IMG/VR virus record: IMGVR_UViG_2693429599_000012
Coordinates: 1-36,043 of that record
DNA: 36,043 bases
Source: a virus
Lineage: Duplodnaviria; Heunggongvirae; Uroviricota; Caudoviricetes
Direction: 5' to 3' (one strand)
In this document: positions 1 through 36,043 of the stretch, in pieces
Layout: each line of letters starts with the position of its first letter
How positions within the stretch are numbered: the first letter of the stretch is position 1
Notes under the pieces: generated by a model
What the model saw: only the letters and a program-made list of their open reading frames with translations
The model's database searches: none
Told to the model about the DNA's origin: nothing
Program-made: the position numbers and the translations under genes

Positions 1-351
1 ATGCGAGAGACAGTCGAAATTATGCGTTATCCCGTCACTCTTACACCCGCGCCGGAAGGCGGTTATATGGTTTCTTTTGTGGATATCCCTGAAGCGTTGA
101 CCCAGGGCGAAACTGTCGCTGAAGCGATGGAAGCGGCAAAAGATGCTTTACTGACCGCATTTGATTTTTATTTTGAAGATAACGAGCTTATCCCTTTACC
201 TTCGCCATTAAATAGTCACGATCACTTTATTGAAGTACCTTTGAGCGTCGCCTCTAAGGTATTGCTGTTAAATGCTTTTTTACAGTCAGAAATCACTCAG
301 CAAGAGTTAGCCAGGCGAATTGGCAAACCTAAATGTTGTAAACCCCAATAA
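1..351 (+). CDS. hicB: HicB-family antitoxin-like protein, C-terminally truncated or divergent
   Basis: ORF from ATG at 1 (alternative ATG at 22, MRYPVTLTPAPEGGYMVSF...). The first ~105 aa match my recollection of enterobacterial HicB through ...ITQQELARRIGKPK, then the ORF ends with CCKPQ-stop instead of continuing through the C-terminal DNA-binding region. No hicA is in the window. Confidence 0.6.
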   Translation: MRETVEIMRYPVTLTPAPEGGYMVSFVDIPEALTQGETVAEAMEAAKDALLTAFDFYFEDNELIPLPSPLNSHDHFIEVPLSVASKVLLLNAFLQSEITQQELARRIGKPKCCKPQ

Positions 352-362
352 CTAAAATTTTT

Positions 363-396
363 GCAATAAAAAAGCCCCATCACAAGGACAGGGCTA
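363..396 (-). terminator. Putative rho-independent terminator for the 415-720 minus-strand gene
   Basis: On the minus strand a short GC stem (AGCCC...GGGCT) is followed by TTTTTTATTG, immediately downstream of the stop of the minus gene. Confidence 0.35.
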
Positions 397-414
397 TAGA
401 ATCAATCACTTACA

Positions 415-720
415 TCACTTAATATCTTTCATTTTACGGATACGCGCGCTTGCTTCCGGTAGTTCATCCAGTGTTACGTGATAAGCAAGCATACAGACAG
501 GAGTCGGATCGAATCCCTCATGAGTATTGATCAGATGGCTATTCCCGCCTTTAAATTCATCCTGTCCATCCCACATAGCGTACACGTCATCTTCTGCTAC
601 ATAGATAATCAATCCAATAGGGGAGTTAGTAAGCTGGAAGATGCAGCCAGTAGAATCAATACGATGTTCCCGAACGTCATCAACAGTTTCAAATTCAATC
701 TTAATATCTTTAGTCTTCAT
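415..720 (-). CDS. Hypothetical protein (101 aa)
   Basis: Intact ORF with a GAGGG Shine-Dalgarno 6 nt upstream of the ATG and a terminator-like hairpin downstream. No family recognised. Confidence 0.5.
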   Translation of the reverse strand: MKTKDIKIEFETVDDVREHRIDSTGCIFQLTNSPIGLIIYVAEDDVYAMWDGQDEFKGGNSHLINTHEGFDPTPVCMLAYHVTLDELPEASARIRKMKDIK

Positions 721-1019
721 GATTTGCCCTCGCGTGAAAAATATTTTCGATTATTTATAAAAAAGACTTGACAAAATCAAAAGGTACTGTTCCACGGGTG
801 AAATAAAGCGAGTTTTCGGCACCCCGGTATTTGATGTGCGTGTGAGATTTCAAAACAGGTGCAGTGCAGCCCACCAGCGCGGTCGCTACGCGACTATTAA
901 CACCAGCCAATCCCTTTCCCTGCCTCGATCTTTCCCTTCGTTATAAAGCGTTTTAGGCGCTCTCCTGAATGCGCAGATCAGATAAATAATTTTACGCAAA
1001 TTTAATGGAGGATAACCGG

Positions 1020-1574
1020 ATGAAAGAAGAATTAACCCTTACAGAAATTTCCCGCTTATACGGCTATACAATTAACGCCGCTAAGAAATGGTTAGAAAGG
1101 GGTCTACCCTATAATACCAATAGCCGTCGCGTGCCAGCCAAAGAAGGAACAGAATGGGTCCTAAAGAACATCATCAACCCGCTTAAAGAAACTACGGTCA
1201 AGGAACAAATCGACGTAGAGAAATTGCGACGGGAAAGAGCATTAGCAGATGCAGCCGAACGAGAGAACCAGGAAGCGATGAATCTCCTGATTCCCGTCGG
1301 GTATGTGGAGCAGGAGCTAGCGGAATACTGCGGGAAAGTGAAGCAGACTATTTTGCAGATCGCCACAATCGACGCTTTAGAAATTCTCGAATCTGCGAGT
1401 GACCAGAAAACATTAAAGAATAAGCTAAGGGAGATTATCGAGCGTCGTTTAAATGAAGTAGGTGACTTGTTCGAAAATGCAGATTTGGGAGAAGACGAGG
1501 AAGAAGAATTACCATTAATGGATGAACCGGAAGAACAAGAACCAGAAGAAGACGATGAATTTGATGTGTCTTAA
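1020..1574 (+). CDS. Nu1-like DNA-binding protein, candidate terminase small subunit, with acidic C-terminal tail
   Basis: GGAGGA RBS 7 nt upstream of the ATG at 1020 (ORF track starts at 1005). N-terminal HTH-like LTLTEISRLYGYTINAAKKWLERGLPY and a following EKLRRE segment resemble lambda Nu1 architecture. C-terminus is strongly acidic (EDEEEELPLMDEPEEQEPEEDDEFD). Confidence 0.45.
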   Translation: MKEELTLTEISRLYGYTINAAKKWLERGLPYNTNSRRVPAKEGTEWVLKNIINPLKETTVKEQIDVEKLRRERALADAAERENQEAMNLLIPVGYVEQELAEYCGKVKQTILQIATIDALEILESASDQKTLKNKLREIIERRLNEVGDLFENADLGEDEEEELPLMDEPEEQEPEEDDEFDVS

Positions 1575-1624
1575 AACGCGTTATAAATAAATGTATGAAA
1601 GATGTTGAACGGGTCAACGTCTAC

Positions 1625-1650
1625 GGGGGAGAACATCCCCCGCTTAACTT
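1625..1650 (+). terminator. Weak hairpin downstream of the Nu1-like gene
   Basis: GGGGGA-gaaca-TCCCCC stem followed by GCTTAACTTTT; the T-tract is weak. Confidence 0.25.
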
Positions 1651-1668
1651 TTAAGAGGATATAAAACT

Positions 1669-1953
1669 ATGGCTACTTTTATTACCTATGCTGTCATCAT
1701 TACTATTCTGGCTGCTATCTCTGCTTATAAACTCGGAACCGAACCGAAAGAACGAGGCGAATTATTCTTAGGTGCGTTTGTTGCATTTGCTAGCCTTGCG
1801 TTAATTGTCGAAGGGATTTCTTATATTGTTGGCCTAGTTAGTATGACACTTTTTAACTTCCATCCGGCTATTTCTATGCATCTACTGCTTACTGTATGCT
1901 GGGTATATTGCTTAATCGAATTTTTAACGTTTGTTTTCAAACAGACTAAATAA
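1669..1953 (+). CDS. Small integral membrane protein (94 aa, about 3 predicted TM segments)
   Basis: AAGAGGA RBS; three hydrophobic stretches (FITYAVIITILAAISAY, LFLGAFVAFASLALIVEGISYIVGLV, LLLTVCWVYCLIEFLTFVF); followed by two strong terminators. Confidence 0.55.
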   Translation: MATFITYAVIITILAAISAYKLGTEPKERGELFLGAFVAFASLALIVEGISYIVGLVSMTLFNFHPAISMHLLLTVCWVYCLIEFLTFVFKQTK

Positions 1954-2112
1954 TATTGTAATCTGCCTTTTCTCCTTATGTGGTTTTAACAGGGAATTTT
2001 CGAAAGAGAGTTCCCGATTAAAAGCCATAAAACACATTCAGTACAGTGTTTTCATAGTCAGTGATCTATACAACATAAAAACATAACAAGTATAGATTGA
2101 GTATTAATCCTC

Positions 2113-2138
2113 CCGCCCCTTCGGGGGCGGTTATTTTT
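2113..2138 (+). terminator. Rho-independent terminator with TTCG tetraloop
   Basis: CCGCCCC-TTCG-GGGGCGG (7 bp stem) followed by TTATTTTT. Confidence 0.65.
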
Positions 2139-2215
2139 CTGGCTTTACTAGATAATGTAGCATTATGTTCATTATAACCTCATCTTTGTTGTGCAAACCT
2201 AACCTAAACTTACTA

Positions 2216-2240
2216 GGGACTCTTCGGAGTCCCTTTTTTT
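2216..2240 (+). terminator. Rho-independent terminator with TTCG tetraloop, possibly bidirectional
   Basis: GGGACTC-TTCG-GAGTCCC followed by TTTTTTT; it abuts the stop codon of the convergent minus-strand gene. Confidence 0.65.
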
Positions 2241-3180
2241 ATTGGCAGTAAGAAAAGTTAGTACCGTACATTTCATCATGAAGCATTGCAGCATTGCGTT
2301 TCTGTTCTTCTTCCTCATCTTCTACATCACTAGAAAAATGAGATTTGCCCTTAAAAGAACGAAGTAATTGCAGTGCAGCCATCGGATCACGCATCACATC
2401 GATTTTCACTTCTACTTCATCATTTGCGGCCTCATCAGCCGCGTTTTCAACTACTGCCACCGGAGCAACTTCTTTAGCTTTCAGTTCTTCAATTTCAGCT
2501 TTCTGGGCTTCGATAATCTGGTCTTTTTCTTCCAGTGCAGCTTTCAGTTCTGCGATCTGTGCTTCCAGTGCAGCAAAGCGATCTTCAACAACCGGAGAAA
2601 CAGCATTCACCTGTGCTTCCAGTTCCAGAAATGCTTCGCAAGATTCAATACGTTCTTTCTCTTCACCTTCATAAGCAACCAGTTCTACAACTTCTTTTTC
2701 GGTAGCGTGGCTGTTAAAGAAAACAGCAAAGTAAGGATTGCCGGATTTAGTGAAGTTCAGTTTAGCTTTTCCGGTAACTTCTTTACGACGACCGAAGGTG
2801 ATCTGGCAATCAGCGGTATCCTGAAAATCCATGTTAGGAGCGGAAACGATAGCAGTATCACCAGCAATAACCAGGTGGAACAGTTCAGAAGAGTTCTTAA
2901 CGGTAAAAGTAACGATGTGGTCTACTGCAACGTCTTTAGCAGGTTTAACGCGGTCGATTGCTTTACGAATGCCGTTAGGCAGTTTACCGTCAACACCAAA
3001 GCCAGCCGCGATCAGTGCTTCACGATGTGCTTTAAAGCCAGCGAAAGCGGATTTCTGCTGTGCAAAGGAAACATGAGCAACAACTTTCGGCTGAATCTTC
3101 TTGTTTGCTTCGGTGCCAAATTTGATAACTGCTTTAGCGTTGGTTACTTCGTTAGTGAAAAAGTTAGCGGAAAATAACAT
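2239..3180 (-). CDS. Hypothetical protein (~313 aa): N-terminal globular region, central coiled coil, acidic C-terminal tail
   Basis: GGAG RBS upstream of the ATG at complement 3178-3180 (the ORF track extends to 3243 but the internal start has the RBS). Heptad-like segment AALEAQIAELKAALEEKDQIIEAQKAEIEELKAKE and acidic DVEDEEEEQ tail. No family assigned. Confidence 0.55.
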   Translation of the reverse strand: MLFSANFFTNEVTNAKAVIKFGTEANKKIQPKVVAHVSFAQQKSAFAGFKAHREALIAAGFGVDGKLPNGIRKAIDRVKPAKDVAVDHIVTFTVKNSSELFHLVIAGDTAIVSAPNMDFQDTADCQITFGRRKEVTGKAKLNFTKSGNPYFAVFFNSHATEKEVVELVAYEGEEKERIESCEAFLELEAQVNAVSPVVEDRFAALEAQIAELKAALEEKDQIIEAQKAEIEELKAKEVAPVAVVENAADEAANDEVEVKIDVMRDPMAALQLLRSFKGKSHFSSDVEDEEEEQKRNAAMLHDEMYGTNFSYCQ

Positions 3181-3291
3181 TATAAATACTCCGTGGAAAG
3201 TTAGTTTTAATTGTTCATCGCAAAAGCCTCCTTGTTGCCGCAAGGGGGCTTTTTTATTTTTAAAGCCATCATATAATTCTCAGTCAAAGTA

Positions 3292-3474
3292 TCAGTAAAC
3301 CTCGGCGGTAATCTTTACTTTAATGTCATACTTCTTTAAGAGTTTATGAAAGGTTGATTTATCGATACCCTCATTTTTAAACCACTCTTCAATTCTCACA
3401 CCCGGCGTTAACTCAAAGTAGCGTTTAGCCATTTCTAAGATGATTTCGCGAGTGAACTTAACAGGTCGTGCCAT
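3292..3474 (-). CDS. Small HTH DNA-binding protein (60 aa), resolvase/Hin-type HTH-like
   Basis: Sequence MARPVKFTREIILEMAKRYF...GIDKSTFHKLLKKYDIKV; paralogous to the 6619-6852 product and to the C-terminus of the 6881-7483 product. Confidence 0.55.
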   Translation of the reverse strand: MARPVKFTREIILEMAKRYFELTPGVRIEEWFKNEGIDKSTFHKLLKKYDIKVKITAEVY

Positions 3475-3514
3475 CTCGAATCCTCCTACAATGTGGATTA
3501 ATGATTTCTTAAAA

Positions 3515-3529
3515 AAGAGCGTTAACCGC
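3515..3529. promoter_or_regulatory. Perfect palindrome GAGCGTTAACCGCTC upstream of the small HTH gene; candidate operator
   Basis: 5-bp inverted arms around TTAAC, about 40 bp upstream of the minus-strand start codon at 3474. Confidence 0.3.
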
Positions 3530-3993
3530 TCACTATTATTTATATGGGGATTGTATTTTATTTTTCAACCCCTCACATTTATCTCTTATATATGTATTTA
3601 TAACAGAGATATGTTAAAATGTTATTCAGATGTTATCAGACGTGTTAAATGTGTTAAACCGCAGCACGAATTGCTAAAGAGAAGAACACGAATTAACCAA
3701 ATTGATGTTTATTCAATCAATTTAGAAAAATGCATAGCACTTTTTGCTAAAGCGGTGAGCATTAATTGAGCTATGAATTGTAAAGATTTGTTACAAGATT
3801 TTCTCTCAGATCCAAATCTTAACAGACATATAACAATTTAACATGGTGATAACAATAGGAAGGAAAATCGGTAAATTTTCACTTTCAATACAAATATTAT
3901 AACATATTTATCTCGAATTGTCAAGTATACCACCGATCCTACACAGTGTCAACAAAGGATTTTCAAACCTACACTAACCCTACACTATGAAAA

Positions 3994-4233
3994 TTGCCCC
4001 CGAATTTTTGCCCCCGAACAAAATCCCCAAGATTCTACTATCCCATTTTTGCCCCTGAAACCCTATATTTTTGCCCCTGAAATTCTGGGACACGGTGATT
4101 TTGCCCCTCATTTTTGCCCCTGAAATGCCAATAATTGCCCCTGAAAATCTAATTTTTGCCCCTGAAATTTGCCCCCGAAAAGGATTGGTGAGAAAAACTC
4201 TTTATAAAACATTAACTTAGCGAGGGGCAAAAG
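3994..4233. repeat. Iteron-like array: 9 direct copies of TTGCCCC(T/C)GAA(A) plus one inverted copy
   Basis: Direct copies start at about 3994, 4008, 4049, 4071, 4101, 4114, 4135, 4156 and 4169; inverted copy GAGGGGCAAAAG at 4222-4233. Spacings are 13-14, 21-22, 30 and 41 bp. Confidence 0.8.
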
Positions 4234-4320
4234 CGGGGATCGGGCGTGCATAGATATTATATAACACATTCGCTACGCTCATGTGTAAAACCAAAAACAA
4301 CAAATAACCAAAAAGATATT

Positions 4321-4368
4321 AGGAGGGCGTAGCCCGACTGCGCGAAGCGCCAACCAATTACTTCTAGT
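4321..4368. repeat. Copy 1 of a duplicated ~45 bp element (GGAGG..CG.AGCC.GACTG ... CCAAT.ACTTC)
   Basis: AGGAGGGCGTAGCCCGACTG...CCAACCAATTACTTC, related to 4751-4795 (AGGAGGCGAAGCCGACTG...ACCAATCACTTCC). Confidence 0.5.
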
Positions 4369-4381
4369 AACACTAATTTAA

Positions 4382-4604
4382 ACTAGATGATACTAGATGG
4401 TCTTAGAAGGAATTAACTAGTTTGCTCGCTCGCTTCGCTCACTCTCAAACGTCTGCGACGCCACTGCGTGGCATCGAGAATCACTTTTGAAAGGATTTTC
4501 TTAGAAAGGGATTTTAAACTAGTTACTAACTGATTCTAGAAAGATAGTAATAATCACTTTGAAGATAATAGTAGTTAACTGGTTACTAGATGATTCTAGA
4601 TCAC
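4382..4604. repeat. CTAG-rich repeat family (ACTAGATGAT(A/T)CTAGA and ~27 bp units AACT(A/G)GTTACTA..TGATTCTAGA)
   Basis: ACTAGATGATACTAGATGG at 4382-4400; units at 4517-4543 and 4577-4604; palindromic AACTAGTT at 4414-4421. Confidence 0.6.
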
Positions 4605-4750
4605 TTTAATGATCATGAAAGGTATTGGTATCCCTTCGGGATTGCAACCTTCGGTTGCTAAATTGCTTCCTGATTATAATTTCTCCAAAAGAAAGATTCT
4701 TATATTCTAAAGATACTTCTTCGTTTTGATGATGATTTAATCAAAATCTA

Positions 4751-4795
4751 TGAAGGAGGCGAAGCCGACTGAATACCAATCACTTCCAAATTAGA
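4751..4795. repeat. Copy 2 of the duplicated ~45 bp element
   Basis: See 4321-4368; lies about 70 bp upstream of the 4863 gene. Confidence 0.5.
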
Positions 4796-4862
4796 CAAAA
4801 ATTTCTCGTTATAAATAATAGTGAACTTACTTTGATTCACTTTCTTTTAGAGGATTACCACT

Positions 4863-5315
4863 ATGATCAATACTAAAACTCCTTTCGTACTTCTGGGTCT
4901 GAACCATGATGATAATCTGGATATGATGCATGTTTTCGCTAATCGTGGTTATAACATCATTCGTCATTCCGAAGACTCCAATTTCTCAACTGCTTTCTAT
5001 GCTTTTAAACGTAATGGACGCCCTACGGTGATCGTAGACTGCTTTACTGATGAAGGTCGTGAACAATACAACAACATTCCGGCAATTATTGTTCGTGATG
5101 ACCTGCCTTTTGATGTTCGTGAATATGACGTTGATTTAGGCTCTTACTACGGGATCGCGGATCTTGACCAGATTATGGCTGATTATGGTAAACAACCCGC
5201 TCAGGAAGCCCCAGAACACGATGAACAAGACGAAGATGACGACGACTACACACCAATCTGTTTCTCTTCTCACGGTGGCTTCTACGGTTACGATGAAGGC
5301 TTAGATATGCTGTAA
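4863..5315 (+). CDS. Hypothetical acidic protein (150 aa)
   Basis: GAGGA RBS; C-terminal acidic run QEAPEHDEQDEDDDDY; first plus-strand gene after the repeat region. Confidence 0.55.
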   Translation: MINTKTPFVLLGLNHDDNLDMMHVFANRGYNIIRHSEDSNFSTAFYAFKRNGRPTVIVDCFTDEGREQYNNIPAIIVRDDLPFDVREYDVDLGSYYGIADLDQIMADYGKQPAQEAPEHDEQDEDDDDYTPICFSSHGGFYGYDEGLDML

Positions 5316-5337
5316 TTTAGGTCAACCCTTTGGCGTC

Positions 5338-5379
5338 TTGTCAAGGGGTATTGACAAAATTTTCTGACTTTTTTATGAT
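5338..5379 (+). promoter_or_regulatory. Sigma70-type promoter (TTGACA-N17-TATGAT) with overlapping perfect inverted repeat TTGTCAA-N6-TTGACAA
   Basis: -35 TTGACA at 5351-5356, 17-nt spacer, -10 TATGAT at 5374-5379; palindrome arms at 5338-5344 and 5351-5357. Confidence 0.6.
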
Positions 5380-5437
5380 TATCGCACTTGACAACTTTGA
5401 ACCTATTTGACCTAGATTTGTAAAGAGGATGTTAATT

Positions 5438-5584
5438 ATGAACACTACTAAGAAAGTTGATGGACGTAAAAACCCGAACCGCAAACCGTGGACCCCAAAC
5501 CTGAATTTCTCAATGGTTGACTTCCATGAACGCCAGCGTCGCATTCAAGAAGAAATTGATCGCGCGATTGCTGAATCTAAATGA
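5438..5584 (+). CDS. Small basic protein (48 aa), hypothetical
   Basis: AAGAGGA RBS 8 nt upstream of the ATG; sits between the promoter and the Rha gene. Not in the ORF track because it is under 60 aa. Confidence 0.4.
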   Translation: MNTTKKVDGRKNPNRKPWTPNLNFSMVDFHERQRRIQEEIDRAIAESK

Positions 5585-5672
5585 GATAAAAACTTCTTAT
5601 AAATAAAATTGTTCCGGTAGTGATGCCGGAACTAGGAGGATCATCACTAAACCGTTTAAGGGGGATTTTACT

Positions 5673-6500
5673 ATGAATACTGTTACTACTATGAATACCG
5701 CTGTTAAAACTGCTTCCGTGTCTCTGGTTGTTGATAACACCAAACCGCTGACCATGTCTTCTCGTCAGATTGCTGAATTTACCGATAAGAAGCACAGCAA
5801 TGTAATGCGCGATATTCGCGAAATGTACGAATCTTTAGGTATTATCGATCAGCTCAAAACTGAATTTGTCGAGAGAATCAATAACTTAGGATATGCTGTT
5901 AAAGAACCAGTATATCACTTAGACGAAGAAATGACGCTGACTCTTGTCACTGGTTACGATGTTAAGCGTCGAATGGTTGTTATTCAGGAATGGAAGCGAC
6001 TGAAAGAAGAAAATGAAAAACTGCGTCAGGAACGTTTAGCCGTTAACCCGTATGCAGACTTTGAAGAAACCGACTGGATCGAACTGGCATTAAAGAAAAC
6101 TCGCGAAAATAAAAAGCTGATTGAACTTCATGTTCGCAAATCAGTAGATAGCCATTCAATGACCCGTCTGTTAGGCGCTAAAAAGGGCGCTACGAAGGTT
6201 AAAGAAGCACTAACGGCCTTGCGTACTGCTGGCTACATTGAGCGCGTCTACGATGAAAATAACAAGCCGTGTGGGTATGTTGCTAATGACTCTTCTCTGT
6301 CTTTCTGCCGCATGAATGCTCACTACCAACTTGAATTTACTGTTGATGTTCTTCCTGTGTTGGTTGAATTGGGTATTCTGGAAGAAGAACAAAAAGCAAC
6401 TCTGAATCTTCCTAAGCCGAACAACACTATTCTGATTCAAAACAAAGCGGCTGAACGTCTCCGCCAGAATGTTGGATCACTGGAAGTCTTCGGACTGTGA
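5673..6500 (+). CDS. Rha-family phage regulatory protein / antirepressor
   Basis: N-terminal motif LTMSSRQIAEFTDKKHSNVMRDIREM is typical of the phage pRha domain; AGGGGGA RBS; terminator downstream. Confidence 0.75.
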   Translation: MNTVTTMNTAVKTASVSLVVDNTKPLTMSSRQIAEFTDKKHSNVMRDIREMYESLGIIDQLKTEFVERINNLGYAVKEPVYHLDEEMTLTLVTGYDVKRRMVVIQEWKRLKEENEKLRQERLAVNPYADFEETDWIELALKKTRENKKLIELHVRKSVDSHSMTRLLGAKKGATKVKEALTALRTAGYIERVYDENNKPCGYVANDSSLSFCRMNAHYQLEFTVDVLPVLVELGILEEEQKATLNLPKPNNTILIQNKAAERLRQNVGSLEVFGL

Positions 6501-6506
6501 TTAATC

Positions 6507-6537
6507 GCCCGGCGCATAATTGCGCTGGGCTTTTTGT
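6507..6537 (+). terminator. Rho-independent terminator after the Rha gene
   Basis: GCCCGGCGC-ataatt-GCGCTGGGC followed by TTTTTGTAT. Confidence 0.55.
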
Positions 6538-6580
6538 ATCTGGTGATCTAACCAATTTTGCTCAGATTGTTTTACATACA

Positions 6581-6603
6581 AAAAAGCCACTCCGAAGAGT
6601 GGC
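6581..6603 (-). terminator. Rho-independent terminator for the minus-strand HTH operon
   Basis: On the minus strand GCCACTC-TTCG-GAGTGGC followed by TTTTTT. Confidence 0.55.
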
Positions 6604-6618
6604 AAAGAGAATCAAAAC

Positions 6619-6852
6619 TCAAAAACCTGTTGCTTCTACGATCTGACCATCACCGATCTGAACATAGAATTTAATGTCTAACTTCTTCATATTCTTATAG
6701 AATTGGGCGATTGAGATCCCATGTTCACTAAGAATCTGTTCTTTCGCTTCCTTACCACGATCCGCTGTATAGTAAGCGTAGGCAATATCAGCCATCTGTT
6801 CAGCGTTAAAACGGGCAGGACGACCGCGAGTAGCTTTAGTAGTCATAGTCAT
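6619..6852 (-). CDS. Small HTH DNA-binding protein (77 aa), paralog of the 3292-3474 product
   Basis: RGRPARF motif plus HTH GISIAQFYKNMKKLDIKF aligning with GIDKSTFHKLLKKYDIKV. Confidence 0.55.
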   Translation of the reverse strand: MTMTTKATRGRPARFNAEQMADIAYAYYTADRGKEAKEQILSEHGISIAQFYKNMKKLDIKFYVQIGDGQIVEATGF

Positions 6853-6880
6853 TTCTCCAAATTAAAGTGAATGTTCACCT

Positions 6881-7483
6881 TTATTTAGAGGACTTACATT
6901 TTATCGGAAAAAGTTCTCCATCGTCAATACTCATAAAGAACTCTGCCTTAATCCCGTACTTCTTCAACCGTGAATAGTATGTACCCCGACTTATATCAAC
7001 CTTGCGAAGCACTTCAAAGAACCCTTTAGGATCGTTGTAATAGTGGCTATAACGCACGTTAGCGAGTTCTACAAACAATTCCCTTGTATCACCATAGCCT
7101 TTCTTGAATGCCTCGTTACGATAGCGTGTAACAGCGTGATTCAATCTCTTCTGTTTCAACACTTCTCGGATCGGCTTCCATTGCAACCGATAGACCGGAC
7201 CGTCATCAATCCTGTAAAACCGCTTGATATCAAAATCAAACCAATCTCGGACTCTCTGGAACTCTGTATGTGATGTTCTATGCTTCTTAAAGAAGTTGTG
7301 AACGTCTGTATAACCATTATCGCGGTAAAACTCTATTAAAATCTCTTTCGCTTCCTCACGACTAAAGCCAGATGTTGTGTAGTCGGTTTTTAAATGCTTA
7401 TGCTTAACTGGTAAACGATATTCATGATCGGTACAAGACAAGGCTAATTCTAATTCATCTCTTTGTTGTTGATTAATTAGCAT
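6881..7483 (-). CDS. Hypothetical protein (200 aa) with C-terminal HTH of the same family
   Basis: C-terminal ISRGTYYSRLKKYGIK matches the HTH of the two small paralogs; N-terminal domain unassigned. Confidence 0.5.
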   Translation of the reverse strand: MLINQQQRDELELALSCTDHEYRLPVKHKHLKTDYTTSGFSREEAKEILIEFYRDNGYTDVHNFFKKHRTSHTEFQRVRDWFDFDIKRFYRIDDGPVYRLQWKPIREVLKQKRLNHAVTRYRNEAFKKGYGDTRELFVELANVRYSHYYNDPKGFFEVLRKVDISRGTYYSRLKKYGIKAEFFMSIDDGELFPIKCKSSK

Positions 7484-7570
7484 ACAACCCCCTTAAATCT
7501 TAATACCCGTATTTATCAAAAAATCAACAATTTAATAAATACCTTCATATTTCGTAATGAGGGTAATTAC

Positions 7571-9475
7571 ATGAAACTAATTTCTAATAAGGCCAAATTA
7601 AAAAAGATTCTTAAAAATATCTCTGCTGCAATTCGACCGCCTAAAGCCATGAAACCTAGCGAATGGGTAGAGGCTAATGTAGTTGCTACCGATGGTGTTA
7701 AAGCCGGATCGCTAATTAAATTGCATCCCTTCCAACGTGGAATGATGGACGCGATCACCGAAGACCGTAGAAAAATTGTGTTTAAATGTTCGGCGCAGTT
7801 GGGTAAGACCATGATTCTTAACGGAATTATCTTCCATCGGATCGCGAGTAACCCTACTAATATTGGGGTCTTGCAAAGTAACGTTAGGGAACTAAATTCT
7901 TGGATCGCTGGTAAGGTGAAGCCAGTATTAGAGGCAACGCCAGAATTAAAAGCGATGATCACCGACAAATCAGATCGCAATGCCGTTAACAACTCATCGA
8001 TTATTCAGCTTCGTAACGGATCGTTTATGTATTTCATGTCGTTGAATAGTCCGTCACATCTTCGCGGTAAAACACTCCCTTTGATTATTCTTGATGAAGT
8101 TGATGCGGCTGATGAGTCAGACGAAGGGAACCCGATCCAGCTAGCGGAACAACGCGCAACCACTTTCGGGGAAGATGCAAGGATCGTAATTGCTTCCACT
8201 CCAACCGCTCGTGATGGGGCGATTAACCAACAATGGGAACTCTCGGATAAGAGAAAATATCATGTCGTTTGCCAGCATTGCGGACACAAGCACGTAATGG
8301 AATGGAGTAACGTACATTTCGATTGGCATACGATTAACGGTAAATCATTACCCAACCCAGATACAGCCGTTTACCGTTGCCCTGAATGTGAAACCGACTG
8401 GACCGAAGGGGATCGCCTCCGTGCTGTTGCTCAGGGAGAATGGGTCGCCACCGAACCTAATGCGGAAGTAATCGGTTTTCATGCTAACCGCCTTATGTCT
8501 CCGTTTAGTTCTATCCGTGCGTGTGTGGTGGACTTTGCTGATAGCTACGCGAATATGTCGCTGGCAACGTTCTATAATGTGGTGCTCGGTGAAACCTTCG
8601 ATGATCTTAACGAAGATCGCACAGCCGACGAACTGGAAACGCTGAAAACTGATATTAGCCTAGACAATATTCCTGATGATGTACTGGCTCTGGTAGGTGG
8701 AGTTGACCAGCAAAAAGACCGTCTGGAATCTACCTTGCTGGGTATCTCTCGTAAGGGGATATGCGTAGTTGATCACCGATCATTCTATGATGTGAACTGC
8801 GAACGCCACGAATCGCCAGCATATGACCAGCTTTATAACTTCCTGAAAGCGAAATTCTATACCCGATCCGGTGAACGAATCCCGATGCTATCTGCTTTCG
8901 TGGACTCATCGAACGGACGAGCTACAAACGTGATCTACCGTTTTTGCACTAGGTGGCAAAACCTATGCGCCATTAAAGGCGCAAGTAATGCTGATGCTCC
9001 AATCCTTCCGGCTAAGGACACAAGAACGGGTGGTTTTACCCTTAAAATTCTGGGCGTAAACAACCTTAAAACGATGATCCGTGAAATGATTAACCGGAAC
9101 TTGAGAGACAGCGATCCTCATACGGTCTTCCAGATTGGCGACGTTCCTGATGACTATTGCGAGCAATTGCTTTCTGAACAGTTGAAACGGCAGGGTAATA
9201 CCACACGTTGGGTAAAAGTTGGTCAGCAACGAAACGAGGCTCTCGACTGCCTGGCTTATTCCTATGCTGCTTCTCGCCATGTACTCAATAAAATGTCATG
9301 GGAAAAACTCGAAGCCATCAAAGATAGTTTGAACCGTGAACCAGAAGAATCCGTAGAAGCTCCTAAATCGCAATCTGACGAGAAAATAGAAGAAACTAAG
9401 CCAATCACACGACCACAACGTAAAAACATCGCCAGACGCCCAAATAGAGGCCGTAGCTGGGTAACATCGTTCTAA
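7571..9475 (+). CDS. Terminase large subunit (lambda GpA-like)
   Basis: Walker A-like KCSAQLGKT and Walker B-like LIILDEVD; HPFQRGMMDAI near the N-terminus; 634 aa; positioned upstream of the portal gene. Confidence 0.85.
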   Translation: MKLISNKAKLKKILKNISAAIRPPKAMKPSEWVEANVVATDGVKAGSLIKLHPFQRGMMDAITEDRRKIVFKCSAQLGKTMILNGIIFHRIASNPTNIGVLQSNVRELNSWIAGKVKPVLEATPELKAMITDKSDRNAVNNSSIIQLRNGSFMYFMSLNSPSHLRGKTLPLIILDEVDAADESDEGNPIQLAEQRATTFGEDARIVIASTPTARDGAINQQWELSDKRKYHVVCQHCGHKHVMEWSNVHFDWHTINGKSLPNPDTAVYRCPECETDWTEGDRLRAVAQGEWVATEPNAEVIGFHANRLMSPFSSIRACVVDFADSYANMSLATFYNVVLGETFDDLNEDRTADELETLKTDISLDNIPDDVLALVGGVDQQKDRLESTLLGISRKGICVVDHRSFYDVNCERHESPAYDQLYNFLKAKFYTRSGERIPMLSAFVDSSNGRATNVIYRFCTRWQNLCAIKGASNADAPILPAKDTRTGGFTLKILGVNNLKTMIREMINRNLRDSDPHTVFQIGDVPDDYCEQLLSEQLKRQGNTTRWVKVGQQRNEALDCLAYSYAASRHVLNKMSWEKLEAIKDSLNREPEESVEAPKSQSDEKIEETKPITRPQRKNIARRPNRGRSWVTSF

Positions 9476-9481
9476 TAACTC

Positions 9482-9505
9482 GCCGTCCTTCGGGGCGGCT
9501 TACTC
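9482..9505 (+). terminator. Weak hairpin with TTCG loop after the terminase gene
   Basis: GCCGTCC-TTCG-GGGCGGC stem with one G-U pair; poor T-tract. Confidence 0.3.
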
Positions 9506-9547
9506 CTAAATATTGTTAATCCAATAACAATTAAATAAGGGGTAATT

Positions 9548-10042
9548 ATGAGTTTAGAACTAATTCCCTTAGTAATTCGTAAAGGCGAAAAAATCACGCT
9601 GGCGAATGAAGAGGGTGTAACAATTCAGGTAGGTAATAGCAAAGGCATTGTCTATCGGGTCGATGATGCACCGGAAAATCACGAGATTAAAACGTTAGAC
9701 TTTCCAGAAGGGAAGATGACCATTGTTATTACTCTTGATGAAGAACTGGTATCAATGCAGGAATTAACTGTATTGCCAGTATTCGCCAAACAATCCAAAA
9801 AAGAACATCTGCGGGAAACTATCGCCTTAATCGAGCAAGTTATTTTCGCCCGTTTATCTGGGGACGAAGCCGCATTATCTCAAATGACCGTGAAAGGGAA
9901 TACTTTCGCTTATGAGTCATTGGGTGTTCTCCAGCAATTAAAGACTGATTATGAACGTCAGTTATCAAAATTAATTCAAGCCGAACGACGTAAACAGGGA
10001 ATTAGCCCGATTAAAAATATCAAATTACGTCTTACGCGATAA
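9548..10042 (+). CDS. Hypothetical protein (164 aa) between terminase and portal
   Basis: AAGGGG RBS; position analogous to a head completion gene. No motif recognised. Confidence 0.5.
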   Translation: MSLELIPLVIRKGEKITLANEEGVTIQVGNSKGIVYRVDDAPENHEIKTLDFPEGKMTIVITLDEELVSMQELTVLPVFAKQSKKEHLRETIALIEQVIFARLSGDEAALSQMTVKGNTFAYESLGVLQQLKTDYERQLSKLIQAERRKQGISPIKNIKLRLTR

Positions 10043-10052
10043 GGGGTAAAAC

Positions 10053-11564
10053 ATGTTTAATCTTTTTCGACGCAAAAAGGCGGTAGAAACTCCAGTTAAA
10101 ACTAATCACCGCCAGCAACAACCAAAAATTTTCATCGACAAACAAGTAGAAAAATTCCAGAAAGATTTGTCTAAGCGTTCTTTGGGCTTGGTCGGTGATC
10201 GCATTGATGGATCACTTCAACAAGACACCATTACAGGAACCTTCAATAAGGCTCTCAAATCGAACGGTAAGCGTCTTTATGATCAGGGTCGTACTCTGGC
10301 CTTAAACACTTCCGTTGGCAGTCGCTACACGCAATACATCACCGATATGGTGGTTGCTACTGGCCTAGATCCTAAGCCGTCAATCGTTAAATCAAATGGC
10401 AAACTTGATAGCGCACTGAATAAGCAGATCGAGAATGCTTTCTGGAAGTGGGCGCAGAACGCTAAACGCTTCTCTCGTAACGGTCGTTTTAACTTCCGTG
10501 AACTGCTGGTAATGGCTGAACGTGAGCGCGTTATGGGTGGTGAGTGCTTCATCGTTTTAACCAAAGAAAACAATGAGTTAAATGTTTCTATCCTGTCTGC
10601 TGATAAGTGCGACTGGTCGCTCAACCGTGAAGTAAGCAAAGACCGTGCGATATTTCAGGGGATTGAGTATGACGTAGAAACAATGCGCCCTGTTGCATAC
10701 TGGTTTCGTAAAGTCAATCTACTGACTCAGACCTACACAGGTGATAACTATCGTGTCGAGGCTTCGCAAGTATGCCATTATTATCAACCACTTACGGCTG
10801 AATCTCTGCGTGGTGTGACTGACTTCCTACCAGTGATCAAGGATATCGCACATCAAGACGCATTCCGCGAAACTGCAATTATCCAGAAACGCATTGCAGC
10901 TAGCTCTATGGGCTTTATCGAACGTCCGAAAGATTCTGGTGACGATTTTGATACTGGCGAAGATGAAGACCAATATCAAGTGCCGGAAGTAGTACAGGAT
11001 TTTGCACCGGGTACTATTCAGGAATTGCCGGAAGGGGCAACGATTAAATCAATCCAAGCTACTCAATCAGGCGATGACTTTAACAGCTTCAATGATGCGA
11101 TGTTCACTAGCGTATCAATGGGCTTAGGCGTGTTTAAACAGGGCTTGACTGGTGATACTTCCCAGATCAACTACAGCGCCGCGCGTTTTGGTGAATTAAC
11201 TCAGCGTAACCGCGTTAAAGCACTGCAAAACAAATTAATTGAAACAGTGGTATTGCCAATTTTCGAAGCATATCTACGCCATTATTCCGCGCGTGGTATT
11301 GTTCCGATTCGTATTACTGCAATTCCGCATATTATCGATAACACTACTATTATTCGTCCGCGTTTTGAATCCGTCGATCCATTTAAAGACGTAAGCGCCG
11401 AGATTGCTTTAATTGATAACGGACTTAAATCACGTACTGCCGTTATTCTTGAACGTGGTGATGATCCTGAAAAAGTATTCTCAGAGATTCAAGCCGAAAA
11501 GAGCGCACTAAATATTATCGTTAATGGCGAGGGTGAAGAAAAAAATTCCCCAGCCGATCCCTAA
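10053..11564 (+). CDS. Portal protein
   Basis: 503 aa; immediately downstream of the terminase large subunit and upstream of the protease-capsid gene; acidic segment DSGDDFDTGEDEDQYQ. Called mainly from size and synteny. Confidence 0.7.
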   Translation: MFNLFRRKKAVETPVKTNHRQQQPKIFIDKQVEKFQKDLSKRSLGLVGDRIDGSLQQDTITGTFNKALKSNGKRLYDQGRTLALNTSVGSRYTQYITDMVVATGLDPKPSIVKSNGKLDSALNKQIENAFWKWAQNAKRFSRNGRFNFRELLVMAERERVMGGECFIVLTKENNELNVSILSADKCDWSLNREVSKDRAIFQGIEYDVETMRPVAYWFRKVNLLTQTYTGDNYRVEASQVCHYYQPLTAESLRGVTDFLPVIKDIAHQDAFRETAIIQKRIAASSMGFIERPKDSGDDFDTGEDEDQYQVPEVVQDFAPGTIQELPEGATIKSIQATQSGDDFNSFNDAMFTSVSMGLGVFKQGLTGDTSQINYSAARFGELTQRNRVKALQNKLIETVVLPIFEAYLRHYSARGIVPIRITAIPHIIDNTTIIRPRFESVDPFKDVSAEIALIDNGLKSRTAVILERGDDPEKVFSEIQAEKSALNIIVNGEGEEKNSPADP

Positions 11565-11609
11565 TAACCAACGGGGGCGCAATGCCCCCAATTAATTAAA
11601 GGTGATTAA

Positions 11610-13610
11610 ATGCTTAAATTTCGCCGCGAACTTAACGGTTACGGTGGAGTTATTAACGAAGGGCATAACGATCAATACGAATTTGAAATTGCTTTCTCCA
11701 GTGAACAGCCTTATCAGCGCCAATTCTGGGATGAGCAAAATCAAGAAATGGTGGTATTAGATGAAATTCTGGTACATACACCGGAAGCGGTTGATCTGTC
11801 TCGTCTGAATAATAACGCTCCGTTGCTGTTTAATCATAATTTCGATAATCACATTGGCGTCGTTTGTAACGCTCGAATCGATGCGGATAAAGTAGGCCGT
11901 GCGACCGTTAGATTCTCTAAGCATGGCACTTTGGCTAATGATATTCGCAATAAAGTCATTGAAGGTACGATGGAAAAAATTTCTGTCGGTTATGACATTA
12001 AAGAATATCACATCGATTATGCCAAAGGACAATTGATTGTTACTAAGTTTGTTCCTTTCGAATTAAGTTTTGTTACGGTCCCGGCGGACGATTCGGTCGG
12101 TTTAAATCGCTCTCTAAATACTATCACAGTTAATTTGGAGGCTAAACGCGATATGACTAAAGAACAAATTGAAGAAATCAAAGAAGAACAAGAATCCGCT
12201 CAGGTTGAAGAAACTCCGGTAGAAGAAAATAAAGAATCGGAAGTAGAAGAAACTCAAGAGCGCCAAGTTGAAGAGAATGAAGAAAATGAAAATCTCGAAG
12301 ACGGAAAAGACGCTGAACATCCTGAAAGTGTTGATGATGATAGTTCAACTGTTCGGGAAGCAGAAGAAGTAAAAGAAGAACGTGAAGCCGCTCCGGTTGA
12401 AGAAGAAAAAACCGAGGAAGTGGCTGAACGTTCCGAAGAAGACGAATTAGAAATCCGCGAGATCGCGCGGGAACTAAATATTGACGACGAAGAATTAAAA
12501 CGCGCATTGGCAATTAAAGACATGACGCCGGAAGCATTCCGCACTAAGGCACTAAATAACATTACCAATGCTCAACGTAATAACGAACAAATTAAGGAAT
12601 CTAAAATGGAAAAAACTTTTGACCTGAACAACGTAATTCGCTCTCTGGTAGATGGTGCTGCTCTGGGTGCTAACGAAGCCGAGTTTTCTGCTATGGCTGC
12701 TGGTGCTGCAATGCAGCGTGGTCGTGCTGCTCGTGGTGGCTCTGTATTCGTTCCGACTGCTGCTATGCGTGCTGCTGCTGATGGTAACACCAAAACTACT
12801 CTGGAAGCTGTAACCGACGAAAAACTGCTGAATGATTCCTATGTAGCGATGCTGTTACCGGAATCCGTTCTGGGTCGTCTTGGTGTGAAAGTCCTGTCTG
12901 GTCTGACTTCGCCGACTGCTATTCCGAAAATGACCGCTTCCAGCGTTGAATCTTTCGGCTTCGTTGATGAAAACGGTGCTGCACCGGAAGGTAAAGCAGA
13001 ATTTGCAAACGTGAAAATGGCTCCGAAAACTTTTGCTGGTGGCAACCCGATCAGCCGTCAGTCTCTGAAAACCGTTCCGGGCATCGCTACCCTGATCACT
13101 GATCACATTAACCAGGCTGTTCGCATCAAACTGGAACAACTGATTCTGTCTGATAAAGATAATGCTCGTGGTCCGGCTGGTGTGATTAAACAACTGGTTG
13201 ATGCAAGCCGTGTTGAGAAGAAAGCTGCTTTCTCTTACAAAGACTTCCTGAAAGAAATCGCTAAACTGACCGACGCTGGCGTTCCTGCTCAGGCGATCAA
13301 GTTTGCGATGAGCGGTGCAACTGCTGCTGAACTGGAATCTACCCTGAAAGATAACGGCGTTTCCGGTTATATCATCGAAAACGGTAAACTGGCTGGTTAC
13401 GAAGTAGTTACTTCTGGTGTTATTCCGGTAGACCACATCGTTCTGGGTGACTTCTCCGCTATTACCATCGGTGAATGGGGCGGTCTTGAGCTAGATCTGG
13501 ACGATTCAACCTACAGAGCACAGGGCGCGATCGTTCCGCGTATCTGGGTAGATCTGGATTATGTTGTTACTCAGCCGGAAGCTCTGAAAGTTCTTCACAT
13601 CTCCGAATGA
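11610..13610 (+). CDS. Fused prohead protease (HK97/U35-like), acidic scaffold-like linker and major capsid protein
   Basis: N-terminal ~170 aa carry protease-like motifs (ISVGY, ELSFVTVPADDSVG); residues ~180-300 are a highly acidic, repetitive linker; the C-terminal ~350 aa look like an HK97-fold capsid protein. Confidence 0.75.
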   Translation: MLKFRRELNGYGGVINEGHNDQYEFEIAFSSEQPYQRQFWDEQNQEMVVLDEILVHTPEAVDLSRLNNNAPLLFNHNFDNHIGVVCNARIDADKVGRATVRFSKHGTLANDIRNKVIEGTMEKISVGYDIKEYHIDYAKGQLIVTKFVPFELSFVTVPADDSVGLNRSLNTITVNLEAKRDMTKEQIEEIKEEQESAQVEETPVEENKESEVEETQERQVEENEENENLEDGKDAEHPESVDDDSSTVREAEEVKEEREAAPVEEEKTEEVAERSEEDELEIREIARELNIDDEELKRALAIKDMTPEAFRTKALNNITNAQRNNEQIKESKMEKTFDLNNVIRSLVDGAALGANEAEFSAMAAGAAMQRGRAARGGSVFVPTAAMRAAADGNTKTTLEAVTDEKLLNDSYVAMLLPESVLGRLGVKVLSGLTSPTAIPKMTASSVESFGFVDENGAAPEGKAEFANVKMAPKTFAGGNPISRQSLKTVPGIATLITDHINQAVRIKLEQLILSDKDNARGPAGVIKQLVDASRVEKKAAFSYKDFLKEIAKLTDAGVPAQAIKFAMSGATAAELESTLKDNGVSGYIIENGKLAGYEVVTSGVIPVDHIVLGDFSAITIGEWGGLELDLDDSTYRAQGAIVPRIWVDLDYVVTQPEALKVLHISE

Positions 13611-13807
13611 ACTAACGTAGAACCTTCTGAACCTTCCCCCGATTTGGGGGAAGAAAATCTGATTCCATCTCAGGAAGAAGAATCCCAGACGGTTACGGCG
13701 AAAGCCCCAGCTAAAAAGGTGGGACGTCCACCGAAAGCAAAATAATAATTAGCCCTGCCTAACGGTGGGGCTTTTTTGTATGTAAATACTCCATAAAGGG
13801 GGTAACT

Positions 13808-14098
13808 ATGTTCAAATTATCAGAATCACAATTATCAAGAATGTTCCGAAGTGCTCCTGTATTTTCGGTGGAAGGTGGTAAATCAATTCGTGCTTATCAT
13901 GAAATTACTACTACCGACGAACAAGGGGTAATGACAGAGACAGAATTTCTATTTTGTCGTGAGGGAGACTTAAAGCAGGGTGATATTGTCATTGTAGAAA
14001 ATCAGCGTTTCAAAGTTCAATACGTTAAGCGCAATGGTGACAATACAACTGATTGCTTTATCACTCTGGCAGGGGGTACACATGCTCGCTACCGTTAA
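13808..14098 (+). CDS. Putative head-tail connector / head completion protein (96 aa)
   Basis: AAGGGGG RBS; small gene right after the capsid gene. Function from position only. Confidence 0.4.
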   Translation: MFKLSESQLSRMFRSAPVFSVEGGKSIRAYHEITTTDEQGVMTETEFLFCREGDLKQGDIVIVENQRFKVQYVKRNGDNTTDCFITLAGGTHARYR

Positions 14099-14504
14099 TA
14101 ACATGCCTAGACTGAAAATCAAACGCGCCTTGCAAGATATTATCGAACAAGATTTAGGTCTGGCTTTAAACGTAGAACAAACTCAGCAAGGCTTTAGTGA
14201 TGATGTGGTTTGTTGGATTACTGGCATGAATGAGACTTACACAAGGGTCCGTGGTGGTAATGCAATGCAAGCTGAATGCGTTATCGAAATGCAATTATAT
14301 TCCCAAATTCATGAAACCAAAATCCATGAGGGTATTTGCCAGATAATCCAGATTCAGCCGGATAACCCACGTTTTAAAGATTTGGGCTTCGCTATTTCAG
14401 ATATCACTCCAGTAGCTTCTAACACCGATTATGACGATGATTCTAGTGATGGGGGTATCGTTGGGACACTTAGCCTTAAATTTTCTTATGTAGCGCGTTT
14501 TTAA
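14082..14504 (+). CDS. Putative head-tail connector / tail completion protein (140 aa)
   Basis: AGGGGGT RBS 5 nt upstream of the ATG at 14082; overlaps the previous gene by 17 nt (translational coupling). Confidence 0.4.
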   Translation: MLATVNNMPRLKIKRALQDIIEQDLGLALNVEQTQQGFSDDVVCWITGMNETYTRVRGGNAMQAECVIEMQLYSQIHETKIHEGICQIIQIQPDNPRFKDLGFAISDITPVASNTDYDDDSSDGGIVGTLSLKFSYVARF

Positions 14505-14513
14505 GGGGTAATA

Positions 14514-15347
14514 ATGAATATTACACAAGATAACTTAGACATTTTCACGGGGTCACATGTTGAAGTCTCCGTGTCTACTATGGTGGATAACCAGCCGGAC
14601 TTTTTCGATCCTGCATTTAGTCCTATCGAGAACATCGCAGCATTCCCTACGATCACCGAATCTACAGAGATCCAGACGTTAGAAGAGTATGACCAGGACG
14701 CTACGGGGAAACTTGCTGGTTATCGTAAACTGGAACCGACAACACTCACGTTAAACCGTGTTCTGGATGACGAACATCAAGACATGTTGATGAAAGCGGT
14801 GAATGATAAAACACCTTTACGCTTCCGAATGTTCTATGTTGTGAACTCTGGCTATAGTGCTGCTAACACTGGTTACTATGTCATCTATGATGCTTACGTC
14901 ACATCACATAAAACCCGTGGTAGCGATAACAAAGTTACTACCATCGAATTTAAATTAGATCCTGATGGTGGGATTCTCGACCGTGGTATTGCCACCGAAG
15001 GCCGGATCTTACGTCAAGGTGATTTTGGTTTGGGTGCTGGTGTACATCCATTCACAGGTCCGATTGATAGCGAAGCATTAGCCGGAAACCGTTTCGTAAC
15101 TTATCAGGGATCGAGCGCATCTAATCCATTTAGTGCTGATACTTCACTAATTCACGTTCAACCTAATGAAGATGGTGGATGGCAATTAACTTGCACCGCT
15201 TCCGGCGCACCACGTTTACGAGTTCGCACAGTCCAGAAAGACGGTAATTCTGGATGGGTGAAAGTGTATTCCACAGAAGAAAAACCGACACCAGCCGAGA
15301 TTGAAGCCGTTTCTATCCATGACCGGATCGACTTCGGGGAATACTGA
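14514..15347 (+). CDS. Tail protein with lambda gpV-like N-terminal pattern and C-terminal extension (candidate major tail protein)
   Basis: The N-terminal ~140 aa follow a major-tail-protein-like pattern; the C-terminus carries EEKPTPAEIEAVS, shared with the downstream fiber (GDKPTPAEIGAYS). Confidence 0.4.
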   Translation: MNITQDNLDIFTGSHVEVSVSTMVDNQPDFFDPAFSPIENIAAFPTITESTEIQTLEEYDQDATGKLAGYRKLEPTTLTLNRVLDDEHQDMLMKAVNDKTPLRFRMFYVVNSGYSAANTGYYVIYDAYVTSHKTRGSDNKVTTIEFKLDPDGGILDRGIATEGRILRQGDFGLGAGVHPFTGPIDSEALAGNRFVTYQGSSASNPFSADTSLIHVQPNEDGGWQLTCTASGAPRLRVRTVQKDGNSGWVKVYSTEEKPTPAEIEAVSIHDRIDFGEY

Positions 15348-15373
15348 TTGCTTCTCTAAATAAAACATGACGC

Positions 15374-15405
15374 GGGAGGTTAACGCCTCCCTTATTCCTG
15401 TTTTA
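15374..15405 (+). terminator. Putative terminator after the V-like gene
   Basis: GGGAGG-ttaacg-CCTCCC followed by TTATTCCTGTTTTAT. Confidence 0.45.
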
Positions 15406-15420
15406 TAGTGAGGTGATTCG

Positions 15421-18400
15421 ATGCAGTCGATCCAATTTAAACGAACTAATGTTTCTGGCAAAAAGCCAACGCCGGAACAATTACAGGTCGGTGAGGTGGC
15501 AATCAACCTTAAAGACCATGTTATTTTTACCAAAGACCGAGATCATGAAGTAGTTCAAATCTCTGTTTCTCCTGAAACTCACGCGGCACTAGAATCTAAA
15601 GTTGATGCTAACAAACAAGAATTGGATAGCACAATTGCAGTAAATGACCGCAATATTCACGCTAAAGTAGATGAAATTAAACAAACTACTGATTCTACTA
15701 TCGCAGCAAATCATGCAGAAATTAACAATAAAGTTGATGTAATTAAACGCGAAACCGACGCGACAATCGAAGCTAATAAAAATAAAGCTGCTTCCGATCT
15801 TGCTGGTGTTAAAGCTGAATTGTCGGATACCATCAACGCTAATAAAAATGCGGCTGCTGTAGCAACTCAGGAACTGGACACCCGCATCAATAAAAAAGTT
15901 GATGATATTAAATCCCGTACAGATGCAACCATCGCAAGCAATGACAAAGCAATCAATGACAAAGTTGATTTGATTAAGACAGAAACTGACCGCACTATCG
16001 CAGCAAATAAAGTCTATGCGGAAAATCAGTTAACTGACACCTACAATAACCTTACTGGTGTGATTGCAGCCAATAAGCAAGAGGCAGCGGATAACGTTGC
16101 GGCATTAACCCGTGATGTTGAAGCCAAAAATACAGCAATTCATAGCAAAGTTGACAATAACAAGTCTTACACTGATTCTGAACTGGCACGTTTAGAAAGC
16201 CGTATTGATGCAGCCGATGGATCTGCTGATGGCAAGTACATCAAAAAACACGTAAACACTTATACTGATGGTTATTTGCTGTCTAAGACCGCAAACTATT
16301 TTGATGATCCAAATGCGCGTAATCTTGATTACTTTGGTGCATTCCGCATGAATGACCTGGCGGGTCATATTGCAATGATCTTGCATGTTCCGCATCCATC
16401 TGGTGTTAATCATGCTCGTGGCTTTGAGTTCACTTATGGGTCTAATCCGGTTCATACGGTAAGAACATACGGCTATGATGAATTGGGTCATTTGGCATAT
16501 TCTCACCGCATGTATCATGAAGGTGATAAACCTACTCCTGCCGAAATTGGCGCATATTCGAAAGCAGAAATTGACCGACTGTTCCAGAAGACGCTTAATT
16601 TTGGGATCGAGGGTGGTTGGTTTAAACTAGGCACTTTGACAATGCCACAGCAACACGGTCGTAGTGCTAAGATCCGCTTAGTTGGTGGTAACGGTTATAA
16701 CGTCGGGATGAATGGACAAGCCAATATTATCGAATTGGTGATTCGATGCGGCAACAATAGCCCGAAAGGTGTTGTATTCAATGCGTATTATACTATTTGG
16801 CATTATGAACAACATTTTTGCGCTATTCCAACCGATGGCGACAATTACGATCTTTACGCTTACTACGGTGCACATACAGGATTTGTTTTAGCAGAATATC
16901 AAGTTTCTTCCGGTGGTGTTTCTTTAAACCTGTTGGATACTCCTGAATATCTGGGTGGTGAAAAACCTGTTGCAGATGAAATTTTTGATGCTCTTAACAT
17001 TTCATCGTTCAATAACTTTAGCAACCGTGGAACGTTAAATTTTGCGGGAAACCATCAAGGCCAATACGACATTGAGCATTTGAACGAACAACAAACAAAT
17101 GCTAAGAAAATGTTGCGTCGCTTCCGTAGTTCTGCTCCTGCCACTATCTGGCACGAAAGTGTTGATGACCAAAATTATCGTCTTGCTACTGGATATACCG
17201 ATGTAAACCAACAATTATTGCTTTCAGTTGCGACCGGTTTGCATATTCGTAGATTGACCATCGATGGTGGCTTAGGTTCCGGTTCTAATGCTGGTATTGA
17301 TATTCGTCGAGGACCAAACGAAGCAAGCCATTTTAATTTCATGGATTATCGCACTGGACAAGATGTTCGTAATGGCTGGTTTGGTTTTGGTGATTTGACG
17401 ACCAAAGATTTTATTTGGTGGAACGATAACGGTCAAAACTCTATAAACCTGATTGAAGATGGTGAATTACATATTACTGGTGGTAAAGGCCAGAAAATTG
17501 TAATGAATAGCGAAGTTGCATTATCTGAAAATGCTCGTTTGGCTGTCAAAGGCGGTAACTATGGTTTGATGTTACGCAATGATGGTTCTAGCTTCCATAT
17601 TCTTACTACCGATTTAAAAGATTCTTTTGGTAGTTGGAATAATCGCAGACCATTTAGTTATGATTTCGCCGAAGGTGGATTAGATCTAGGTGGTACTGAA
17701 ACTGCTCGTTGTTTGCATCTGGGGATCGATGGTAGTACCCGCATCGAAGATAACTTAGTTTTCAGAGCGGGATCACGTCAATCAATGGACTATATTGAAA
17801 TGATCCATTGGGGTAACAGTAATACAGGACGCAACAACGTTTTGAGTATGCGGGATTCCAAAGGATTCTTGGCTGAATTTGAACGTGTAGGCGGGACCAA
17901 CGGCGTTAAAACCAGATTCTTTGGTGAAACCTTCACTGACGGTACATTATACCTAAATCAGATGAATAATAGCTCTGAACGATTCTCTATCAATAATTGG
18001 GGAAATTCAGAAGTTGGTCGCGCGGCAGTGATGGAAGTCGGTGATTCCAAAGGTTATCACTTCTATACGGAACGTAGGACAGATGACACCGTTTTGTTTG
18101 ATGTATCCGGTTCTTTGACCGTGCATGGACCTAACGGAATAACCGTCAAAAACTCAACTGGTGCACGCCATATCTGGTTTAGAGATGATAGCGATACGGA
18201 AAAGGCTGTTATCTGGGCTACAGATGAGGGTATGTTACATATACGAAATAATCATGAGGGTTCATTTGCTCATCACTTCCAGGGCGCAATGATTAAACTG
18301 GAAGGGCGTGTTCCTTATGCCGCAGATCAAGGACTTATCCGTGGTGAGGTTTCTGGTGGTGCATATGTTGCATGGAGAGACCGACCTGCTGGTTTGTTGG

Positions 18401-18951
18401 TTGACTGTCAACAAAGCGTTGATAGTGCTCATGCTATTTGGAAAGCGGTTGATTGGGGTCGTCAATATATCGCAGCAATGGATGTGCATTGTCCCGGTGA
18501 TGGTAATAATACTGCGGCAGCGGTTCTTCATGTTCAGGCTGCTGATTATCAATTCCATGCAAGCGGAGAATTTCATGCCAGTGGCAACGGAAACTTTAAC
18601 GATGTGTATATTCGTTCTGACCGTCGTCTGAAAATTAACGTTGAAGACTACGAAGAAAATGCGGTAGATAAGGTAAATAAACTCAAAGTTAAAACCTACG
18701 ATAAAGTTAAATCTCTTAATGACCGAGAAGTTATAGGTCATGAGATTGGTATTATCGCACAGGATTTACAAGAGGTATTACCGGAAGCTGTTAAAACCGC
18801 AAAAATTGGTGGTCTTGATAACCCAGAAGAAATTTTAACAATTTCAAACTCCGCAGTGAACGCGCTTTTAATTAAAGCGGTCCAAGAAATGAGCGAAGAA
18901 AATAAACTTCTTCGTGAACGTCTTGCTGCAATTGAAGCTAAATTAGGGTAA
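15421..18951 (+). CDS. Side (L-shaped type) tail fiber protein with C-terminal intramolecular chaperone / peptidase S74 domain
   Basis: 1176 aa; N-terminal KRTNVSGKKPTPEQLQVGEVAINLKD; internal ~20-aa tandem repeats (KVDxIKxxTDxTIAAN, 4-5 copies); C-terminal ~120 aa YIRSDRRLKINVEDYEENAVDKVNKLKVKTYD...LLRERLAAIEAKLG is typical of S74 autoproteolytic chaperone domains. Confidence 0.8.
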   Translation: MQSIQFKRTNVSGKKPTPEQLQVGEVAINLKDHVIFTKDRDHEVVQISVSPETHAALESKVDANKQELDSTIAVNDRNIHAKVDEIKQTTDSTIAANHAEINNKVDVIKRETDATIEANKNKAASDLAGVKAELSDTINANKNAAAVATQELDTRINKKVDDIKSRTDATIASNDKAINDKVDLIKTETDRTIAANKVYAENQLTDTYNNLTGVIAANKQEAADNVAALTRDVEAKNTAIHSKVDNNKSYTDSELARLESRIDAADGSADGKYIKKHVNTYTDGYLLSKTANYFDDPNARNLDYFGAFRMNDLAGHIAMILHVPHPSGVNHARGFEFTYGSNPVHTVRTYGYDELGHLAYSHRMYHEGDKPTPAEIGAYSKAEIDRLFQKTLNFGIEGGWFKLGTLTMPQQHGRSAKIRLVGGNGYNVGMNGQANIIELVIRCGNNSPKGVVFNAYYTIWHYEQHFCAIPTDGDNYDLYAYYGAHTGFVLAEYQVSSGGVSLNLLDTPEYLGGEKPVADEIFDALNISSFNNFSNRGTLNFAGNHQGQYDIEHLNEQQTNAKKMLRRFRSSAPATIWHESVDDQNYRLATGYTDVNQQLLLSVATGLHIRRLTIDGGLGSGSNAGIDIRRGPNEASHFNFMDYRTGQDVRNGWFGFGDLTTKDFIWWNDNGQNSINLIEDGELHITGGKGQKIVMNSEVALSENARLAVKGGNYGLMLRNDGSSFHILTTDLKDSFGSWNNRRPFSYDFAEGGLDLGGTETARCLHLGIDGSTRIEDNLVFRAGSRQSMDYIEMIHWGNSNTGRNNVLSMRDSKGFLAEFERVGGTNGVKTRFFGETFTDGTLYLNQMNNSSERFSINNWGNSEVGRAAVMEVGDSKGYHFYTERRTDDTVLFDVSGSLTVHGPNGITVKNSTGARHIWFRDDSDTEKAVIWATDEGMLHIRNNHEGSFAHHFQGAMIKLEGRVPYAADQGLIRGEVSGGAYVAWRDRPAGLLVDCQQSVDSAHAIWKAVDWGRQYIAAMDVHCPGDGNNTAAAVLHVQAADYQFHASGEFHASGNGNFNDVYIRSDRRLKINVEDYEENAVDKVNKLKVKTYDKVKSLNDREVIGHEIGIIAQDLQEVLPEAVKTAKIGGLDNPEEILTISNSAVNALLIKAVQEMSEENKLLRERLAAIEAKLG

Positions 18952-18989
18952 TTGGAAAGCGGGGAGAAATCTCCGCTAAGGATTCTTAT

Positions 18990-19286
18990 ATGGGATATTG
19001 GGTAAGTAGTGAAATTAATACTAAAATCGATGCTTTAAAATGGCATGTATTTGATATTCCTAACGGCTATGGTACTGCTCGTGCTGGTGTCGCTGTAATG
19101 CGTCATAATGCTGGTGGTGGGTGGTCTGATGCACATATTAACGTAGATGGTTTGACCGTTGCTCGTCGTCGTGGTGGGACCAATTGGGGATCTACTATAA
19201 ATTCGTTTGTTCCTGCTGGCTGCACCGTCTCCTTTGGTTTAGGGGGTGAAGGTGGTGTTGAATATTTTAAATTCATGGAGTTTTAA
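18990..19286 (+). CDS. Small protein, paralog 1 of 3 (98 aa), unknown function
   Basis: AAGGA RBS; shares W..FDIPNG(Y/W) and a C-terminal TVSF.LG...YFKF motif with the next two genes. Confidence 0.6.
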   Translation: MGYWVSSEINTKIDALKWHVFDIPNGYGTARAGVAVMRHNAGGGWSDAHINVDGLTVARRRGGTNWGSTINSFVPAGCTVSFGLGGEGGVEYFKFMEF

Positions 19287-19288
19287 TT

Positions 19289-19594
19289 ATGGCTGGATGG
19301 ATAAATCAAAGAATGTCAAACGCTATTAGTATTTGGGCTAATGGTGGATATTTTGATATCCCCAACGGTTGGGTCACTGATTCATGCGGAATTGTCTTTG
19401 CTCATATGGAAGCCATTAACGGTGCTGGTGATCTTGATTCTGAATTGGCTGTAAATGGATTGATTGAATCAGGCCATCATGCTGGTGATGCTGGGAGTTG
19501 GGGTGCTAGTTCTTTAGTTGGCGCTGGTGCTACCGTTAGCTTTACATTGGGTAAAGGTAGTTTGCATTATTTCAAATTCAGGAGAATGCACTAA
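19289..19594 (+). CDS. Small protein, paralog 2 of 3 (101 aa), unknown function
   Basis: GGAG RBS; start 3 nt after the stop of paralog 1; YFDIPNGW and ATVSFTLGKGSLHYFKF. Confidence 0.6.
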   Translation: MAGWINQRMSNAISIWANGGYFDIPNGWVTDSCGIVFAHMEAINGAGDLDSELAVNGLIESGHHAGDAGSWGASSLVGAGATVSFTLGKGSLHYFKFRRMH

Positions 19595-19896
19595 TGGCAT
19601 TTTGGGTAGATGGCGCTTTGGGGAATAGGGCGGGTAAAGCAAATCAAGGATGGTTTGATATTCCTAACGGTTGGACAGCCGACGCTTTCGGGACTATTTC
19701 ATTCTGTGCTCATTCTTCCGGTGGTGGCGGCGGTGACTCTGAATTGTTTATTCATGGTTTTTGTGTTTCTGGAAGCCATAAGGGTCATGATTGGGGACAG
19801 ATCCATTCTTGTATTGCACCGCAAGGAGCAGTAATTACAGTTAGCACAAATAGGGGGATCGCTCATCTTCGTTATAGACGTTTGAGCAATCGCTAA
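19594..19896 (+). CDS. Small protein, paralog 3 of 3 (100 aa), unknown function
   Basis: AGGAGA RBS; start overlaps the stop of paralog 2 (TAATG); WFDIPNGW motif; Gly-rich SSGGGGGD. Confidence 0.6.
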   Translation: MAFWVDGALGNRAGKANQGWFDIPNGWTADAFGTISFCAHSSGGGGGDSELFIHGFCVSGSHKGHDWGQIHSCIAPQGAVITVSTNRGIAHLRYRRLSNR

Positions 19897-19950
19897 ATAA
19901 ATAGAATTACGGGTATGTACCCTATTGTTTAAAATAGAAGGAAAAGAATA

Positions 19951-20424
19951 ATGACTACTAAATTTGATATTTTTTCTGGTGGCCTCGTTGGTCTGTTTCT
20001 GCAAGAAGACGTAAGCAATAAAGACCTTGATGCTGAAACCTATCTGGAAATCCCAGAATGCGCAGCGTTCCCGGAAACTGGTGTAGAACGTTCTACTATC
20101 GATGTTCCTAACTTCTCTGGTGCTTATAACCGTAAGCTGGTTGGTCGTATGTCTGTACCTGATATCGAACTTTCGATCAACTACATTCCGGGTAACGAAG
20201 TACACGAAAAACTGATTAAAGCAACCGAAGACGGTAAGCGCGTACAGCTTAAAATTGCTTACTACATCGATGCTACGAAAAAATCTGGTGTACATATCGC
20301 TTATAACGGCTTCCTGTCTAAAACTACCATGACTGGTGGTGAGGATGCTGTAGTAGGCCGTACCTTCACCTTTGTAGTAGATGGTGCTCCGGTTAAACAA
20401 GCTGTTTTCCAGAAAGTCGTCTAA
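19951..20424 (+). CDS. Tail tube-like protein (157 aa), second candidate major tail protein
   Basis: Strong RBS; immediately upstream of the G/G-T chaperone genes; followed by a strong terminator, as expected of a highly expressed structural gene. Confidence 0.5.
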   Translation: MTTKFDIFSGGLVGLFLQEDVSNKDLDAETYLEIPECAAFPETGVERSTIDVPNFSGAYNRKLVGRMSVPDIELSINYIPGNEVHEKLIKATEDGKRVQLKIAYYIDATKKSGVHIAYNGFLSKTTMTGGEDAVVGRTFTFVVDGAPVKQAVFQKVV

Positions 20425-20431
20425 TATTATC

Positions 20432-20457
20432 TAGCCATCCTTCGGGGTGGCTTTTTT
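20432..20457 (+). terminator. Rho-independent terminator with TTCG tetraloop
   Basis: AGCCATCC-TTCG-GGGTGGCT followed by TTTTTT. Confidence 0.65.
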
Positions 20458-20506
20458 GTTTCCAATTCTAAATAAACATATCTAATTAACTTAAGAGGAA
20501 ACAAGA

Positions 20507-20815
20507 ATGAACATTAGCGAAATGTTAGCCGCACTCTCTCCGAAACGCGAATCTCTGACCATCGGTGGATTCACTTTCTATGCTCGCCCTATGTCAGTAA
20601 AAGAATTTAACGAACATGTTTTCAATACTGATAAAGAAGACCGTGATGAACGTTCTATTCTTCGTTGTATTGAAGATGAAGACGGTAAACCAGTATTTGA
20701 ATCTATGGAACAAGTTAAGGCACTGTATACTAACGTTCGAAGTGAATTAATCGGTTTGGTTGCTCAAGCGTCATTGATGCAAGATCCGGCGGTAATTGAA
20801 AACGAGGTAAAGTAA
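20507..20815 (+). CDS. Tail assembly chaperone (gpG-like)
   Basis: 102-aa ORF directly upstream of the tape measure gene, with a downstream ORF in the -1 frame (canonical G/G-T arrangement). Confidence 0.6.
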   Translation: MNISEMLAALSPKRESLTIGGFTFYARPMSVKEFNEHVFNTDKEDRDERSILRCIEDEDGKPVFESMEQVKALYTNVRSELIGLVAQASLMQDPAVIENEVK

Positions 20816-21195
20816 ACCCGCTTCTGAATTTCTATTTCCGGCAAATGATGAGATCGGGGCTTAGTAAAGATGAAATGGATAATATGCCAATCACTCTGTT
20901 TTGGAAATTATACATTTTCGACACCTACTTAGAACCACAAAGCCCCGCGTTTCATGATATGCAGAATGCGATGTTGCAATATTCCATGTATATGACGTCG
21001 CAAGGAATGACACGCGAAACTGCAAAGAAACTCAAGCCTAGCCAATTCCAATTAATTAGAGAAGAAAAACTCTTTAAAACTAAAGAAGAACTGGAAGAAC
21101 TTGCACGCAAGAAAGAAGAAGAGCGTAAAGCTGCAACATTGAGCATGTTCGATCCATCTTTGCTTGAGAAACTCAGAAGCGCACAAACGGGGTAA
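20800..21195 (+). CDS. Tail assembly chaperone T segment, probably expressed as a G-T fusion by -1 frameshift
   Basis: The -1 frame opens at 20800, overlaps the last 16 nt of the G ORF and runs to 21195. The first ATG at 20845 has no good RBS. No canonical slippery heptamer seen. Confidence 0.45.
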   Translation, partial: KRGKVNPLLNFYFRQMMRSGLSKDEMDNMPITLFWKLYIFDTYLEPQSPAFHDMQNAMLQYSMYMTSQGMTRETAKKLKPSQFQLIREEKLFKTKEELEELARKKEEERKAATLSMFDPSLLEKLRSAQTG

Positions 21196-21198
21196 TTT

Positions 21199-23628
21199 AT
21201 GACAAGACATATAGTAACAATAGAAGGGGATAATAAAGGTCTAAGGAGAAGTACCCATGAAGCCGCCGACCTTCTCGATAGTTTGTCTGAAAAGGCAAGT
21301 AATATTGATTTTGGTGGTGGCTTATCTGGTCTGACTGGATCTCTTCGTGGTATTGCTGGCTCTGCTGGTTTGGCTGCTGGTGGTATTGGCTTAGTTGCGA
21401 CCGCAGTGGTTGCAGCCGCTAAAGCTGGTGCGGAATACGTTAAACAGTATTCAGAAGTATCTAAGGCGACCGGACTCTCGATTGAATCCCTTCAAAGACT
21501 GGAAAAGGAATTTTCTGGCACTGGCTTAACAGTTGAAAAATTTGGCGATATCAACAAAGACACCTTAGATAAAATGGGTGATGCGTGGGCTAATGGTGGT
21601 GGTATTGCTGATGACTTAGAATCGGTTGGTCTTAAGTTAGAAAACTATGCTCACTTCATGACCGATCCGCAAGGTGGTATGAAAGCGGCGATCCAAGTGT
21701 TCTATGACATGAAGAAAGCCGGAAAATCAATGGCTGAAATCAAGTTCATGATGGAATCTTTAGCCAGTGATTCAAGCCATATGACCAGCCAGCTTGAGAA
21801 ATATAATAGTGCTCAAGAGGCGATGATCGCTATTCAGAATCAATCTGTTAACGTCACCGAAGAAAACGCTAAAAAATATGATAAATTTTCTCAGAATATT
21901 AATAAGCTGGAAAATAACCTGAAAGGTGTCGGTATGACCATTTCTGGTCCGCTGGTTGATAGTTTAAACTGGTTATTTGACTGGTTTAATATTGATTGGG
22001 AAAAGAGTTCTCTATTCAGGGCATTAGACCGACTGAATAAAGAAGGTGCGACCGCTACGGGTGGTATTCTTAACGCCAACCATAAAGACGCTCAAAAGAT
22101 TATTGACAAGTACAATAAAGAAAAGCGTTGGAATAATCTAGCAGATTGGGAAAAGGCCGCGATCCGTGGTGCTGGTGTCGATCCTCGTACTGCTGGCTTT
22201 GATGTAGAAGCATATAAGAAACGTTTTGGTAATTCTTATAAGAAAAATGGCTCTCTGATTGTAGTCGATAACGGGGAACATCTAACCCGCAAGGCAGATC
22301 CTAACACTGATTTGACTATCCCTACTACACCAACTCGACCAGAATCATTGGGTCCATCTGCCAAAGAGAAGAAAGAAGAGGAAGAAGCCAAGAAGAAAGC
22401 GGAAGAGAAAGCTAAAAAGGCTAAGGAAGCCGCAGAAAAAGCACAGAAAGAACGTGAGGATGCAATCAAGCGTCTGAATGCACTTGATGTTAAATTGCAA
22501 GGACAGGTCGCCGCGTCTATTGCTTCTCAAAACAAGCAATTAGAAACCAGCTTAAAAGATCTGGATAATGCTGTTAAGTTGGGGCTTATTTCTCAGCAAG
22601 ACGCAGCCGCGAAACGCCAATCATTAATCGATCAGAATACTGAAAACGTATACAAAATGGTTTTAGGTGCTGATCCGGTTGATGCTCTGAATGCTTTAAC
22701 ACAATTGCAACAAATCAGGGACAACGAGTTAGAAAGCCATAAACGGTTACTTGATGGTAAAGCTATCTCCTACGAAGAATATATGCGTCGTGTGAACGAT
22801 ACCGAGCAAAACTATTCTCAGATTGAAAATTCTTTACAGGGAATGGATGGTTTTAAAACCAATCAGTTGACCAATGGTTTAGATTATCAGGACTCGAATA
22901 ACCCGTTTGCTAAATTTAATGCAATCGATAAAGAGAAATCGGACGCTGAACAAGATTATAAAACCGATAAACTCAAGATTGATGGGATCACCGATCCGGC
23001 TAAACGGATGGAAGCATTAGAAAAACTCAATGAAAACCATCAAAAACGAATGGCTGCAATTGAGAAGAAATATGCTGATGCTCGACAGTCAATAGCCGAT
23101 GATATGTATGGCGGTTTTGCTGCTGCAATGACTCTCTTCGGGCAGGAAAACACTAAAGCTATGCAGATGGCTTTCACTGCTCATAAAGCATTCTCCATTG
23201 GACAAGCGACGGTGAACATGTGGACGGCTGCTACCGATGCATGGAACGATCCGACCAACGTAACCACAGGTCAAAAAATCGCTGCTGCTGCATTGGCTGT
23301 TTCTCAGAACATGGGGAACATCGCAAACATCAAGTCTACTAACGTTAGCGGTATGGCTCACGATGGTATTGATAACATCCCTCGTGAGGGTACATGGTTG
23401 CTTGATAAGGGTGAACGAGTAGTTGATCAGCGTACTAACGGTGATTTGAAAGACTTCTTATCTGCTCAAAAATCAGGCGGTGGTAACTCTCAGCCGATTG
23501 AAGTTAACGCACCTTTGAACATTAACGGCAACGTTAATAGCTCAGACAAGATGGTCATGGATGCTATCAAACGTCACGCTAAGTTAGTTGCTCAGGCGGT
23601 AGAAGACGCACAGCGCCGTAAGATGTAA
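21199..23628 (+). CDS. Tail tape measure protein
   Basis: 809 aa; N-terminal Gly/Ala-rich hydrophobic segment; long coiled-coil and charged repeats (KKEEEEAKKKAEEKAKKAKEAAEKAQKE); position between the chaperones and the minor tail genes. Confidence 0.8.
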   Translation: MTRHIVTIEGDNKGLRRSTHEAADLLDSLSEKASNIDFGGGLSGLTGSLRGIAGSAGLAAGGIGLVATAVVAAAKAGAEYVKQYSEVSKATGLSIESLQRLEKEFSGTGLTVEKFGDINKDTLDKMGDAWANGGGIADDLESVGLKLENYAHFMTDPQGGMKAAIQVFYDMKKAGKSMAEIKFMMESLASDSSHMTSQLEKYNSAQEAMIAIQNQSVNVTEENAKKYDKFSQNINKLENNLKGVGMTISGPLVDSLNWLFDWFNIDWEKSSLFRALDRLNKEGATATGGILNANHKDAQKIIDKYNKEKRWNNLADWEKAAIRGAGVDPRTAGFDVEAYKKRFGNSYKKNGSLIVVDNGEHLTRKADPNTDLTIPTTPTRPESLGPSAKEKKEEEEAKKKAEEKAKKAKEAAEKAQKEREDAIKRLNALDVKLQGQVAASIASQNKQLETSLKDLDNAVKLGLISQQDAAAKRQSLIDQNTENVYKMVLGADPVDALNALTQLQQIRDNELESHKRLLDGKAISYEEYMRRVNDTEQNYSQIENSLQGMDGFKTNQLTNGLDYQDSNNPFAKFNAIDKEKSDAEQDYKTDKLKIDGITDPAKRMEALEKLNENHQKRMAAIEKKYADARQSIADDMYGGFAAAMTLFGQENTKAMQMAFTAHKAFSIGQATVNMWTAATDAWNDPTNVTTGQKIAAAALAVSQNMGNIANIKSTNVSGMAHDGIDNIPREGTWLLDKGERVVDQRTNGDLKDFLSAQKSGGGNSQPIEVNAPLNINGNVNSSDKMVMDAIKRHAKLVAQAVEDAQRRKM

Positions 23629-23678
23629 TTAAAAGCCCCCATAGTCATAAATAATCATAAAACTATGGGGGCTTTTCT

Positions 23679-24239
23679 ATGTTCAAATCCAAAAATATTA
23701 AAATCACAGATTTTACTCTTAAATCAAAACAGCCTTTCTTCAAGGCGCAATCTATTTCTGGTAAATTTCAACGTCGCTTTACTGGCATTCATTTTTATGA
23801 AGCAGAATTTACAGCTAATTTCATGGCTCAGGATATTAACGAAGTAAAAGAATTTGTAGCACGTCACCTTTTTGGTCGTCCTTTCAGTGTGCCACTGTCT
23901 TACTTTTCAAAATATACAGGTGATGTACGCCAGATGGTTACGGCTGCTGCTGGTACTGCTCGCGGTGGGCGTAAGGTAAGACTCTCCAACTTCGCCGGAA
24001 CACTGAAAGCGGGAACTATCATCCAGTTTGAGAACCACAAGAAAATCTACACGATCACCGAAGATGTGAAATCAGGTGGTGAAATGAAACTCTTCCCTAA
24101 CTTGCGTCAGAACGTCCTAGCGGGTGAGGTGATCAAGTATCAGAACGTAGAAGGTGAATTTGTTCTCAAAACTGAAAATATCGATTGGAAGATCGCTCAG
24201 ATTGGCAAGATGAAATTCGAATTAGTGGAGAATGTATAA
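23679..24239 (+). CDS. Minor tail protein (distal tail / gpM position)
   Basis: 186 aa, immediately after the tape measure gene. Called from synteny. Confidence 0.5.
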   Translation: MFKSKNIKITDFTLKSKQPFFKAQSISGKFQRRFTGIHFYEAEFTANFMAQDINEVKEFVARHLFGRPFSVPLSYFSKYTGDVRQMVTAAAGTARGGRKVRLSNFAGTLKAGTIIQFENHKKIYTITEDVKSGGEMKLFPNLRQNVLAGEVIKYQNVEGEFVLKTENIDWKIAQIGKMKFELVENV

Positions 24240-24892
24240 TGGCAACTATTCAAGAATCATTCAGCAAACTATGCACTAATCTGGACTTCATCGAGGTCTA
24301 CAACGACCAGACAGGTCAGAATGTGTCTAGATTGACGCTACCGCAGCTTTTCTCCACAGGATCGATGTTTCACATTATCGAAGTGATAACAGCGTCAGGG
24401 GACGTTCTACGGCTTACAGATGGGTATTTCGATTTGGACTATAACGGATTTACGTATCTCGCAACGGGTGATTTTCTTCAAATCTCATCGAATACCGAAG
24501 AGAAGGAGATTAACAACAACGGGATTAACGTAACCGTTTCTAACGTTCGCGAGGAATACATTACCCTGATTCGAAACAAGCAATTCGATAAATCAGATGT
24601 GAAAATCGAAATGGTGTTCCTGAACCCTAACACGGGCAAGGTTGAAACCACTTACCCTGTTTTCCGTGGGGTAGTCGATTCCATCGGGATTAACATCGAA
24701 CATGAAGATGATGAGTGTAAAAACGAATCAGAATTTCAGCTTAATAGTATCTGGGAAGTTCTAGATAAAAACGCTCGTAGTCATGCCTCCGATGGTATCC
24801 ACCGTTCCTATGTTGGAAACGAGAACGATCTATTCTTCTCAAGGACGGGTCGCTGGAATAGCGAAAGCAAGTGGCATTCATCGAAGAAATAA
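24239..24892 (+). CDS. Minor tail protein (gpL-like position)
   Basis: ATG overlaps the upstream stop (TAATG). A TVSNV segment weakly resembles lambda L (TLTVSNL); mostly synteny-based. Confidence 0.5.
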   Translation: MATIQESFSKLCTNLDFIEVYNDQTGQNVSRLTLPQLFSTGSMFHIIEVITASGDVLRLTDGYFDLDYNGFTYLATGDFLQISSNTEEKEINNNGINVTVSNVREEYITLIRNKQFDKSDVKIEMVFLNPNTGKVETTYPVFRGVVDSIGINIEHEDDECKNESEFQLNSIWEVLDKNARSHASDGIHRSYVGNENDLFFSRTGRWNSESKWHSSKK

Positions 24893-24938
24893 TCCCTTCT
24901 CCCTAAGCCTAGTAAATAACAGCATGGAGGTATTCAAC

Positions 24939-25358
24939 ATGCTAAAAACTAGGCTTATCACCGATTATATCAATTCTTTAATAGGTCAGGAGTTCGTTCA
25001 AGGCGAGAATGATTGCAATCTCATTGCATGTAAGATCATCGATATTCTCGCTGGTACTGACCTATATAATTCTCTTTATAAAAAATATTCAACTAAAGAA
25101 GAAGGCTTGAAAATCTGCAAAGAATTAAGCGGGTATTCAAATATCCTTCAACCAATTAAGAAACATTTCAAATTAGTCACTGATGACTTACAGGACGGCG
25201 ACTTACTGGTCACAGCCCACAAATTAGGAAACCGCAAATATTATTCCGTAGTTCCTCATTATTCCGGTTATGGCCTCGTTGAAGAAGATGGTATCTGGAT
25301 GACCATTCCTGTTTCAGACATTGACTATGAACAAGTTTATAGATTCGGGGGTGAATAA
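24939..25358 (+). CDS. Tail assembly protein with NlpC/P60-like motif (gpK-like)
   Basis: GGAGG RBS; QGENDCNLIA resembles the NlpC/P60 catalytic Cys motif of lambda K (HGVTDCYTLF), with downstream His-containing HYSGYG. Confidence 0.5.
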   Translation: MLKTRLITDYINSLIGQEFVQGENDCNLIACKIIDILAGTDLYNSLYKKYSTKEEGLKICKELSGYSNILQPIKKHFKLVTDDLQDGDLLVTAHKLGNRKYYSVVPHYSGYGLVEEDGIWMTIPVSDIDYEQVYRFGGE

Positions 25359-28300
25359 TGGGATTTGAAGTATTGGTAGGCGCGGTTATTGCTGGTGCGT
25401 CTGCTGGGATGGCTGCTGCTGCAACATTTTCTGTTATGACCGCAGTCGCTATCGGTATGGCTGCTGGTGCAATGACCTTGATTGCTTCCACTGTAGGCGC
25501 ACCAAAAACACCGAAAGTACAAAGCCCGGATAATGCGGTGACACTAGGAACATCAAACGATCCGAAGACAGTATTACCCGTTCTTTTCGGTACTACCCGA
25601 ACTGGTGCAATCTGCGTTTACAAAGCAATTTCACAGCGTGAAAATAACAAACTGGTACAAATTTTTGCTATTGCCGAAGGTGAGATCGATCACTTTAAAG
25701 CACTGCACATCGATAATAAAAATGTTCTCATTAGTCAGAATATGACAATTCGTGATGGCATTCTCGATAAAGGAAACATTAAAGACGAATATCGCAAAGT
25801 GTTAGAAGTCGAGTTTCGCACGGGTAAAAATCCTAACACTGCATTAGATCTTGCTAAACATCATTTGGGCGCTGATTGGGATGATCGGTATCAGGGTAAC
25901 GGCATTGCGACCATGTGTATTGTTTTACGTCGTGATGACAAATCTTTGGCTGCTGGTGTTGATATTCTCCAGCCTAATAGCCAGGTAGCGGTCGATGTTA
26001 TGGGCTTAAAAATCCGTAACCTTGAAACCAATGCTATTGAGGCAAGCACTAACGGCGTGGACCAGATTTTCCACTACCTAACAAATGAAAAATATGGCTT
26101 ATCCGTACCAATTGAAAACATCAACGTTGATTCATTCCTGAAAGTACGTAAACAAGTACGCCAGATGGACCTACATTCAAACGGTGCATGTGATCCGAAC
26201 GCCAGCTTTAAAGAGAACTTAACTAGCCTTATGCAGACTTTCGGCGGGGTAATGTTCGAATCCTTCGGAAGAATTACTCTGAAACTGGATGCTCCTGATA
26301 TTGTTAAGCATACCTTCAATGAAGACAATATCATGATGGGAAAAGTATCACTGAAAACAGGTGGCACTAACGGTTATTTCAATACCATTAACGCGATGTA
26401 TCAAGAACCATCAATCGACTATTCAGAGCAAATGCTACGTTATCCGGCTGATGCTGAAAACGATGCTACTATTCGTCAAGATGGTCGAATTATCGCTAAA
26501 GATATTGAATATCGTTTTGTTAAGTCTAAAGCCCAGATTGATAAACTTGCGAGTATTGAACGAAATAAATCTCGTATCACTCAGGTTATCAGCTTTATGA
26601 CTACTGACGCATTCACTGCCGAAGTTTGGGACGTTATCAGCGTAACCTATGATGAATTAAAACTGAATAATTCACTTTGGCGTATTACTGCAATTGATCG
26701 CTCGATTGATTCTGGTATTGCTGGGATGATGACTATCACCGCCACAGAATATAATTCTCAGGTTTATACTGACCTGAACTATGCGGCGACTCCAGACAAT
26801 AGACCTACTGGTTTACCGGATTCAATGACAGTACAGAAACCGACTAATTTCAGAATTAAGGCAACTGGTGAGACAATCCACGGTAAAAACGTAACTTTGA
26901 CATGGGATGCACCGGAAGATTTTAACCGCTACGGTTTCCAGATTGATTATCGTGTGAGTGGATCACCTAACTGGATTAAGCTGGGACAGACTTCACAGCA
27001 AATTTTCAATATCAATGCACTGGCAAAAGATCGCTCCTACGATTACCGCGTTTGTGCTTTCGGTATTATTGCTCGTTCCGAATGGGTGGAACTGGTTAAC
27101 CAGAATCCAGAAGTTACCTATGAACTGCCTACGCCAGTGATCCGCATCAAAAATCAGGGGAGCACACCAGGAACTTTTGAAGGCAATGATCTGATTATCG
27201 AATGGGAAAATCAGCAAGCCTTAGATGTGGTTATCAACGGTGAAGCTAACAAGTTTAGTGACCTGTTTGAAGCATACATTATCAAGGTAACTAACAAGGC
27301 TGGTAAGTCTATTCAGTACCGTACCCGCGACCCTGAATCATGGATTTATACGCTTGATATGAACCAGTTTAACGGCCTTTCCCGTGAATTGACGGTAGAA
27401 GTATCCGTTAAGGGCTATAACAACTCAGAGAGCGCCCCAGCGCGTTTAGTGGCTATTAACCCACAACATAAGCCAATGAAAGGTTTTAGTGCGCGTGGTG
27501 GCTTTAATACTGCGTTTGTTAGCTGGGCGGATGACGTAGAACATGACTATGCAGGGTCAATCATCCAGTATGCAACCGATAATACTTTCTCCGATGCAAG
27601 GGCAGTGACTACCAATAGCGTTAGTCATACTTCCTTTGATTTGGCTGACGGTGATTATTATATCCGTGGTGCTCACTATGATATTTTCGGTATGGATGAT
27701 GCTGTTTGGTCTGAACCGTATTTCATGCAAATGAAATCTACCATTAGCTGGGACGATCAGGACAAAGAAGCACTGGAAGACCTGATTGGTTTACAAGACC
27801 GCTTAGATGAAACTATCGCGGATGCTATTGCTCAAGCTGGCGCTAATGCCGATGCTAAAATTGATGCAATGCATAAGCAAATCACTACCGAAACAGGGCA
27901 GACGGTCCAAGCCTCAGCCAATACCTTAAAGAGTCTGATTGCTACCAGCGAGCAAGCTAGCTCCACTAAGATTGATCAGGTTAAAGCTGAACTGAAAGGC
28001 GATATCACCAAAGAAGTTAGCGCATCCGCTACTACCCTGAAACAAGCAATTGCTACCAGTGAGGCAGCAAGCGCAAGTAAGATTGATCAAGTTCGGGTAG
28101 AAATGGATGGCAAGATTGCTGGTGTGAATCAGGAAGCAGATGTAAAAATCGATGCTTTGAAGGGAACCATTAACAGCAAATATAATCTGGCAGTTAATGC
28201 AGATGGTCGCGTGGCTGGTATTCATATGAGCGCAACCAATGATCCGGCAGAACCGACGAGAATCATCTTTACGGCTGATAAAATCGCGGTAGCTCCACAA

Positions 28301-29134
28301 GACGGATCCGAAGTTTGTCCGTTTGGCATCGAAGATAACAAGGTTTATCTCGATAATGCAATGATTCGTAATGCTGCAATTGGCACAGCCCAGATTAGTG
28401 ATGCGGCTATTACCACGGCTAAGATCGGCACAGCCCAGATTAACGGTGCTCACATCCAGCACGCACAGATCGGAACAGGTCATATTATTGATGGCTCTAT
28501 CGATAATGCTAAAATTGGTAACTATATCCAGTCTTATAACTGGAATGGTAACGATGGATGGTATATCGGGAAGGATGGCACTTGTCATTTTAGACACGCT
28601 AACATTCGTGGTCATTTGGTGGCTGATTCCGGCGAAATGAACAACGTAACGATTAATTCAAGTTGCCGCATTTTGGGTATGCTTGATGCTAATCAGGTGC
28701 GTGGTGACTTCGTGAAAGCTATTGGTCGTCGATTCCCACATTGGGACGAAAACCCATCATTGGGCTATCCCGGTTATCCGCAAGGTACAATCACTGTTCG
28801 AATTGAAGATGATCACCCGTTTGATCGTCAGATTATCGTTCCGGCTATTAGCTTTGGTGGTCTTAATGCGCGTGAAGGCTCGAATAACAATACTTACTAT
28901 GATAACTGTCGCTTGATTGTTCGCAAGAACGGTGCTGAATTATATAACCGTGCATATGGTAGACAGACTGGATTGTATAGTGCTGTTATTGATATGCCAG
29001 CCGGACACGGACCAGTTACGCTAACTTTTGAAGTAAGTTCAAGCGCAATCAACAACTGGACTCCCAGCACATGGATCAGCGATCTTTCTGTAATTGTTAC
29101 TAAGAAAGCCGCTACGGGTATTTCTGTTTCTTAA
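25358..29134 (+). CDS. Tail tip host-specificity protein (lambda J-like), N-terminally fused to a gpI-like segment
   Basis: 1258 aa. C-terminus (DDHPFDRQIIVP...DMPAGHG...KKAATGISVS) parallels the lambda J C-terminus (DDHPFDRQIVV...DMPAGRG...KKQALGISVV). N-terminal 90 aa (Gly/Ala-rich hydrophobic, then APKTPKVQ...VLPVLFG) resemble the C-terminal part of lambda gpI. Confidence 0.85.
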   Translation: MGFEVLVGAVIAGASAGMAAAATFSVMTAVAIGMAAGAMTLIASTVGAPKTPKVQSPDNAVTLGTSNDPKTVLPVLFGTTRTGAICVYKAISQRENNKLVQIFAIAEGEIDHFKALHIDNKNVLISQNMTIRDGILDKGNIKDEYRKVLEVEFRTGKNPNTALDLAKHHLGADWDDRYQGNGIATMCIVLRRDDKSLAAGVDILQPNSQVAVDVMGLKIRNLETNAIEASTNGVDQIFHYLTNEKYGLSVPIENINVDSFLKVRKQVRQMDLHSNGACDPNASFKENLTSLMQTFGGVMFESFGRITLKLDAPDIVKHTFNEDNIMMGKVSLKTGGTNGYFNTINAMYQEPSIDYSEQMLRYPADAENDATIRQDGRIIAKDIEYRFVKSKAQIDKLASIERNKSRITQVISFMTTDAFTAEVWDVISVTYDELKLNNSLWRITAIDRSIDSGIAGMMTITATEYNSQVYTDLNYAATPDNRPTGLPDSMTVQKPTNFRIKATGETIHGKNVTLTWDAPEDFNRYGFQIDYRVSGSPNWIKLGQTSQQIFNINALAKDRSYDYRVCAFGIIARSEWVELVNQNPEVTYELPTPVIRIKNQGSTPGTFEGNDLIIEWENQQALDVVINGEANKFSDLFEAYIIKVTNKAGKSIQYRTRDPESWIYTLDMNQFNGLSRELTVEVSVKGYNNSESAPARLVAINPQHKPMKGFSARGGFNTAFVSWADDVEHDYAGSIIQYATDNTFSDARAVTTNSVSHTSFDLADGDYYIRGAHYDIFGMDDAVWSEPYFMQMKSTISWDDQDKEALEDLIGLQDRLDETIADAIAQAGANADAKIDAMHKQITTETGQTVQASANTLKSLIATSEQASSTKIDQVKAELKGDITKEVSASATTLKQAIATSEAASASKIDQVRVEMDGKIAGVNQEADVKIDALKGTINSKYNLAVNADGRVAGIHMSATNDPAEPTRIIFTADKIAVAPQDGSEVCPFGIEDNKVYLDNAMIRNAAIGTAQISDAAITTAKIGTAQINGAHIQHAQIGTGHIIDGSIDNAKIGNYIQSYNWNGNDGWYIGKDGTCHFRHANIRGHLVADSGEMNNVTINSSCRILGMLDANQVRGDFVKAIGRRFPHWDENPSLGYPGYPQGTITVRIEDDHPFDRQIIVPAISFGGLNAREGSNNNTYYDNCRLIVRKNGAELYNRAYGRQTGLYSAVIDMPAGHGPVTLTFEVSSSAINNWTPSTWISDLSVIVTKKAATGISVS

Positions 29135-29152
29135 AATTTAATTTTTATAATT

Positions 29153-29194
29153 AATCCCGCTTAATTCTTTGTGGTTAGGCGGGATTATTTTTAT
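29153..29194 (+). terminator. Putative terminator after the J-like gene
   Basis: AATCCCGC-18 nt loop-GCGGGATT followed by ATTTTTAT. Confidence 0.45.
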
Positions 29195-29239
29195 CTAAAT
29201 AATTCTGCCATTAAACTATATAAAAATATCGGGGGCGTA

Positions 29240-29518
29240 ATGACTGAAATTATATATGGCGGTATCGGTGTTATCGCCTTAATTTGTGGTGGGCTTTGGA
29301 GACTCCACCGAAATCAATTAGCAACTGAAAATAGATTGTCGAAATTGGAATCCAGCGACGCATTGTTAAACCAGAAGTTTGAGACGATGCAGAATAACCA
29401 TACTCAGATTGCTGAACGTGTTTACCAAATGGAACAAACACTACACGGTATAGAGAAGAAAGTGGTTGCGATGGACGCCAAATTTGACCAAGTTCTCGAC
29501 ATACTCAAACAAAAATAA
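29240..29518 (+). CDS. Single-pass membrane protein with coiled-coil C-terminus (93 aa); holin or i-spanin-like candidate
   Basis: ATG at 29240 (ORF track begins at GTG 29171); N-terminal hydrophobic segment IIYGGIGVIALICGGLW followed by a heptad-rich region. Confidence 0.4.
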   Translation: MTEIIYGGIGVIALICGGLWRLHRNQLATENRLSKLESSDALLNQKFETMQNNHTQIAERVYQMEQTLHGIEKKVVAMDAKFDQVLDILKQK

Positions 29519-29536
29519 TAATAAAGGGGTGAATAT

Positions 29537-29707
29537 ATGAAGAATAAACTTAAGAAATATTTTGGTTATCTCTTGATTGTCGCCCTCACTTATAACGTAG
29601 CTATTAGACCTCTGCTAACGTCCTTTGGGCTTGAACTCCCGGCTATGACCGTGGATGAACAATTGCTAAGGACACTGGCGGGGGTCTTTTCGTTATTAGG
29701 GGGCTAA
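29537..29707 (+). CDS. Small hydrophobic protein (56 aa), holin-like candidate
   Basis: AAGGGGTGA RBS; hydrophobic YFGYLLIVALTYNVAI and LAGVFSLLGG; stop 1 nt before the next start. Below the 60-aa ORF track cutoff. Confidence 0.35.
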   Translation: MKNKLKKYFGYLLIVALTYNVAIRPLLTSFGLELPAMTVDEQLLRTLAGVFSLLGG

Positions 29708-29708
29708 C

Positions 29709-30392
29709 ATGGCAACCAGTACCAATAAACGAAACGCTCTAAGGACTAAGAAAGCGTTACGGCAATGGTCTGAAAAGGCAACCGATACATTCGAAAGGGC
29801 ACTAGGGGAAGGGGCGATCTTTGCTTCTCGTGCACTCCAGAAGAAGATTAACAAGAATGTTGATAGACCTACTCGATGGACTCAGCAAGCTGTAGGTAAT
29901 ACCAACTACAAGAACCGATCAGGGACGAGACACCAAATCTTCATCAAGGGCGCAAGGGATAAGGACAAGAAGATCGGCAGTCAGGATGACTATCTGAAAC
30001 ACTATTTCGATGGGGGAAAAATCAATAAGCTAGTTCCAATCGCCAACGGTAAGGTCTTAGACGCCCACGGGAACATTAAGGCCATCAAAGGCGGTAAGAT
30101 GATGCGTAACCTCGAAAACGGCAACTTCATCAAGGTAGAGAACAAGGAAGGGACTTTTATCATGAAGAAGTACAAGCCTAAGAAATCCCGAACCAAACGC
30201 GCTAGGAATGGATCGGCGGTGGCAAAACGTCGCTTAGAGAAACGCATACAGAAACAGAGCAAGCGAATTGTTGCCGTTAAATCGGATAAAATTTCTACTC
30301 GTTATTCGACGCTAGGATCGTGGGAAAGCAACGAAGCAATGATGCTTGAAAACATCAATAAGCACATTAAATCGCGCATGAAATACGTTTAA
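29709..30392 (+). CDS. Hypothetical highly basic protein (227 aa)
   Basis: Lys/Arg-rich throughout (KKYKPKKSRTKRARNGSAVAKRRLEKRIQKQSKR); no family recognised. Confidence 0.5.
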   Translation: MATSTNKRNALRTKKALRQWSEKATDTFERALGEGAIFASRALQKKINKNVDRPTRWTQQAVGNTNYKNRSGTRHQIFIKGARDKDKKIGSQDDYLKHYFDGGKINKLVPIANGKVLDAHGNIKAIKGGKMMRNLENGNFIKVENKEGTFIMKKYKPKKSRTKRARNGSAVAKRRLEKRIQKQSKRIVAVKSDKISTRYSTLGSWESNEAMMLENINKHIKSRMKYV

Positions 30393-30430
30393 TCCATAAA
30401 TACCCTCATAGAAACTTATGGGGGTATAAC

Positions 30431-30778
30431 ATGGCTAAAAATATTTTCACTGAATTTCCTACTTATCCGGTCGATCAGCTTTCCGGTATTTTTATTAATG
30501 GCATTAGCCCAGAATCAATGACACATGATTTTGAGGCGAAGAGAGTTAAACATAAACAATATAAAGAATGTATCCGCGATCATGAAAAAGGGACCGTGTT
30601 TTGTGTCGCTACATTGGCTAAACGTCCTAAGTATCGTTTTCGTGTAGGACAAGAAGTCGATGTAGTTAATCCTTATAGCTTTAACTGTCTGGGTGATGCA
30701 CGCGCGGTGTGTGTAGGCACTGCTCCTTATTATATCAAGGGTATGCGCTTTATTGGTTATATCTTCGAAATGATCTAA
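30431..30778 (+). CDS. Hypothetical protein (115 aa)
   Basis: GGGGGT RBS; no recognisable motif. Confidence 0.5.
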   Translation: MAKNIFTEFPTYPVDQLSGIFINGISPESMTHDFEAKRVKHKQYKECIRDHEKGTVFCVATLAKRPKYRFRVGQEVDVVNPYSFNCLGDARAVCVGTAPYYIKGMRFIGYIFEMI

Positions 30779-30787
30779 GGGGGTAAT

Positions 30788-31141
30788 ATGTTAAGTAAGC
30801 ATTTTTCTCGCAAGGAATTTAAATGTAAATGCGGAAAATGTGATTATGATACAATCGACGCTGAATTACTGGTGATTCTTGAGGATGTACGCGAACACTT
30901 CGGGAAACCAGTAATTATTAACAGTGGGAACCGTTGTCCGACTCATAACAAGAATGTAGGCGGTGCAACCAACAGCTATCACGTTCGAGGTCGTGCGGCT
31001 GACATTGTGGTCAAGGGTGTCTCCCCTGATATTGTCCATGCTTATCTTGATGGGAAATATCCTACTCAATACGGCTTAGGAAAATATAAAACCTTTACGC
31101 ATATTGATTCCAGATCGAAAAAATCACGATGGAATGGATAA
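30788..31141 (+). CDS. Peptidase M15-family peptidoglycan hydrolase (putative endolysin)
   Basis: Motif FSRKEF.C.CG.C......SGNRCPTHNKNVGGATNSYHVRGRAADI matches the zinc D-Ala-D-Ala carboxypeptidase-like (M15_3-type) signature. Confidence 0.65.
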   Translation: MLSKHFSRKEFKCKCGKCDYDTIDAELLVILEDVREHFGKPVIINSGNRCPTHNKNVGGATNSYHVRGRAADIVVKGVSPDIVHAYLDGKYPTQYGLGKYKTFTHIDSRSKKSRWNG

Positions 31142-31148
31142 AATTAAA

Positions 31149-31172
31149 GCGCCTCTAGTGGGCGCTTTTTTG
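31149..31172. terminator. Bidirectional terminator between convergent genes
   Basis: AAA-GCGCC-tctagtg-GGCGC-TTTTTTG. Confidence 0.55.
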
Positions 31173-31754
31173 TTAGAATATGCTGGCGACGTTAGCTATA
31201 TTTCTGACCATTTTTTCATTATAAACAAACGTTTCTGTAGCACCTTCTTTAATATCAAAATCACCTTTTACTAGGTTTTTCTTGATAAACAATTCTGCCG
31301 CGTATGCGTCTTTTTCGTCTTGAAATTCGAAAGTCTCGATGATATCAAATTTCATCTTATTCTGGCATCTTAGCTTATGTTTTCTCGTCAACACATTGTG
31401 ACTTACTCCAACCTTACCCACATCACCACACCGCATAACATATAATACTGGTTGCCCATTTTTATATTTGTTGTCATATTTGCTACGATTACACGGGCAC
31501 ACAGTAGGATTATGTAAGAATTGTTTTGCTGTTATATCTCTGATTCTTGCGCAGCTTTCACACTCTAGCACAATACGGCTATTGATTGATTTATACTCAC
31601 CTTTGAATCCGTGATAAATCAAGGGTAAACCCTCGTTTTCAATACGGGTCACGATCCTTGCTTCCATATCAATTGGATGTGATGGCGCTTTGCCATTTTT
31701 GGTGCGGATAAAATTGAACGGGATATCACATGCTTTGCGCACATCATTCATCAT
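31173..31754 (-). CDS. GIY-YIG / T5orf172-like domain protein with Cys-rich N-terminus (homing-endonuclease-like)
   Basis: GTGAGG RBS then ATGATG start at complement 31752-31754. Cys cluster CESCARIRDITAKQFLHNPTVCPC; C-terminal YVMRCGDVGKVGVS...GATETF resembles GIY-YIG motifs. Paralog of the 32283-33281 product. Confidence 0.5.
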   Translation of the reverse strand: MMNDVRKACDIPFNFIRTKNGKAPSHPIDMEARIVTRIENEGLPLIYHGFKGEYKSINSRIVLECESCARIRDITAKQFLHNPTVCPCNRSKYDNKYKNGQPVLYVMRCGDVGKVGVSHNVLTRKHKLRCQNKMKFDIIETFEFQDEKDAYAAELFIKKNLVKGDFDIKEGATETFVYNEKMVRNIANVASIF

Positions 31755-31794
31755 AAAAAACCTCACTTAATTTATCTTATAGGCATTACCTTTA

Positions 31795-32247
31795 ATGTTG
31801 ATGATCGAGTTCGTAGAAACCGAATTAACTAAACTGGCTTCCGAAATGGAAGAAGAAACTCCGGCAGAAGGAACCAGTATTAACGATCTTATTCTGGCAG
31901 CAGACACCGCAGATGATAAAGTGGTATTCGACGAAGTTGATCCGTCTCTGGTTGAAGCAATGAAAGAACCTGAGATCGTCATTGAAGAAACAAAAGAAGA
32001 ATCTCCAGCAGTTGAACCAGTGGTCGAAGAAGTTAAGTCAGATGTTGAAGAAGCACCGGAAGTTAAAGTGGAATCTCCGGTAGCCAACATTTTCTCTGAC
32101 GAAGCAGAGCATCGTTCCCCAGCACATGACACTGATTCATTTTGCGATCTTACTGGCTTCCGTCCGACCATTTGTTTGATCGGTGGCGGTCGTGGTTACT
32201 ACTCCTGCCCGTGGTCTTCAACCATTACAACAAATTTTTCTCAATAA
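31795..32247 (+). CDS. Hypothetical acidic protein (150 aa)
   Basis: Glu/Asp/Pro/Val-rich (EETKEESPAVEPVVEEVKSDVEEAPEVKVE); start codon choice uncertain. Confidence 0.4.
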   Translation: MLMIEFVETELTKLASEMEEETPAEGTSINDLILAADTADDKVVFDEVDPSLVEAMKEPEIVIEETKEESPAVEPVVEEVKSDVEEAPEVKVESPVANIFSDEAEHRSPAHDTDSFCDLTGFRPTICLIGGGRGYYSCPWSSTITTNFSQ

Positions 32248-32282
32248 ATAGTAGTGAACTTATTATTTTCGAGGACACTACT

Positions 32283-33281
32283 ATGAATACTACTTTAGCA
32301 AAGGATATCGAATTTACCGCAAAAAGCAAACGTGCGACCCCTCCGGTCGAATATGAAACCAGAATCATTAAAGTTTGTCAAGCGTATGGATGGTTATACA
32401 GTGGTTTTGTGCTTCCTGTAAAGAAACCATTCCAGAACACCAAAGTTTGCATAGAAGTTAACGGAAAGGTTAAAACGCCATGTATTAGTCATGTTCTAAC
32501 TGGTCAGTTTACTGGCAAAGATAGAGTATCACCGCCTAAGAAGAAGTTTAGATTTACCGAAGAAGAACACTTAGAAAACGCTCGCAAGTTCTACAAGCCG
32601 ATAGGGTGGGATGTGTTAGGTCTGGCTGAACCTTATCAGGGTGTTGACACTAAACTAATTCTTCGTTGTAAGTGCCACGGAAAGATTCACAAGAAAGGTG
32701 ATTTACACAATAACCGCAGACAAGGCGGGTTAACATGCCCTTTGGTTAGGGGTGTACTTAAATCAATTCAGAATGGTAGAAAACAGGTTATCAGAAACAA
32801 GTTTGCACAGCGCCCTATGCACTTTTATCTAATTCGTGTTGGCGAGAAGTTTTTCAAATATGGAATTACCACTCGCAAAGATCCGATGCAACGGGTAAGA
32901 GAACACCAGAAGCACACCAGCGAGAAAATCACCTTTGAATGCTCACATTTGTTTAACATTGGATGGAAAGCTGGTGATTTAGAAATGGGGATTAAAAAGA
33001 ATATTCAGGGCAAGAAAATCCCACGTAAGGTAATGAATAGCGGATTCACAGAAACGCTACCGATTAGCAAGCTGAAAGATGTTAAATCATTCATCAATGA
33101 ATACATCCACACCAACCCATCTAAGCCAATGTATTTTGATGATACCAACGCAATCAATCTGAACAACTACATTAGTGATGAAGACATAGAACGAGATTTA
33201 TCGCAGTGGATGAATGCACCGTTAGCTGATTTAACACCGGAAAACTTAGAACTCGATTTAAGCCCTTTAGAGGCTCTCTAA
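32283..33281 (+). CDS. GIY-YIG / T5orf172-like domain protein (homing-endonuclease-like), paralog of the 31173-31754 product
   Basis: GAGGA RBS before the ATG at 32283 (ORF track extends upstream to 32142). FYLIRVGEKFFKYGIT...GFTETL aligns with YVMRCGDVGKVGVS...GATETF; Cys/His cluster RCKCHGKIHKKGDLHNNRRQGGLTCP. Confidence 0.5.
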   Translation: MNTTLAKDIEFTAKSKRATPPVEYETRIIKVCQAYGWLYSGFVLPVKKPFQNTKVCIEVNGKVKTPCISHVLTGQFTGKDRVSPPKKKFRFTEEEHLENARKFYKPIGWDVLGLAEPYQGVDTKLILRCKCHGKIHKKGDLHNNRRQGGLTCPLVRGVLKSIQNGRKQVIRNKFAQRPMHFYLIRVGEKFFKYGITTRKDPMQRVREHQKHTSEKITFECSHLFNIGWKAGDLEMGIKKNIQGKKIPRKVMNSGFTETLPISKLKDVKSFINEYIHTNPSKPMYFDDTNAINLNNYISDEDIERDLSQWMNAPLADLTPENLELDLSPLEAL

Positions 33282-33296
33282 CGCAATTAAATTCAA

Positions 33297-33326
33297 AAGG
33301 GGTACGAATGTACCCCTTAACTGTTT
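33297..33326. terminator. Putative bidirectional terminator
   Basis: AAGGGGTAC-gaat-GTACCCCTT followed by AACTGTTTTAG. Confidence 0.5.
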
Positions 33327-33354
33327 TAGCTCGTTATACGTCGATTTAGGCCGC

Positions 33355-35034
33355 TTAAATTCCAAATTCCTGTAATGGACCTGGTATTTCCTCTTCTGGT
33401 TTCCAGTTCTTATCTGTCAGCATGTCTAAACATGGATGCAAAACAAGCCCGTTACTTTCCAGAATCTGTCTATCATTGATAGTTTTCAAATCAACGAAGA
33501 TCCGGCCTTTCCTCGGTCCTCTTGAATTTTCTATTACAACTCTCTGGGTCTTGCCATCGATGTATTCCAGTACAAACAAGTTTTTGTACTTGTCAATCCT
33601 GCTACACCCGATCCGTTTTAGAGCTTGCTTAATCTTAAACCGGACCTTAATGCGATCCTCGTTGTAAACATCTTCTAAATCAAATTCTGCGAGCTTCTCC
33701 CAGCCTTGAGAGTCAACAGAATACATTTCCTCTTCTGCCATCTTAATTTGATTGTAGAGTGTTTCACGCTCGCTATTGAGGGTAGTAATCTGATCGGCTA
33801 GCTCCTTCGTTGCTCCTGTCATAGCAGAAAGGGTAATCAGGTTATCAATCTTGCGTGATATTTCATCAATCTGTACTTTCAAAGCCGGAACCGGATTAGC
33901 CTTATCCTCAGCAATCCAGATTTTATCAGCCAGCAATTGCAATACAGCTTTCTCTAATTGATCACCTCGAAAACTCCAGTTTGTATGCACACATGCAATA
34001 CGACTAGAGCGCATTGCATCGCATGAATAACGATATTGGTTAGGACGTTTGTTAGTTCCTTTCACCTTAACCATAGCGGAACCGCAATGTTCACATTTCA
34101 ATAGACCAACACCACTAAGCAAGGGAATAGGTTTAACTTCTTCCTTGTCTCCATAGTTACATGCTCTAACACCAATGCTTTTCTTAAGGTGATAAAACTC
34201 AGCGTCATCTAGCACACGAGGATAATAATCCTTTAACTCATACTTAACGCCATCTACAGAGATTTCCTTGATACCAATCAAAGCGCGGGTATGGAACAAC
34301 CTTTCAATCATTGCCCGTGACCAGTTTGAATGCCTCTTGTGACTTGCGGCTGGTGGTGGTGTGTATGTCGCGTTAAGGTGATCCAGTATCTCGGCGGTTG
34401 ACCGTCCATTCCTGCGTAATTCCACAACTTCCTGAACAATAGGGAAGAAGACCGGATGAGGAAGCACATAACCAGATGTGGTATCAGTCCACCACATATT
34501 CTTTCCAATTTCCTCGATTGCAACAGCCGGATTTTGTGGATTTTCTTGATGAGCTTTAATCTTAATCAATGCGCTTGAGTTAGTACGATTGCGCTTAGTC
34601 TGACTTTCCTCGTTAGCTCTCGCAAACAACATGACACTCAACAGCAAATCAATAGGATTGGCATTAACCGATTCCTTGCTATAGACCTTACCATCCATGC
34701 CAGTTACGATAGTTATTCCCCTACGGATAATCGAGAGAAATAGCTCTTGTGCTTCAATGATGGATTGGCGAGAGATACGGTCTAAGTTTTCCACAACCAG
34801 CCAGCTACCAACCGGAACGGATCGACCAATCTCATCCAGAAAGCGAGATAGTGCACCTGTTCTACTGTTAGCCCCTTTGAATGCAGATACACCAAAATCC
34901 TGATAGCTTGTAACTAGCTCAAGATCATATTTTGCGGCTATCTCTGCGGCTGTTCTCTTCTGGCGTTCATAAGAACTACCATCCGCTTGCTTCATAGACG
35001 AGAAGCGAATATACGAATACAGTTTAGTTTTCAT
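33355..35034 (-). CDS. Large serine recombinase (integrase-type)
   Basis: N-terminal resolvase-type catalytic motif YSYIRFSSMKQADGSSYERQ (catalytic Ser in FSS); recombinase domain; zinc-ribbon-like CEHCGS...YRYSCDAMRSSRIAC; C-terminal coiled coil. Start placed at ATG complement 35032-35034 (the track's 35049 start is TTG). Confidence 0.85.
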   Translation of the reverse strand: MKTKLYSYIRFSSMKQADGSSYERQKRTAAEIAAKYDLELVTSYQDFGVSAFKGANSRTGALSRFLDEIGRSVPVGSWLVVENLDRISRQSIIEAQELFLSIIRRGITIVTGMDGKVYSKESVNANPIDLLLSVMLFARANEESQTKRNRTNSSALIKIKAHQENPQNPAVAIEEIGKNMWWTDTTSGYVLPHPVFFPIVQEVVELRRNGRSTAEILDHLNATYTPPPAASHKRHSNWSRAMIERLFHTRALIGIKEISVDGVKYELKDYYPRVLDDAEFYHLKKSIGVRACNYGDKEEVKPIPLLSGVGLLKCEHCGSAMVKVKGTNKRPNQYRYSCDAMRSSRIACVHTNWSFRGDQLEKAVLQLLADKIWIAEDKANPVPALKVQIDEISRKIDNLITLSAMTGATKELADQITTLNSERETLYNQIKMAEEEMYSVDSQGWEKLAEFDLEDVYNEDRIKVRFKIKQALKRIGCSRIDKYKNLFVLEYIDGKTQRVVIENSRGPRKGRIFVDLKTINDRQILESNGLVLHPCLDMLTDKNWKPEEEIPGPLQEFGI

Positions 35035-35052
35035 ACCATTTCCAAACAAAAA

Positions 35053-35083
35053 CGCCCCTACCGCGTATTATAACGATAGGGGC
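35053..35083 (-). terminator. Terminator-like hairpin between the secreted-protein gene and the recombinase gene
   Basis: On the minus strand GCCCCTA-16 nt-TAGGGGC followed by GTTTTTGTTT; the loop contains TATAAT. Confidence 0.4.
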
Positions 35084-35099
35084 ATTGGTTAGTAAGTCA

Positions 35100-35345
35100 T
35101 TAATATTTCTTTCCAGTTAGTTTTGCATCACGTTTATTAATATCCTCGATATGACTCCATACACACGCAGTAATAAAGTCGTCATCGTCACCAACTCCGG
35201 CAACCTGTGCTAATTCAGTACACAGTTGATTTAAAGAAGGTGCAACGGCAGCACGTTTGACACTATCACCCTGTACATATTGTTCGGCATTCGCAGCACC
35301 AACCAAACCCAGAGCAAGAACAACACCCGCGATAATCTTTTTCAT
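35100..35345 (-). CDS. Small secreted protein (81 aa) with Sec-type signal peptide
   Basis: AAGAGGA RBS; MKKIIAGVVLALGLVGAANA then AEQ (signal peptidase I-like site, no lipobox); mature ~61 aa with two Cys and a DDDD run. Confidence 0.6.
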   Translation of the reverse strand: MKKIIAGVVLALGLVGAANAEQYVQGDSVKRAAVAPSLNQLCTELAQVAGVGDDDDFITACVWSHIEDINKRDAKLTGKKY

Positions 35346-35390
35346 AGTAGAATTTCCTCTTGTTATTTGAATTACGATATATTTATATCG

Positions 35391-35516
35391 TTAAAAGTTA
35401 ATACTAATAATCAGACCAAACACAACCGCGCCAATCAAATCCATCCAGTTAATACACAATCCGCTATATTCTTTCTTGAATGTCTTAGATGAAATGCCAT
35501 CATGAAATTGTTTCAT
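35391..35516 (-). CDS. Tiny hydrophobic peptide ORF (41 aa)
   Basis: MKQFHDGISSKTFKKEYSGLCINWMDLIGAVVFGLIISINF; weak SD-like GGGGTGAG upstream. Below the ORF track cutoff. Confidence 0.3.
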   Translation of the reverse strand: MKQFHDGISSKTFKKEYSGLCINWMDLIGAVVFGLIISINF

Positions 35517-35519
35517 TGC

Positions 35520-35600
35520 TCACCCCATACTAACGACAAGATAAGAAAGACTAATCATAGTTGTGAGACTACCTCCCACGAATGAGATAAAAGCTAACAT
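35520..35600 (-). CDS. Tiny hydrophobic peptide ORF (26 aa)
   Basis: MLAFISFVGGSLTTMISLSYLVVSMG; GGAGAA RBS 7 nt upstream; directly downstream of a terminator-like hairpin. Confidence 0.3.
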   Translation of the reverse strand: MLAFISFVGGSLTTMISLSYLVVSMG

Positions 35601-35614
35601 GTTTGATTCTCCAT

Positions 35615-35642
35615 TTAAAAAGCGGTGGGAATTACACCCACC
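35615..35642 (-). terminator. Terminator-like hairpin downstream of the 35657-36043 gene
   Basis: On the minus strand GGTGGG-7 nt loop-CCCACC followed by GCTTTTTAAAT. Confidence 0.45.
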
Positions 35643-35656
35643 AAATTAGAAATTAA

Positions 35657-36043
35657 TTAAGCGCGAACGATGGTCAGAGTATCCAGCAAACCTTTTTCGT
35701 ATAATTCGAAACACGTTTTATATTGCTCAATCTGGAAACCATAGCGGGTGATCTTATTCAGTAGAATAATCACGGTATTCTCATCTAGGTATTGTCCTTG
35801 CTTACCAATTACATATGACTCGCGGGATAGTCTCAGCTTACGGAAACCTTTAACACCTAATTCCTTAGCCACCGCTTTAATCTCTTTAATCTCACCCTCA
35901 GCAGCTACATATTCAGCGTCGATAATCTCAGGTGATGATCTCAGTGCTACCAGAACTAAGGCCATTGCTTCTTCTTCGGTACGAGCAACACCAGCTTTCT
36001 CGAAAGTCATCTCGCCAAATTTACGAATCATGATATTGAACAT
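35657..36043 (-). CDS. Hypothetical protein (128 aa or longer; may extend past the window edge)
   Basis: ORF reaches the last base of the window with an ATG at the edge; no motif recognised. Confidence 0.45.
   Translation of the reverse strand: MFNIMIRKFGEMTFEKAGVARTEEEAMALVLVALRSSPEIIDAEYVAAEGEIKEIKAVAKELGVKGFRKLRLSRESYVIGKQGQYLDENTVIILLNKITRYGFQIEQYKTCFELYEKGLLDTLTIVRA

What the first reader, a model, noticed from the sequence alone, without database searches (positions are those of the whole stretch)
20795..20850. G/G-T tail chaperone frameshift window without a canonical slippery heptamer
The T frame is -1 relative to G and is open from 20800, overlapping only the last 16 nt of G (…GAA AAC GAG GTA AAG TAA). 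I cannot find an X XXY YYZ motif; the candidates are A AAA C (20799-20803) and G GTA AAG (20806-20812). Either the shift uses a non-canonical site, or T is made independently from the ATG at 20845, which lacks a convincing RBS.
Basis: seen in the sequence. Interest (0 to 1): 0.45.

Follow-up and report, generated by a model that had tools for sequence, protein, structure and literature searches.

The report
Tail-chaperone frameshift at a GUA-AAG site
An E. coli prophage most likely makes its long tail-assembly chaperone (G-T fusion) by a backward ribosome slip on the short sequence GUA-AAG just before the G stop codon; this is an unannotated but ordinary variant of the phage lambda G/GT frameshift, not a new mechanism.

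Summary
G (20507-20815) is followed by a T reading frame in the -1 phase. That frame opens only at 20800, has no start codon before ATG 20845, and contains no X_XXY_YYZ heptamer in the 16-nt overlap.

Twelve diverged lineages from enterobacterial prophages, metagenome contigs and phage DCP80 (41 distinct junction sequences) settle the ambiguity:
- T is -1 to G in all 12 lineages; a 13th, very distant lineage (L109-111) is the exception, with G and T in one frame.
- The G-frame hexamer NUA_AAG sits at the junction in all 12. Two lineages carry the canonical U_UUA_AAG at the same aligned position as the window's G_GUA_AAG (20806-20812).
- The 11 T-frame codons between AAG and the ATG are under purifying selection (pN/pS 0.45, against about 1.0 and 0.8 in the other frames) and include an invariant Phe.
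- Two lineages have no ATG at the homologous position.
- ATG 20845 has no Shine-Dalgarno sequence (-1.1 kcal/mol, against -5.7 to -9.9 for neighbouring genes).

No conserved downstream RNA structure exists. The best reading is a low-efficiency -1 slip of tRNA-Lys on A_AAG (the known NNA_AAG "hexanucleotide" class), possibly helped by the adjacent UAA. The predicted product is a 229-aa GT. This is a new member of a known kind, of modest interest.

The parts
19951..20424 (+). Major tail (tube) protein gene, 157 aa; marks the upstream boundary of the chaperone cassette
   Evidence: ORF. PHROG 158 'major tail protein' E=5.8e-20. Weak Pfam lambda-like TTP hits. PGAP names the E. coli homologue 'phage tail tube protein'.
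20433..20462 (+). Terminator-like hairpin (8-bp stem, 4-nt loop) plus T-run between the tube gene and G; would lower G/GT/tape-measure transcription relative to the tube protein
   Evidence: Consensus scan. 39 nt are about 95% identical to an annotated terminator in T4-like phages. Function is inferred.
20507..20815 (+). G: tail assembly chaperone ORF, 102 aa, with a good SD (AAGAGGAAA); ends ...GAG GTA AAG TAA
   Evidence: PHROG 344 'tail assembly chaperone' E=3e-7. Pfam PF16459 Phage_TAC_13 E=1.9e-4, below the curated cut-off; 10 of 13 family members hit it, best 3.5e-6. SD duplex -6.0 kcal/mol.
20797..20799 (+). TGA stop in the T (-1) frame; any productive shift must occur at or after 20800
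   Evidence: Read directly from the sequence and computed. A -1-frame stop within about 3-27 codons upstream of AAG is present in all 12 lineages.
20806..20812 (+). Proposed shift site G_GUA_AAG. The essential part is A_AAG (20809-20812), where tRNA-Lys re-pairs from AAG (20810-12) to AAA (20809-11). GUA (20807-09) is the 5' NNA codon.
   Evidence: TAAAG is invariant in the 12-lineage alignment while its flanks vary. The site aligns with canonical U_UUA_AAG in DCP80 (L001 3998-4004) and L069. Counts over 41 junctions are. The coding signature switches frame exactly here.
20813..20815 (+). G stop codon UAA, immediately 3' of the shift codon (possible 'shifty stop' enhancer)
   Evidence: The stop is adjacent to AAG in 7 of 12 lineages and kept as TGA (L120) or TAG (L010) in variants. 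It is replaced by AAA, GAA, CAA, CCG or CUA in five lineages.
20812..20844 (+). 'Bridge': 11 T-frame codons (VNPLLNFYFRQ) with no start codon, between the slip site and the first ATG; translated only if ribosomes enter from G
   Evidence: pN/pS is 0.45 in the T frame with 0 stops. It is 1.00 in the G frame (13 stops) and 0.82 in the third frame (5 stops). All differences between the window group and the L057 group here are synonymous in T. Phe at 20830-32 is invariant in 14 of 14 sequences.
20845..20850 (+). ATG ATG in the T frame: the only candidate independent start; internal Met-Met of GT in the favoured model
   Evidence: No SD: -1.1/-1.7 kcal/mol. Replaced by ATT CTT in DCP80 and TTC TTA in L069. 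Gene callers disagree on the T start: annotated lengths are 73-129 aa, and PGAP starts at window-equivalent 20884.
20812..21195 (+). T segment of GT (127 aa plus stop). Predicted GT = join(20507..20812, 20812..21195), 229 aa, junction ...AVIENEVK|VNPLLNFYFRQMMR...
   Evidence: Translation. Pfam PF06223 Phage_tail_T E=5.7e-4 for the window. Homologues L031, P0015 and P0036 score 28.7, 29.0 and 27.8 bits against a cut-off of 25.9.
21199..23628 (+). Tape measure protein gene, 809 aa; downstream boundary of the cassette
   Evidence: PHROG 13674 'tail length tape measure protein' E=2.4e-69.

Best explanation
This is the tail-assembly-chaperone G/GT recoding cassette of a lambda-like (siphovirus-type) E. 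coli prophage.

Most ribosomes translate G (20507-20812) and terminate at UAA 20813, giving the 102-aa chaperone. A small fraction slip back one nucleotide at GUA_AAG. The single E. coli tRNA-Lys (anticodon mnm5s2UUU) reading AAG (20810-12) re-pairs with AAA (20809-11). Decoding then continues with GUA (20812-14) in the T frame to 21192, giving a 229-aa GT fusion (...ENEVK-VNPLLNFYFRQMMR...).

The site belongs to the known A_AAG tetramer / NNA_AAG 'hexanucleotide' class. Re-pairing of the P-site tRNA (Val on GUA to GGU, 2 of 3 positions) is dispensable. There is no conserved stimulatory RNA structure or internal SD, so efficiency is probably low (per cent range or below), as needed for a high G:GT ratio.

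The stop codon directly after AAG may add a second chance to slip, while peptidyl-tRNA-Lys waits in the P site for release factor.

Shown by computation: frame layout, motif conservation, frame-specific selection, absence of an RBS, and homology to TAC and lambda T families. Inferred: that GT is made, the exact tRNA event, its efficiency, and the chaperone function.
For: 1. Layout. Tube gene, G, -1 T frame, tape measure gene.

2. Frame relation. T is -1 to G in all 12 diverged lineages examined: E. coli, Salmonella-type, Providencia, Edwardsiella, Serratia, metagenomes and phage DCP80. G identity goes down to 29% and T identity down to about 36%.

3. Motif. NUA_AAG in the G frame is present at the junction in all 12. 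TAAAG is invariant in the DNA alignment while neighbours vary. The 41 distinct junctions are: 30 G_GTA_AAG_TAA, 1 G_GTA_AAG_TGA, 1 G_GTA_AAG_AAA, 2 A_GTA_AAG_TAA, 2 A_GTA_AAG_GAA, 1 A_GTA_AAG_CAA, 2 G_CTA_AAG_TAA and 2 canonical T_TTA_AAG.

4. Positional homology. tblastn and MAFFT place the window's G_GTA_AAG opposite the canonical U_UUA_AAG of DCP80 and L069.

5. Selection switches frame at AAG.
- Upstream of AAG: G frame pN/pS 0.59 with no stops; T frame 1.42 with 12 stops.
- Bridge after AAG: T frame 0.45 with no stops; G frame 1.00 with 13 stops.
- T body: 0.36.

6. Conserved residues K1, F8, R15, G17 and L18 of T lie at or before the Met-Met. F8 is invariant.

7. ATG 20845/20848 has no SD. 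The ATG is absent in DCP80 and L069. There is no other start codon in 20800-20844.

8. Natural variants keep the design.
- L010: a 3-nt GTA duplication gives AAG TAG, with frames preserved.
- L120: TAA to TGA keeps both the G stop and the T-frame Val.
- L114 and L117: AAC to AGC abolishes A_AAA_C but keeps GTA_AAG.

9. Literature.
- A_AAG is the most shift-prone tetramer in E. coli (PMC4066793).
- NNA_AAG -1 shifting occurs at A_CGA_AAG (B. subtilis cdd) and G_CGA_AAG (IS1222). Its efficiency depends on the wobble flexibility of the tRNA reading the NNA codon (PMC5009743).
- G_GU is a known partial P-site re-pairing in T7 gene 10.
- Lambda uses G_GGA_AAG, one base different from the window site, with about 4% shift. 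That shift is tuned by tRNA-Lys U34 thiolation (PMC3296357).
Against: - There is no protein-level evidence.
- In reporter assays the bare A_AAG tetramer was barely above background (0.147% against 0.112%). It reached 5.6% only with the IS3 pseudoknot (PMC4066793).
- I found no conserved downstream structure. The window's 88 nt downstream fold no better than shuffles (z=+0.79). RNAalifold over 12 lineages gives 0 pairs. Per-lineage z-scores are mostly within +/-1.
- There is no conserved internal SD. GAGG at 20804-07 is replaced by TCGG, GAAG, CAGC or AGTT elsewhere. Efficiency could therefore be very low unless the adjacent stop or an unseen element helps.
- The adjacent stop is not universal: it is missing in 5 of 12 lineages.
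- A very distant lineage (L109-111) has G and T in the same frame separated by one UAA. A frameshift is therefore not the only arrangement in the wider family, and T might there be made alone.
- Window G and T score below the Pfam curated cut-offs.
Confidence: 0.85

Rival explanations
1. T is a separate protein initiated at ATG 20845 (or 20848, 20875, 20884). No fusion is made and the short overlap is incidental.
For: - ATG-ATG (or one ATG) is present at this position in 10 of 12 lineages.
- Gene callers and PGAP annotate a stand-alone T.
- In the distant L109-111 lineage G and T are in one frame split by UAA, and T may start at a TTG.
Against: - The anti-SD duplex is -1.1/-1.7 kcal/mol, below the median of random positions. 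All neighbouring genes have -5.7 or better.
- The 11 codons upstream of the ATG are conserved as protein (pN/pS 0.45, 0 stops, invariant Phe), which independent initiation cannot explain.
- DCP80 and L069 have Ile-Leu and Phe-Leu instead of Met-Met.
- Annotated starts differ widely between databases: 73-129 aa.
- The -1 relation and A_AAG are conserved down to about 30% identity.
Confidence: 0.07
2. The product is the same GT, but the slip is a P-site event at a 'shifty stop'. Peptidyl-tRNA-Lys on AAG slips to AAA while the A site holds UAA and waits for release factor. It is not a slip during or just after decoding of AAG in the A site.
For: - The stop is directly adjacent to AAG in 7 of 12 lineages. 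It is retained through TAA to TGA (L120) and through the GTA duplication that gives TAG (L010).
- No RNA stimulator was found, so a slow A-site event would supply the pause.
- The shifty-stop principle is established (Weiss et al. 1987, cited in PMC5009743).
Against: - Five lineages have ordinary sense codons after AAG (AAA, GAA, CAA, CCG, CUA), three of them with non-canonical sites. The stop therefore cannot be required.
- N=U in AAG_NAA_AC is also what the T frame (K-V-N) needs, so conservation of the stop is confounded.
Confidence: 0.25
3. The shift occurs at the reader's other candidate, A_AAA_C (20799-20803): tRNA-Asn slips from AAC to AAA, giving ...VIE-N-RGKVNPLL...
For: - It lies inside the open part of the T frame.
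- A_AAC is a usable A-site motif in eukaryotic systems (PMC5009743).
Against: - It is not conserved. The homologous codons are CAA, AAA, GAA or GAG-CAA in other lineages.
- Close relatives L114 and L117 have AGC instead of AAC.
- A_AAC is not among the six effective tetramers in E. coli (PMC4066793).
- T-frame residues K-R-G encoded between the two sites are not conserved (T-R-S, G-R-R-I-G, and so on).
- The selection switch maps to AAG.
Confidence: 0.03
4. Artefact or decay: a sequencing indel split one G-T gene, or T is a pseudogene remnant; alternatively RNA-polymerase slippage supplies the frame change.
For: None specific.
Against: - The same -1 layout appears in 41 distinct junctions from isolate genomes, metagenomes and complete E. 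coli chromosomes.
- The T frame is under purifying selection.
- The longest A-runs near the site are A3 and A4, too short for transcriptional slippage.
Confidence: 0.01

Closest known systems
Phage lambda G/GT programmed -1 frameshift (Levin, Hendrix and Casjens 1993; Xu, Hendrix and Duda 2004, 2013, 2014, as summarised in PMC5009743 and PMC3296357)
   Same: - Two ORFs lie between the major tail gene and the tape measure gene.
- T is in the -1 frame, lacks its own start signals and is reached near the 3' end of G.
- The A-site codon is AAG, read by tRNA-Lys.
- No RNA stimulator is evident.
- T is homologous to Pfam Phage_tail_T, the lambda gpT family: family members pass the curated cut-off.
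   Different: - Lambda has the canonical heptamer G_GGA_AAG. Here the third base is U (G_GUA_AAG), so the P-site tRNA cannot fully re-pair.
- In sister lineages even the first base varies (A_GUA, G_CUA).
- The G stop is immediately adjacent to the shift codon.
- G belongs to a different TAC family (Phage_TAC_13 / PHROG 344).
NNA_AAG 'hexanucleotide' / A_AAG tetramer -1 frameshift sites (Licznar et al. 2003 in the IS3 system; B. subtilis cdd A_CGA_AAG; IS1222 G_CGA_AAG; Sharma et al. 2014)
   Same: - A single tRNA-Lys slips from AAG to AAA.
- The 5' codon ends in A and need not re-pair.
- The family uses GUA, CUA and UUA as the NNA codon.
- From general knowledge, not tested here: GUA and CUA are read in E. 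coli by cmo5U34 tRNAs with extended wobble. That is the class the review says favours shifting.
   Different: - The characterised cases rely on a stimulator (the IS3 pseudoknot, or an SD 14 nt upstream in cdd). None is conserved here.
- Use of this motif class for a phage tail chaperone was not found in the literature I could search. Xu et al. 2004 could not be read.
Phage T7 gene 10A/10B frameshift at G_GUU_UUC
   Same: The P-site codon is GUN preceded by G, so tRNA-Val re-pairs imperfectly to GGU (G_GU listed as an intermediate case in PMC5009743). The shift occurs close to the end of the upstream ORF.
   Different: The A-site is UUC (Phe), not AAG. The gene is a capsid protein, not a chaperone. 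T7 uses distant 3' sequence as a stimulator (from memory, not checked).
'Shifty stop' frameshifting (Weiss et al. 1987; prfB, antizyme)
   Same: The stop codon is immediately 3' of the slippery codon in the window and in most E. coli-type relatives.
   Different: The classic examples are +1 shifts. Here the shift is -1 and the stop is dispensable in five related lineages.

Membership tests
Tail assembly chaperone G/GT frameshift cassette (lambda type) | Two consecutive ORFs located between the major tail protein gene and the tape measure gene | tested here: met
   Tube gene 19951-20424 (PHROG 158, 5.8e-20), G 20507-20815, T frame 20800-21195, tape measure 21199-23628 (PHROG 13674, 2.4e-69).. 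The same order is seen in all related loci.
Tail assembly chaperone G/GT frameshift cassette (lambda type) | The second ORF overlaps the 3' end of the first in another frame (-1 here) and lacks its own translation start signals | tested here: met
   -1 phase with a 16-nt overlap. No start codon in 20800-20844. SD duplex -1.1/-1.7 kcal/mol at the first ATGs.
Tail assembly chaperone G/GT frameshift cassette (lambda type) | The frame relation and a slippery site are conserved among relatives despite sequence divergence | tested here: met
   12 of 12 lineages are -1 with NUA_AAG at the junction. Exception: the very distant L109-111 lineage, with an in-frame UAA.
Tail assembly chaperone G/GT frameshift cassette (lambda type) | Sequence homology of G to a TAC family and of T to lambda gpT | tested here: inconclusive
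   Window G: PF16459 at 22.2 bits against a cut-off of 28.8; PHROG 344 at 3e-7. Window T: PF06223 at 20.7 bits against 25.9. Homologues L031, P0015 and P0036 pass PF06223 (27.8-29.0 bits). 10 of 13 G homologues hit PF16459. Met at family level but sub-threshold for the window proteins themselves.
Tail assembly chaperone G/GT frameshift cassette (lambda type) | Both G and GT are produced in a high G:GT ratio, are required for tail assembly and are absent from virions | not testable with these tools
   Needs protein detection and genetics.
Canonical X_XXY_YYZ heptamer -1 site | Both P-site and A-site tRNAs can re-pair in the -1 frame (XXX and YYY triplets) | tested here: not met
   No such heptamer lies in 20800-20815. 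G_GUA fails XXX. It is met only in DCP80 and L069 (U_UUA_AAG).
A_AAG tetramer / NNA_AAG hexanucleotide -1 site | A zero-frame AAG codon preceded by A, so that tRNA-Lys can re-pair cognately to AAA | tested here: met
   GUA_AAG at 20807-20812 in the G frame. Invariant across lineages.
A_AAG tetramer / NNA_AAG hexanucleotide -1 site | The host decodes AAA and AAG with one tRNA-Lys (mnm5s2U34) | not tested
   The host is inferred to be E. coli or another enterobacterium: 95-98% nucleotide matches to E. coli chromosomes. E. coli has a single tRNA-Lys according to PMC5009743. No tRNA analysis was done here.
A_AAG tetramer / NNA_AAG hexanucleotide -1 site | A flanking stimulator (downstream hairpin or pseudoknot, or an upstream SD at about 10-14 nt) raises efficiency above background | tested here: not met
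   No significant or conserved downstream fold. The long-range 8-bp pairing 20855-62 / 20940-47 is not conserved. No conserved SD-like element upstream.
Shifty-stop stimulated slippage | The stop codon is immediately 3' of the slippery codon and is required for shifting | tested here: inconclusive
   The stop is adjacent in the window and in 7 of 12 lineages, and preserved as TGA or TAG in variants. It is absent in 5 lineages. Whether it is required is not testable here.

The most novel reading that the evidence does not exclude
The family is a natural series in which a canonical heptamer (U_UUA_AAG, no adjacent stop) has been exchanged at the same codon for stimulator-free hexamers (G/A_GUA_AAG, G_CUA_AAG). 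Most of these abut the G stop codon. In this reading, competition with release factor at a -1 'shifty stop', together with extended-wobble cmo5U tRNAs on GUA and CUA, replaces P-site re-pairing and RNA structure as the device that sets the G:GT ratio. That would be a distinct, unreported design for tail-chaperone recoding.
Probability: 0.2. Interest if true: 0.45.

Novelty: new member of a known kind. Interest (0 to 1): 0.3.

Why it matters
**Annotation.**
- This prophage family is present in about 1% of complete E. coli genomes, and also in Salmonella, Serratia, Edwardsiella, Providencia, Proteus and Pantoea.
- Public records carry no GT annotation for it. G is even labelled 'cytochrome', and T is given arbitrary starts.
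- Tools that look only for XXXYYYZ will miss the site.

**Mechanism.**
- The family offers a clean evolutionary comparison of a canonical heptamer with NNA_AAG hexamers at one homologous codon, with and without an adjacent stop, and without an obvious RNA stimulator.
- That makes it a convenient natural test set for two questions: how much P-site re-pairing and stop-codon context contribute to -1 frameshifting in E. coli, and how a low G:GT ratio is set.

It does not change the known picture of tail-chaperone recoding.

Tried and rejected
1. **Downstream RNA stimulator.**
- Folding 20813-20900 gives z=+0.79 against shuffles.
- RNAalifold on 12 lineages gives 0 pairs.
- Per-lineage folds of the 60 nt after AAG have z between -2.4 and +1.1, with no common hairpin.
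- An 8-bp long-range pairing (20855-62 with 20940-47) starts 40 nt downstream. It is not complementary in most lineages.

2. **Upstream SD stimulator.** GAGGU at 20804-08 is only 1-2 nt from the site and is not conserved.

3. **Non-AUG start in the bridge.** CTG 20824 corresponds to TTG, TTA or AAA/AAG in relatives. It does not explain the conserved K-V/A-N/D-P/W upstream of it.

4. **A_AAA_C as the slip site.** Rejected.

5. **Close cultured-phage relatives.** megablast, blastn and tblastn against 50,697 phage records found only DCP80 for G and T.

6. **Scan of species-representative genomes with the T alignment.** Found nothing. The metagenome scan added only two new lineage representatives.

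7. **Literature.**
- Licznar et al. 2003 (EMBO J) could not be retrieved. Its content is cited through the Atkins 2016 review.
- Xu et al. 2004 was not available.
- Text searches for this heptamer in a phage-tail context returned nothing relevant.

8. **Structure prediction of G, T or GT.** Not run. Family-level Pfam and PHROG evidence was judged sufficient, and the fused sequence is not an admissible input.
Full report
**1. The observation**

I read 20200-21400 and listed the ORFs.
- G runs from ATG 20507 to TAA 20813-15 (102 aa). Its last codons are GAA AAC GAG GTA AAG TAA.
- The frame one nucleotide back (-1) is closed by TGA 20797-99 and then open from 20800 to TAA 21193-95, a stretch of 131 codons. 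The overlap with G is exactly 16 nt.
- Between 20800 and 20844 the T frame reads AAA CGA GGT AAA GTA AAC CCG CTT CTG AAT TTC TAT TTC CGG CAA. It contains no ATG, GTG or TTG. The first ATGs are at 20845 and 20848.
- No X_XXY_YYZ heptamer is present.
- The best anti-Shine-Dalgarno duplex upstream of 20845/20848 is -1.1/-1.7 kcal/mol, weaker than at half of all positions. Every neighbouring gene has -5.7 to -9.9.

**2. What the genes are**

- The upstream gene (19951-20424) is a lambda-like tail tube protein (PHROG 158, 5.8e-20). The downstream gene (21199-23628) is a tape measure protein (PHROG 13674, 2.4e-69).
- G matches PHROG 344 'tail assembly chaperone' (3e-7) and, below the curated cut-off, Pfam Phage_TAC_13. 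Ten of 13 family members hit that model.
- The T frame weakly matches Pfam Phage_tail_T, the lambda gpT family. Three homologues pass the curated threshold (27.8-29.0 bits against 25.9).
- The window belongs to a roughly 35-kb prophage family found in 52 of 5426 complete E. coli genomes at 90-98% identity.
- PGAP annotates G there as 'cytochrome' and T as a hypothetical protein starting at window-equivalent 20884.
- Among 50,697 phage records only Escherichia phage DCP80 carries relatives of G and T.

**3. Comparative anatomy of the junction**

I collected relatives from four sources:
- IMG/VR;
- a protein search followed by contig look-ups, covering Pantoea-type, Edwardsiella, Serratia quinivorans, S. 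marcescens, Providencia and metagenome contigs;
- a metagenome scan;
- DCP80.

Twelve lineages result, with G identity to the window down to 29% and T identity down to about 36%. In all twelve, T is -1 to G and the G-frame hexamer NUA_AAG lies at the junction.

| Lineage | Junction (G frame) |
|---|---|
| window, L057, L054, L104 | G_GUA_AAG_UAA |
| L031/L066, L073 | A_GUA_AAG_UAA |
| L067, L071 | G_CUA_AAG_UAA |
| L068/L103 | G_GUA_AAG_AAA |
| L070/L122 | A_GUA_AAG_GAA |
| L072 | A_GUA_AAG_CAA |
| DCP80 | U_UUA_AAG_CCG (canonical) |
| L069 | U_UUA_AAG_CUA (canonical) |

- Both tblastn and MAFFT align the window's G_GUA_AAG with the canonical heptamer of DCP80 and L069.
- In the DNA alignment TAAAG is invariant while the flanks vary.
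- Over 41 distinct junction sequences the motif is always present. That count used a pattern containing TAAAG, so it is descriptive. The independent evidence is the homology-based set.

**4. The bridge is translated in the T frame**

The peptide encoded between the slip site and the first ATG is conserved as protein while the DNA diverges:
- KVNPLLNFYFRQMMR in the window;
- KVNWAKRFKYAQMMR in L031;
- KANWAKRFRFQQMMR in L072;
- KADWVKRFRYRLILR in DCP80.

Phe8 is invariant in 14 of 14 sequences.

All differences between the window group and the L057 group in 20815-20844 are synonymous in the T frame (CTT/CTC, CTG/TTG, TTC/TTT twice).

Nei-Gojobori counts over the 12 lineages:

| Region | T frame | G frame | Third frame |
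|---|---|---|---|
| Bridge (after AAG) | pN/pS 0.45, 0 stops | 1.00, 13 stops | 0.82, 5 stops |
| Upstream of AAG | 1.42, 12 stops | 0.59, 0 stops | 0.79, 16 stops |
| T body | 0.36 | 0.92 | 1.86 |

The coding frame therefore changes at AAG.
- DCP80 and L069 have no Met at the position of 20845 (Ile-Leu and Phe-Leu).
- Database gene calls for T vary from 73 to 129 aa, as expected when there is no real start.

**5. Natural variants**

- L010 carries a 3-nt GTA duplication (GTA AAG TAG TAA). It preserves both frames and the adjacent stop.
- L120 has TAA changed to TGA, which keeps the G stop and the T-frame Val.
- L114 and L117 have GAA AGC instead of GAA AAC.
- In other lineages the A_AAA_C position reads CAA, AAA or GAA. 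A_AAA_C is rejected.

**6. Stimulators**

- The 88 nt after AAG fold no better than shuffles (z=+0.79).
- RNAalifold on the 12-lineage alignment predicts no pair.
- Per-lineage folds of the next 60 nt give z between -2.4 and +1.1, with no shared hairpin.
- An 8-bp long-range pairing in the E. coli group (20855-62 with 20940-47) is not conserved.
- The SD-like GAGGU at 20804-08 is too close to the site and not conserved.

I conclude that there is no conserved RNA stimulator.

**7. Mechanism**

The conserved element is A_AAG, the most shift-prone tetramer in E. coli (Sharma et al. 2014, PMC4066793). It is preceded by an NNA codon.

This is the 'hexanucleotide' NNA_AAG class summarised by Atkins et al. 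2016 (PMC5009743):
- tRNA-Lys re-pairs from AAG to AAA.
- It occurs at A_CGA_AAG (B. subtilis cdd) and G_CGA_AAG (IS1222).
- Its efficiency depends on the wobble flexibility of the tRNA reading the NNA codon.
- G_GU is listed there as a partial P-site re-pairing (T7 gene 10).

From general knowledge, not tested here: GUA and CUA are read in E. coli by cmo5U34 tRNAs with extended wobble. UUA is not, and UUA appears here only within the fully canonical U_UUA_AAG.

The window's site differs from lambda's G_GGA_AAG by one base. Lambda shifts about 4% of the time, and the level depends on tRNA-Lys U34 thiolation (Maynard et al. 2012, PMC3296357).

The predicted product is join(20507..20812, 20812..21195): 229 aa with junction ...AVIENEVK|VNPLLNFYFRQMMR.

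The bare tetramer was near background without a stimulator in reporters. Efficiency here may therefore be low, or it may be aided by the UAA immediately 3' of AAG (a 'shifty stop' P-site slip). The stop is adjacent in 7 of 12 lineages but replaced by sense codons in five. It is optional at most.

**8. Rivals**

- Independent initiation at 20845: about 0.07.
- Slip at A_AAA_C: 0.03.
- Artefact or transcriptional slippage: 0.01.
- The shifty-stop timing variant gives the same protein, so it is a sub-model of the main explanation. I give it 0.25 of being the dominant route.

**9. Caveat lineage**

L109-111 (T 38-40% identical to the window) have G and the T homologue in the same frame, separated by a single UAA after an A8 run. 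No +/-1 shift from that run reaches T. T may start at a TTG two codons before the invariant Phe, or the UAA is read through. This is unexplained. It shows that the wider family is not uniform, but it does not bear on the window's -1 arrangement.

**10. Verdict**

This is a real, conserved and currently unannotated G/GT programmed -1 frameshift that uses a non-canonical but already characterised motif class.
- Novelty: new member of a known kind.
- Interest: 0.3. It has value mainly for annotation and as a natural heptamer-versus-hexamer series for frameshift mechanics.

Noticed in passing
window 20433-20462: A strong terminator-like hairpin plus T-run lies between the tail tube gene and G. 39 nt are about 95% identical to an annotated terminator in T4-like phages vB_EcoM_G2494 and G5211. 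It probably attenuates G/GT/tape-measure expression relative to the tube protein.
   Followed up: partly
window 15421-19912: The 1176-aa tail fibre gene and three tandem paralogous ORFs of about 100 aa (18990-19286, 19289-19594, 19594-19896) are about 88% nucleotide-identical to long-tail-fibre distal regions of lytic T-even phages. This suggests recent exchange of a host-range module between a temperate sipho-type prophage and T4-like phages.
   Followed up: no
L065 3608-4296 (E. coli PE15, NZ_CP041628): RefSeq/PGAP names the G homologue 'cytochrome' (WP_096319063.1) and starts T at an internal ATG equivalent to window 20884. No frameshift is annotated.
   Followed up: yes
L109 1466-1530 (also L110, L111): In this distant lineage G and the T homologue are in the same frame, separated by one TAA directly after an A8 run (GAA AAA AAA TAA GAG...). 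Possible explanations are read-through, suppression, or TTG-initiated T. Unresolved.
   Followed up: partly
L030 about 3222 onward / L044 (IMGVR_UViG_2925919700_000005): An insertion sequence interrupts G after about codon 74. Its ends resemble IS10, judged from memory only. This prophage copy is presumably tail-defective.
   Followed up: no
L010 about 3300-3315 (IMGVR_UViG_2778260996_000020): A 3-nt GTA duplication sits exactly at the slip site (GTA AAG TAG TAA). It adds one Val to GT while keeping the stop adjacent to AAG.
   Followed up: yes
L001 (PQ671644.1, Escherichia phage DCP80): This 141-kb record is classified as Straboviridae/Gaprivervirus (T4-like), yet it carries a sipho-type tube, G, T and tape-measure module, all annotated 'hypothetical protein'. 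It may be a chimeric assembly or a misclassification.
   Followed up: no
window 20855-20862 and 20940-20947: A perfect 8-bp complementarity (CGGGGCUU / AAGCCCCG) lies inside T and dominates the 181-nt MFE fold. It is present only in the E. coli group and is not supported by covariation.
   Followed up: yes

Follow-up and report, generated by a model that had tools for sequence, protein, structure and literature searches.

Predicted homing-type nucleases bracketing a T-even head-gene fragment in a temperate Escherichia coli siphophage

Introduction

Except for exchanges of tail fibres, the gene pools of virulent T-even and temperate lambdoid-type phages are usually held to be separate. The window (the whole stretch of 36,043 nucleotides analysed here) raises the question of why a temperate Escherichia coli siphophage carries two divergent, predicted nuclease genes (A and B) around a piece of a T-even head gene (inh'), and how that piece comes to be nearly identical to DNA of virulent Krischviruses. 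A sequence-only reading of the region had described two free-standing, related genes placed divergently on either side of an acidic protein gene; the gene positions and layout agree with the open reading frame list, the shared motifs can be read in both proteins, and the free-standing character of the genes is borne out. That reading missed the connection with virulent T-even phages, which is what matters most about the locus.

Results and Discussion

Organization of the cassette and its slot

The cassette and its flanking genes comprise the following features (window coordinates, with the strand where one applies).

30788–31141, plus strand: Peptidase_M15 endolysin (Pfam PF08291, 3.5e-28; phrog_894), left flank, outside the cassette
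31146–31168: bidirectional terminator hairpin at the left cassette edge, with a 9-bp stem and a T-run on both strands
31173–31754, minus strand: gene A, predicted free-standing nuclease of 193 aa with a T5orf172/GIY-YIG fold and one CapR-type zinc finger (CxxC...CxC)
31755–31794: A/inh' intergenic region with a conserved element (minus strand GCCTATAAGATAAAT...GAGG) upstream of A
31795–32247, plus strand: inh', truncated Krischvirus inh (inhibitor of prohead protease), identified by DNA and protein identity and phrog_1051
32243–32250, plus strand: AATAAATA box before B, a Krischvirus-type late-promoter motif (by motif and conservation) that contains the inh' stop codon
32248–32284, plus strand: predicted RNA hairpin with arms ATAGTAGTG (32248–32256) and CACTACTAT (32276–32284)
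32283–33281, plus strand: gene B, predicted nuclease of 332 aa with two CapR-like repeats, a T5orf172/GIY-YIG-fold domain and an acidic tail
33297–33318: bidirectional terminator hairpin at the right cassette edge, between B and the recombinase gene
33355–35034, minus strand: large serine recombinase (prophage integrase; Pfam Resolvase, Recombinase and Zn_ribbon_recom; phrog_95 integrase), right flank, outside the cassette

The reading frame of A is listed as 31173–31766 (minus strand), with the true start at the ATG at 31754 according to RefSeq-style annotation and a ribosome-binding site; that of B extends over 32142–33281 (plus strand), and its true initiation codon is the ATG at 32283. The endolysin gene is the convergent neighbour of A, and the serine recombinase gene that of B. 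The left terminator follows the endolysin stop and lies at the 3' end of A, and the sequence up to this point is common to all slot alleles; the right terminator is kept in 'empty' and replaced alleles.

The host element is a complete temperate phage. In this family of temperate E. coli siphophages, the endolysin and serine-integrase genes enclose a slot of variable content, which the cassette occupies. Among related prophages the slot is polymorphic in both presence/absence and allele, a property on which the sequence-only reading had staked its proposal. Other alleles contain uvsW.1-uvsW, a hoc fragment (STEC1575) or no fragment, and all of the pieces derive from one contiguous T-even region, uvsW.1-uvsW-inh-hoc. 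The cassette uvsW products have 73–85% protein identity to Krischvirus UvsW, and uvsW.1 about 99%. In the prophage alleles A sits between uvsW and inh'; it is absent from the Proteus allele L018. Between otherwise near-identical prophages the cassette is exchanged as a unit, with flanks that are 97–99% identical at the protein level, yet A at 36%, inh' at 67% and B at 75%. Within the prophage family it is also inherited as an island, in E. coli, Salmonella and Proteus alike, with B 50–64% identical where the integrase is 66–72% identical, and the B family is known only from, and inherited with, these prophages.

Seven full copies are present in complete E. coli genomes, together with 11 from which A is deleted and about 17 that are nearly empty with remnants; IS1 insertions and frequent deletions occur within the copies. 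Homing endonuclease genes have an invade-and-decay life cycle, and the frequent decay of the cassette fits it. Relatives lacking the genes had been expected to offer an intact target site, but no clean 'empty target site' was recovered: the candidates OkiPb01713, 266917_2 and ETEC1738 keep remnants of A, inh' or B and are therefore deletion derivatives.

A and B are predicted T5orf172/CapR-type nucleases

The core motif reads LYVMRCGDVGKVGVS...GATETF in A and FYLIRVGEKFFKYGIT...GFTETL in B, and the cysteine motifs are CxxC...CxC and CxCH...C respectively. B contains CapR-like repeats at residues ~20–75 and ~93–153 (CxCH...C), a T5orf172/GIY-YIG-fold domain at residues ~179–277, and a conserved, disordered, acidic C-terminal tail ending ...DLELDLSPLEAL. 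Against the Pfam families of the T5orf172 branch of the GIY-YIG superfamily (PF10544/PF13455/PF01541, curated cut-offs), all scores of A fall below the cut-off (T5orf172 16.8 bits, cut-off 20; MUG113 16.4, 22.3; GIY-YIG 12.9, 22.6), as does the MUG113 score of B (13.3 bits, 22.3). Homologues do match PF10544, namely P0020, P0021 and the A-like L016 and L017 proteins, and phrog_681 'endonuclease' is matched at about 1e-22 by each of the two window proteins. The CapR domain (PF21817) scores 26.0 bits in A (cut-off 24.2) and 15.9 bits, below the cut-off, in B, where the motif is C129-x-C131-H132 ... C152. The zinc-finger cysteines of A (C65-x-x-C68 ... C86-x-C88) are invariant with a spacing of 17 residues; the spacing reported for CapR cysteine pairs is longer, at 24–26 (PMC8096241).

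Predicted structures of both proteins have the GIY-YIG alpha/beta fold and, with the weak Pfam matches and the above-threshold CapR match of A, uphold the earlier description of the genes as GIY-YIG/T5orf172-like. Six positions are invariant in each family (Y182, K192, G194, R204, E234 and E257 across 17 B sequences; Y105, K114, G116, R124, E154 and E174 across 6 A sequences), and these align to each other in a profile-profile alignment. We take them to be catalytic-type residues (the first-motif Tyr, the K-x-G second motif, the Arg, a Glu and the Glu of G-x-T-E). From these sequences and models, A and B are best placed in the T5orf172/CapR branch of the GIY-YIG superfamily, as putative free-standing endonucleases that would cut DNA at specific sites.

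The two proteins are marginally similar by BLASTP (E = 0.014, 23% identity); despite this, their homology is secure given the shared phrog_681 match and a comparison of the A-family and B-family profiles (96.5% probability, E = 1e-9, 163 columns). B differs from A by its extra CapR-like repeat and conserved C-terminal tail. The earlier suggestion that the genes are duplicated homing endonucleases does not stand as a recent event, which is ruled out by about 23–28% identity and the independent turnover of A and B.

The bracketed DNA is a truncated T-even inh gene

The acidic protein gene, previously left without an assignable function, is a truncated T-even inh. T-even Inh is the inhibitor of prohead protease gp21 and a minor head protein. 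A near-identical tract (31801–32215) corresponds to inh nt 145–559, or Inh aa 49–186 of 241; over 415 bp, its DNA identity to 59 Krischvirus (RB49-like) records, phage 011D4 among them, is 99.5%, the protein is 99.3% identical to Krischvirus Inh residues 49–186, and phrog_1051 is matched at 3.5e-21. These identities show a T-even origin of the bracketed DNA. No phage DNA match other than inh' was found within 29000–36043, and elsewhere in the window the tail fibre alone was matched. Neither Inh' nor full-length Krischvirus Inh matched a Pfam family, and a limited literature search on Inh function returned nothing useful.

Unlike T-even Inh, inh' is truncated at both ends, lacking the N-terminal 48 and C-terminal 55 residues, such that homology is not full-length and the truncation enters an apparently conserved C-terminal region; it also lacks translation signals and is absent or replaced by a hoc fragment in other alleles. 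It begins at Inh M49 in four diverged alleles (the window, E. coli L016 and L017, and Proteus L018) and ends at about residue 186–187 in three of them, L017 stopping earlier. The inh' products of L016, L017 and L018 have 50–70% protein identity, and those of L017 and PRO_A are without the conserved C-terminal motif.

The common M49 start in four diverged lineages, a frame that is open in every allele, and a 144-bp deletion in BS74R-D that preserves it could indicate that Inh' is functional cargo, a soluble and mis-targeted fragment that keeps the heads of superinfecting T-even phages from maturing, with A and B as passengers or regulators. We consider this improbable. No allele has a Shine-Dalgarno sequence or a recognisable promoter for inh', in contrast to the strong signals of A and B; the C-terminal end is variable and its motif can be lost; the truncation cuts a seemingly conserved region; and repeated import of functional phage genes would hold the frame open without selection in the prophage. 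Essential cargo is further weakened by alleles with a hoc fragment or with no fragment at all.

Exchange with present-day Krischviruses

Sister prophages match different Krischvirus alleles. Over the hypervariable inh nt 251–420 the window is 100% identical to phage 011D4 and the PE15 prophage is 99.4% identical to phage G5211, while the 011D4 and G5211 alleles are only 68.6% alike; the window and PE15 share 99–100% protein identity in the neighbouring prophage genes and in gene B. Similarly, uvsW of L008 and L031 contains 97–100% patches within a 55–77% background. The shared high-identity tract is 415 bp in the window and 250–550 bp in other alleles.

Shared truncation boundaries in prophages diverged to about 50% protein identity point to one old capture of T-even DNA. 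At the level of sequence, the occurrence of different Krischvirus alleles at 99–100% identity in sister prophages, and of 97–100% patches embedded in an about 70%-identical background, shows recent, repeated gene conversion between the prophages and present-day Krischviruses. The data fit exchange in either direction, into the prophage or out of it. Assembly chimeras are an unlikely source of the patches because these occur in many independent complete genomes. Judged by these alignments, temperate and virulent phages are still recombining at this locus.

These patches weigh against the view that the cassette is an inert relic, in which one old illegitimate recombination left decaying genes and a similarity of no current consequence. 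Frequent cassette deletions and IS1 insertions are what such a relic would accumulate; near-identity to different living Krischvirus alleles, however, requires recent and repeated exchange, A and B are intact with motifs invariant across genera, and conservation is higher in the non-coding DNA before B than in coding sequence. We regard a relic as very improbable.

Expression signals

The 48 nt upstream of B are 85–96% identical, compared with 38–74% for coding sequence. The late box within this region is conserved in all ten cassette alleles, with a perfect TATAAATA in PRO_A and STEC1575. The AATAAATA variant itself also lies 54 nt before Krischvirus inh, and in an 8.4-kb Krischvirus locus four of four such boxes are situated 28–54 nt ahead of gene starts. 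The hairpin that follows holds the Shine-Dalgarno sequence GAGGA (32271–32275) in its loop, and the AUG (32283–32285) overlaps its 3' arm. The predicted fold has an energy of -12.8 kcal/mol (z = -3.0, with 1 of 200 shuffles as good), and across the ten alleles eight pairs are kept, with one compensatory change from G-C to A-U, one G-U and one break. The 8-bp motif and its conservation thus make this a candidate late promoter, accompanied by a putative hairpin with one compensatory pair.

Motif and folding evidence for a late promoter with a start-hiding hairpin was obtained for B only. The element upstream of A is conserved though the A proteins are only 36–51% identical; a hairpin or late box there was not significant (z = +0.19). 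A scan for sigma-70 promoters gave no enrichment (5 sites, 7.5 expected), and a sigma-70 candidate overlapping the B-upstream element was rejected since the most conserved bases would lie in its spacer.

The conserved inverted repeat before B could alternatively be an operator, in the way that I-TevI represses its own late promoter (PMC2988022), with A and/or B acting without cleavage as CapR-like repressors that bind their own promoters or T-even late or head genes. The CapR homology domain of A, above the Pfam threshold, and the derivation of the adjoining DNA from a head-gene region are in keeping with this. Both proteins nevertheless have a full T5orf172 domain in which the inferred catalytic tyrosine, arginine and glutamate are invariant in both families, and autoregulation and cleavage are compatible; purely repressive roles seem quite improbable.

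A known homing site

In phage T4, segE is located between inh and uvsW and targets uvsW (PMC2988022). Krischvirus G5211 has a seg-like GIY-YIG gene in the uvsW/inh gap, which is empty in 011D4, RB49 and Phi1. A occupies this homing-gene position, between uvsW and inh', in a gap that is elsewhere empty or seg-occupied; no sequence similarity was detected between A and the seg-like gene of G5211. A tblastn search of 50,697 phage records for close relatives of A and B gave best identities of only 24–36%, the matches being distant T5orf172 proteins, including those of T5 itself and Krischvirus ORFs elsewhere in the genome, and none of them adjacent to inh or uvsW. Scans of IMG/VR (B protein, B alignment and a conserved B-upstream 21-mer) returned only prophage-type contigs of about 19–38 kb, and a scan of the GTDB species representatives with the B alignment returned no relative. 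Co-conversion-like patches flank A and B, and no known phage carries either gene. As no sequenced T-even phage has a close relative, it is location and regulatory signals, and not sequence, that lead us to infer T-even ancestry for the nuclease genes as well.

A transplanted homing island or a defence?

The cassette is best explained, with a probability that we put at roughly 60%, as a homing-endonuclease (HEG) island of T-even origin that was transplanted into a temperate E. coli siphophage and still exchanges with virulent phages. On Krischvirus infection of a lysogen, or on co-infection, the late transcription machinery of the virulent phage would fire the (T/A)ATAAATA box before B. Read-through transcripts would stay blocked by the hairpin, and the late transcript would begin past its 5' arm, leaving the B start codon free. 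B, and A from its segE-equivalent position, would cut phage DNA in or near uvsW-inh-hoc, and recombination-dependent repair would take the resident homologous fragment as template, which would both produce the co-conversion patches and let the nuclease genes enter virulent phages.

The same signals could serve a domesticated anti-Krischvirus defence, in which infection-triggered A and B cut the incoming genome at uvsW-inh-hoc to the benefit of the lysogen or temperate phage, and the resident fragment, being homologous on a single side, draws repair away or poisons it. The late box and hairpin would confine B to infected cells, the catalytic-type residues are invariant over 45–99% sequence divergence, and the B family occurs only in this prophage family and is inherited with it. 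Krischvirus cytosine is unmodified (PMC12115623), so that the DNA is open to ordinary nucleases. Precedents for homing-endonuclease relatives in conflicts between elements include PLE CapR (PMC8096241), Odn (PMC10448857) and the PhiPA3 intron endonuclease (PMC11620839). Against these points, in PADLOC-DB v2 A has no match, B has only marginal PD-Lambda-1 matches (~22–44 residues, E about 0.005 and 0.007) and Inh' one spurious match. Partial or complete deletion affects over half of the E. coli copies, and every slot allele is the same kind of T-even-derived cassette and never a recognised defence system. The '(anti-)defence island' of the sequence-only reading is accordingly unsupported, and a dedicated defence is unlikely, if a serious competitor.

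A related and rather unlikely proposal is an infection-triggered weapon in which the late machinery of the invader switches on B and the resident fragment is a homology trap refreshed from the phages it meets. The cassette would then track circulating alleles, as a sequence-updating immunity or interference. Most likely, the transplanted island is mainly selfish and the lysogen its reservoir; it may harm the infecting phage, and a defence role is possible.

Implications

The locus provides sequence-level evidence of recent, repeated recombination between T-even and temperate phages at a classic homing-endonuclease site, and it suggests that T5orf172/CapR nuclease genes can live in a lysogen and keep T-even expression signals. 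If the proposed mechanism is true, lysogens would both store and launch the selfish nucleases by which T-even genomes are shaped, and may in turn gain an infection-triggered anti-phage nuclease. These results bear on the origin of allelic diversity in head-decoration and accessory genes (inh, hoc), and on phage therapy, since Krischviruses are in use and can exchange DNA with host prophages.

Comparison with known systems

The closest parallel is with T4 segE and the T-even seg genes, known for 'intronless homing' and marker exclusion. A lies in the same uvsW-inh slot and has a GIY-YIG-type predicted fold, and the flanking DNA contains co-conversion-like patches; the late box and start-hiding hairpin of B resemble those of the T-even homing genes I-TevI/II/III, segB and mobE (PMC2988022). 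Unlike the seg genes, A and B combine a T5orf172-branch nuclease domain with a CapR-type zinc finger in place of a seg/I-TevI-type module, their host genome is a temperate siphophage, and the cleavage and homing ascribed to them are predictions from sequence.

HEG islands, in which nuclease genes lie at the boundaries of inter-phage exchange and which exceed 10 kb (Barth, Dunham and Seed 2023, PMC10448857), share with the cassette an architecture of one or more CapR zinc-finger repeats plus T5orf172, nucleases bracketing a segment of very high identity between otherwise unrelated phages, and nuclease turnover at fixed positions (here A at 36%, with flanks at 97–99%). Those islands are larger and contain intact essential genes, whereas the segments here are 0.25–0.55 kb and consist of truncated, non-essential genes; they link lytic phages, whereas the cassette connects a temperate prophage with virulent Straboviridae and is inherited within a prophage family across three host genera.

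In Vibrio cholerae, PLE CapR is reported to repress transcription of the ICP1 capsid operon, and Netter et al. 2021 (PMC8096241) describe it as a domesticated endonuclease. It is likewise a T5orf172 homing-endonuclease relative with a CxxC...CxC zinc finger in an integrated element that faces a virulent myophage, with recombination between element and phage at these genes. A and B differ in retaining complete nuclease motifs, and where PLE is a satellite, the element here is a full temperate phage.

The prophage and its variable slot

The window is an integrated E. coli prophage, a temperate siphophage. Its genes include those for both terminase subunits (small and large), the portal, a protease/major-head fusion, the major tail protein, a tail-tip protein, an M15 endolysin and a large serine recombinase, besides an ORF of tape-measure size; the same element adjoins hicB/ydcR in 58 of 5,426 complete E. 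coli genomes. Upstream of the large terminase gene is an Ant/Rha-like anti-repressor gene (5673-6500), the 666-aa ORF at 11610-13610 matches both major-head and head-protease/major-head PHROG families, suggesting a fused protease/scaffold-capsid gene, and no family match was obtained for the two minus-strand ORFs at 2239-3243 and 6881-7483. The slot between the endolysin and recombinase genes holds a cassette of two divergent nuclease genes, A and B, with an acidic ORF (inh') between them.

Features of the slot
30788-31141, endolysin gene (M15), left flank
31146-31168, bidirectional terminator, cassette boundary
31173-31754, minus strand, gene A, 193 aa
31795-32247, acidic ORF (inh'), T-even gene fragment
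32243-32250, (T/A)ATAAATA box upstream of B
32283-33281, plus strand, gene B, 332 aa
33297-33318, bidirectional terminator, cassette boundary
33355-35034, large serine recombinase gene, right flank

Both nuclease genes have good ribosome-binding sites. The sequence-only reading placed the start of A at 31766, an upstream GTG in the same frame, and is corrected here to 31754; its end at 31173 stands.

The nucleases

Both products match PHROG 681 'endonuclease' (~1e-22 each). In Pfam the CapR homology domain is the one match of A that passes its cut-off, those to T5orf172, MUG113 and GIY-YIG being sub-threshold, as are both matches of B, to CapR and MUG113. Pairwise similarity of A and B is marginal, and the two are not recent duplicates; profiles of the two families align over the N-terminus, zinc finger and nuclease domain (96.5% probability, E = 1e-9). 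Both families keep without exception a tyrosine, a K-x-G motif, an arginine and two glutamates, presumably the catalytic set. The zinc finger of A has the form CxxC...CxC, a finger required for DNA binding in the PLE CapR (PMC8096241). B carries a pair of CapR-like repeats and a conserved tail ending ...DLELDLSPLEAL. Its homologues are few: enterobacterial prophages account for all 17 clusters found among 5.8 billion proteins. The tail (residues 321-332; 33243-33278) is acidic, leucine-rich, predicted to be disordered and absent from A. It is kept across the B family, including a homologue only 37% identical in an IMG/VR E. coli prophage (L031), and has the look of a short motif for docking to a partner, possibly a sliding clamp.

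A fragment of a T-even locus

The acidic ORF, previously left without an assignable function, derives from a virulent phage: positions 31801-32215 are 99.5% identical to inh, the inhibitor of prohead protease gene of the RB49-like Krischviruses (virulent T4-like phages), 59 of which match, and the rest of 29000-36043 has no match to any phage record. The span corresponds to inh nt 145-559 of 726 (Inh residues 49-186). It also accompanies B in E. coli and Proteus elements in which B is only 60-75% identical, with its start codon at the same position (Inh M49) and its end near residue 186, the sole exception being an E. coli element (L017) in which it ends earlier. This shared start and nearly shared end in such diverged elements point to a single ancient capture, after which the fragment was inherited with the prophage.

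The full cassette is present in seven complete genomes. Other states of the slot include an in-frame 144-bp deletion within inh', a deletion of most of A plus the first 105 bp of inh' (11 genomes), and near-complete deletions that leave remnants (~17 genomes). In two A-deleted alleles (L002 2635-3078; L006 2635-2991) the RefSeq inh' frame begins at an ATG overlapping the endolysin stop; because this ORF crosses the terminator and an antisense remnant of A, that start is probably an annotation artefact and not a sign of a coupled gene. At least 10 E. coli genomes and Salmonella carry uvsW.1-uvsW alleles, without inh', between the endolysin gene and an A-like gene, and in STEC1575 a hoc fragment lies between A and B. 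Among individual alleles, that of ETEC1738 (L008 2674-4941) has IS1 inserted in uvsW and is missing B, L031 (2479-4285) has uvsW.1 (~99% identical to Krischvirus) and uvsW, and the Salmonella prophages (L019 1772-3277) have a full-length uvsW (73% protein identity). The STEC1575 fragment (L039 5214-5618; ~330 bp, hoc nt ~655-973, ~70% identity) replaces inh' beside an A-like gene and B. Krischvirus genomes carry uvsW.1, uvsW, inh and hoc side by side, in that order and orientation, so that the cassettes all sample a single 4-5 kb T-even region.

That truncated Inh' acts as a protein is unlikely: the ORF lacks translation signals, the C-terminal end is variable, and other alleles have a hoc fragment or nothing instead. 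A purely regulatory CapR-like role of A and B, or an inert relic, is less likely still.

Exchange with virulent phages

Among four Krischviruses compared (L001/L021/L022/L023) the acidic centre of inh (nt 251-420) is hypervariable, with 63-69% identity between allele groups and arms of at least 95%, yet nt 560-726 do not differ at all among the four (100% identity). The window has a 011D4-type centre (100% identity) and its sister prophage PE15 a G5211-type centre (99.4%), while that of PRO_A is at most 81.6% identical to any sequenced phage; between these elements the slot-flanking prophage genes and gene B share 99-100% protein identity. L016, from E. coli, also carries an inh allele not seen in sequenced phages, as PRO_A does, and prophage cassettes may therefore be a reservoir of inh diversity. 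Within backgrounds of 55-77% identity, L031 has ~250 bp of uvsW.1 at 98-99% and ETEC1738 ~550 bp of uvsW at 97-100%. The near-identical patches are recent, independent gene-conversion tracts, from phage to prophage or the reverse. Krischviruses have neither cytosine modification nor the host-DNA-degrading endonuclease IV and are capable of transduction (PMC12115623), which would give hybrid molecules routes to survival.

The side tail-fibre gene (15421-18951; 1176 aa) is followed by three small ORFs (18990-19912), and this segment matches T-even distal long-tail-fibre (gp37-type) regions, including those of the Krischvirus-like G37-3, phiS and KFS-EC, along as much as 3.4 kb at a nucleotide identity of 87-89%. 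It is a second stretch common to the window and the same virulent-phage group; no nuclease gene was seen beside it.

Expression signals

The 48 nt upstream of B are the best-conserved DNA of the cassette (85-96% identity, versus 38-74% for the B coding sequence). The (T/A)ATAAATA box there also occurs 54 nt ahead of Krischvirus inh, all four such boxes in the 8.4-kb Krischvirus locus lie 28-54 nt ahead of gene starts, and the STEC1575 copy upstream of B is a perfect TATAAATA. It overlaps the 5' arm of a 9-bp hairpin (computed folding, -12.8 kcal/mol, z = -3.0) whose 3' arm overlaps the AUG of B. Ten alleles retain the hairpin, with a single G-C pair changed to A-U, a single G-U and a single break, the compensatory A-U pair being that of STEC1575. 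A late promoter with a start-sequestering hairpin is the arrangement reviewed for I-TevI/II/III, segB and mobE (PMC2988022), and the box and predicted hairpin of B have the same layout. In a late transcript beginning a few bases past the box the 5' arm would be missing and B could be translated, and longer transcripts would retain the hairpin and block the B start. The repeat ahead of B could, by analogy, be an operator like that of I-TevI. A has a conserved upstream element and no hairpin of this type.

A probable homing-endonuclease island in a temperate phage

The evidence best supports, with a confidence of about 0.6, a homing-endonuclease island of T-even origin that resides in a temperate phage, with two free-standing T5orf172/CapR nucleases next to pieces of the T-even locus that was their home. 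The cassette would have been captured once, then inherited and swapped among prophages as a unit, decaying frequently by deletion and still exchanging patches with infecting Krischviruses. Infection would trigger B expression, the nucleases would cleave within uvsW-inh-hoc, and templated repair would follow. The main rival, that the cassette is retained as a weapon against Krischviruses, is considerably less probable.

In T4 the inh-uvsW gap is occupied by segE, a free-standing GIY-YIG homing endonuclease gene that is active and has uvsW as its target (PMC2988022), and A takes the same position in prophages, with uvsW beside it in L019 and L031 and inh' in the window. Krischvirus G5211 (L021 1950-2681) has a seg-like GIY-YIG homing endonuclease gene between uvsW and inh, absent there from 011D4, RB49 and Phi1, and its uvsW-inh intergenic region (83%) and adjacent inh 5' end (94%) are more diverged than in the other phages; A shows no sequence relatedness to this gene. 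Between near-identical prophages A has 36% protein identity against 97-99% in the flanks, matching the nuclease-gene turnover at fixed positions of 'HEG islands' (PMC10448857), and T5orf172 homing endonucleases of lytic phages (PMC10448857) share the CapR repeats plus T5orf172 architecture of B. The protein family has been described before, as have homing at inh/uvsW and the presence of nuclease genes at boundaries of exchange. The novelty lies in the setting, in that a T-even nuclease locus and its T-even-type expression signals reside in a temperate prophage, and in the direct evidence of repeated prophage exchange with virulent phages.

Follow-up and report, generated by a model that had tools for sequence, protein, structure and literature searches.

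Two tiny ORFs beside the integrase gene of a tailed prophage, ORF1 and ORF2, are maintained as coding sequence across related prophages, and together with a large serine recombinase they would form the invariant core of an operon running from the attachment site to the recombinase gene. The explanation that we favor as a whole, with somewhat better than even confidence, is that the pair encodes membrane microproteins, that their expression depends on a promoter split across attP, and that they act at the envelope, possibly in phage exclusion. On this reading, two conserved and essentially unannotated microprotein genes would be added to the biology of E. coli and Salmonella prophages.

The window, by which we mean the whole 36,043-nt stretch analyzed, opens in host DNA: positions 1-351 on the plus strand carry the N-terminal part of a truncated host hicB entering phage DNA (Pfam HicB_lk_antitox, 5.6e-8), marking the prophage boundary, and RefSeq annotates split hicB pseudogenes at both ends of the prophage. 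Across the relatives compared, prophage ends fall in split hicB or ycdX; our literature search found no described phage integrating in ycdX. The operon is laid out as attP, an optional 90-aa gene, a 128-aa gene, a hairpin, ORF1, ORF2, cargo, a terminator and int. On the minus strand of the window, the order is hairpin T1, a GGAG motif, the 26-aa ORF1, the 41-aa ORF2, an 81-aa gene, terminator T2 and the serine recombinase; every element lies where an earlier sequence-only reading had placed it, and the small genes, which that reading had set beside the recombinase, are flanked by the attachment site on one side and the recombinase gene on the other. In the window, the leading gene of the operon encodes the 128-aa protein (36043-35657, minus strand), which matches phrog_14908, a family of unknown function, at 4.5e-18 and has a SAP/Rho_N-like motif, the Rho_N match being weak. 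Its homologues are confined to Escherichia, Shigella and Salmonella and are nearly all named hypothetical; in some relatives the gene is swapped for another, with the breakpoint at its stop codon.

By themselves, tiny hydrophobic ORFs are not beyond chance, as six-frame reading of the window gives 170 ATG-initiated ORFs of 20-45 aa, and 10 of these have a GRAVY of at least 1.5. It is comparison, and not the sequence itself, that points to ORF1 (35600-35520, minus strand) and ORF2 (35516-35391, minus strand) as real genes, and we take both as genuine because comparative evidence shows coding constraint. With a single exception, both reading frames are open throughout about 40 related prophages. 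Within the E. coli comparison set (37 loci, representing 28 haplotypes), ORF1 is open as one allele in 27/28 haplotypes, with variable sites distributed 1/1/7 over the three codon positions. ORF2 is open in every locus examined, its variable sites are distributed 6/1/11, and its alleles with 3-nt deletions stay in frame. Furthermore, dN was lower than dS for all computable pairs of either ORF, with a dN/dS of about 0.1-0.3 for ORF2. Residues 1-15 of ORF2 (MKQFHDGISSKTFKK) are invariant over seven synonymous nucleotide differences (for example, TCA TCT vs TCT AGC), and the ORF2 proteins fall into eleven clusters of 60-95% identity. Retention of coding sequence in relatives, which the sequence-only reading had proposed as a check, was thus found for both tiny ORFs.

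ORF1 exists as six alleles of 25-27 aa that are 35-69% identical, all hydrophobic, and share a C-terminal Y-x-V-V; the diverged alleles occur in L010, L090 and L041-L043, and GRAVY, computed for the window, L010 and L041-L043, ranges from 1.6 to 2.3. L033 is the single prophage in which the ORF1 copy is frameshifted. A 29-aa ORF in L033 was considered as an unrelated hydrophobic replacement for ORF1 and rejected, since alignment with L090 identified it as the same allele with 1-nt deletions. The two ORFs would be translationally linked: ORF2 starts 3 nt past the ORF1 stop in the identical frame, an ATGA overlap takes the place of this 3-nt gap in L042, and a natural TGA-to-TGG change fuses ORF1 and ORF2 into one protein (P0004). 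The AlphaFold2 (AF2) model of this natural fusion contains two helices, which says only that the protein is helical and nothing on pairing. A GGAG Shine-Dalgarno sequence (35612-35609) precedes the ORF1 ATG, which follows 8 nt further on, and the motif GGAGAATCAAA(C)ATG is found again ahead of ORF2 in L090 and, in L010, ahead of each of the two ORFs.

Both products look like membrane peptides, in agreement with the hydrophobic character noted for them earlier. ORF1 (MLAFISFVGGSLTTMISLSYLVVSMG) has a GRAVY of 1.62, zero charged residues and one predicted transmembrane helix. The N-terminal half of ORF2 is polar and lysine-rich and the C-terminal half hydrophobic (GRAVY 1.78 over the last 21 residues), and the protein is predicted to be tail-anchored by a C-terminal transmembrane helix with its N-terminus inside the cell. 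Small membrane proteins and toxins of E. coli such as Hok, TisB, Ibs, Ldr, KdpF, AcrZ and MgrB have a single hydrophobic helix within 20-50 residues, and annotation frequently overlooks them. ORF1 and ORF2 resemble them in size, hydrophobic helix and missed annotation; unlike them, they form a coupled pair in one prophage family, with no similarity to these proteins and no antisense RNA or structured leader.

The recombinase gene (35034-33355, minus strand; 559 aa from its ATG) encodes a large serine recombinase, that is, a phage integrase, with Pfam matches to Resolvase (7.5e-15, 55.7 bits), Recombinase (1.3e-7, 32.2 bits) and Zn_ribbon_recom (6.8e-10, 39.6 bits), each above cut-off, and a match to PHROG 95 integrase at 2.8e-56. 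ORF1 and ORF2 were found only with this recombinase lineage and are present wherever the recombinase is intact; ORF2 occurs only on contigs bearing it. The locus is present in 57/5426 complete E. coli genomes (about 1%), in 55 of which RefSeq leaves ORF1 and ORF2 unannotated. The only constant partners of this integrase would be two membrane peptides and not a recognizable directionality factor. Among GTDB species representatives, a degenerate DNA pattern of the ORF2 N-terminus gave zero matches, and a recombinase-profile scan recovered only relatives of at most 37% identity, two of them in ycdX, with no tiny hydrophobic ORFs upstream. A tblastn search of sequenced phages and plasmids with ORF2 returned noise only and no homologue, and a DNA search of sequenced phages with the region and the structural genes gave no relative. 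The three small proteins, alternative alleles and cargo had no meaningful match in Pfam, PHROGs or NCBIfam (E <= 1) or in PADLOC (E <= 0.1), and a literature search found no paper on the peptide sequences or the accession.

The P arm of attP lies at the other prophage end on the minus strand, where a -35-like TTTACA (342-337) precedes the crossover core TTTAGGTTT (333-325). Rebuilding attP from the attL and attR junctions placed a TATAAT 18 nt downstream of TTTACA; in L011 this TATAAT occupies positions 267-272, with the ATG of the 128-aa gene following 30 nt later. The hicB lineage yields TTTACA-18-TATAAT and the ycdX lineages TTGACT-18-TATCAT and TTTACT-18-TATCAT, so that in three att lineages the candidate -35 falls on the P arm and the candidate -10 on the P' arm. 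The attP site straddles the crossover point, is near consensus (11/12 matches) and outscores every other promoter-like site in the reconstructed 1.76 kb; it points into the small-ORF operon. Within hicB, the reciprocal attB forms an unbroken sequence in 5221/5426 E. coli genomes; attP is reconstructed rather than observed because pattern scans of IMG/VR and the JGI metagenomes did not recover any contig carrying attP intact.

In the integrated form, zero sites of at least 9/12 matches lie upstream of the ORFs, at a scan threshold by which weaker-matching promoters would be missed. Host flank at the -35 position matches in 0-2/6 (hicB) or 3/6 (ycdX) bases, the first phage gene begins only about 36 nt from host DNA, and the neighboring fragments of host genes have the opposite strand orientation. 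The TATAAT remains intact at the prophage junction after integration and could give low expression in lysogens. Because the -35 and -10 lie on opposite arms of attP, we infer that the operon fires in unintegrated phage DNA, either after fresh infection or after excision, and that integration dismantles its promoter, leaving the operon largely off in the prophage; bound integrase would probably repress it as well. The two hexamers overlie the inverted-repeat half-sites to which a serine integrase would bind, and their likeness to -35 and -10 elements could be incidental. Both hairpins, T1 and T2, intervene between the candidate promoter and the downstream genes. If the candidate promoter is active, this may be a simple case in tailed phages of site-specific recombination switching an operon through a split promoter, and the attP promoter with its integrase would make a compact natural recombination-coupled switch.

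Terminator T2 (35086-35051, minus strand), detected by terminator scan as a hairpin of 13-14 bp, folds at -25.6 kcal/mol (z = -3.96). Its stem covaries in L043 (CCCCTA/TAGGGG to CCCCTC/GAGGGG) around an unchanged loop, TTATAATA. This loop holds TTATAAT, a candidate -10 for the recombinase's own promoter; the site, TTACTA-17-TATAAT, scores 9/12 and is the sole site of at least 9/12 remaining in the integrated form.

Several known systems share parts of this arrangement. The establishment transcript from lambda pL carries cIII, xis and int and is governed by repressor and N antitermination and regulated at terminators. Here, likewise, an early transcript would carry small membrane-associated peptides with int past terminators, but the control would lie in a split attP promoter instead of repressor and N antitermination, and the peptides have no similarity to CIII. 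State-dependent int promoters have been described in ICEKp1, ICEclc and ICEEc1, in which excision joins the ends so that a promoter at one end transcribes the other end toward int, integration removes this drive, and stem-loops in the 5' region attenuate the transcripts (Liu et al., NAR 2026, PMC13023037). As in those elements, joined ends would here drive genes toward int and integration would end the drive. In contrast to them, a tailed prophage is involved here, and its recombinase is of the large serine rather than the tyrosine type; the promoter itself appears split, as read from sequence alone, with -35 and -10 on opposite attP arms; and two microprotein genes plus cargo lie between promoter and int. 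The KplE1 intS promoter overlaps attL and is subject to negative autoregulation (Panis et al., PLoS Genet 2010, PMC2951348). A promoter inside the recombination region, and therefore open to repression by bound integrase, would be common to both; the KplE1 promoter, however, survives whole at attL of the prophage and acts on int directly, whereas here the strong site exists in attP only and int has a second candidate promoter in the T2 loop.

Under the favored reading, the strong promoter-like site spanning attP would supply two single-pass inner-membrane microproteins during the episomal phases. ORF2, anchored in the inner membrane, would offer its invariant lysine-rich N-terminus to a cytoplasmic or membrane partner, ORF1 would be its partner within the membrane, and the peptides together with periplasmic cargo would alter the envelope. 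The most plausible effect would be that entry of competing phage DNA is blocked or a host membrane protein is modulated. Our best guess at function is that, during infection or induction, the peptides act in membrane-level exclusion or modulate the host; they have no specific tie to exclusion over other membrane functions. If this assignment holds, the invariant 15-residue N-terminus of ORF2 would provide a handle for finding the host or phage target.

Downstream of ORF2, the 81-aa gene (35345-35100, minus strand) is predicted to encode a Sec-dependent, signal peptidase I-type secreted protein: its translation reads MKK-IIAGVVLALGLVG-AANA↓EQ, lacks a lipobox Cys, and places the signal peptide at residues 1-20 (35345-35286). 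The 61-aa mature part has two Cys and is modeled by AF2 as a helical hairpin (pLDDT 78-93 in the mature part); a Foldseek search of the PDB with this model gave no match at E <= 0.001. The exact protein was found in 1732 blocks of an assembly collection, the places read being all E. coli prophages of this type, and its homologues occur in E. coli only, at 73% identity or more. In some relatives, a 137-aa protein replaces the 81-aa gene past the common signal peptide; neither this protein nor the 128-aa protein had a significant match in a PDB sequence search. Other relatives have an extra 113-aa gene added, the gene deleted, or 75-, 132- or 348-aa genes instead, and the signal peptide of the 81-aa protein occurs fused to four other cargo proteins. 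The cargo is mostly envelope-targeted, with signal peptides, a lipoprotein in L043 and a membrane-anchored coiled-coil protein, and in some relatives cargo genes are inserted between ORF1 and ORF2. The 81-aa gene thus appears from these comparisons to be one of several interchangeable accessory cassettes, and the earlier suggestion of a small secreted protein in an accessory-gene region holds up, as the gene is swapped, lost or supplemented in related prophages. Even without a peptide phenotype, the locus would stand as a clear case of cassette exchange at repeated ribosome-binding-site/signal-peptide segments.

This exchange bears on the rival that retains most plausibility, a minority view that we regard as possible: that, in line with the sequence-only reading, the three genes are lysogenic-conversion or superinfection-exclusion morons, expressed constitutively from the resident prophage and protecting the lysogen, for instance by keeping DNA out or blocking a receptor, with a promoter that was missed by the scan or is the leftover junction TATAAT. 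HK97 gp15, T4 Imm and Sp, T5 Llp and the Cor proteins of phi80 and N15 are small accessory membrane, periplasmic or lipoprotein products, and two of them, T5 Llp and T4 Imm, are produced in the course of infection and not from a prophage. The present locus resembles these in encoding small envelope products accessory to the phage, with cargo exchangeable between related phages and mostly envelope-targeted; its genes lie at the prophage end beside int, the unit is closed by a strong terminator, and a perfect -10 outlives integration. However, from the junction to int the integrated form has no site of at least 9/12 except that of T2, which is aimed into int, and the host flank supplies a poor -35. 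T2 would serve as the terminator of such a unit, but no promoter-like site of at least 9/12 precedes the 81-aa gene, where weaker ones are possible, and no cassette-specific promoter was found. Presence and absence among close relatives characterizes the 81-aa gene and not ORF1 or ORF2, which are core rather than variable. The 81-aa gene also lacks a foreign-DNA signature, because its G+C content (0.419) equals that of the phage (0.418 for the window), and known exclusion and defense families gave no match or homology.

An unlikely alternative, in our estimate, is a type I-like membrane toxin or a killer or abortive-infection peptide that is off in the prophage and released on excision or loss as an addiction or commitment device, one or both peptides depolarizing the inner membrane. 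Their size and hydrophobicity fit type I toxins, splitting the promoter would be a fitting way to silence a toxic product, and the weak terminator before ORF1 would hold its level low. Of the features of type I toxin-antitoxin systems, the small hydrophobic peptide is present, but neither an antisense RNA antitoxin nor family similarity was found: Rfam returned no relevant RNA family in the region, there is no conserved antisense promoter, and Pfam, NCBIfam, PHROG and PADLOC gave no toxin-family similarity. A promoter-like plus-strand site at 35382-35411 was considered as an antisense RNA promoter and rejected because common synonymous variants destroy its -10. In addition, a long structured 5' leader is absent, ORF1 is uncharged, a coupled pair of ORFs departs from the known type I pattern, and cargo lies between the two ORFs in some relatives.

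Unlikely too is the reading that the microproteins act as an integration checkpoint, being made only while the phage is unintegrated and imposing a membrane cost or block that is lifted when integrase splits their promoter. The block could be growth arrest, depolarization or exclusion of competing DNA. Were this true, recombination would be the off-switch of a membrane effector and excision an on-switch committing the cell to lytic development.

The hairpin upstream of ORF1 had been likened in the sequence-only reading to an attenuator, and our analysis does not support the comparison. T1 (35643-35623, minus strand; terminator scan) reads TGGTGGGTGTAATTCCCACCG (GGTGGG-TGTAATT-CCCACC) followed by GCTTTTT, and lies directly past the stop of the 128-aa gene, 22 nt before ORF1. 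It is a modest hairpin of six bp, folding at about -11 kcal/mol (z = -1.5 vs shuffles), and is present in 28/28 E. coli haplotypes. In L090 and L033, the stem is retained through compensatory or wobble changes (GCGGG/CCCGC), and the U-tract and GGAG are missing; in the diverged L041-L043 there is no T1, and the stop codon of the gene before ORF1 either overlaps ORF1 or lies right against it. The hairpin stands ahead of ORF1 instead of following a leader, an E. coli allele retains it with no U-tract, and the diverged relatives lack it entirely.

The same observations bear on the broader proposal, which we consider very unlikely, that these are regulatory leader peptides whose translation, and not whose product, controls the downstream genes or int through hairpins. 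In its favor, a hairpin adjoins ORF1, the ORFs are tightly coupled, and ORF2, which ends 304 nt from T2 here, directly precedes the terminator and int in diverged relatives. Against it, selection acts on the amino acids: all changes at the ORF2 N-terminus are synonymous and dN/dS is well below 1. The T1 region forms one stable stem only, with no alternative anti-terminator pairing seen in the fold, and runs of regulatory codons are absent.

Scarcely credible is that the two are fortuitous reading frames, without a product, in AT-rich spacer DNA, a view to which the 10 other window ORFs of like size and hydrophobicity and the missing RefSeq annotation lend some color and which all the comparative conservation evidence contradicts. 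A holin or lysis-cassette membrane protein, which would lie beside the endolysin and bear a charged C-terminal tail, was also considered and rejected, as the Peptidase_M15_3 endolysin homologue (30788-31141) is about 4 kb away on the other strand and ORF1 and ORF2 end in hydrophobic residues. Finally, an AT-rich palindrome, CGATATAAATATATCG (35390-35375, minus strand), lies just past the ORF2 stop; its fold is weak (-6.7 kcal/mol), and in L042 it reads CGTTATAAATATAACG, with symmetric changes that preserve the palindrome.

The elements that the sequence-only reading had listed (a hairpin, a GGAG, ORFs of 26, 41 and 81 aa, and a recombinase) were all present on the minus strand as described. 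Downstream of a 128-aa gene (36043-35657) lies the T1 hairpin, GGTGGG-TGTAATT-CCCACC (35643-35623), with a GCTTTTT tail, followed by the GGAG (35612-35609) and the 26-aa ORF1, MLAFISFVGGSLTTMISLSYLVVSMG (35600-35520); the 41-aa ORF2, MKQFHDGISSKTFKKEYSGLCINWMDLIGAVVFGLIISINF (35516-35391), begins 3 nt past ORF1 in the identical frame. The 81-aa ORF (35345-35100) opens with a classic signal peptide (MKKIIAGVVLALGLVGAANA, then EQ) and is separated by a long terminator hairpin, T2 (35086-35051), from a large serine recombinase of 559 aa (35034-33355), which matched Pfam Resolvase, Recombinase and Zn_ribbon_recom, each over threshold, as well as the PHROG 95 integrase. A terminator scan detected both hairpins, and folding rated T1 as modest (about -11 kcal/mol, z = -1.5) and T2 as strong (-25.6 kcal/mol, z = -3.96). 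Because the window holds 170 ATG-initiated ORFs of 20-45 aa in six frames, 10 of which match ORF1 in hydrophobicity, the observation of tiny ORFs does not by itself exceed chance. Within the 45-nt spacer to the 81-aa ORF, a palindrome, CGATATAAATATATCG (35375-35390, minus strand), directly follows the ORF2 stop; the diverged locus L042 has CGTTATAAATATAACG there, with symmetric changes that retain the palindrome, which may serve as an operator or form a small stem in the RNA.

Comparison with related prophage loci indicates that both tiny ORFs are real and conserved genes, members of a new family that annotation has passed over: RefSeq annotation over ORF1-ORF2 was absent in 55 of 57 genomes. 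Both ORFs are open in 37 related loci, representing 28 distinct haplotypes, and variable sites in the E. coli lineage fall at codon positions 1/2/3 in counts of 1/1/7 for ORF1 and 6/1/11 for ORF2. In each pair with computable dS, dN was below dS for ORF1 and ORF2 alike, and dN/dS of ORF2 was near that of the recombinase itself; ORF2 alleles with a 3-nt deletion keep the frame. ORF1 occurs in E. coli as three very different alleles, the window type, MNLLISFVCSVFLAILSSVYIVVVAVG (L010) and MKLLELLILSIFSAFVLAVYIVVIV (L090), to which the diverged loci L041-L043, probably from Salmonella judging by the host range of a neighbouring gene, add three more; all are strongly hydrophobic, 25-27 aa long and share a C-terminal Y-x-V-V motif. 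Residues 1-15 of ORF2 are the same in the E. coli and diverged lineages despite 7 nucleotide differences, including a serine that changes codon family (TCT to AGC), which argues that selection acts on the peptide and not on the RNA. In a 5.8-billion-protein collection, ORF2 formed 11 protein clusters of 60-95% identity, all of 40-41 aa except P0004, a 68-aa natural ORF1-ORF2 fusion arising through a TGA-to-TGG change (ENA contig, 747 bp). The E. coli lineage keeps both ORFs in one frame, which makes such read-through possible; in the diverged L042, where the two are adjacent, they overlap in different frames. Two exceptional loci are both degenerate: in L033 an L090-type ORF1 is frameshifted by 1-nt deletions, its product still hydrophobic because the DNA is T-rich, and in the decayed prophage L092 (NZ_AP027619.1) ORF1 through the recombinase has been lost to IS1.

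The suggestion that the hairpin and ORF resemble an attenuator did not hold. In a leader-peptide attenuator the leader must precede the terminator and its peptide must be able to vary; here ORF1 follows T1 and its peptide is constrained. T1 is kept in all E. coli haplotypes, and the L090/L033 allele retains the stem through compensatory and wobble changes while missing the U-tract and GGAG. The diverged relatives lack T1, and their ORF1 overlaps or abuts the upstream stop (ATGA, TAATG). We read T1 as an intra-operon partial terminator or an RNA-stabilising stem, of local importance only.

ORF1 has no charged residues and a length of about one membrane span. ORF2 combines a polar, net-positive N-terminal half with 21 hydrophobic C-terminal residues, and the positive-inside rule predicts an N-in, tail-anchored protein. 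An AF2 model of the natural fusion gave two helices, which supports helicity and nothing beyond. Searches of Pfam, PHROGs, NCBIfam and PADLOC returned no match for ORF1, ORF2, the 81-aa protein or the alternative alleles.

The distribution of the pair follows the recombinase. ORF2 relatives were not found in sequenced phages, plasmids or GTDB species representatives, and in IMG/VR ORF2 was restricted to contigs with this recombinase; more distant recombinases (37% identity or less), two of which also target ycdX, had no such tiny ORFs. Of complete E. coli genomes, about 1% have the region (58/5426), and 57/5426 have ORF1-ORF2 when these alone are counted. The exact 81-aa protein is present in very many E. 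coli assemblies; in the places inspected it always lies beside this recombinase, and the prophage has a lambda-type tail tip and is inserted either within hicB (beside ydcR) or within ycdX (beside the curli csg genes); window positions 1-351 are an N-terminal fragment of hicB. Among sequenced phages, neither this region nor the structural genes had DNA-level relatives, and the closest phage integrases share about 30% identity with this recombinase. Recombinases 87-94% identical insert into different host genes, hicB versus ycdX (window 1-351; L038, L039, L077, L078), and ycdX, which encodes a phosphatase, is also where distant ones (about 33% identity) lie in Escherichia sp. ESNIH1 and in Leclercia. 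Insertion into the antitoxin gene hicB leaves hicA with a truncated hicB.

Across relatives, ORF1, ORF2 and the recombinase are the operon's only constants. The 128-aa gene may be preceded by a 90-aa gene or swapped for an 89-aa gene, with the breakpoint precisely at its stop codon, or for other genes. Some relatives carry an extra gene for a 113-aa membrane-anchored coiled-coil protein ahead of the 81-aa gene, with a duplicated 44-bp ribosome-binding segment flanking the extra gene. The 81-aa gene itself may, just past a shared signal peptide, give way to the sequence of a 137-aa or a 132-aa protein; in other relatives a gene for a secreted protein of 75 aa or a zinc-ribbon protein of 348 aa takes its place, or it is missing altogether. 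Given these insertions, replacements and absences, its product is exchangeable cargo. In diverged relatives a cargo gene may separate ORF1 from ORF2, which then abuts the terminator and int. Homologues of the 81-aa protein were confined to E. coli at 73% identity or more; in a structural model its mature part forms a helical hairpin whose facing helices each carry one of the two cysteines, and no solved structure matched. A near-identical signal peptide (MKKII..GLVGAANA) fronts unrelated mature parts of 61, 117, 112 and 55 residues (window 35286-35345; L040:2857-3270; L042:5168-5566; L090:2170-2397), and the breakpoint just past it suggests cassette exchange inside the signal-peptide coding sequence. 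Cassette borders are repeated ribosome-binding segments (L039:2820-3240; L010:5725-5835; L090:1990-2005), and, depending on the allele, the motif GGAGAATCAAA(C)ATG stands ahead of ORF1, of ORF2 or of both.

The most interesting lead, and one cheap to test, is a candidate promoter split by integration. Host DNA ends only about 36 nt before the first gene of the integrated phage, and the host fragments alongside lie on the opposite strand. Two-junction comparison gave TTTAGGTTT as the hicB-lineage crossover core, an assignment that is sound because the reconstructed attB is contiguous within hicB in 5221/5426 E. coli genomes. The reconstructed attP (window 325-342 on the minus strand, continued by L011:262-302) reads ...GGGG TTTACA acaTTTAGGTTTccctaa TATAAT gccccc..., with the first-gene ATG 30 nt past TATAAT; this promoter-like site matches the sigma-70 consensus at 11/12 positions, its 18-nt spacer encloses the crossover, and it ranked first when the reconstructed 1.76 kb was scanned. 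In two lineages that integrate into ycdX, and whose cores differ, the layout is TTGACT-18-TATCAT and TTTACT-18-TATCAT, and the -10 arm CCTAATAT(A/C)AT is kept even in diverged relatives. In the integrated form, the same scan found no site of at least 9/12 upstream of ORF1, ORF2 or cargo; such scans miss weak promoters. The sole site surviving integration, TTACTA-17-TATAAT, has its -10 in the conserved T2 loop and is directed into int, a candidate int promoter within the upstream operon's terminator. The T2 stem (35051-35086, minus strand) covaries and its loop TTATAATA is invariant.

On unintegrated DNA the attP promoter would drive the operon and bound integrase would probably repress it; integration would then part the -35 from the -10 and shut the operon off, leaving the recombinase a weak promoter of its own. 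The attP hexamers overlap inverted-repeat half-sites, so the match may be incidental, and a perfect TATAAT remains at the prophage junction. Scans of IMG/VR and of JGI metagenomes yielded no intact attP. The historical analogue is the split operon that Bertani reportedly proposed for P2 int in 1970. Precedents come from ICEs (PMC13023037) and from the autoregulated KplE1 intS promoter, which overlaps att (PMC2951348). Downstream of the -10 and ahead of the first gene, just past window position 36043 (L011:273-296), lies CCCCC-12 nt-GGGGG, in which GGGGG is the ribosome-binding site; speculatively, this site would be sequestered in transcripts that begin upstream of the promoter at attP, and left free in those that start at it.

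Any function must accommodate a coupled pair of predicted membrane microproteins (in one of them a strictly conserved 15-mer would face the cytoplasm), an apparently obligatory integrase association, seeming co-transcription with mostly envelope-targeted cargo, and expression that is probably limited to the episomal state. The explanation ranked first, as a tentative choice, is exclusion at the membrane, or modulation of the host, while the phage infects or is induced. Classical exclusion expressed in the lysogen comes next, and third is a toxin or a commitment device; ORFs that are purely regulatory, or there by chance, are all but ruled out. The earlier proposal of lysogenic-conversion or exclusion genes with tiny membrane toxins or regulators had picked real features and guessed the right biological neighbourhood, its attenuator apart. 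A second variable hotspot lies between the recombinase and the lysis genes (window 31173-33281; about 8000-10200 in L001-L010); across prophages it contains CapR-like, MUG113/T5orf172-like zinc-ribbon and UvsW-like helicase genes, and may be a defence or anti-defence island.
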